Shown here: piece after piece, positions 1-35,230 of the stretch | Numbering within the stretch: position 1 is the first letter of the stretch | Layout: every line of letters starts with the position of its first letter | DNA from: Alphaproteobacteria bacterium | Lineage (GTDB): Bacteria; Pseudomonadota; Alphaproteobacteria; UBA828 | DNA length: 35,230 nt | Reading direction: 5' to 3' | Assembly (NCBI GenBank): GCA_963667785.2 | Contig: CAXXMU010000010.1 | Span: 1-35,230, forward strand | Program-made: the position numbers and the translations under genes | The notes under the pieces: generated by a model | What the model saw: only the letters and a program-made list of their open reading frames with translations | What the model was told of the DNA's origin: nothing | The model's database searches: none

Positions 1-93
1 GAGGCGTCCTTCGGCATGCCGTGCAGGATCATGGCATTTCGGCAATAGGTGTCGCCGAATCAAGGACTTCCAGAGCCTTTTTCACAGGCCGCG

Positions 94-123
94 CTTGACG
101 AGCGCGTCCCTTTGAACCCATAT
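94..123 (+). promoter_or_regulatory. Putative sigma70/RpoH-like promoter upstream of the carboxypeptidase
   Basis: CTTGAC (94-99), an 18-nt spacer, then CCATAT (118-123), about 40 nt before the GTG start at 162. Resembles the alphaproteobacterial CTTGAC-N17/18-CTATAT consensus. Confidence 0.4.
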
Positions 124-161
124 GTAGCGCTGTTTCGAGTCGGCGGGGCGGCGGGGCGCAC

Positions 162-1617
162 GTGCAAGCGCGGCAAAAACCAACAAAAATCACGCGGCCC
201 GGCTCCATCGTCCTCGGTCTCGTCCTCTCGCTCAGCGTCCTCGCCATGTCGCAGGTGTTCGCCGCCGAATCGGCCGAGGCGCGGTACGCCTCCATCGTCG
301 TCGACGCCGAGACCGGCGAGGTCCTGCGCTCGCGCAACGCCGACATACGCAGGTATCCGGCATCGCTCACCAAGATGATGACCCTCTATCTGCTCTTCGA
401 GGCGATCGACGAGGGGCGGCTCAGCCTCACCTCCAAGCTCAAGGTCTCGAAGCGGGCGGCCGGCCAGCCGCCGTCGAAGCTGGGCCTCGGCGCCGGCTCC
501 CACAATCGAGGTCGAGGACGCGATCAAGGCGCTGGTGGTCAAGTCGGCCAACGATATCGCGGTCGTGGTCGCCGAGGCGCTGGGAGGAACCGAGGTCGAG
601 TTCGCCCGGATGATGACGAGAAAGGCCCAGGCGCTCGGCATGTCCCGAACCACGTTCCGCAACGCGTCCGGCCTGCCCAACCGCAAGCAGCGCAGCACGG
701 CGCGCGACATGTCCTTTCTCGCGCGCGCGCTCATGCGGGAATTCCCCCACCGCTACCACTACTTCGACGACCAACGCTTCCGCTACGGCGGGCGGTCGCA
801 TCGCTCGCCGAACCGGCTGCTCGGCAGCTATCGCGGCATGGACGGCATAAAGACCGGCTACATCCGGGCGTCCGGCTTCAATCTCGCGGCGTCGGCGGAG
901 CGCGACGGCCGGCGTGTCGTCGCGGTGGTCTTCGGCGGCAAGACCGCGCGCTCGCGCAACAGGCACATGGCCACCCTTCTCGACCTCGGTTTCACGCGCA
1001 TCGCCGAGCGTGACGCCAAGCGCGGCCGTGTCCGTTATGCCGGCATCCCCCGCCCGCCCGCGGGCTCCGGCATGGCAGCGCCGGCTGCGCGCTTCAAGCC
1101 CGCGGCGATCATGGTTGCGGCGGTCGAGGCGGACGAACTGGCCGAAGGGGCTGCCGCGCCTCCGGCCGAACCGATGGTGACTGTCGAGGCGTTGGAGGCG
1201 GAGGTTGCCGCGGGCCCGCTGCCGCCGGAACTCGCGCCCGCAAAGCCGGAGACCGAGACGACGACGGTCGCGGCACTGACGGCTGCACCCGAAGCGCCGG
1301 CGTCGCCGAAGGCGTTCCGGGCGGACTCGGTGACCGCCCGCCCCTGGGGCGTCCAGGTCGGCGCCTACGAGTCGGTCACGTCAGCCCAAATCGCCATGCG
1401 CCGCGCGTCCGCGCGGGCGCCGCTGCTCGGTGACGCGATACCGACTCTCGTGCCCAGCAACGTGGGGGCCGGCACGCTCTATCGGGCGCGTTTCCTGGGG
1501 CTCTACAAGAGCGACGCCGTCAGGGCATGCCAGGCGCTTCGCCCCTCGCCCATGCCCTGCGTCATCATCCGCGGCCTCGATAAGGAACACGACCCCGCCA
1601 TCGCCGCCGCCTCCTGA
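162..1617 (+). CDS. D-alanyl-D-alanine carboxypeptidase (peptidase S11) with C-terminal SPOR domain; one +1 frameshift at ~499-501
   Basis: Signal/TM segment, SxxK (PASLTK), SxN (KSAND) and KTG (GIKTGY) motifs, an Ala/Pro/Glu linker and a SPOR domain (WGVQVGAY...LYRARFLG). Removing one C from CCC at 499-501 joins ORF 162.. to ORF 535..1617 as GAGSTIEVEDAIKALVVKSAND. Confidence 0.9.
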
Positions 1618-1645
1618 CGGGGCGGAGCGGCAGCCAGCCCCGCCG

Positions 1646-2047
1646 TCAGCCCTCTACTGGCTCGTCGGGGAGCGGCCGGGGGCGGCCGGCGTCGTCGATG
1701 GCGACGTAGATGAAAGTGCCCTCGGTCACCTTCGCCTCCGAGGGACCGCGCCGCCGCCGCGCCCAGGTCTCGATGGCGACGGTGATCGAGGTCGTCCCGG
1801 TCTTCGCGATCTCGGCATAGCAGGTCACGAGGTCGCCCACGGCGATGGGCGCGTGAAAGCGCATCGCCTCCACCGCCACCGTGGCCAGGCGCCCGCGCGC
1901 GCGCCGCGCCGCCACAACGCCGCCGGCGAGGTCCATCTGCGCCAGCACCCAGCCGCCGAAGATGTCGCCGTTGGGATTGGCGTCGGCGGGCATGGCGAGC
2001 GTGCGGAGCGCAGGCTCGGTTTGCGGCGGCCGTTCGGATTCGGTCAT
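1646..2047 (-). CDS. yciA: Acyl-CoA thioesterase (hotdog fold, YciA-like)
   Basis: MPADANPNGDIFGGWVLAQMDLAG motif typical of YciA-type thioesterases; 133 aa. Confidence 0.85.
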   Translation of the reverse strand: MTESERPPQTEPALRTLAMPADANPNGDIFGGWVLAQMDLAGGVVAARRARGRLATVAVEAMRFHAPIAVGDLVTCYAEIAKTGTTSITVAIETWARRRRGPSEAKVTEGTFIYVAIDDAGRPRPLPDEPVEG

Positions 2048-2060
2048 GGCGGACCCTTCT

Positions 2061-3092
2061 TCACTTGCCCTTGCGCCGGCTCTTCCGCCAGGCGCGGATG
2101 TAGGCCATGCAGTGCTGGTCGCGGCCTAGCAGCACGTCCTCGGCGAGCTTGTAGTCGGGGTCCGCGCGGTCGATGGCGAAAATCGCCTCCGGCGGGCTCG
2201 CCACCGGGTCCATGATGCCGCCGTCGGCGCCGGCGTCCACCGCCAGCAGCACGAACGTCTCGTTGAGCAGCTTCCGCGCCGGCAACCCGAAGGAGACGTT
2301 GCTCATGCCGCCCGTGATGTGGATCTCGCTGCCGAAACGCTCCCGCAAGGCGCGGATCGCATCGAAGCAGTGATGGCCGAACGTGGAATCGACCGAGATG
2401 GGGAAGACCAGAGGGTCGACGTAGAGGTCGCCCAGCGCGAAGCCCCTGACGAGCGCCGCTTCCACCATGCGCGTCGCGTTCGCCACCCGCTCGTCCGCGC
2501 CGTTCGGCATGCCGCGTTCGCCGGCGGCGGTCACCACCACGCGGCAGTCGTGCTCCCGCGCGAGGTCGAGGGCATCCTGGCGCTCCAGCGAGGCGGAGTT
2601 GAGCATCGGGCGCGTCTTGGCGGGCGCGATCGCCTCCAGCCCTGCGCGGATCACGTCCACGCTGGAGGAATCGATGGAGAGCGGGAGCGCGGTCTTCTCC
2701 TGCACCGTCGCCGCGAGCCAGGCCATGGCGCCGGTCTGCACGCCGAGCTTGGGCGACATCTCGTCGACGTTGAGGTCGAGAAAGGCCGCGCCCGCCCGCT
2801 CCTGATGGCGGACGAGCGCCTCAATGTAGCGCATCCCCTCGGCAGGGTCGCCCGCCGCCGTCTCCATCGCCGTCTCGATCGCGACATGGACGTGCTTGAC
2901 CCGGCCCTCCTCGTAGTCCTTGGTCCGCTTGGCCTCTTCGGTGACGGGCAGCGCACGCTCCTCGCCGTCTGCCGTCTCGTAGAGGATGACTTCCACCCCG
3001 TCGCGCTCCGCGATGCGCTTGCCCTTGCGCAGCGCCACGCGGGTGCAGTGGATGTTCTCGCCAATGACGATGAGCGTTGGCGGGGCAGTCAT
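2061..3092 (-). CDS. Pterin-binding methyltetrahydrofolate:corrinoid methyltransferase (AcsE/MeTr-like)
   Basis: Starts MTAPPTLIVIGENIH, with the ATG overlapping the upstream TGA (ATGA). Motifs FLDLNVD, LSIDSS, MLNSAS, LYVDPLVFP and GGMSNVSFGLP of the DHPS-like TIM barrel of AcsE and the MetH folate domain; 343 aa. Confidence 0.88.
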   Translation of the reverse strand: MTAPPTLIVIGENIHCTRVALRKGKRIAERDGVEVILYETADGEERALPVTEEAKRTKDYEEGRVKHVHVAIETAMETAAGDPAEGMRYIEALVRHQERAGAAFLDLNVDEMSPKLGVQTGAMAWLAATVQEKTALPLSIDSSSVDVIRAGLEAIAPAKTRPMLNSASLERQDALDLAREHDCRVVVTAAGERGMPNGADERVANATRMVEAALVRGFALGDLYVDPLVFPISVDSTFGHHCFDAIRALRERFGSEIHITGGMSNVSFGLPARKLLNETFVLLAVDAGADGGIMDPVASPPEAIFAIDRADPDYKLAEDVLLGRDQHCMAYIRAWRKSRRKGK

Positions 3093-5080
3093 GCGGTCCC
3101 TTCCGGCACGAGGTGCGATGGCATCGGCTTGAACTGGCAGCCGTCCACGAAGAGGTCGAAGAAATCCGGCGTGGTCTCGAGCTCGATATGCTCGATGGCC
3201 TGGACTTCGCGCTCCAGCGCCCGGCGCCGAGTCCCCGAAAGCAGGATCGCCCGCGCGCCCCGCGCCGCCGCGTTGCCAGCCTTGACCGCGCGCTCTTCCG
3301 GCACCGGCGCCAGCAGGCCGATGGACTGAGCGTTCCGCACGTTCACGTAGTTGGCGAAGCCGCCCGCGAGGTAGAGCCGCTCGACTGCGGCCGGATCGAC
3401 GCCGAGCGCGCGCATGACGATGTACTGCCCGCAGTAGTTGGCGGCCTTCGCCTGGCCGAGGTTGCTGGCGTCCTCCTTGGAGAAGGTGATGCCGTGCTCG
3501 GGCACCACGGTCGTCTCCATCTGCTTGCGGTCGGCGGCAAAGACGCCCTTGGCCGTGAGCACGTCGCCCCGTCTCAGCTCCGCCAGCAGGTCGATCAGGC
3601 CGGAGCCGCAGAGGCCCGTGGGCTCCCCGCCGCCGATGGTCTCGTAGGCGGCCGTGCCGTCCGCGCCGAGCCGCACCGTCTCGATGGCGCCGTCGCAGGC
3701 CGGCATGCCGTAGCGCACCAGCCCGCCTTCGAACGCGGGCCCCGCCGGGCATGAGGCGGCGAGCATGCGGCCCCGGTGCTTGAGCACGACCTCGGTGTTA
3801 GTGCCCATGTCCACGAGCATCGCCGTCTCGGCGTCCGCGAACCCTTGCTCCAGCGCCACCAGGGCGGCGGCGGCATCGCCGCCGACATGGCTCGCGATCA
3901 GCGGCAGGCCATAGACCCGCGCTTCGCGGTTCGCGCGGAGGCCGAGGCGGCGCGCGAGCGCCTGGACCGCCGTGTTCGCCCGCTCGCCCGCGAGGAAGGC
4001 ATGCTCGATGGACGACTTGTAGGGCTTCTGGCCGATGCCCTGCACGTCGAGCTTGAACAGGATGTCGCGCATGGTGGGATTCGCCGCGACCACGATCTCG
4101 TAGATCGTCTCGCGGCCGAGCCCCAAACGGGCGCAGCCGTCCACGACGGCGCGGCTGATGGCCGAGGCGGCAGCCTTCTGCAGCTCGCCCGCCTTGTCGT
4201 CCCGGTCGTAGGAGATGCGGTGCATCACGTCGCTGCCGCCAAAGGCCTGCGGGTTTTCAAAGGCCGCGCTGTGCACGCTCTTGCCGGTCTCCAGATCGAC
4301 GAAGTCGAGCACCACCGTCGTGGTGCCGAGATCGACCGCGAGGCCCAGCATGTGGCCGCGGTAGCGGTCCACCACGGCGCCGTCGTAGAGCACGTCGTCG
4401 CCCCGCCGCATGACGAGGGGGTCGAGGGTCCGGGGCGCGCCCGCCGCTTCCGCATGGGCGCGCACCAGGATGCGCGGGCGGCGGCGGAGCGGCGCGAAGG
4501 CCACGTCGATGTCGTCGCGCTCGACCAGCGCCTGGCAGGCGAGGCGGTAGGGGGGCCGCAGGAAGCCCTCGGCCTCCGTGCGCGCCGAGAGCGCGCCCTC
4601 GCCTGCGCTCACCTCGACCACGCATTCGTGGCAGCGGCCGTTGCGCAGGCACGAGGTCGGCACCTCGACGGCAAGCTCGTCGGCGCAGTCGAAAAGCGTC
4701 ATGCCGATGGCGAGCGGCTCGGTCTTGCCGTCGTGGGAGACCGTGCCGGGCCCGGCCGGCAGCGCTTCGCCTTCGCGCCGCGCCGCGGCATCCCGCTTGA
4801 CGCGGTCGAGCTGCTCGCGCGCGCGATCGCGGGTGGCGGGATCGCTCTCCCACGCCAGGCTGTAGTCGAAGGTGCCGTCGTGGCCGCAGGTGGCGAGCTC
4901 GTCCTTCGCCGCTGCGGCGATCTGGTTGGCGCAGGAGAAGGCGGCGGTGCAGCGGTCGCGCGCATCGCGGTAGGGGCAGCGCTGCGTCGCCTGCGCGTCG
5001 GCGTGGCTCACGATGTCCGAGAAGATCTCGGTGAGCCGGTCGAGCCGCTTCTGGTAGTCCTGCTGGCTGATCTTCGGCAA
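3089..5080 (-). CDS. ASKHA-domain ATP-dependent reductive activator of corrinoid proteins (RACo/DUF4445 type) with 2Fe-2S domain and extra N-terminal Cys-rich domain
   Basis: 2Fe-2S motif (CLRNGRCHEC...RLACQ) and ASKHA motifs DLGTTT, VDMGTNTE, AGPAFEGG, GLCGSG and LAGGFANY; TTG start. Confidence 0.9.
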   Translation of the reverse strand: MPKISQQDYQKRLDRLTEIFSDIVSHADAQATQRCPYRDARDRCTAAFSCANQIAAAAKDELATCGHDGTFDYSLAWESDPATRDRAREQLDRVKRDAAARREGEALPAGPGTVSHDGKTEPLAIGMTLFDCADELAVEVPTSCLRNGRCHECVVEVSAGEGALSARTEAEGFLRPPYRLACQALVERDDIDVAFAPLRRRPRILVRAHAEAAGAPRTLDPLVMRRGDDVLYDGAVVDRYRGHMLGLAVDLGTTTVVLDFVDLETGKSVHSAAFENPQAFGGSDVMHRISYDRDDKAGELQKAAASAISRAVVDGCARLGLGRETIYEIVVAANPTMRDILFKLDVQGIGQKPYKSSIEHAFLAGERANTAVQALARRLGLRANREARVYGLPLIASHVGGDAAAALVALEQGFADAETAMLVDMGTNTEVVLKHRGRMLAASCPAGPAFEGGLVRYGMPACDGAIETVRLGADGTAAYETIGGGEPTGLCGSGLIDLLAELRRGDVLTAKGVFAADRKQMETTVVPEHGITFSKEDASNLGQAKAANYCGQYIVMRALGVDPAAVERLYLAGGFANYVNVRNAQSIGLLAPVPEERAVKAGNAAARGARAILLSGTRRRALEREVQAIEHIELETTPDFFDLFVDGCQFKPMPSHLVPEGTA

Positions 5081-5089
5081 CGGCTTCGC

Positions 5090-5839
5090 CTAACCGCGCT
5101 CTTCCATCAGCCTCTTGGCGAGCGTCACGCAGGAGAGCGCGTCCTTGCCGTAGCCGTCCGCGCCCATGTCGTCGGCGAACTCTTGCGTTACCGGCGCGCC
5201 GCCGACCATCACCATCACGTCGTCGCGGAGGTCCGCGTCGATCAGCGCCTCGATGGTCTTGCCCATGTTCGGCATCGTCGTGGTCAGCAGCGCCGACATG
5301 CCCATGATCGGCGCCTCGTGCTCCTCCAGCGCCGCGATGAACTCGTCCTCGGAGGTATCGACGCCGAGGTCGACCACGTCGAAGCCCGCGCCGGAGAGCA
5401 TCATGATGCAGAGGTTCTTGCCGATATCGTGGAGGTCGCCCTTGACCGTGCCCATGATGACGGTGCCGATGGGCTCGACGCCCGAGGCGGAGAGAATCGG
5501 CTCTATGTGGGCCATGCCCGCCTTCATCGCCCGCGCGCACGCCAGCACCTCGGGCACGAAGATGAAGTTCTCGCGGAACTTGATGCCGACGATGCCCATG
5601 CCGGCGATGAGCCCGTCGTCCATGATCTCCAGCGCCTCGGTGCCCTGCTCCAGCGCCTTGACGGTAAGCGCGTCCACCGTGTGATTGTCGCCCTCGATCA
5701 GGGCCGCTGCGATGTCCTGCATCTCGGGCCGCATGCGGGCGAAGAGCGCCACGTTGCGCTCGATCTCGTCCGGACGCTCGAGAAACTCCTCGATCTCGTC
5801 GCGGATCACCTCGTTGGCGATGTCGGAAAGCACGGCCAT
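5090..5839 (-). CDS. Cobalamin-binding corrinoid protein (MtbC/MttC-like)
   Basis: Cap domain (F.PEVL.CARAMK) and B12-binding motif GTVKGDLHDIGKN...SALLTTT...VGGAPVT. Confidence 0.93.
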   Translation of the reverse strand: MAVLSDIANEVIRDEIEEFLERPDEIERNVALFARMRPEMQDIAAALIEGDNHTVDALTVKALEQGTEALEIMDDGLIAGMGIVGIKFRENFIFVPEVLACARAMKAGMAHIEPILSASGVEPIGTVIMGTVKGDLHDIGKNLCIMMLSGAGFDVVDLGVDTSEDEFIAALEEHEAPIMGMSALLTTTMPNMGKTIEALIDADLRDDVMVMVGGAPVTQEFADDMGADGYGKDALSCVTLAKRLMEERG

Positions 5840-5879
5840 GGGGAACTCGGGTCTAGGGGCGCAGGAGTGTCACGCGGCT

Positions 5880-6923
5880 CTAGTGCGTGCGACCGTGCTC
5901 GGCATGCCAGTCGCGCACCGCGAGCGGAATCTCGCGCAGGTTCTCGACCGAGGTCTGCAGCGGAATGGCGCATTCCGGCCCGACTCCCTGCACGCCGGCG
6001 TCCAGGTTGGCGTAGACCTCCTTGCGCACGTCCTCCGGCCCCTTGGCGAACAGCGTCTCGGGATTGTTGATGTTGCCGACCAGCGATACCCGTTCGTCCA
6101 TCGCCGCCATGGACTCGGACGGTGCGTTCTTGGAATCGAAGTGGAAGGCGGCGATCCCGGTCTCGGCGATATAGCCCATGCGGTCCACGGTGCGCCCGCA
6201 GATGTGCAGGATGAGGGGCACCGGAAGGCGCTCCACGAACTCGATGTGGAGGTCCCTGAGGAAGCGCTTGTAGTAGTCGGCGCTCACCAGGTCGCCCGTG
6301 GCGTGGTCGGGGACAGTGAGCGCGTCGGCGCCCGCCTCGATCTGGGCAAGACCGAAGACGATCGTCGCCTCCTTCATGCGGTCGAGCGCGAGCTTGGTCT
6401 TGCCCGGATCGTCCAGCGACATGAGCAGGAAGGGCTCGACCCCGAAGCAGTGATAGCCGAGCGTCCACGGCCCCATGGTCTTGCCGATGATCGCCACCTC
6501 GTCGCCGAACTCGCGGCGCAGCAGGCGGATCGCCTCGATCACGCAGGCCATGTCCGGGTGCAGCAGGAAATCGTTGGGGATGCGGATGTCGTCCACGTCC
6601 TCCCAGATCGGCTCGCGCATGCGCACGGTCGGCCAGTTGTCCTTCTGCTCCCACTGCATCTTGCAGCCGAGCGCAGACGATTCCTGGATGATGGAGAACA
6701 CCGGCATGATGCTGTCGAAGCCGAGCTCGGTGTAGCTGGTAGCGGCGAGCCGCGCCATCAGCGCGGGGTCGCGGTTGGCCAGTGGGAAGTTGGCGTCCAC
6801 CAGGTCCATCAGCTCGACCGTGGCCACCGAGGTGGGATTGCACACGGGCGTGCGATCCACCGGCTCGCGGGCCAGCGCCGCAAGCACCCGCTCGCGGCTG
6901 GTCATCGAAGGCAATGCCGTCAT
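5880..6923 (-). CDS. MtaA/CmuA-family methyltransferase (URO-D fold, Zn-binding)
   Basis: N-terminus MTSRERVLAAL.REPVDRTPV, GPWTL, Zn ligands H-x-C (ILHICG) and distal Cys (GPECAIP), GNINNP; 347 aa. Confidence 0.88.
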   Translation of the reverse strand: MTALPSMTSRERVLAALAREPVDRTPVCNPTSVATVELMDLVDANFPLANRDPALMARLAATSYTELGFDSIMPVFSIIQESSALGCKMQWEQKDNWPTVRMREPIWEDVDDIRIPNDFLLHPDMACVIEAIRLLRREFGDEVAIIGKTMGPWTLGYHCFGVEPFLLMSLDDPGKTKLALDRMKEATIVFGLAQIEAGADALTVPDHATGDLVSADYYKRFLRDLHIEFVERLPVPLILHICGRTVDRMGYIAETGIAAFHFDSKNAPSESMAAMDERVSLVGNINNPETLFAKGPEDVRKEVYANLDAGVQGVGPECAIPLQTSVENLREIPLAVRDWHAEHGRTH

Positions 6924-6941
6924 CGCTTCCGCTCCCGACCC

Positions 6942-7595
6942 TCAGGTCTGCTGTTGCGCGCTCGGCGCGGCGAGGACGCCCCGCGCCGCAGCGGCCTCCG
7001 CCTCGCGCATGGCGGCGCGGACGTTGAGCGCCCGGCCGAGCAGGAGGCCCACCAGCTCGTCATGGGCCGTGCCGCAGGCGAAGCGGGCCTCGCCCGGCTC
7101 CGCGCCCGGCTCCATCTCGGCGAGCTTGACGAGCCCGCGCGTGACGCTGTCCACGCGCCGCGCCACCTTGTCGTCCCCCTCGCCGGCGTCGGCTGCAAGC
7201 CGGTAGGCGCCGCCGCCGATGCCAGTCGCGCCGATGGTGAGATCGTTCTTCTTGTCGTAGATGCTCATGGGCAGCGCCGCGACCTCGGCTCCCGGCGCCT
7301 TCTTGCAGGCTTCGAGGAAGAGCCGCTTCACCGCCGCCCGGTGTTCTTCGCCGCAGGCGAAGGCGAGGCGCCCCGGCTGGCCCGGCGCCGGCACCATGCC
7401 GCCCATCACGGCCATTGCCCGCATCACGAACGCCAGCCGCCCGGCGGTGTCCTCCTTCCCGCTGTAGCTGTGCGCGAGATAGCCCGAGGCGCCGCCCTCT
7501 CCCGTGCTGCGGTAGAGGGAGATGCTGATGTCGTGGAAGTGCGGGTCCATGGAGACAAGCTCCACCCGCTCCCCGAGGTCCAACAGGCGGCCCAT
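6942..7595 (-). CDS. Hypothetical protein with internal duplication (two FACGxxH motifs); first gene of the corrinoid operon
   Basis: 217-aa ORF with ATG, purine-rich RBS and GC3-rich codon usage, ending 18 nt before the MtaA-like gene. No family recognised. Confidence 0.75.
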   Translation of the reverse strand: MGRLLDLGERVELVSMDPHFHDISISLYRSTGEGGASGYLAHSYSGKEDTAGRLAFVMRAMAVMGGMVPAPGQPGRLAFACGEEHRAAVKRLFLEACKKAPGAEVAALPMSIYDKKNDLTIGATGIGGGAYRLAADAGEGDDKVARRVDSVTRGLVKLAEMEPGAEPGEARFACGTAHDELVGLLLGRALNVRAAMREAEAAAARGVLAAPSAQQQT

Positions 7596-7704
7596 CGCCC
7601 CCTCGCTGCGCCGGCCCGGTCCCTACCGGGCCTCCCGATATCCCGGCCAGAATTTCAGATAGGGCGAAGGGAAACAAGGCCACAGCCCCGAAAAGAGTTG
7701 TGGA

Positions 7705-8685
7705 CTACCCCCAGAGCGCGGGCTCGGGCGGGTCCATTTCCGCGCCGTCGTAGACGAGCCCCGGCGTGCGGTCGCGGGCCAGCAGCAGGGGGCCGTCGAG
7801 ATCGACGTACTCGGCAAAGCCCGCGAGCAGCGCCGCCGGCGCCATGGCGAGCGAGGTGCCGACCATGCTGCCTACCATGATGCGAAAGCCCATGGCTTGC
7901 GCCTCCCTGGCCAGGGCCAGCGCCTCCGTCAGCCCCCCGGTCTTGTCCAGCTTGATGTTGACCATGGGATAGCGGCCGGCGAGACGCGGCAGGTCGGCGC
8001 GCGTGTGGCAGCTCTCGTCGGCGCAGACGGAAAGCGACAGACGGCGGCCTTCGAGCGCCTCGTCGTCCGCCGCCGGCAGCGGCTGCTCCACCATCTCGAC
8101 CCCGAGCGCGGCGAGGGCCGGCAGCAGCTCGTCCAGCATCGGCAGCGACCAGCCCTCGTTTGCATCCACGATCAGCCGGGCTCCGGGCGCGTTCTCGCGA
8201 ACGGCACGGATGCGTTCCGCGTCGCCCTCGCCGGTGACCTTGAGCTTGAGCAGGGGGAGGTGGGCGTGCCGGGCCGCGGCCGTGCCCATGTTCTCCGGCG
8301 TATCCAGGCTGAGAGTCACCGCGGTGACGCATGGCTTCGGCGCCGCGAGCCCCGCCAGCGCCCAGGCCGGCCGGGCCGCCTGCTTCGCTTCGAGATCCCA
8401 GAGCGCGCAGTCGAGCGCGTTGCGGGCGGCGCCCGGCGGCAGCGCCTCCAGCAGGCCCTCGCGTCCGAGCCCGCCTTCCACGGCGTCCCGCACGCTCTCG
8501 ATCTCCGCCCGCGTTCCCTCCGGCGTCTCGTCGTAGCGGGGATAGGGGACGGCCTCGCCCCGGCCGGTGCAGGCGCCGTCTGCGACCTCGGCGACGACGA
8601 CGTGCGCCTCGGTCTTGGCGCCGCGGGAGATGCGGAAGGCGCTCGCCAGCGGCCAGGTTTCGAGGCGAACGGCAAGCCGCCTCAC
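7705..8685 (-). CDS. dgcA: N-acetyl-D-glutamate racemase / dipeptide epimerase (enolase superfamily)
   Basis: FRISRGAKT, GEAVPY, KLK catalytic motif, metal ligands DANE, EQP and ADES, NIKLDKTGG, DLDGP; adjacent to a DUF1611 gene. Confidence 0.85.
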   Translation of the reverse strand: MRRLAVRLETWPLASAFRISRGAKTEAHVVVAEVADGACTGRGEAVPYPRYDETPEGTRAEIESVRDAVEGGLGREGLLEALPPGAARNALDCALWDLEAKQAARPAWALAGLAAPKPCVTAVTLSLDTPENMGTAAARHAHLPLLKLKVTGEGDAERIRAVRENAPGARLIVDANEGWSLPMLDELLPALAALGVEMVEQPLPAADDEALEGRRLSLSVCADESCHTRADLPRLAGRYPMVNIKLDKTGGLTEALALAREAQAMGFRIMVGSMVGTSLAMAPAALLAGFAEYVDLDGPLLLARDRTPGLVYDGAEMDPPEPALWG

Positions 8686-8697
8686 GAGGCCCGGCCT

Positions 8698-9708
8698 CTA
8701 CAGTACGCGGTCGGCGATGGGGCCCGTGCCGGTGCGAATGGGATCAACGCAGGGGAGCCCGTGGGCCGCGCCGAGCTCATCCAGCAGCGCCGCGGCCTCC
8801 GCGTCGCCCAGCGCCTCGGTGTTGACGCAGATGCCCGCGCAAATGACATCCGGATTGGTGAGCCGCGCCGCCTGCAGGTTGGCCTCGATGCTCTCGCCGA
8901 GCGCCGGCAACGGCCAGTGCGGCAGGCCGCGCATGTTGGTCCGCGTCGGCTCGTGGCAGACCACGATGGCGTCCGGCTGGGCGCCGTGGATCAGGCCGAG
9001 TGTCACGCCCGCGTAGGAGGGGTGGTGGAGCGAGCCCTGCCCCTCGACGAGGTCCCAATGCTCCGGGTCGTTCTCGGGCGTGAGCCACTCGGTGGCGCCG
9101 GAGATGAAGTCCGCCACCACCGCATCGACGGAGACCCCGCGGCCGGCGACGAAGATGCCGGTCTGCCCGGTCGCGCGGAAGGTGCAGGGGACGCCGCGGC
9201 GGCGCCACTCGGCCTCCAGCGCAAGCGTGGCGTACATCTTGCCGACCGAGGCGTCGGTGCCCACCGTGAGCAGGCGCTTGCCGGCTCGTTTCACGCCCGA
9301 GCCCACCTTGAACTCCTGCGACGGGTGGCGGACGTCGAAGAGGTGCCGGCCGTTCGCCTCGGCGGCGTCCCGCACCGCCGGCAGGTCGCTGAGCCGCACG
9401 TGCAGACCGCTGGCCACGTCGAGGCCCGCGTCGAGCGCCGCCACGAGGGTCTCGATCCAGCTCTCGCTGACCACGCCGCCCGCGTTGGCGACGCCCACGA
9501 TGAGGCTCTTGGCGCCCTTGGCCGCCGCTTCCTCCACCGTCATCTCGGGCAGGTCGAGGCGGGGCTTGCAGCCCGGCAGCCTGATCTGGCCGAGGCACCA
9601 CTCCGGGCGGAAGACGAACACGCCGCGCGCGGTCTTGGCGGCGAGCGCGTCGCGCGCATCGCCGAGGAAGAGCAGATAGGGCGGGTCGATCTGCGGGCGC
9701 TCGCTCAT
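8698..9708 (-). CDS. dgcN: DUF1611-family protein, D-glutamate N-acetyltransferase DgcN
   Basis: Starts MSERPQIDPPYLLFLGDA after an AGGAGG RBS. AAKTA, VGTDASVGKM, ATGQTG and EGQGSL.HP motifs of DUF1611; paired with dgcA. Confidence 0.85.
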   Translation of the reverse strand: MSERPQIDPPYLLFLGDARDALAAKTARGVFVFRPEWCLGQIRLPGCKPRLDLPEMTVEEAAAKGAKSLIVGVANAGGVVSESWIETLVAALDAGLDVASGLHVRLSDLPAVRDAAEANGRHLFDVRHPSQEFKVGSGVKRAGKRLLTVGTDASVGKMYATLALEAEWRRRGVPCTFRATGQTGIFVAGRGVSVDAVVADFISGATEWLTPENDPEHWDLVEGQGSLHHPSYAGVTLGLIHGAQPDAIVVCHEPTRTNMRGLPHWPLPALGESIEANLQAARLTNPDVICAGICVNTEALGDAEAAALLDELGAAHGLPCVDPIRTGTGPIADRVL

Positions 9709-9785
9709 GCCGCCTCCTTCGCGATTTCGGCGCCGAGTCTGGCGAATAGCACCGGATGCCGCAAGGAAGGGCGGCGGAAGCGCGA

Positions 9786-10169
9786 TCAGACCAGCGGGTT
9801 CTCGTCGGTCATGTAGATGGTGACGCGCTTGAAGCGGCCGTCCTCGACCTGGAAGAAGTTGCAGTTGCGCATCTCCACGTGGCGGCCGTCGTCGTAGTCG
9901 TTGCGAGCGACGAACTGCGACGCGATCCACTGGCGCTCCACGTCGACGACGTGCGTGAAGTCGCCGTGATAGATGATCTTGGTCGCGCCCATGAAGTCGC
10001 GGAACATGCGCCTGACCTGGTCGTGGCCGGTGTGGCTCACGTGCGCCGACTGGATGCGGAGCTCGGCGTCCTCCGCGAAGCACGCGACCGCGGGCTCCAG
10101 GTTCTTGTTGTCGACGTTGTGAAAGTAGGCGTCCTCGACGAGTGCAATCAGTTCCGCGCGGGTGAGCAT
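9786..10169 (-). CDS. SnoaL-like / NTF2-family protein
   Basis: MLTRAELIALVEDAYF...FAEDA...G.DQVRRMF...FQVEDGRFKRVTIY pattern typical of the SnoaL-like fold; 127 aa. Confidence 0.75.
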   Translation of the reverse strand: MLTRAELIALVEDAYFHNVDNKNLEPAVACFAEDAELRIQSAHVSHTGHDQVRRMFRDFMGATKIIYHGDFTHVVDVERQWIASQFVARNDYDDGRHVEMRNCNFFQVEDGRFKRVTIYMTDENPLV

Positions 10170-10328
10170 GGGCGTCCGTCCGTCCGTGGGGTGAAGGGGC
10201 GCCGACTGTAGCCGAGGGGCCTGCCTTTGCAACCGCTGCCGGGCCGGCGGTAGGCTGAGGGCCGCTCACGCGATTGGAGACGCCGTGTCGACCACCATGC
10301 GGCTACGAGTGGCCACCGCGAGGCGCGC

Positions 10329-11439
10329 ATGCGGGTATTGATCTGCGGTGGCGGCGTGATCGGCACGTCGATCGCCTATTTCCTCAGCCGGCGCGGCATC
10401 GCGTGCACTGTGATCGAGCGCACCGGCATCGCCAATGCGGCCTCCGGCAAGTCGGGCGGGTTCCTCGCGCTGGACTGGTGCGACGGCTCGCCGGTCGAGG
10501 CGCTGGCGCGCCGCAGCTTTGCGCTCCACGCGGAGCTTGCCGAGCGCATCGACGACGAGTGGGGGTACCGCAGGCTCGACACGCTCGGCGTCGTGAGCAG
10601 CGCGCGGCGCGACGTGGGTTTCTGCCGCAAGCTCGCGGCGCCGGACTGGCTCGCAGGCAGCGCGGCGGTCCACGCCAGGCTCGGCACTGCGGAGTCCACG
10701 GCGCAGCTCGATCCCGCCGCCTTCACCGGCGCCATAATGCGGGCGGCGCTCGCCCAGGGCGCGCGCATGACCATCGGCACCGTGAGCGGCGTGGTGCAAG
10801 GGGCCGACGGCGCCGTGCGGGGCGCCGTGGTGGACGGACACGAGATGGCGGGCGATGCCCTCGTCATCGCCATGGGCCCCTGGTCGGTGCTCGCGAGCAA
10901 CTGGCTGCCGCTGCCGGCGGTCTACGGCCTCAAGGGCCACAGCCTGGTCTTCCGCTACGCGCCGGAGCCCGCGCCCCACGCGCTCTTCGTGGAGCTGGAG
11001 ACCGAGGGCGGCACCATCGCCTCGCCCGAGGTCATGCCGCGGCCCGACGGCACCACCTACGTCTGCGGCCTCTCCAGCGAGCAGCCGCTGCCGGTGGACC
11101 CCGCCGCAGTCGTGCCGGACGAGGGCGGCTGCGACAGGCTCCGCGCGATGACGGCGCAGTTCGCGCCGGCGCTGGGCAGCGCCGAGGTGCTGGCCGAGCA
11201 GGCCTGCTACCGCCCCGTGGTCGAGGACGGGCTGCCGCTCATCGGTGCCGTTCCGGGGCGCAGCAGGCGCCTACGTGGCGACCGCCCACTCGGTCTGGGG
11301 GATGCTGAACGGCCCGGCCACGGGCGAGGCGGTCGCGGAGCTGATCGCCGATGGCGAGACCAGCACCGTCGACCTCGCGCCCTTCGATCCCGCACGCCTC
11401 GCGCCGCTCGCCGCCGGCGCCGTGCGGGTGGAGGTGTGA
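10329..11439 (+). CDS. FAD-dependent oxidoreductase, DAO (D-amino acid/glycine oxidase) family; one +1 frameshift at ~11255-11258
   Basis: GGGVIG Rossmann motif, ASGKSGG, ACYRP...DGLPLIG. Removing one G from GGGG at 11255-11258 continues as AYVATAHSVWGMLNGPATGE...LAPFDPARL to the TGA at 11437-11439. Confidence 0.85.
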
Positions 11440-11477
11440 GCGCCCGGGAGGATTCGAACCCCCGGATTCGTGGTCTG
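11440..11477 (-). other. Degenerate tRNA-Arg-like 3' fragment (possible att-site scar), not a complete tRNA
   Basis: Minus strand reads CAGACCACGAATCCGGGGGTTCGAATCCTCCCGGGCGC: T-arm GGGGG-TTCGAAT-CCTCC, acceptor 3' strand CGGGCGC and an ACG anticodon-like loop. No 5' half, variable loop or CCA. Confidence 0.55.
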
Positions 11478-11656
11478 AAATGCAGATTGCGACACGACGT
11501 GTCGTTCGGCACGCTGACCGGACGCCGATCGGCGTGGTAAGGTCTTGATTCAAGTTGCTTCCGAGGGCTCGTACAACGTCGCCGATCAACGCCCAGATGG
11601 GGGACGATCAGCGAATCGTGGCGGCGTTCGGGACTGTCGCACGGTGAGGACCTCGC

Positions 11657-13221
11657 ATGATGCGTGACGTGCTCGTCGGCATGGATGCAGGGACATCGGT
11701 GCTGAAGGCGGTGGCATTCACGCGCGCCGGAGACCAGCTCGCGGTAGCGGCGCGCCCGAACCACTATCGCACCGGCGCGGACGGCGCGGCGGAGCAGGAC
11801 ATGGCCTGGACCTGGGAGGAGGCGGCCGGGACCCTGCGCGACCTGGTCTCCGGCGCGCCCGAGATCCGCGATCGCGTCTCGGCTCTGGCGGTGACCGGCC
11901 AGGGCGACGGCACGTGGCTCATCGATGCCGGCGGCGACCCGGTCGGCCCCGCCTGGCTCTGGCTCGACAGCCGCGCGGCGGACGAGACCCGTGCGGTGTG
12001 CGAGGGGGTGGACTACGGCGCCCTGTACGAGACCACCGGCACCGGCGCGGCGCCCTGCCAGCAGTCGAGCCAGCTCGCCTGGATGGCCCGGCACACCCCG
12101 GATGTCCTCGCGCGGGCCGCCACCGCGTTCCACTGCAAGGACTGGCTCTACTTCAAGCTTACGGGGCAGCGGGCGACGGACCCGTCCGAAGGCGTCTTCA
12201 CCTTCGGCGACTTCCGCACGCGCCGTTATGCCGCGGGGCTGCTCGAGCAGTTCGGGCTCGCCGCACATGCCGGCTGCTGCCCGCCATCGTGGACGGCACG
12301 CGGCAATCGCACCCGCTCGACGCGGCGGCCGCGGCCGAGATCGGACTGCCGGCCGGTCTGCCGGTGGTGCTCGGCTACCTCGACGTCCTCTGCACCGCGC
12401 TCGGCGGCGGACTCTACGATCCCGAGGGCCGGGCCGGTCTGTCGGTCATCGGCTCGACCGGGGTGCACATGCGTTACACGACTGGTGCCGCATCGGTGCG
12501 GCTCAGTCCCGAGCGCACCGGCTACACGCTGTGCTTCCCTGTCCCCGATGCCTACGTGCAGCTGCACTCGAACATGGCGGCGACGCTCAACATCGACTGG
12601 CTGCTCGACCTCAAGCGCGAGGTCCTCGCCGAGGCGGGCGTGGACAAGAGCCGTGCCGATCTGCTGCCGCGCATCGACGCGCTTGCCCTGGCCGCCGATG
12701 CCGGGCGGGCGCTCTATCACCCCTACATCTCGACCGCCGGCGAGCGCGGACCGTTTCTCGCGTCGGAGGCCCGGGCAAGCTTCACCGGGCTCGATTCGAA
12801 CGCCGGCCTCGCGGAGCTCACGCGCGCGGTGCTGGAGGGCCTCGCGTTCGCGGCGCGGGACTGCTACGCCGCCATGGGCGACATCCCGGTGGAAGTGCGT
12901 CTGGCCGGCGGCGCGGCGCGCTCCGAAGCGATGCGCTGCATCCTCGCCAGCGTGCTGAACCGCCCGGTGCGCGGCGTCGATCGCGAGGAGGCGGGAGCCG
13001 CGGGGGTGGCGATGATCGCGGCCGTGCAGCAGGGCCTCTACGCCGACATGGCGGCCTGCGCCGCCGACTGGGTCACGCCCTGCCTCGCCGACGCGCAGCC
13101 GCCGGATCCTGCGCTCGCCACGGTCTACGAGCGGCTGTTCCCGCTCTATGTCCGCACGCGCACTGCGCTCGCGCCGCTCTGGGGCCCGCTTGCCGACGCA
13201 GGCGGGGGAGCGGGCCGATGA
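11657..13221 (+). CDS. eryA: FGGY-family carbohydrate kinase, erythritol kinase-like; one missing base at ~12270
   Basis: GMDAGTSVLKAVAF, AVTGQGDGTWL, WLDSRA, HCKDWLY, GSTGVHM, GERGPF and LAGGAARS motifs of EryA-type kinases. Adding one C at 12270-12271 joins the two ORFs. Confidence 0.8.
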
Positions 13222-14258
13222 GGAAGGAGGTCGCGATCATCGGTGATCGCTTCATGCTCGCGGAGATGTTCGACGCGGCGCTGCGCGACACTTGCGGCGA
13301 GAGCGTCGAGACGCGGCTCCACGAGCTGCCCTGGCCCGACGAGCCCATGGAGCACGGCTACCGGGTTCCGGGCATGGAAGGACTCAAGGAGTACATGGGC
13401 GCCCCGGACGATATCGTCGCCAGGATCGGCAGCGCCGAGATTCTGATCACCCACCTTGCGCCGCTTTCCGCGACCATGATGGAGCGGCTTCCGGGGCTGA
13501 AGCTCGTCGCCGTCTCGCGCGGGGGGCCCGTCAACGTCGACCGGGCGGCTGCGCGAGAACGCGGGATCCTGGTGGTCAACACGCCGGGGCGCAACGCGTC
13601 CGCGGTTGCGGAGTTCACGATCGGGGCGATCCTCGCCGCCACCCGCAACATCGCCCGGGGCCACGAGGCGCTGCGGCGCGGCGAGTGGCGGGGCGACCTC
13701 TACCGCGCCGACGAGATCGGGAACGAGCTCTCCGACATGACCGTCGGCGTCATCGGGTACGGCGAGATCGGGATCCGCGTCGTGCGCCTTCTGAAGGCGT
13801 TCGGCTGCCGCGTGCTGGTCGCCGACCCCTACGTCCAGCTCACGCCGGAGGACGCACGCGACGGCGTGCGCCTCGTGGCGCTGGAGGAGCTTCTCGAAGG
13901 CTCCGACGTGGTGACTCTGCATGCGCGCGTCACGCCCGAGACCGAGGGCTTCATCGACGCGGACGCCTTCGCGCGCATGAGACCGGGCGCGGTCTTCGTC
14001 AACACCGCGCGCGGGCCGTTGGTGGATTACGAGGCGCTCGCCCGCGCGCTCGAGAGCGGCGGGCTCGGCGGCGCGATGCTCGAGACCTTCGCGGTCGAGC
14101 CAGTGCCCGCCGACTGGGCGCTGCTCAGGCTGCCGAACGTGACGCTGACCCCGCACATCGCCGGTGCCTCGCTCAAGACGGTGCGAATCGCCGCGTCCCA
14201 GGCAGCCGAGGAGGTGCGCCGCTTCATCGCCGGCGAGCCTCCGCTCAATCCCTGCTGA
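13218..14258 (+). CDS. D-isomer-specific 2-hydroxyacid dehydrogenase
   Basis: Starts MRKEVAIIGDRFM with an ATGA overlap with the kinase. NTPGRNA.AVAE, GYGEIG, NTARG and TPHIAG motifs. Confidence 0.9.
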   Translation: MRKEVAIIGDRFMLAEMFDAALRDTCGESVETRLHELPWPDEPMEHGYRVPGMEGLKEYMGAPDDIVARIGSAEILITHLAPLSATMMERLPGLKLVAVSRGGPVNVDRAAARERGILVVNTPGRNASAVAEFTIGAILAATRNIARGHEALRRGEWRGDLYRADEIGNELSDMTVGVIGYGEIGIRVVRLLKAFGCRVLVADPYVQLTPEDARDGVRLVALEELLEGSDVVTLHARVTPETEGFIDADAFARMRPGAVFVNTARGPLVDYEALARALESGGLGGAMLETFAVEPVPADWALLRLPNVTLTPHIAGASLKTVRIAASQAAEEVRRFIAGEPPLNPC

Positions 14259-14337
14259 TCGGCGGCAGGCATGGTTGCGACGAGCCGGGCGAGGTGAGCG
14301 TGAACGACGCGGCCACCCGCGGGATCACTGAATTCAG

Positions 14338-15870
14338 ATGGGCGTGAGCGGTTCGGCATCGCGCACGGTCGACCTTCTCGTCATCGGCGGCGGCATCAAC
14401 GGTTGCGGCATCGCCCGGGACGCGGCGGGACGCGGCGTCCGCGTGCTGCTGTGCGAGCAGGACGACCTGGCCGCGCACACGTCCTCGGCCAGCACCAAGC
14501 TGATCCACGGCGGGCTGCGGTACCTGGAGCAGCGCGACTTCCGCCTCGTGCGACACGCGCTCCGCGAGCGCGCGGTGCTGCTGCGGAACGCCCCGCACAT
14601 CATCTGGCCGCTGCGCTTCGTGCTGCCGCATCACGCGGGGCTGCGCCCCCGGTGGATGATCCGGCTCGGTCTCTTTCTCTACGACCGTCTCGGCCCGCGC
14701 GGCCCGCTGCCGTCGTCAGCCAGCATCGACCTCGGCCGGCACGCGAGCGGGCGTGCGCTGCAGGGCCGCTATCGCCGAGCCTTCGAGTACTCGGACTGCT
14801 GGGTGCAGGATTCGCGGCTGGTGGTGCTCAACGCCCGCGATGCCCACGCGAGGGGTGCGGAAATCCGCACCCGCACCGCGTGCGTCTCGCTCGCGCGGGA
14901 TGGCGTACGCTGGAGGGCGGTCCTTGCCAACCGGCTATCGGGCGCGCGCGTCACCGTCGAAGCGCAGGCCGTCGTCAACGCGAGCGGCCCCTGGGTCGGC
15001 CAGATCCGCTCGCTCGCAGGCGGCGGCGGGGCGACGCACGGGGTGAGGCTCGTCAAGGGAAGCCACATCGTGGTGCCGAGGCTCTTCGACCACGATCACC
15101 CCTACATCTTCCAGACCGGCGACGGCCGCGTGCTGTTCGCGCTCCCCTACGAGGAGGACTACACCCTGCTGGGGACGACCGATGTCGAGTTCGCGGGCGC
15201 GCCCGGCCGGGTCGAGATCGCGCCCGAGGAGGTCGACTACATCTGCGCCGCCGCCAACGCCTACTTCGAGACCCCCGTCGCCCCGCGCGACGTGGTGTGG
15301 AGCTACGCCGGCATCCGGCCGCTGTTCGACGACCATGCCGAAAACGCGAGCGAGGTCACGCGCGACTACGTGCTGAACCTCGACCGGGCTCCGGCGCCGA
15401 TGCTCTCGGTCTATGGCGGCAAGATCACGACCTACCGCAGGCTCGCCGAGCAGGCGGTGGACCTGCTGGCGGGGTCTCTTCGCGCCGACGGGCCGCACTG
15501 GACCGCCGGCGCGCCTCTCCCCGGCGGCGACATTCCGGGCGCGGACATCGGCGCGTTCACCGCGCAGTGCGCCGCGCGCTATTCGTGGCTGCCGGAGCGG
15601 CTTCTCCGTCACTACGTCCGCCACTACGGCTCGGACATCCATGCCGTGCTCACGGGCTGCAACGGCGTCGAAGACCTGGGCGAGCATTTTGGGGCCGGGC
15701 TCCATGCGGCCGAAGTCGCTTTTCTGGTGGAGCAAGAATGGGCGCGCACCGCAGACGACATCCTGTGGCGGCGCACCCGCAAGGGTCTCGGCGTCTCCGC
15801 CGAGGGCGCCGAGCGATTGCGCGCGTACCTCCAGGTCACGGGCATCGAAAACTGCCGGGAACGCCGATGA
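14338..15870 (+). CDS. glpD: FAD-dependent glycerol-3-phosphate / polyol-phosphate dehydrogenase (GlpD/EryB family)
   Basis: IGGGINGCGIARDAAGRG, TSSASTKLIHGGLRYLE, GSHIVVP, GGKITTYRRLAE and DILWRRT motifs. Confidence 0.88.
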   Translation: MGVSGSASRTVDLLVIGGGINGCGIARDAAGRGVRVLLCEQDDLAAHTSSASTKLIHGGLRYLEQRDFRLVRHALRERAVLLRNAPHIIWPLRFVLPHHAGLRPRWMIRLGLFLYDRLGPRGPLPSSASIDLGRHASGRALQGRYRRAFEYSDCWVQDSRLVVLNARDAHARGAEIRTRTACVSLARDGVRWRAVLANRLSGARVTVEAQAVVNASGPWVGQIRSLAGGGGATHGVRLVKGSHIVVPRLFDHDHPYIFQTGDGRVLFALPYEEDYTLLGTTDVEFAGAPGRVEIAPEEVDYICAAANAYFETPVAPRDVVWSYAGIRPLFDDHAENASEVTRDYVLNLDRAPAPMLSVYGGKITTYRRLAEQAVDLLAGSLRADGPHWTAGAPLPGGDIPGADIGAFTAQCAARYSWLPERLLRHYVRHYGSDIHAVLTGCNGVEDLGEHFGAGLHAAEVAFLVEQEWARTADDILWRRTRKGLGVSAEGAERLRAYLQVTGIENCRERR

Positions 15871-15902
15871 TGCGCTTCTGCAGCAGGTGGGAAGCTCGCT
15901 AG

Positions 15903-17234
15903 CTAGCGCGGGCTGGCCATCCCGGTGCCCGGGTCGCCGGATCGGGGGCGGTCGTCCGACGATGCCTGTTCCGGTGAATCGCGGTCGCGCCCTGCGTCGG
16001 GATCGGTGGTCTCTTCGCCATCGGCCCTGTCGTCGACTCCGTGCCGGTCGATCGAATTGGCCGGGTGGAAGGTGATCCCATGGCCGCCGGTGCTGCGCTC
16101 GCCGCCGTCGGCGCCCTTCCACCAGGCCTCGGCCGCCTCGCGCACCGCGTCCCAATCCAGCTCGAAGCCCAGCCCCGGCCTGTCGGGGACGGGCAGCATG
16201 CCCCCCTGCAAGGCAAGGCTGGGCTGCCCCACGATGTCCCAGGCCAGGAAATTGTTCATGTACTGGTTGCCGTCGTCCAGGTTGGGCGTCACCGCCGCCG
16301 CGTGGGACGCCGCCACGGTGGTGATTCCGGTCTCGTGAAGCCCGTGAATGCAGACGTCGATGTTGGCCGCCTCCGCGATGTGCGCCACCTTGCAGAAGCG
16401 CAGCAGGCCGCCGGTCTCGTGCAGTCCGGCGACGATCAGGTCGGCGGCGTGCAGGCGGCAGAGGTCGAAGGCCTCGCCCAGCGCAATGACGCCCTGATCC
16501 GCCGCGATCGAGACCGGACTCGTGGCCCGGACCCGTGCCAGCGCCTCGACGCTCTCCGCATCGATCGGCTGCTCCACGACCTCGATGTCGAAGCGGGACA
16601 GTTTGCGCAACATGCGGGTGGCCTGGACCGGGTGCCAGCGGCCGTTGGGGTCGAGACGCAAGCGCTTGTCCGGCCCGATGGCGGCGCGGACCCGGGACAC
16701 GATCTCGGCGTCCAGATCGTCGCCACGCCCCACCTCGACATAGATGACTTCGTGTCCCGAAGCCGCGAGCCGCGCGGCCTCGCTCGCGATTTCGACCGGG
16801 GTGTCGCCCTGCGGGAAGCCGAAGTAGCGCACCTCGTCGCGCACCGCCCCGCCCAGCAGGCCATGAACGGGGCAACCCGCCGCCTTGCCCATGGCGTCCC
16901 ACAGCGCCAGCTCCAGCCCCGCAAGCGCCTTGCCGGCGAACGTGGAAGCCCTCGAAGCCTCCTCGCGCCCGAACAGCGCATCGTAGGCTTCGCCGATGAG
17001 GCGGGCGTTCTCGAACGGACTGCGCCCGACGCAGAAGTCCGCCGCGAGCGAGAGCTGGACGCGGACGGCGTCTGCCGATGGCGTTGCAATCGATTCACCA
17101 TAGCCGACGACGCCCTCGTCGGTGTGGACCTCCACCAGAATCACTTCGGCGCCGTGCGTCACGCTTCGGGACCAGTGAAAGGGCTGCTCGTAGGGTATCC
17201 AGAGCGGCGTCGTCAGAACCTCGCTGATCTTCAT
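15903..17234 (-). CDS. Mandelate racemase / muconate lactonizing enzyme family protein with low-complexity C-terminal tail
   Basis: Starts MKISEVLTTPLWIP after a GGAGGA RBS. TDEGVVGYGE, ELALWDAMGK...LLGG, metal ligands LDPN, EQP and ADQ, PDRPGLGFELD. Confidence 0.85.
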   Translation of the reverse strand: MKISEVLTTPLWIPYEQPFHWSRSVTHGAEVILVEVHTDEGVVGYGESIATPSADAVRVQLSLAADFCVGRSPFENARLIGEAYDALFGREEASRASTFAGKALAGLELALWDAMGKAAGCPVHGLLGGAVRDEVRYFGFPQGDTPVEIASEAARLAASGHEVIYVEVGRGDDLDAEIVSRVRAAIGPDKRLRLDPNGRWHPVQATRMLRKLSRFDIEVVEQPIDAESVEALARVRATSPVSIAADQGVIALGEAFDLCRLHAADLIVAGLHETGGLLRFCKVAHIAEAANIDVCIHGLHETGITTVAASHAAAVTPNLDDGNQYMNNFLAWDIVGQPSLALQGGMLPVPDRPGLGFELDWDAVREAAEAWWKGADGGERSTGGHGITFHPANSIDRHGVDDRADGEETTDPDAGRDRDSPEQASSDDRPRSGDPGTGMASPR

Positions 17235-17303
17235 GTCCCTTCCTCCGGCGCACGACGCCTTCGGGTGGTTCATTCAGATACTAGTTAAGCGCCGCGAGTA
17301 ATG

Positions 17304-17335
17304 CCACTTTCGACATGTTGAATTGTCGGAAATGG
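17304..17335. promoter_or_regulatory. Imperfect palindrome (putative operator) in AT-rich divergent intergenic region
   Basis: CCACTTTCGACA-N8-TGTCGGAAATGG, 10 of 12 positions complementary, in an unusually AT-rich stretch between divergent genes. Confidence 0.35.
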
Positions 17336-17431
17336 AATAGTAATCGGTTGCCTCCGCGGGCGCGGCCAAGCGCGGCGGCCGTGCGATCTGCCGGTCGCGG
17401 GCGCGGTGTGCCCGATGTGCTATGGTGAGCC

Positions 17432-18622
17432 ATGACCCGCTCCGGCGCCCGCGACGTGGCGCTCCTTGCCGCCTGCCAGGCGCTCTTCCTCACCTCGATG
17501 GCAGCGGTGGTGGCCGCGGCCGCCCTGGTCGGGCACGGCCTCGCCGATACAAAGGTGCTGGCGACGCTCCCCATCGGCATCCAGTTCGTGATGACGATGG
17601 TGGCGACCGTGCCGGCATCGCTTCTCATGAAGCGCATCGGGCGGCGCGACGGCTTCACCGTGGGTGCCAGCATCGGGCTCGTCGGCGCGCTGCTCGGCTT
17701 CTGGGCGATCATGGAGGGGAGCTTCACTCTCTTCTGCGTGGCGCTTGCGCTGATCGGCGCGGCCAACGGCTTCGCCCAGTACTACCGTTTCGCTGCGGCG
17801 GACGCGGCGAGCGAGGCCTTCAGGAGCCGCGCGATCTCGCTGGTGCTGGCGGGCGGCGTGATCGCTTCGGTCGGCCCCCTACTCGCCGACTGGTCCAAGG
17901 ACCTGTTCGCGCCGATCGCCTTCGCGGGCGTCTTCACCACCATGGCCGCGCTCTACGTGGCCACGCTGGTGGTGCTGCGCTTCATCACAATCCCGCCGCC
18001 GGACGCGGAGGAGCGCAGCAAGGGGGGCCGGCCGCTGCTCACGATCATGCGCCAGCCGACGTTCATCATCGCCGTCCTGGGCTCTCTCGTCGGCTACGCG
18101 ATGATGTCGCTGCTTATGACCGCGACGCCGCTCGCCATGAAGTTCCACGGCTTTGGCTTCTCCGATTCGGCGCAGACGATCCAGTGGCACGTGCTCGGCA
18201 TGTTCGCGCCCGCCTTCGTCACCGGCCATCTGATCAGGCGTTTCGGCACGAAGACGATCATGGCGTGCGGCGCGCTGCTGATCGGGCTCTGCGCCGCGAC
18301 CAACCTGCAGGGCATCGCGCTGCTCAACTTCCACGTCGCCCTGGTCCTGCTGGGCGTCGGCTGGAACTTCCTCTTCACCGGCGGCACGACACTCATAACC
18401 GAGATTCACAGCCCGGCGGAGAAGGCGAAGACTCAGGCCGCGCACGACTTCACCGTGTTCACCGGTGTCGCGGCGGCGGCGCTGCTCTCCGGCGCGCTGC
18501 ACGAGGCCGTGGGCTGGCAGACGATGAACTACGCCGTGCTGCCGTTCCTTGCCATCGTGCTGGCGGGGCTCGCCTGGCTCGGGCTCAGCGGCCGCCGCGC
18601 CGCGGCGACGGCGGCGGAGTGA
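17432..18622 (+). CDS. MFS transporter (RfnT-like)
   Basis: About 12 hydrophobic segments; MKRIGRRDGF motif A-like, YYRFAAAD, TPLAM, IQWHVLGMFAP and GWNFLF motifs. Confidence 0.85.
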   Translation: MTRSGARDVALLAACQALFLTSMAAVVAAAALVGHGLADTKVLATLPIGIQFVMTMVATVPASLLMKRIGRRDGFTVGASIGLVGALLGFWAIMEGSFTLFCVALALIGAANGFAQYYRFAAADAASEAFRSRAISLVLAGGVIASVGPLLADWSKDLFAPIAFAGVFTTMAALYVATLVVLRFITIPPPDAEERSKGGRPLLTIMRQPTFIIAVLGSLVGYAMMSLLMTATPLAMKFHGFGFSDSAQTIQWHVLGMFAPAFVTGHLIRRFGTKTIMACGALLIGLCAATNLQGIALLNFHVALVLLGVGWNFLFTGGTTLITEIHSPAEKAKTQAAHDFTVFTGVAAAALLSGALHEAVGWQTMNYAVLPFLAIVLAGLAWLGLSGRRAAATAAE

Positions 18623-18647
18623 CGCCCCGGCCGCCGACTACAGGAGT

Positions 18648-18893
18648 CTAACCACCGCCGATGCGGGGCAGGAAGCAGACCTCGCTCTCAGGCGCCACCG
18701 GGGCGAACAGGTCGTCCTGATGGATCTGGCCGTCGACGGCGACGGCCATGCCCTCCTCCAGCTCGCGCCCGATGCCCGCATAGCGGGCGTCGAGCGCGCG
18801 GATCACGCCGCGAATGTCGCTCGCCTCGACCTCGAGCTCCTTCACCCCGCCGGTGTAGCGGGCGAGGCTCGAGGGCAGGACGACCTGCGCCAA
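18648..18893 (-). CDS. MoaD/ThiS-family sulfur carrier
   Basis: 81-aa ubiquitin-like protein ending LPRIGGG; TTG start 5 nt after the molybdoprotein stop. Confidence 0.8.
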   Translation of the reverse strand: MAQVVLPSSLARYTGGVKELEVEASDIRGVIRALDARYAGIGRELEEGMAVAVDGQIHQDDLFAPVAPESEVCFLPRIGGG

Positions 18894-18898
18894 GGCGC

Positions 18899-21202
18899 TC
18901 AGGCGCCGCCGTTGGCCCCGCCGTTGTCCATCGCCTCCAGGAGCCTGGGCGGCGACATCGGCAGGTCGGTCATGCGCACGCCGGTCGCGTTCTCGATCGC
19001 GTTGGCGACCGCCGCCATGGGCGGCACGATCGGCGTCTCGCCGACACCACGCACGCCGTAGGGGTGGTTCGGGTTGGGCACCTCGACGATGACCGCGTCA
19101 ATCATCGGCAGGTCCGAGGCCACGGGCATGCGGTAGTCGAGGAAGCCCGGATTCTCGAGGCGACCATCCTTGTCGTAGATGTACTCCTCGTTGAGCGCCC
19201 AGCCGATGCCCTGGGCGGCGCCGCCCTGGATCTGGCCTTCGACGTAGCTCGGATGCACCGCCTTGCCGGCGTCTTGTACGGCGGTGTAGCGGAGCACGGT
19301 GACGCGCCCGGTCTCGCGGTCCACCTCCACGTCGCAGACATGGGTGCCGAAGCCCGGCCCGGCGCCTTGCGCGTTGATCGACGCGGTCGCCGCGATGGGG
19401 CCACCGGTCTTGCCGGCCTGGGCCGCGATCTCGGCCATGCTCATGGGCTCGAACTCGCCGGCGTTGCTGCCCGACGGCTTGGCGTAGCCGTCCTCCCACG
19501 CCACGGCGTCGACCGGGATGTCCCAGATCTTGGCGGCGCGCCCGCGCAGCTCGGCCACGACCTTGCCCGCCGCCTCGATCGCCGCCATGCCGGTGGCGAA
19601 GGTGACGCGGCTGCCGCCAGTGAGGAAGGTGTAGCCGATGGAGTCCGTGTCGGCGACCAGCGGGCGCACTCGCTCCGGCGGGATGCCGAGGGCCTCCGCC
19701 GCCTGCAACTGGATCGAGGCGCGCGAGCCGCCGATGTCGGGGTTGCCCTCGATCACCGTCGCCGTGCCGTCCTCGTTCACGTTGATGGTGGCGCAGGATT
19801 CGCCGCCGATGTTGAACCAGAAGCCGGTGGCGATGCCGCGGCCCTGGTTGGGGCCGAGCGGCGTCCTGTAGTGCTCGCTGCTGCGCGCGGCCTCCAGCGT
19901 CTCGATGCAGCCGACGGGCCCGAACTTGGGGCCGTAGAGGGCGCGCGTGCCCTCCTTCGCCGCGTTCATCAGGCGGAACTCGGCCGGGTCGATGCCGAGC
20001 TTCTTCGCAAGCTCGTCGACCACGCCTTCGGACGCGAACTCGGAGATCGGCGCGCCCGGCGCGCGGTAGGCGGCGACCTTGGGCCGGTTCACCACCACGT
20101 CGTAGCCCTCGACCTCGGCGTGCTCGATGTCGTAGGGGGCGAAGACGCACATGCAGCCCGGCCCGATCGGCGAGCCCGGGAAGGCGCCGGCCTGATAGGC
20201 GAGCCATGCCTTGGCCGCGGTGATCTTGCCGTCCCTGGTGGCGCCCATCTTGATCGTCATGGCGCCGCCCGAGGTCGGCCCGCTGGCGCGGAAGACCTCC
20301 TCCCGCGACATCACCATCTTGACTGGCCGGCCGGCAAGCTGCGACAGCCTGAGCGCGATCGGCTCGAGATAGACCACGGTCTTGCCGCCGAAGCCCCCGC
20401 CGATCTCCGACGGCGTGACGTTGATCTTGCCGATGTCGATGCCGAGCAGGTTGGCGCAGTAGGCGCGCACGGTGAACTGCCCCTGGGTGCAGCACCAGAC
20501 TTCGCACTGGCCGTCCTCGCCGGCGCTGGCGACCACCGCATGGGGCTCGATGTAGCCCTGATGCACGGGCTTGGTGGTGAACGTGCGCTCGACGATCACG
20601 TCGGCCTCGCCGAATCCCTTCTCCACGTCGCCGGTCGAGAACTCGACCTTCTTGAAGACGTTGGAGGGAGTCTCCGGCGTGGGCTCCACGCCCTCGGTGA
20701 ACATGTCGTCGTGCAGCACGGGCGCGTCCGGCTTCATCGCCTCGCGCACGTCGATCACGTGCGGCAGCACCTCGTAGTCCACCTCGATCAGGTCCAGGGC
20801 CTGCTTGGCGATGGCTTGTGAGGTCGCCGCCACGGCGGCCACGGCATGGCCGTCATAGAGCGCCTTCTCCCGCGCCATCACGTTCTGCGACATGTCGCGG
20901 TAGTTGACCGCCACCTCGCCCGCCGGCACCCACTGGTTGGGGATGTCCGGCAGCTCGTCGCGGGTGACGACGGCCTTCACGCCCGCCAGCGCGCGGGCCT
21001 TCGAGGTATCGATGGAGCGGATGCGCGCGTGCGCGTGGGGGCTGCGGAGCACCCGGCCCACCAGCATGCCCGGCAGCGAGATGTCCGCGCCGAACTTGGC
21101 CCGGCCGGTCACCTTGTCGACGCCGTCCGGGCGCCACGGCCGGGTGCCGACGTACTTGAGCGAGCCGTTGCCGTTACCGATCTCCTGCTTGGCGGTTGCC
21201 AT
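18899..21202 (-). CDS. Xanthine dehydrogenase-family molybdopterin-binding (large) subunit
   Basis: DKVTGRA, RSPHAHARI, YIEPH, GGGFGGK, AYRAPG, GQIQGG..QGIG and GVGE motifs. Confidence 0.93.
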   Translation of the reverse strand: MATAKQEIGNGNGSLKYVGTRPWRPDGVDKVTGRAKFGADISLPGMLVGRVLRSPHAHARIRSIDTSKARALAGVKAVVTRDELPDIPNQWVPAGEVAVNYRDMSQNVMAREKALYDGHAVAAVAATSQAIAKQALDLIEVDYEVLPHVIDVREAMKPDAPVLHDDMFTEGVEPTPETPSNVFKKVEFSTGDVEKGFGEADVIVERTFTTKPVHQGYIEPHAVVASAGEDGQCEVWCCTQGQFTVRAYCANLLGIDIGKINVTPSEIGGGFGGKTVVYLEPIALRLSQLAGRPVKMVMSREEVFRASGPTSGGAMTIKMGATRDGKITAAKAWLAYQAGAFPGSPIGPGCMCVFAPYDIEHAEVEGYDVVVNRPKVAAYRAPGAPISEFASEGVVDELAKKLGIDPAEFRLMNAAKEGTRALYGPKFGPVGCIETLEAARSSEHYRTPLGPNQGRGIATGFWFNIGGESCATINVNEDGTATVIEGNPDIGGSRASIQLQAAEALGIPPERVRPLVADTDSIGYTFLTGGSRVTFATGMAAIEAAGKVVAELRGRAAKIWDIPVDAVAWEDGYAKPSGSNAGEFEPMSMAEIAAQAGKTGGPIAATASINAQGAGPGFGTHVCDVEVDRETGRVTVLRYTAVQDAGKAVHPSYVEGQIQGGAAQGIGWALNEEYIYDKDGRLENPGFLDYRMPVASDLPMIDAVIVEVPNPNHPYGVRGVGETPIVPPMAAVANAIENATGVRMTDLPMSPPRLLEAMDNGGANGGA

Positions 21203-21205
21203 GGG

Positions 21206-21682
21206 TTATTCTCCTCTCAGCTCGGCCGCCGTCGTCATCACGGCGCGGATGATCTTGTCGTAGCCGGTGCAGCGGCAGAGATTGCCGGCCAGCCAGTAGC
21301 GTGCCTCGGTCTCCGTCGGATTGGGGTTCTCCTCCAGGAGCGCCTTGGCGGCGACCAGGAAGCCCGGCGTGCAGACGCCGCACTGCAGCGCCGCGTCCTC
21401 CAGGAACTGGCGCTGCAGCGGGTGCAGCGTCTCGCCCTCCGCCATGCCTTCGATGGTGCCGATCTCGCGGCCCTCGGCCTCGGTGCCGAGCATGAGGCAG
21501 GAGCAGACGAGGGTGCCGTCCACGGTCACGCTGCAGGCGCCGCAGTCGCCGGTGGCGCAGCCTTCCTTCGTGCCGGTGAGCTCGAGCTCGTCGCGCAGCA
21601 CGTCGAGGAGGGTCTGCTCGCCCGAGCAGAGGAACTCCGTCGGCTCGCCGTTGATGCTGGTGGTGACATGATACTTGGCCAT
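21206..21682 (-). CDS. Xanthine dehydrogenase-family 2Fe-2S (small) subunit
   Basis: Starts [12 protein letters not shown] with a TGATG overlap. GTKEGCATGDCGAC, QCGVCTPG and GNLCRCTGY motifs. Confidence 0.93.
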   Translation of the reverse strand: MAKYHVTTSINGEPTEFLCSGEQTLLDVLRDELELTGTKEGCATGDCGACSVTVDGTLVCSCLMLGTEAEGREIGTIEGMAEGETLHPLQRQFLEDAALQCGVCTPGFLVAAKALLEENPNPTETEARYWLAGNLCRCTGYDKIIRAVMTTAAELRGE

Positions 21683-22554
21683 CAGCCGTTGCTCCTCGCT
21701 CGCTCGAGGGCGATGAGCGCGGCCCGCCTGGCCAGCACCCCCGCCACCTTGACCCGGTATTCGATAGTTCCGCGCTTGTCGTCGATGGGATTGCACGCGG
21801 CGCTCGCGGCCGCCGCGAGGTTGGCCAGCGCGTCGTCGTCCACCTTCGTGCCGATCAGCGCCTTCGCGCCGTCCTCCACCAGCAGCGGGCGGGGCGCGAC
21901 CGCGCCCAGGCCGAGCCTCGCGTGCGTGCAGACGCCCGCATCGTCCAGCGTGAGCGCGACGCCGGCGCCGACCACGGCGATGTCCATCTCCGTGCGCGGG
22001 ATGAAGCGCAGGTAGGCATCGCCCGAGCGGGGCGGCGGCTTCGGCATGACGAACGAGACCACGATCTCGCCTGCGCCGAGGGAAAGCTGGCCGGGGCCCG
22101 TCACCACGTCCTCCACCGGCACCGAGCGGGTGCCGCCGGGGCCTGCGATCTCGCACACGGCGCCGGCCGCGATCAGCGCGGGCACGCTGTCGGCGGCAGG
22201 CGAGCCGTTGCAGAGGTTGCCGCCGAGCGAGGCGCGGCCCTGGATCTGGGTCGAGCCGATCAGCTCCAGCGCTTCCACCACGCCGGGCCACGCGGCCTTC
22301 ACGGCCTCGTTCTTGCCGAGCGTCGCGCCGGAGACGGCCGCGCCGACGCGGATCTCGTCGCCGTTCGCCGTCACGTCCATGAGCGCCGGGATGCGCTTCA
22401 GATCGACGATCAGACCCGGCCGAACGAAGTCCGTGCGCAGCTGAACCAGGAGGTCGGTGCCGCCGGCGAGCGGCTTGGCTTCGCCGTCGGCGTCAGCGAG
22501 AAGCCGGACGGCGTCGTCCACCGTCTCGGGCGCCTCGAATCGTAGGCTGGTCAT
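21682..22554 (-). CDS. Xanthine dehydrogenase-family FAD-binding (medium) subunit
   Basis: [32 protein letters not shown] and [12 protein letters not shown] motifs. Confidence 0.93.
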
Positions 22555-22732
22555 GTGCGAGGGGTTCCTCCTGTTGGCGCAGCACCGTGTTGGCGCCCTC
22601 TTTTACCCGAAAAGCCCGGAAGGTTCACAGGGGCAAAATGGCCGCGCACATCGCTGTTACACAAGGCGCGCGCGGCGTGGCACTATCCGGGTGCGCGACG
22701 CTGCGAGCGCCGGAGAGTGGGAGCCCAGCGCC

Positions 22733-24877
22733 ATGACCGATTCCGCCGACAAGACGCCTGCCGACTGGGAGGCGCTCGCCGCGGCCGAGCTCAAGGGCGG
22801 CGACCCGGCCGGGCTCGCGTGGGAGACGCCGGAAGGCATCACGGTCAAGCCGCTCTACACCGCAGCCGACCTGGAGGCGTTGGAGGACCAGCCGGGGCTG
22901 CCGGGCTTCGCGCCCTTCACGCGGGGCGTGCGCGCCACGATGTTCGCCAACCGGCCGTGGACGATCCGTCAGTACGCGGGCTTCGCCACCGCCGAGGAGA
23001 GCAACGCCTTCTACAGGCGCAACCTCGCCGCCGGCCAGAAGGGGCTCTCCGTCGCCTTCGACCTCGCGACCCACCGGGGCTACGACAGCGACCATCCGCG
23101 TGTGCGCGGCGACGTGGGCAAGGCGGGCGTCGCCATCGACACCGTGGAAGACATGAAGCGGCTCTTCGACGGCATTCCGCTCGGCGAGGTCAGCGTGTCC
23201 ATGACCATGAACGGCGCCGTGCTGCCGGTGCTGGCCGCCTACGTCGTCGCGGCGGAAGAGCAGGGCGTCGGGCCGGAGAAGCTGGCCGGGACCATCCAGA
23301 ACGACATCCTCAAGGAATTCATGGTCCGCAACACCTACATCTACCCGCCCGAGCCCAGCATGCGGATCGTGGCCGACATCATCGCGTATACCGCGCAAAA
23401 CATGCCGCGCTTCAACTCGATCTCGATCTCCGGCTACCACATGCAGGAGGCCGGGGCGACGCTGGTGCAGGAGCTGGGATTCACGCTCGCCGACGGGCTC
23501 GACTACGTGCGGGCCGCGCTCTCGCGCGGGCTCGCGATCGACGATTTCGCGCCCCGGCTCTCGTTCTTCTTCTGCATCGGCATGAACTTCTTCATGGAGG
23601 TGGCGAAGCTGCGCGCGGCCCGGCTGCTCTGGGCCGGGTTCATGCAGGGGTTCGAGGCCAAGGACCCGCGCTCGCTCATGCTCAGGACCCACTGTCAGAC
23701 CTCCGGCGTCTCGCTGGCCGAGCAGGACCCCTACAACAACGTGGTCCGCACCGCCTACGAGGCGATGGCGGCGGTGCTCGGCGGCACCCAGTCGCTGCAT
23801 ACCAACGCGCTGGACGAGGCGGTGGCGCTGCCCACCGACTTTTCGGCCCGGATTGCGCGCAACACCCAGCTCATCCTGCAGCACGAGACCGGCGTGCCCC
23901 GCGTGGTGGACCCGCTGGGCGGCTCCTACTACGTCGAAGCGCTCACCGCGTCGCTCGCGCGCGAAGCATCGGCGCTGATCGACGAGGTGGAGGCGCTGGG
24001 CGGCATGACCAAGGCGGTGGCCGCCGGCATGCCCAAGCTGCGCATCGAGGAGGCCGCCGCGCGCCGCCAGGCGCGGCTCGACCGGGGCGAGGACGTGGTG
24101 GTCGGCGTCAACCGCTACCAGACGGATGCGGACGACATGCCTGCCCTGCTCGACGTGGACAACCACGCCGTGCGCGAGGCGCAGATTGCCCGCATCGCCG
24201 AGGTCCGCGCCGGGCGGGACGACGCAGCCTGCCGGGCGGCGCTGGAGCGCCTGACCGACGCCGCCGCCGGGGACGGCAACCTGCTCGCGCTCACGGTGGA
24301 CGCCGTGCGCGCCAGGGCGACGGTGGGCGAGGTCTCCGACGCGCTCGAAGCGGCGTTCACCCGCCACCGGGCGACCGTGCGCACGGTCTCCGGGGTCTAC
24401 GGCGCGGCCTACGCGCAGGACGACGCCTTCCAGACCATCCGCCGCGAGACCGCGCTGTTCGCCGAGGTCGAGGGCCGCAGGCCCCGCATCCTCGTGGTCA
24501 AGCTCGGCCAGGACGGGCACGACCGCGGCGCCAAGGTGATCGCGACGGCGTTCGCCGACATCGGCTTCGACGTCGATATCGGCCCGCTCTTCCAGACTCC
24601 CGACGAGGCCGCCCGCGACGCGCTGGAGAACGACGTGCACGTGGTCGGCGTCTCCAGCCAGGCGGCCGGGCACAAGACGCTGGTGCCGGAACTGGTGGCG
24701 GCGCTGCGCGACGCCGGCGCGGGCCACGTGGTGGTGGTGTGCGGCGGGGTGATTCCGCCGCAGGACCACGATTTCCTGCACGAGGCCGGCGTCGCCGCCG
24801 TCTACGGCCCCGGCACCAACATCCCGGCCGCGGCGCAGGACATCATGGCGCTGATCCGCCGCCCCGAGGCCGCGTAG
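22733..24877 (+). CDS. scpA: Methylmalonyl-CoA mutase (AdoCbl-dependent)
   Basis: Starts MTDSADKT at ATG 22733. WTIRQYAGF (Tyr specificity residue), [20 protein letters not shown] and B12 motif [10 protein letters not shown]. Confidence 0.95.
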
Positions 24878-24899
24878 CGCCTCTCCCTCTCCGGCGGCA

Positions 24900-24928
24900 T
24901 TTGAACCGCCGCCGCTTCGTGCTTATGT
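24900..24928 (+). promoter_or_regulatory. Possible RpoH/sigma70-like promoter for the atm1-meaB pair
   Basis: TTTGAA-N16-CTTATGT in the 117-nt gap between the mutase and the ABC transporter. Confidence 0.3.
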
Positions 24929-24994
24929 GAGACGCGCACGTAACGTGCCCGGAGCCCTGCCGCCGGCGGGGCCAGCCATCAGAACCACGGCCCC

Positions 24995-26887
24995 ATGGTT
25001 GCTCTCGATCGCGAGGCCCGCGAGCCCGCCAGGGCAGAACGCTCGCACCTGCACACCATCCGCACGCTGCTGCCCTACCTCTGGCCGCGCGATTCGCTGG
25101 AGATGCGCGGCCGGGTGGTGCTCGCGGTCATCCTCCTCGTCGGCGCCAAGGTGGCCAACGTCTACGTGCCCATCCTCTACAAGGACGCGGTCGACATCCT
25201 GTCGGACGGCACGACGGCGGTCATCGTCGTGCCGGTGGCGATCCTGCTCGCCTACGGCGCGCTCAGGGTGCTCACGGTCGCCTTCGGCGAGTTCAGGGAC
25301 GCCGTCTTCGCCAAGGTGGGCGAGCGCGCGATCCGCACCGTGGCGCTGCAGGTCTTCAACCACCTGCACGAGCTTTCGCTCCGCTACCACATCGAGCGGC
25401 GCACCGGCGGGCTCAGCCGCGCCATCGAGCGCGGCATCAAGGGCATCGAGTTCCTGCTCACCTTCATGCTGTTCAACATCCTGCCGACCCTGGTGGAGGT
25501 CACCATGGTCTGCGGCATCCTCTGGGTCCTCTACGGCATCAGTTACGCGGCGGTGACCTTCGTCACCATCGGGCTCTTCATCGCGTTTACGCTCACGGTC
25601 ACCGAGTGGCGCCTGAAGTACCGGCGCCGCATGAACGAGAAGGACAGCGAGGCCAACACCAAGGCCATCGACAGCCTGCTCAACTACGAGACGGTCAAAT
25701 ATTTCGGCAACGAGATGCACGAGGCGGAGCGCTTCGACGTCTCCCGCCGGCAGTACGAGCGTGCCGCGGTCCAGAGCAAGACCAGCCTCTCGCTGCTGAA
25801 CATCGGCCAGGGGCTCATCATCGCCACCGGGCTCACCGGCATCACGATCATGGCCGGCTACGAGGTCGCCGCCGGCACCATGACCATCGGCGACTTCGTG
25901 CTGGTGAACACGTATCTGCTGCAACTCTACATCCCGCTCAACTTCCTGGGCTTCGTCTATCGCGAGATCAAGCAGTCGCTCACCGACATGGAATCGATGT
26001 TCGTCATCCTCAAGGTGGAGCGCGAGATCGAGGACGCGCCGGACGCGCCGCCGCTCGACGTCACCGCCGGCGCCATCGAGTTCGAGGACGTGCGCTTCCG
26101 CTACGAGGAACGCCGCGGCATCCTCGACGGCATCTCGTTCAGCGTGCCTCCCGGCACGACCACCGCCATCGTGGGCGCGAGCGGCGCCGGCAAGTCGACC
26201 GTCTCGCGCATCCTCTTCCGCTTCTACGACATCGAGTCCGGCAGCGTCAGGATCGACGGCCAGGACGTGCGCGAGGTCACCCAGGAGAGCCTGCGCGCGG
26301 CCATCGGCATCGTTCCGCAGGACACGGTGCTCTTCAACGACACGATCTTCTACAACATCGCCTACGGCCGGCCCGACGCGAGCCGGGAGGAGGTGGAGGA
26401 GGCCGCCAGGCTCGCCCATATCCACGACTTCATCGCTGCGCTCCCCGACGGCTACGAGAGCATGGTGGGAGAACGCGGCCTCAAGCTCTCGGGCGGCGAG
26501 AAGCAGCGGGTGGCGATTGCGCGCACGATCCTCAAGAATCCCCGTATCCTGCTGTTCGACGAGGCCACGTCGGCCCTCGATTCGCAGACCGAGAAGGAGA
26601 TTCAGGCGAGTCTGCGGGAGGTCAGCCGCGACCGCTCCACGCTCATGATCGCGCACCGCCTTTCCACGGTCATCGACGCCGACCAGATCCTCGTGCTGGA
26701 CGCGGGCCGCATCGTCGAGCGCGGCCGCCACGCGGAGCTGCTGGTGCGGGACGGCCGCTACGCCGAGATGTGGTGGCGCCAGCAGGAGACCGCCGAGCTG
26801 AGGGAGGAGCTGGAGCAGAAGCTCGCCGACGAGCAAGACCGCGCCGGGGAGGCGACGGCCGTGGCCGAGGAGACCCCGACGCCATGA
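24995..26887 (+). CDS. atm1: Atm1/ABCB7-type ABC half-transporter (permease + ATPase)
   Basis: TGGLSRAIERG, DSLLNYETVKYF, PLNFLGFVYRE, Walker A GASGAGKST, signature LSGGEKQR and Walker B LLFDEATS. Confidence 0.92.
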   Translation: MVALDREAREPARAERSHLHTIRTLLPYLWPRDSLEMRGRVVLAVILLVGAKVANVYVPILYKDAVDILSDGTTAVIVVPVAILLAYGALRVLTVAFGEFRDAVFAKVGERAIRTVALQVFNHLHELSLRYHIERRTGGLSRAIERGIKGIEFLLTFMLFNILPTLVEVTMVCGILWVLYGISYAAVTFVTIGLFIAFTLTVTEWRLKYRRRMNEKDSEANTKAIDSLLNYETVKYFGNEMHEAERFDVSRRQYERAAVQSKTSLSLLNIGQGLIIATGLTGITIMAGYEVAAGTMTIGDFVLVNTYLLQLYIPLNFLGFVYREIKQSLTDMESMFVILKVEREIEDAPDAPPLDVTAGAIEFEDVRFRYEERRGILDGISFSVPPGTTTAIVGASGAGKSTVSRILFRFYDIESGSVRIDGQDVREVTQESLRAAIGIVPQDTVLFNDTIFYNIAYGRPDASREEVEEAARLAHIHDFIAALPDGYESMVGERGLKLSGGEKQRVAIARTILKNPRILLFDEATSALDSQTEKEIQASLREVSRDRSTLMIAHRLSTVIDADQILVLDAGRIVERGRHAELLVRDGRYAEMWWRQQETAELREELEQKLADEQDRAGEATAVAEETPTP

Positions 26888-27882
26888 GCGCGCGCACGCA
26901 GGGCGCCGACGGCCCGGTGCCGCCGGTGGCGGACATCCTCGCGGGCGACCGCCGCGCGCTGGCCGCCACGATCACCCTGGTCGAATCGACGCGGGAGGAG
27001 GACCGCGAGCCGGCCGAAGACCTGCTGCAAGCCCTGCTGGCGCACGCGGGCAAGGCGGTCCGCCTCGGCATCTCGGGCGCGCCTGGCGTGGGCAAGTCGA
27101 CCTTCATCGAGGCCTTCGGCACTCGCGCCATCGCGGCCGGCCGCAGGCTCGCGGTGCTCGCGGTCGATCCGTCCAGCGAGCGCTCCGGCGGCTCGATCCT
27201 CGGCGACAAGACGCGCATGCCGGAGCTTGCGCGGAGCGAGCGGAGCTTCATCCGCGCCACCCCTGCCGGCGGCGCGCTCGGCGGCGTCGCCCGGCGCACG
27301 CGCGACGCGATGATCGCCTGCGAGGCGGCGGGCTTCGACCTCGTGATGGTCGAGACCGTTGGCGTTGGCCAGTCCGAGGCCGCCGTCGCCGACATGGTGG
27401 ACCTCTTCATGCTGCTGGTGCAGCCCGGCGCCGGCGACGAGCTGCAGGGCATCAAGCGGGGCGTGATGGAGCGCGCCGATATCGTCGTCGTTACCAAGGC
27501 CGACGGCGCGCTGGCGGCGCCGGCGGCCCACGCCAAGGCGGACTTCGAGGCGGCGCTCTCGCTCCACGCGGGCGAGGGGCCGTGGACGCCCTGCGTCATC
27601 GCGTGCTCGTCCGTGGAAGGGACGGGCCTCGACGAGATCGCGGATGCGGTGGACCGCCACCGGGCGGCGATGGCCGAGGCGGGCGCGCTGGAGGCGAGGC
27701 GTGCCGCCCAGGCGAGGACCTGGCTCTGGCGCGAGGTCGAGGAGTCGCTGATGGCGCGGCTCCGCGCCGACGGCAGGCTGGCAGCGGCGGTCGAAGCGCT
27801 GGAGGCCGAAGTCACTGCGCAGACGCTCACCCCCGCCGCCGCCGCGCGGCGCATCGTCGCCGGCATCCTGAGCCGCGACTGA
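26884..27882 (+). CDS. meaB: Methylmalonyl-CoA mutase-associated GTPase MeaB
   Basis: Starts MSARTQG with an ATGA overlap with atm1. GAPGVGKST, AVDPSS..SGGSILGDKTRM, ETVGVGQSE, GDELQGIKRG and TKAD motifs. Confidence 0.93.
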   Translation: MSARTQGADGPVPPVADILAGDRRALAATITLVESTREEDREPAEDLLQALLAHAGKAVRLGISGAPGVGKSTFIEAFGTRAIAAGRRLAVLAVDPSSERSGGSILGDKTRMPELARSERSFIRATPAGGALGGVARRTRDAMIACEAAGFDLVMVETVGVGQSEAAVADMVDLFMLLVQPGAGDELQGIKRGVMERADIVVVTKADGALAAPAAHAKADFEAALSLHAGEGPWTPCVIACSSVEGTGLDEIADAVDRHRAAMAEAGALEARRAAQARTWLWREVEESLMARLRADGRLAAAVEALEAEVTAQTLTPAAAARRIVAGILSRD

Positions 27883-28022
27883 CCATTTCTCGCTGACGGC
27901 AGCCGGCCGTCGTGCGCTTGCGCGCAGGTAGGCGCGCGTCCGTCAAAATCGGGCGCGCTCGAGCCGGACCGTCCCAGCGCGCTTGCTCGCACGCGCGACG
28001 CGGACGAGGACCGGTCTTCATC

Positions 28023-28100
28023 CCGGGACTGGCCGGGATTCGGTGGGATAAGCGGGATTCCGTGGGATCGAGTGGGACAAGTGGGATTCGGTGGGATGCA
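28023..28100 (+). repeat. Eight phased (G/C)(T/C)GGGA direct repeats with 9-10 nt period (MraZ-box-like)
   Basis: ccgggactgg ccgggattcg gtgggataa gcgggattcc gtgggatcga gtgggacaa gtgggattcg gtgggatgca; spacings 10,10,9,10,10,9,10. Confidence 0.8.
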
Positions 28101-28304
28101 GCCCGCGCCAGAGGGGTCGCGGGAGCACGAGCAGGGCCGCGCAAGTCGGAAGGGTTTTGCGGGGGGACGCGGAGCGGCACATGGCGCCATATTGACGTGC
28201 CCGCGCCGCACCGTGCACCGCACCATGGTCCGGTCAATGCTGTCGCGCGGGACGCGCGCGGTGCGCACGATACGTCCGTGATTGACGGACGCGCTCCAAA
28301 CGAA

Positions 28305-28334
28305 ACCGGCCCCCGGCTTTCGCCGGGGGCCGGT
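28305..28334 (-). terminator. Rho-independent terminator of the sugar ABC operon
   Basis: Perfect 13-bp stem ACCGGCCCCCGGC-TTTC-GCCGGGGGCCGGT, 20 nt past the stop at 28355, followed on the minus strand by TTCGTTTG. Confidence 0.75.
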
Positions 28335-28354
28335 CGCTCTCGCCCAGAGAGCGG

Positions 28355-29344
28355 CTACTGGGCCAGGCAGCTATCGTGGTTGTCGTTGTCGCAGACGTCG
28401 AGGCCCGTGTAGATCGGGTCGTCGACCTGCTTGCCCTCGGCAATGTCCTTCATGATGTACATGGCCATGTAGCCCATCTCGAAGGGCCGCTGACCGACGT
28501 TGCCGTTGGCGAGGCCTTCGGCAAGCTGCTCCATCTGCATCGGCAGCGTGTCGGCGACGACGATGGTGAGCTCACCGGCGTTCATGCGGTCCGTGTAGGG
28601 TGCGACGGCCTGGCGATAGGCGTTGTCGTACCACTGCGTGAAGGCGCCGGTGGAGAGGAACGCGGTGAGATCGGGATTGGCGGCCAGGATGTCCGTCATG
28701 CCGTTCACCGCGACGTTGCCGTCGTCGTTGGTGATGAGCGGACAGCCGGAGATCTCGGTCCAGCCGCCTTCGCCGGCCAGAGCCGCGCCCGGAGGCGTGC
28801 CGGTGTCGGCGCCGGCGAGCGTGTCGCGCGCGCCTTTCAGGCGCTCATTGTGGTTGGCGGCCGCGGCACCGCCGGTCTGCAGGCAGATCGTGCCGCCGCC
28901 CGGATGGCGCGCCATGACGAGCTTGGCGAGATTGACGCCGATATCGTAGTTGTAGGTGCCCACGTACGTGGTACGCAGACCGGCGTCCTCCGGCAGCAGG
29001 TCCGAATCCCAGGTCATCACCGGAATGCCGGCCTCCTGAGCGGCCTTCAGCGCCTTGGCCATCGCCGGCGCGTTGGACGGCGCCACCGCGATGCCGTCGA
29101 CACCCTTGGAGATGAGGTCCTGAACGATCTGGATCTGCTCCATCTCGGTGTGCTCACCAGGGCCGATGTACTCGCAGGTCACGTCCGCGAGCTCTTCCTG
29201 AGCCTTGTAGCAGCCGTCCCGGGCCAAATCGAAAAACGGATTGTTCATCGCCTTCGGCACCAGCGCGAAGGTGTAGTCCGCCGCCTGGACAATTCCGGGC
29301 GCGGCAAACGCCGCAACCACTGCGGCGATCAGAAGCTTTCTCAT
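28355..29344 (-). CDS. Sugar ABC transporter substrate-binding protein (RbsB-like, probably inositol)
   Basis: Signal peptide, KAMNNPFF, GIPVMTWDSD, YVGTYNY and GQRPFEMGY; located in an iol cluster. Confidence 0.9.
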   Translation of the reverse strand: MRKLLIAAVVAAFAAPGIVQAADYTFALVPKAMNNPFFDLARDGCYKAQEELADVTCEYIGPGEHTEMEQIQIVQDLISKGVDGIAVAPSNAPAMAKALKAAQEAGIPVMTWDSDLLPEDAGLRTTYVGTYNYDIGVNLAKLVMARHPGGGTICLQTGGAAAANHNERLKGARDTLAGADTGTPPGAALAGEGGWTEISGCPLITNDDGNVAVNGMTDILAANPDLTAFLSTGAFTQWYDNAYRQAVAPYTDRMNAGELTIVVADTLPMQMEQLAEGLANGNVGQRPFEMGYMAMYIMKDIAEGKQVDDPIYTGLDVCDNDNHDSCLAQ

Positions 29345-29380
29345 CGTGTATCTCCCATTGGTTGAGGTTTGCAGGCGGTC

Positions 29381-30397
29381 TCAGTTGCGCCTGCGGTTGC
29401 GGATCTGCTCCAGAAGAACGGCCAGGATCAGGAACAGGCCGACGAAGAATTGCTGCCACAGGGCGTCGATGCCCGCAAGGAGCAGCGAGTTTCGTATCAG
29501 CTCCATCAATCCGGCCCCGATCGGCGCGCCGATGGCATACACGACTCCGCCGAGCAGGTTGGCGCCGCCGATGACCGAGGCGGCGATCACGTTGAGCTCG
29601 TAGGTGAGGCCCAAAGCGTTCGTCACCGAGCCGAACCATCCCACCATCAGGAAGGCGGCCAGGCCGGCGCAGAGCGAGCAGACGACATAGACGGAGACGA
29701 TGACGCGCTCCACGGGAATGCCCGAGAGCTTCGCGGCCTGCGCGTTGCCGCCGATGGCGATCACCCAGCGGCCCCAGGTCGAGAAGCGCCACACCCACGA
29801 GAAGACGATGGTGAGGAATATCAGCACCCAGACCGGGTTCGGCACGCCGATGACGCTGGAGCCGCCGATCCACTCGAACAGGTCCTGATCGGGGCCGAAA
29901 TTGTAGATCATCTTGTTGTTGGAGACGACCATGGCGATGGATCGCGCCATCGCCAGCATCCCGAGGGTCACCACGAAGGGCGCCAATCGCAGGTAGGCGA
30001 TGAGCACGCCGTTCACGAGGCCGACCAGTGCGGCGACGCCCATGCAGGCCACGAAGCCCAGGCCGATGCTGTGGCCCGCCTGCATCACCAGGCCGGCGAC
30101 GATGCCCGTGAGCCCCATCAGGGAGCCCACCGAAAGATCGATGCCCGCCGTGCAGATCACCGCGGACATGCCCAGCGCCATGATACCGAAGAAGGCGAAA
30201 TTGCGGGTGATGTTGAACAGATTGCGCTCGGTCATGAACACGTCCGAGACGAAGGACATGGCCACCACGATCACGCAGATGGAGACGAGCACCCAGAACG
30301 GCTGGGTGCGGAAGGCGGCCTGAAGCCCGGTCAGCTCCTGGCGCTGGGTGACGCTCTCGTCGATTTCGGCGAAGGATTTCCGGTCGGGATCGGTCAT
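29381..30397 (-). CDS. Sugar ABC transporter permease (RbsC-like)
   Basis: Starts MTDPDRKS with an ATGA overlap. AGIDLSVGS, PFVVTLG, AIGGN.QAAKLSGI and YELNVIAASVIGG motifs. Confidence 0.92.
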   Translation of the reverse strand: MTDPDRKSFAEIDESVTQRQELTGLQAAFRTQPFWVLVSICVIVVAMSFVSDVFMTERNLFNITRNFAFFGIMALGMSAVICTAGIDLSVGSLMGLTGIVAGLVMQAGHSIGLGFVACMGVAALVGLVNGVLIAYLRLAPFVVTLGMLAMARSIAMVVSNNKMIYNFGPDQDLFEWIGGSSVIGVPNPVWVLIFLTIVFSWVWRFSTWGRWVIAIGGNAQAAKLSGIPVERVIVSVYVVCSLCAGLAAFLMVGWFGSVTNALGLTYELNVIAASVIGGANLLGGVVYAIGAPIGAGLMELIRNSLLLAGIDALWQQFFVGLFLILAVLLEQIRNRRRN

Positions 30398-31134
30398 GCC
30401 GTCTCGATCGCCCCCGTTATCAGTCCCGTCACCTCTTCGGGGCTCGTGTCCTTGATCGCCTTGTCCGAGACCTTCCTGCCGCGGCGCAGCACGGCGACCC
30501 GGTCGCACACGGCGAACACGTCCGGCATCCTGTGCGAGACGAGGACGACGGCGTGGCTGGTCTCCTTCAGGCGTTCGATCAGCGCGAGGACTTCGGCGAC
30601 CTGGCGGACCGAAATCGCCGCCGTCGGCTCATCCATCAGCACCAGCTTCGGGTCCGAGAGGCGGGTGCGCGCGATCGCGACCGCCTGGCGCTGCCCGCCC
30701 GACATCTGGCGCACGAGGTCGCGCGGCCGGGTCTCGGATTTGAGCTCGGTGAAGAGCTCGCCCGCGCGCCGGAACATGGCCTTGTGATCGAGATAGCGGA
30801 ACGGCCCGAAGCGCTTCTTCCGCTCGCGGCCCAGGAACACGTTGGCGGCGGCGGTGAGGTTGTCGCAGAGCGCGAGGTCTTGATAGACGATCTCGATCCC
30901 GTGCTGGCGCGCGTCGATCGGCTTGTGGAAATGGACTTCCGCGCCTTCGATGCGGATCGAGCCTGCCGACGGCGGGTAATTCCCGGCGACGATCTTCATC
31001 AGCGTCGACTTGCCCGCGCCGTTGTCGCCCATGAGCCCCACCGCCTCGCCCACGGAGACGGTGAGATCGACCTCCTGCAGGGCCTGAATCGCGCCGAAGC
31101 TCTTAGAGATGCTCTCGAGTTCGAGCAGGCTCAC
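30394..31134 (-). CDS. Sugar ABC transporter ATP-binding protein (single domain)
   Basis: GDNGAGKST, VYQDLAL, MSGGQRQ, LMDEPT and VSH motifs. Confidence 0.93.
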   Translation of the reverse strand: MSLLELESISKSFGAIQALQEVDLTVSVGEAVGLMGDNGAGKSTLMKIVAGNYPPSAGSIRIEGAEVHFHKPIDARQHGIEIVYQDLALCDNLTAAANVFLGRERKKRFGPFRYLDHKAMFRRAGELFTELKSETRPRDLVRQMSGGQRQAVAIARTRLSDPKLVLMDEPTAAISVRQVAEVLALIERLKETSHAVVLVSHRMPDVFAVCDRVAVLRRGRKVSDKAIKDTSPEEVTGLITGAIETA

Positions 31135-31260
31135 GCCGGGTTCTCCCGCATTGCAGCGCTCCGGGCGTCAGCCGCGCGGCCGGCGCCCTTCATGCCGTGA
31201 CTAAAGCCGCATTTCTCGGCAATGTCACGGTCTGCGTCGCGCGGGCCGCACGAGCCGGCG

Positions 31261-32268
31261 TCAGGCGATCTCCGAGACCTGGACCAGCCGCTTCTCACGG
31301 ATCGACACGTAGGCCGCCTCCGCCAGGATGAGGGCGCGGCGGCCGTCCTCGAAGCTCACCTCGGGCTCTTCTCCCTTCTCGACCGCATCGACGAAGGAGT
31401 CGATCTCGGCCATGAAGGCCTCGGTGTAGCGTTCGATGAAGAAGTAGAGGTAGGGCTCGGCGACCTCGCCGCTCTTCGCCGAGTAGCGCCGCATCTCGTG
31501 GGGCTTGCGGTTGCCGGACTGCGCCATGCCCTCGGACCCCATCAGCTCGATGCGCTGGTCGTAGCCGTAGACGGCGGTGCGCGAGTTGTTGATGTGGCAC
31601 TGCTTGCCGCTTGCCGTGCGCATCACGATCATGGCGGTGTCGATCTCGTCGAGCTCGCCCATGAGCACGGGGTCGATCAGCGCGCCCGCCACCGCGAAGA
31701 CCTCCACCGGCTCCTCGCCCAGCATGTAGCGGGCGAGGTCGAAGTCGTGGATCGTCATGTCGCGCAGCAGCCCGCCGGCCGCCTCCAGGTAGCCGCGCGG
31801 CGGCAGCTCCGGGTCGCGCGAGGTGATGATGACTTGGTGGAGATCGCCGATCTCGCCGGCGAGGACGGCGTTGCGCGCGGCGCGATGGCCCGGGTCGAAG
31901 CGGCGGTTGAAGCCGATCTGCACGGGCACGGAGGAGCCGGCGATCCGGGCCCGGCAGGTCTCGACGCGGGCGAGGCCGAGATCGATGGGCTTCTCGCAGA
32001 GCGTGGGCTTGCCCACCGCGACCGCCATCTCGATGTAGTCTGCGTGGGTGGGCGTCGCCGACGCGATCAGGACCGCGTCGACCTCCGCTGAGGCGAGGAC
32101 CTCCTCCACGCTGGCCGCGACGCGGGCGCCCTCGCGCTCGGCCACGGCGGCTGCCGCCGCCGCATCGATATCGTAGACCATGGAAAGAGAGGTGCGCGGA
32201 TGGCGCCCCACGTTGGCCGCGTGCATCTGGCCGATACGCCCGCACCCGAGAACCGCGATACGCAACAT
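31261..32268 (-). CDS. iolG: Inositol 2-dehydrogenase
   Basis: Starts MLRIAVLGCGRIGQMHA after a GAGGAG RBS. CEKPID, GFNRRFD, ITSRDP, DMTIHDFD, NSR..VYGYDQR and FFIERY motifs. Confidence 0.9.
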   Translation of the reverse strand: MLRIAVLGCGRIGQMHAANVGRHPRTSLSMVYDIDAAAAAAVAEREGARVAASVEEVLASAEVDAVLIASATPTHADYIEMAVAVGKPTLCEKPIDLGLARVETCRARIAGSSVPVQIGFNRRFDPGHRAARNAVLAGEIGDLHQVIITSRDPELPPRGYLEAAGGLLRDMTIHDFDLARYMLGEEPVEVFAVAGALIDPVLMGELDEIDTAMIVMRTASGKQCHINNSRTAVYGYDQRIELMGSEGMAQSGNRKPHEMRRYSAKSGEVAEPYLYFFIERYTEAFMAEIDSFVDAVEKGEEPEVSFEDGRRALILAEAAYVSIREKRLVQVSEIA

Positions 32269-32336
32269 CCCATTCTCCTCTTGCAAGTCCGTGCCGTTCG
32301 CCGATCGGCGCTGAAGCCGCCCGCGCCGGGGCAGCG

Positions 32337-33471
32337 TCAGGCCTCGACGGGGAGCCAGCGCCGCTCGCGCGACGAGCGCTGGATCGTCTCCACCAAGGTC
32401 TGGATGCGCAGGCCGCCGCGAAAGCTGAAGGGCTCCGGGCGCCTTGCCCACCAGGGCGTCGACGTACCCCGCGATCTCGATCGCCTTCAGGTCGTTGAAG
32501 CCGAGCTGGTGGCCCGCGCCTGGGCAGAAGCGGCCGTAGGGCGGATGATCCGGCGCGGCCTCGATACGGCGGAAGCCGCGCCGGCCGGGCGCGTCGTCCA
32601 TGTTGTAGTAGTGCAGCTCGCTGAAGCGCTCCTGGCTGAAGGCGAGCGCGCCCTTGCTGCCGTAGACCTCGAAGTCGTGCTGCATCTTGCGCCCGGTCGA
32701 GATCCAGTTGCCCTCGATGGAGCCGGTGGCGCCGCTCTCGAACACGACGAAGGCGCGGCCCACGTCGTCGACCTCCATGGTGCGCCGGCCGCCGCTTTCG
32801 TCGGGGCGCTCGGCGATCATGGTCACGCACTGCCCCATCACCTCGGCGATGGGCCCCAGCAGGTACTCCGCCGTTGCGAGCGCGTGGCTGCCGATATCGG
32901 CCAGCGCGCCGCCCCCCGCCGGCTCGTGGCGGAAGTTGGGCGGGGCGTCGGCGTCGGTCATGTAGTCCTCGCAGTGGAGGCCGCGGTAGCCGAGGATCGC
33001 GCCGAGCTCGCCGGCCGCGATCATCGCCTTCGCGACCGCCATCATCGGGTTGCAGAGGTAGTTGAACCCGACCTGCGTCTTGACGCCTGCGGCTTCGGCC
33101 GCCTCCGTCATGGCGCGCGCGTCCTCGACCGAGGTTGCGAGCGGCTTCTCGCAGTGGACGTGCTTGCCCGCGGCGATGGCCGCGAGCGACATCTCGCTAT
33201 GCAGCGCGTTGGGCGTGGTGACGTGGATCACGTCGATCTCGGGATCGTCGATCATGGTGCGCCAGTCGGTCGTCCACCGGGCGAAGCCGAGCGAGTCGGC
33301 GGCGCCGGCCGCGAGCTCCTCCGTGACGTCGGCGACCGTGTGCAGAACCGGCGCGAGCGGCAGGCCCAGCACCCTCTCCGCCGTGGCATAGCCGAAGACG
33401 TGGGCCTTGCCCATGTAGCCGGTGCCGATCAGGCCGATGCGGAGCGGCGGCTTCTCCGCCGCAGCCGGCAT
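32337..33471 (-). CDS. Gfo/Idh/MocA-family oxidoreductase (inositol dehydrogenase-like); one +1 frameshift at ~32437-32439
   Basis: Starts MPAAAEKPPLRIGLIGTGYMG. CEKPLA, GFNY, GGALADIGSH and GHQLGFNDLK motifs. Removing one base at 32437-32439 gives ...PEPFSFRGGLRIQTLVETIQRSSRERRWLPVEA and a stop at 32337. Confidence 0.85.
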
Positions 33472-34282
33472 CAGTAGATGCTCCCGGACTTCACCTCGGC
33501 GCGCGTCCCGCCCGACCAGGCTGCGCCATTCGGCGACCGAGGCGCCGGCGGCGGCGGCGAGCAGCCGCGAATCGGCCGCGACCGTGGTCCACTCGTAGCC
33601 CCACTCGATGGCGCGGGAACGCGTATTCGGGCGTGCCGCAGTGGATGCCCGCCTTGATGCCGTTGGCCCGGCAGACATCGGCGATGCGCCGGATGATCTC
33701 GACCATCTCCGGCTCCTCCCGGTCGAGGGCGGGCGGCAGGCGCCCCTGCTGGGTGCCGAGGGTGAGGTCGGCGGGCCCCACGTAGACGCCGTCGAGGCCG
33801 GGGGTGGCGCAGATCTCCTCAAGGTTGCGGACGCCGTCGGCGGTCTCGATCATCGCCATCGCGAGAACCTCGCCGTTCGCCTCGACCCCGTATCCCGGAT
33901 CGGCGACGGCTGCGCGCGTCGGCCCGAAGCTGCGCTGGCCGAGCGGCGGGTAGCGCATGTAGGAGACGAGCGCCTCCGCGTCCGCGCGGTTGTTGACCAT
34001 GGGGCAGATGATGCCCATGGCGCCGGCGTCGAGCGCCTTCATGATGATTCCCGGCTCCAGCCAGGGAACGCGGGCGAGCGGCGTGACACCGCTCGCGCGG
34101 ATCGCCTGCAGCATGGGCAGCAGCGCGGCATAGTCCAGCGCCCCGTGCTGCACGTCGATGTTGATCGCGTCGTAGCCCTGGCCGGCCATGATCTCGGCCG
34201 TGAAGGGGTTGCCGATGGAACACCAGCCCACGAGCACGGGCTGACCCGAGGACCAGATGTCTTTCAGCTTGTTGCGTTGCAT
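33471..34282 (-). CDS. HpcH/HpaI-family aldolase; two +1 frameshifts (~33617 and ~33500)
   Basis: Starts MQRNKLKDIW. IDVQHG, PLGQRSFG, MIETA and YVGPADL motifs. Correcting two insertions yields ...RAIEWGYEWTTVAADSRLL...EVKSGSIY-TGA overlapping the next ATG (TGATG). Confidence 0.82.
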
Positions 34283-34501
34283 GTCGTTTCCCCTCGACTC
34301 TCGGGCCGCACCGGGCGCGGTCTCGCCGGGCTTGCCGATCCCCTCGCTGCGGCGCTTTCCTATCATTGCTGGCGGCGGAAGGCGAACCGCCGCCTTGCCG
34401 CGCTTCGGCGCTCACACGACAGCGATCATTGCAACCTGCGTGCTGTGTCAATATGAGGTCTCCAGTCACGGAGCGATCGCGTCTTCGCGGAGAACGGAGC
34501 T

Positions 34502-35230
34502 ATGGCAGGAAATACCGTACGCCTGACGATGGCGCAGGCCCTGGTGCGCTATCTTTGCAATCAGCACACCGTCATTGACGGCGAGCGCGCCCCGCTCTTC
34601 CCCGGCGTGTTCGCGATCTTCGGTCACGGCAACGTCACCTGCCTCTCCGAAGCGCTCGAGACGGTTCAGGACCGGCTGCCGACCTGGCGCGGCCAGAACG
34701 AGCAGTCCATGGCGCTGGCGGCCATCGGCTTCGCCAAGGCCAGGCGGCGGCGCCAGATCATGATCGCCACGTCCTCGATCGGCCCCGGCGCGCTCAACAT
34801 GGTGACGGCGGCGGGCACGGCGCATTCCAACCGCCTGCCGATCCTGATCCTCGCGGGCGATACCTTCACCAACCGCCTGCCCGACCCGGTGCTCCAGCAG
34901 GTGGAGCACTTCGGCGATCCGACCGTCACCGTGAACGACGCCTTCAAGGCTGTCTCGCGCTACTGGGACCGGATCGCGCACCCGGCGCAGATCATGGCGT
35001 CGCTGCCGCAGGCCATCGCCACCATGCTCGATCCGGGCGATTGCGGCCCGGCCTTCATCTCGCTCCCGCAGGACACGCAGGAGCTGGCGTTCGACTACCC
35101 GGAGGCGTTCTTCGAGGAGCGGGTCTGGACCATCCCGCGCCCGCGCGCCGACCGCGAGCGCGTGGCCGAGGCCGCGGCGCTGCTCAGGACGGCGAAGAAG
35201 CCGCTCATCATCGCGGGCGGCGGCGTGCGC
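34502..35230 (+). CDS. iolD: 3D-(3,5/4)-trihydroxycyclohexane-1,2-dione acylhydrolase (ThDP-dependent), truncated by the window end
   Basis: Translated directly (absent from the ORF track because it has no stop in the window): MAGNTVRLTMAQALVRYL...AIFGHGNV...NEQSMA...SSIGPGA.NMVTAA...PDPVLQQ...VSRYWDRI. Confidence 0.93.
   Translation, partial: MAGNTVRLTMAQALVRYLCNQHTVIDGERAPLFPGVFAIFGHGNVTCLSEALETVQDRLPTWRGQNEQSMALAAIGFAKARRRRQIMIATSSIGPGALNMVTAAGTAHSNRLPILILAGDTFTNRLPDPVLQQVEHFGDPTVTVNDAFKAVSRYWDRIAHPAQIMASLPQAIATMLDPGDCGPAFISLPQDTQELAFDYPEAFFEERVWTIPRPRADRERVAEAAALLRTAKKPLIIAGGGVR

Follow-up and report, generated by a model that had tools for sequence, protein, structure and literature searches.

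Introduction

Corrinoid-dependent methyl transfer with ATP-dependent reactivation was long thought to be confined to strict anaerobes, until work on roseobacters from 2018 and 2025 reportedly demonstrated one such hub in aerobes. Several described systems resemble the locus presented here. MtaA, the Methanosarcina methylcobamide:coenzyme M methyltransferase (4AY7/4AY8), and the soluble CoM-methylating enzymes MtbA and MtsA share its methyltransferase fold and family, its zinc ligands and the separate corrinoid protein with a DxHxxG motif. The chloromethane:THF methyltransferase CmuA/CmuB of Methylorubrum extorquens CM4 (pCMU01) is likewise an aerobic alphaproteobacterial system, in which a first methyltransferase (MT I) with the zinc motif, a corrinoid domain and a pterin-type second methyltransferase (MT II) deliver the methyl group to tetrahydrofolate (THF). 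The MtgB-C-D-E / split MetH hub with RamA, portrayed for the aerobes Ruegeria pomeroyi and Phaeobacter inhibens in passages of PMC12478193 and PMC5764234, also combines a stand-alone corrinoid protein, a pterin enzyme and a RamA/RACo activase. The type 1 mlp clusters, including the Sdm dimethylselenide system of Methanococcus voltae, have a proposed methyl-sulfur or methyl-selenium role according to the sections of PMC10418091 devoted to them. The O-demethylase and Cdm systems of D. hafniense and A. dehalogenans, as outlined in passages of PMC13222342, are built from the same four kinds of component (MT I, corrinoid protein, MT II, RACo-type activator), with an MT II of the same family.

Here we analyse a six-gene operon which a preliminary description of this DNA had singled out as an undescribed corrinoid methyl-transfer module; no description of it turned up in the literature searched.

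Results

Operon layout and host genome

The window (the whole stretch analysed, 35,230 nucleotides) is a complete 35-kb contig from a genome bin whose contamination is estimated at 6.6%. For most of it, copies 82-90% identical exist elsewhere in the bin, and a second copy of the entire operon block lies on contig C6 of the same genome (86% identical DNA). The host is an oxygen-respiring, sponge-associated bacterium whose genome encodes a haem-copper oxidase. The open reading frame listing confirms the six co-oriented genes first reported, all on the minus strand within 1646-7595 and separated by gaps of 18, 40, 9, -4 and 13 nt. In this 70% GC DNA the pattern expected of genuine genes, high GC3 and low GC2, is seen in each of the six frames. 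The sole terminator-like site in the interval 1400-8000 is a hairpin at 7675..7690 (minus strand) between dgcA and the first operon gene, which is weak on its own, as shuffled sequences average 2.0 such sites. Four metatranscriptomic libraries yielded contigs that match the window at ~90% identity and span all genes, and one contig of 981 nt joins the MtaA-like gene and its upstream neighbour hyp217; these are assembled contigs of RNA libraries, which may include DNA.

The MtaA-like enzyme and its partner

The gene at 5880..6923 encodes an MtaA-like zinc corrinoid methyltransferase of 347 aa with the URO-D fold (PF01208, E 3e-64). It passes the MtaA/CmuA cut-off of TIGR01463 (244.3 vs 235.4 bits; 243.9 in the genome search) and matches MtaA 4AY7 over residues 1-338 at E 1.3e-51. 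In the alignment the ligands H240, C242 and C318 correspond to the H-x-C...C of that structure, and none of them varies among the aligned relatives (27 of 27), which bears out the earlier claim that the zinc site is intact. Scores fall under the equivalog cut-offs of both MtaA (NF040654, 221.9 vs 400) and MtbA (NF041608, 187.8 vs 600), and the matches in PDB and NCBIfam are of the MtaA/MtbA type only, followed by HemE. Identity as HemE was rejected (TIGR01464, 63.3 bits vs a cut-off of 302.95); a separate, weaker URO-D-type match on contig C5 (56 bits to TIGR01463) may be the haem-pathway HemE. The protein is 76-98% identical across phyla with a mean column identity of 82%; between phyla its identity is 76-83%, compared with 45-65% for its neighbours.

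Directly upstream, at 6942..7595, lies hyp217, encoding an uncharacterised protein of 217 aa; neither it nor any of its 29 aligned members (29/29) belongs to a Pfam or NCBIfam family. The protein is a tandem duplication of an alpha/beta module of ~100 aa, whose halves match each other at E 1e-5 with motifs in register, each half bearing a CGxxH(D) motif (C81 and H85; C174 and H178). Its AF2 model (pLDDT 90.5) gave no Foldseek match to PDB at E<=1e-3, and the best VIA Z of 6.6 lies within noise, with no clear fold match. In 58 of 66 related loci hyp217 occupies this same position directly upstream of the MtaA-like gene. Among 301 sampled Alphaproteobacteria genomes the two genes are found in an identical set of 6, adjacent in every one, and by this distribution hyp217 appears to be an obligate partner of the MtaA-like enzyme.

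Corrinoid protein, activase and downstream genes

The corrinoid protein (5090..5839, 249 aa) consists of a B12 cap and a Rossmann domain (B12-binding and B12-binding_2; PF02310, PF02607). Its DxHxxG motif, which reads DLHDIG, is visible in the alignment with 1Y80 (E 1.3e-60), and in 64 of 66 loci its gene follows that of the MtaA-like enzyme. The following gene (3089..5080) encodes a RACo-type ATP-dependent reductive activase of 663 aa (PF00111, PF17651, PF14574), AcsV-like at 264 bits, in which all three expected domains are present: [2Fe-2S] Fer2, RACo middle and C-terminal ASKHA. It is found downstream in 46 of 62 loci. This much agrees with the preliminary description, which overlooked an additional N-terminal domain of ~110 aa (4751..5080, delimited by alignment) with four invariant cysteines, C35, C44, C50 and C65. 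The four-Cys domain belongs to no Pfam family and is absent, by sequence comparison, from the RamA of the genome's MttB hub. It is detected downstream in 58 of 65 loci and forms a separate open reading frame of ~80-110 aa in 22 loci of other lineages, and its AF2 model is of moderate quality (pLDDT 75.8, pTM 0.36).

At 2061..3092 lies the gene for a pterin-binding enzyme of 343 aa (PF00809, E 1e-19; PRK07535, 199 bits), a predicted methyl-corrinoid:THF methyltransferase (MT II) similar to AcsE and CmuB. It begins at an internal start within the frame 2061-3752, overlapping the RACo stop by 4 nt. Its best solved match is the D. hafniense O-demethylase MT II 4O0Q (E 3.7e-30), followed by AcsE/MeTr (~1e-27). 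The last gene, at 1646..2047, encodes a YciA-like acyl-CoA thioesterase of 133 aa (4HBT, PF03061; NF007970, 145 bits, below the cut-off of 162). The thioesterase is present as originally noted, but its membership of a conserved unit is not borne out: it occurs in 6 of 57 loci, all close relatives, and is a lineage-specific neighbour outside the conserved module.

Distribution and variants

Related loci were found in 69 independent records from at least 8 phylum-level groups, which besides Alphaproteobacteria include MAGs of Bryobacterales, Vicinamibacterales, Acidimicrobiia, Poribacteria, Planctomycetota, Latescibacterota, Gemmatimonadota and Chloroflexota. The gene order (hyp217, MtaA-like enzyme, corrinoid protein, four-Cys domain, RACo) is strongly conserved and recurs across these records. 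The conserved unit comprises five of the six genes, all but the thioesterase. The operon is self-contained, as the preliminary description proposed, in that a corrinoid protein, an activase and a pterin methyltransferase are all encoded within it; the module is not specifically alphaproteobacterial. That description had named uroporphyrinogen decarboxylase activity with no methyl transfer, and a lack of conserved synteny, as findings that would count against it; the HemE score speaks against the first, and the recurring gene order contradicts the second.

The module exists in two variants. The second methyltransferase is of the pterin type at 33 of 58 loci and a PF02574 homocysteine methyltransferase at 11 of 58, the latter replacing the pterin enzyme in Acidobacteriota, Planctomycetota and others; the two co-occur at one locus only (L023), alongside the MtaA-like/partner pair. 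In five of five PF02574-variant genomes the sole pterin-binding match is the Fol domain of full-length MetH (30-33% identity, within frames of 1182-1284 aa). Among genomes with neither enzyme near the module, 4 of 11 likewise have only the MetH Fol domain, and the other 7 have an unlinked orthologue of the pterin enzyme (55-58% identity). Genes flanking the module loci show no consistent catabolic context; recurring neighbours are a 2-hydroxyacid dehydrogenase (15 loci), a LarA-like protein (4) and a CobW-like protein (3).

Methyl and methionine metabolism of the host

The host genome has MetH and MetF, together with a separate hub on contig C6 comprising MttB, RamA, a pterin methyltransferase and a corrinoid protein; MttB genes lie on contigs C6 and C2. 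Compared with this hub, the corrinoid protein of the module is 54%, the pterin enzyme 34% and the activase 30% identical. The window contig has no match to MttB or PF02574, and the six operon proteins contain neither PF06253 nor DUF1638; the original statement that MttB and a homocysteine-binding domain are missing is true for the contig but not for the genome, which has copies on other contigs. The module is independent of MetH and of the MttB hub, constituting an extra, dedicated system. Genes of the methanethiol oxidase (SBP56) and CDO families were not found in the host genome. Full MetH is present in the host and in 8 of 13 tested module-bearing genomes. In three related complete genomes (G311, G312, G313) the pterin variant of the module is accompanied by MetF and a MetX-like gene scoring 459-466 bits. 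Nothing in them exceeds the MetH cut-off, and both a PF02574 domain and a canonical MetE are missing; a weak single-domain Meth_synt_2 (core-MetE-like) protein of 117-122 bits is retained.

Discussion

In which direction does the methyl group travel, and from what donor? The chances appear evenly balanced that the MtaA-like enzyme and its partner serve as the donor-side MT I of a five-component corrinoid module. The zinc enzyme and hyp217 would move the methyl group of a donor, X-CH3, onto Co(I) of the operon's corrinoid protein, from which the pterin enzyme would hand it to THF, and the resulting methyl-THF would be oxidized through MetF or used by MetH. RACo, which here carries the four-Cys domain, would restore Co(II) to Co(I) with ATP and a reductant. 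In the PF02574 variant of other phyla, X-CH3 would be converted to methionine directly via the homocysteine S-methyltransferase. The direction of transfer, the part played by hyp217 and the identity of X are inferred. The pair is assigned to the donor side because the PF02574-variant genomes encode no stand-alone pterin methyltransferase, which leaves only this pair to load the corrinoid protein; loading in trans by the MetH Fol domain is unlikely.

Since the variant described here delivers methyl to THF, X-CH3 is expected to give up its methyl group more readily than a simple thioether does. Moving methyl from a thioether to THF costs ~30 kJ/mol if the Mtr reaction is taken as a guide; a thioether could serve as donor only where homocysteine is the acceptor, or if the module ran in reverse. 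In the alignment CmuA, whose MT I activity is towards methyl halides, shares the H-x-C...C positions, so the zinc motif does not force a thiol substrate. Given a donor-side role, we would put a methyl halide and a sulfonium compound (DMSP or S-methylmethionine, for example) at about a quarter of the likelihood each and an O-methylated hydroxy-acid or sugar at about a fifth, leaving the remainder to other donors. The earlier proposal of a module connecting THF with a thiol, a thioether or a methyl halide is upheld as far as a methyl-transfer module is concerned, and loses ground where it would run from thioether to THF.

It is rather doubtful, yet worth serious consideration, that the pair acts instead on the acceptor side, with methyl-THF as the source from which the pterin enzyme loads the corrinoid protein, and a thiol as the group methylated by the MtaA-like enzyme and partner. 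With homocysteine as acceptor, the operon would be a split, RACo-reactivated methionine synthase in which the MtaA fold replaces PF02574; otherwise it would carry out some other thioether, sulfide or selenide methylation. Energetically, passing methyl from methyl-THF to a thiol is the downhill course, the Mtr reaction having ~-30 kJ/mol. The close characterised relatives (MtaA by its E-value of 1.3e-51, MtbA by HMM) are all zinc-dependent thiol methylases working on the acceptor side, which speaks against a donor-side role. So do the inconsistent catabolic surroundings of the module loci and the failure to find SBP56 and CDO-family genes in the host. The three MetH-less genomes, with the module, MetX-like gene and MetF and without PF02574, likewise fit the biosynthetic direction from methyl-THF to homocysteine. 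There is also a precedent, in that passages of PMC5764234 and PMC12478193 describe aerobic Alphaproteobacteria whose split MetH is kept active by a RamA-type, ATP-dependent activase. This arrangement would, however, leave the PF02574-variant genomes without a methyl donor, and a homocysteine-methylating MtaA-like enzyme would be redundant at L023, which already has both PF02574 and the pterin enzyme. Full MetH in the host and in most of the tested module-bearing genomes is a further difficulty, and the core-MetE-like protein of the three MetH-less genomes could itself make methionine. The split methionine synthase that the preliminary description offered as its alternative is thus kept open by the MetH-less genomes and weakened by the PF02574 variants.

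An aerobic counterpart of the four-component aryl methyl ether O-demethylase known from acetogens and Desulfitobacterium, acting on methoxylated aromatics, is highly improbable. The four-part architecture is alike and the pterin enzyme is closest to the D. hafniense MT II, but in PDB and NCBIfam the MT I matches nothing other than MtaA/MtbA-type enzymes and HemE, and aromatic-catabolism genes do not recur near the module. To our knowledge, an invariant zinc site and an obligate partner are not features of O-demethylase MT I. OdmB and VdmB are placed on a separate branch, only ~17% identical to an MtaA/MtbA-like protein, in the part of PMC10418091 that treats them. That the URO-D protein is a haem-pathway decarboxylase in a chance neighbourhood or an assembly artefact, as the fold, the bin contamination and the 82-90% identical copies might suggest, is practically negligible given a gene order repeated in 69 independent records and partner co-occurrence in six of six genomes.

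We tentatively suggest, as a possibility rather short of probable, that uncultured aerobes of oceans, sponges and soils possess a new two-subunit methyltransferase (MtaA-like enzyme and its Cys/His partner hyp217) that channels methyl groups from a donor plentiful in the environment into folate or methionine, or else a new class of RACo-reactivated methionine synthase with the partner as a metalloprotein subunit. The module represents a second, distinct aerobic corrinoid system besides the roseobacter hub, with two uncharacterised components (hyp217 and the four-Cys domain) and two outputs (folate and homocysteine), found in many uncultured lineages abundant in sponges, seawater and soil. Were the donor pinned down, one-carbon, sulfur or halogen cycling in the sea and in soils would gain a further route, and the hyp217 family, which has no function assigned at present, would receive one; a methyl halide would make the module a long-sought cmu-independent sink.

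Comparison with known systems

Among the zinc methyltransferases, MtaA is coupled to methanogenesis, whereas the module couples to a folate or homocysteine methyltransferase; it differs from both MtaA and MtbA in falling below their equivalog cut-offs, in its aerobic host and in being paired with hyp217, which is not known from methanogens. CmuA is one fused protein of 617 aa, while here, as first noted, the methyltransferase and corrinoid parts are separate genes 40 nt apart, 24% and 32% identical to the respective CmuA domains. The annotation of the 18.8-kb cmu stretch lists no RACo-type (ASKHA) protein and no hypothetical protein of hyp217 size. The O-demethylase and Cdm MT I enzymes (OdmB, VdmB, MtoB, CdmB) appear to form another URO-D branch, which does not show up among the PDB sequence matches of the MtaA-like protein, and the passages of PMC13222342 on these systems describe no partner protein. 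Type 1 mlp clusters, according to the relevant sections of PMC10418091, contain two or three Mlp paralogues (at least Mlp2 and Mlp3), lack a folate methyltransferase and occur in obligate anaerobes only; the module, in aerobes, combines just one MtaA-like gene with hyp217 and a second methyltransferase for folate or homocysteine. As to the MtgB-C-D-E / split MetH hub, its PF02574 subunit is absent from the operon and contig studied here and present in the operon at the 11 of 58 related loci, and these variant loci resemble the hub, as it is presented in passages of PMC12478193 and PMC5764234, in their stand-alone PF02574 protein and in passing the methyl group to THF or homocysteine. As donor enzyme that hub uses a member of the MttB family whose substrate is glycine betaine and which comes with DUF1638; in its place the module has an MtaA-fold enzyme with a new partner.

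Conserved architecture of the module

The six co-oriented reading frames proposed in the preliminary description are present at the coordinates assigned to them, their spacing (18, 40, 9, -4 and 13 nt) was reproduced on re-measurement, and all six display the codon-position GC pattern typical of real genes. In order of transcription on the minus strand, they encode a 217-residue partner protein without Pfam or NCBIfam family (hyp217, 6942-7595), a URO-D enzyme that scores 244.3 bits against the MtaA/CmuA model TIGR01463 (cut-off 235.4; 5880-6923), a corrinoid protein with B12-binding and cap domains (5090-5839), a RACo activase composed of Fer2, RACo middle and RACo ASKHA domains (3089-5080), a Pterin_bind methyltransferase (2061-3092) and a YciA-like thioesterase of the 4HBT family (1646-2047). 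The MtaA-like enzyme matches Methanosarcina mazei MtaA (4AY7) at E 1.3e-51, and the alignment bears out the claim of intact zinc ligands, H-x-C...C; the DxHxxG signature ascribed to the corrinoid protein is likewise found, as DLHDIG. The best solved relatives of the pterin enzyme are the O-demethylase MT II of D. hafniense and AcsE.

Related loci were sought in one genome per species, and counts are restricted to those with enough flanking DNA. The 69 loci, every one of them from a metagenome-assembled, uncultured or single-cell record, carry the labels Alphaproteobacteria, Bryobacterales, Vicinamibacterales, Acidimicrobiia, Poribacteria, Planctomycetota, Latescibacterota, Gemmatimonadota and Chloroflexota. 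The hyp217 gene lies co-oriented and directly upstream of the MtaA-like gene in 58 of 66 loci (62 of 66 when any position is counted), and downstream follow the corrinoid protein gene (64/66), a four-cysteine domain (58/65), RACo itself (46/62) and the pterin methyltransferase (33/58). The thioesterase, sixth gene of the preliminary description, accompanies the others in only 6 of 57 loci, all from close relatives. Profiles of hyp217 and of the MtaA-like clade match the same six of 301 sampled Alphaproteobacteria, with the genes adjacent in every case; given the small sample and the kinship of the genomes, we read the pattern as an association only, with no statistical claim.

Between phyla the MtaA-like protein retains 76-83% identity and the corrinoid protein 69-84%, and the partner, RACo and pterin enzyme of the same loci are only 42-65% identical. 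A plasmid collection held no member of the MtaA-like clade, the best match being 27% identical. Two MtaA-like genes contain in-frame stops, one in L018:2401-3441 and two in L073:7310-8314; these loci may represent pseudogenes or assembly errors, and both genes are excluded from alignment A2.

Partner protein and activase domain

A Pfam search at E up to 1 gave nothing consistent among 29 hyp217 members, none of which could be placed in a family. Searched exhaustively with a hyp217 profile, 1.84 billion representatives yielded 311 matches, with no informative fusion among them; the longer proteins contained no fused forms either, which is weak evidence. One 345-residue representative, in which the N-terminal half of hyp217 is joined to a URO-D start, is probably a product of read-through and was not accepted as a fusion. 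At locus L057, a stop codon separates the hyp217 and MtaA-like genes.

The AlphaFold model of hyp217 is confident (pLDDT 90.5), and Foldseek found no match to it in the PDB at E<=1e-3. The wide structure search with VIA reached a best Z of 6.6, for KipI/urea-carboxylase-like and HIT-like halves; this falls within its stated noise and was rejected. The two halves of hyp217 are homologous to each other (E 1e-5) and share an F-x-C-G-x-x-H motif at corresponding positions, and C81, H85, C174 and H178 are nearly invariant; that hyp217 carries a putative metal site is a reasonable guess. Judging from synteny and co-occurrence only, the protein would bind the MtaA-like enzyme.

The activase has four invariant cysteines within its first 110 residues. 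This domain is encoded as a separate reading frame of 80-110 residues in 22 loci and is absent from the other RamA of the genome; its model (pTM 0.36) is too uncertain for a structure search.

Genomic setting and possible expression

The genome bin comprises 4.09 Mb at 70% GC, with 98% completeness and 6.6% contamination. Directly upstream of the operon, on the same strand and 109 nt away, stand two genes of D-glutamate catabolism: dgcA, for N-acetyl-D-glutamate racemase (7705-8685, minus strand; 485 bits against a cut-off of 400), and dgcN (8698 to about 9700, minus strand; 517 bits against 480). The one terminator-like hairpin detected in the region, a weak one, falls in the 109-nt spacer between dgcA and the operon, and a promoter scan of the operon region found no sigma-70-like site. 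Both dgc genes accompany the module in close relatives only.

From the thioesterase through dgcN, the sequence is duplicated on contig C6 with 86% DNA identity, and most of the window (1662-9774, 9786-11429, 14333-15830, 17380-22647, 22707-27879 and 34417-35230) recurs as 75-90% identical copies scattered over contigs C1, C2 and C6; outside the duplicated block, much of the window is 82-90% identical to its copies. Given these scattered copies, the 35,230-bp contig that constitutes the window (C10) may be a co-binned related strain variant or an island of duplicated segments; its origin has no effect on what the operon genes are. The gene arrangement of the window, and not that of C6, is common to the nearest public genomes (L005-L008, L061, L068). 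A 2-hydroxyacid dehydrogenase scores identically by tblastn on two small contigs, at C3:3557-4342 and C13:10671-11456, which suggests that the bin holds duplicated or redundant contigs.

Several other features of the window were recorded. An FGGY-family sugar kinase (11657-13221, plus strand) is seemingly split into an N-domain frame (11657-12958) and a C-domain frame (11914-13221), which could reflect a frameshift, a pseudogene or a sequencing error. Genes for the B12-dependent methylmalonyl-CoA mutase and a MeaB GTPase flank one for an ABC exporter at 22457-27882 on the plus strand, and a second, 89% identical copy lies on C1. The stretch 28355-35230 encodes a sugar ABC transporter (Peripla_BP_4), an HpcH/HpaI aldolase, a TPP enzyme and two GFO/IDH/MocA oxidoreductase domains within one long frame, and is reminiscent of a cluster for inositol or sugar-acid catabolism; its distance from the operon is 20 kb, and relatives show no linkage between the two.

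In sponge metagenomes of several studies, 25-43% of the words sampled from the window were recovered. Four metatranscriptomic libraries contain contigs of about 90% identity that together cover each operon gene, and one contig of 981 nt bridges the junction of the MtaA-like and partner genes. Since contigs of such libraries may contain DNA, they are consistent with expression of the operon but do not establish transcription, its strand or its level.

Proposed direction of transfer and methyl donor

The module occurs in two variants. A PF02574 homocysteine S-methyltransferase follows RACo in place of the pterin enzyme in 11 of 58 loci, and the two enzymes stand together in one locus only (L023). 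In all five of the PF02574-variant genomes surveyed (5/5), nothing gives a pterin-binding match except the Fol domain within a full-length MetH; among 11 genomes with neither enzyme at the locus, seven encode an orthologue of the pterin enzyme away from it (55-58% identity) and four have only MetH. The simplest reading of a constant MtaA-like/partner pair combined with an alternating folate or homocysteine enzyme is that the pair would act as the donor-side methyltransferase, with THF and homocysteine as alternative methyl acceptors.

Could the module instead be a split methionine synthase, with the MtaA-like enzyme serving as homocysteine methylase? We consider this the less likely reading. 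Three complete chromosomes with the module (G311-G313) have no MetH above the cut-off and no PF02574 domain but keep a MetX-like gene and MetF, and these organisms could make methionine in this way. They could also use a core-MetE-like protein or import methionine. The core-MetE-like protein, all that they have of this kind, is a single-domain Meth_synt_2 protein of 346 residues (117-122 bits), possibly a non-canonical methionine synthase. It is encoded at G311:C1:833920-834906 (L097:3397-4437) and has counterparts in G312 and G313; no DUF1852 gene was found beside it in the G311 locus, the flanks of the counterparts having been scanned in part. Across 13 module-bearing alphaproteobacterial genomes, MetH exceeds the cut-off in eight (in two of them as two pieces) and does not in five; beside G311-G313 these are G155, which has a canonical MetE and stand-alone PF02574 proteins, and G300, with a stand-alone PF02574 protein. 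The genome studied here encodes a complete MetH together with three other PF02574 proteins and a single MetF.

If the MtaA-like/partner pair is taken as the donor side, energetics bear on the choice of substrate. By analogy with the Mtr reaction, passing a methyl group from a thioether to a pterin would cost roughly 30 kJ/mol, so that a methyl halide, a sulfonium or an O-methyl compound is the more likely donor in the folate variant than DMS, methanethiol or MMPA. CmuA has its H-x-C...C at the same positions as the MtaA-like enzyme, and the zinc motif is therefore compatible with a halide substrate. Neither SBP56 methanethiol oxidase nor the CDO family was found in the 98%-complete genome, which argues, only weakly, against DMS or MMPA routes. 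Neighbouring genes offer weak hints to the substrate: a D-2-hydroxyacid dehydrogenase lies near the module in 15 loci, ten of these proteins forming one orthologous group (49-92% identity, three phyla) that has no close orthologue in the present genome (best 40%), and LarA-like racemases and CobW-like GTPases occur near it in four and three loci, respectively.

The genome also encodes a haem-copper oxidase, at least seven B12-binding proteins and, on C6, a separate MttB-type hub that has a RamA, a pterin enzyme and a corrinoid protein to itself. CobN was not found in it, nor were homologues of CobH, CobI, CobJ and CobL by tblastn, and CobT is present; the organism may, for this reason, salvage corrinoids instead of making the ring.

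Comparison with known systems

The module is real and widespread, a variant of corrinoid methyl-transfer systems in which the obligate partner protein and the activase domain are new. It is apparently undescribed: a literature search gave no description, although gene lists in the supplements of the cited papers could mention the cluster. PMC5764234 and PMC4197683 are among the closest papers; the relevant passages of PMC11264602 give annotation-level counts only, and those of PMC9999580 have no bearing on the module. PMC6548844 describes the aerobic DMS methyltransferase as not yet identified. The Cdm system (PMC13222342) belongs to a different URO-D branch. The clusters reported in PMC10418091 are restricted to anaerobes and have several MtaA-like paralogues and no folate enzyme, whereas the present module has one pterin methyltransferase. 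In the MtgBCDE hub of Ruegeria (PMC12478193), THF and homocysteine are alternative acceptors, as we propose for the module.
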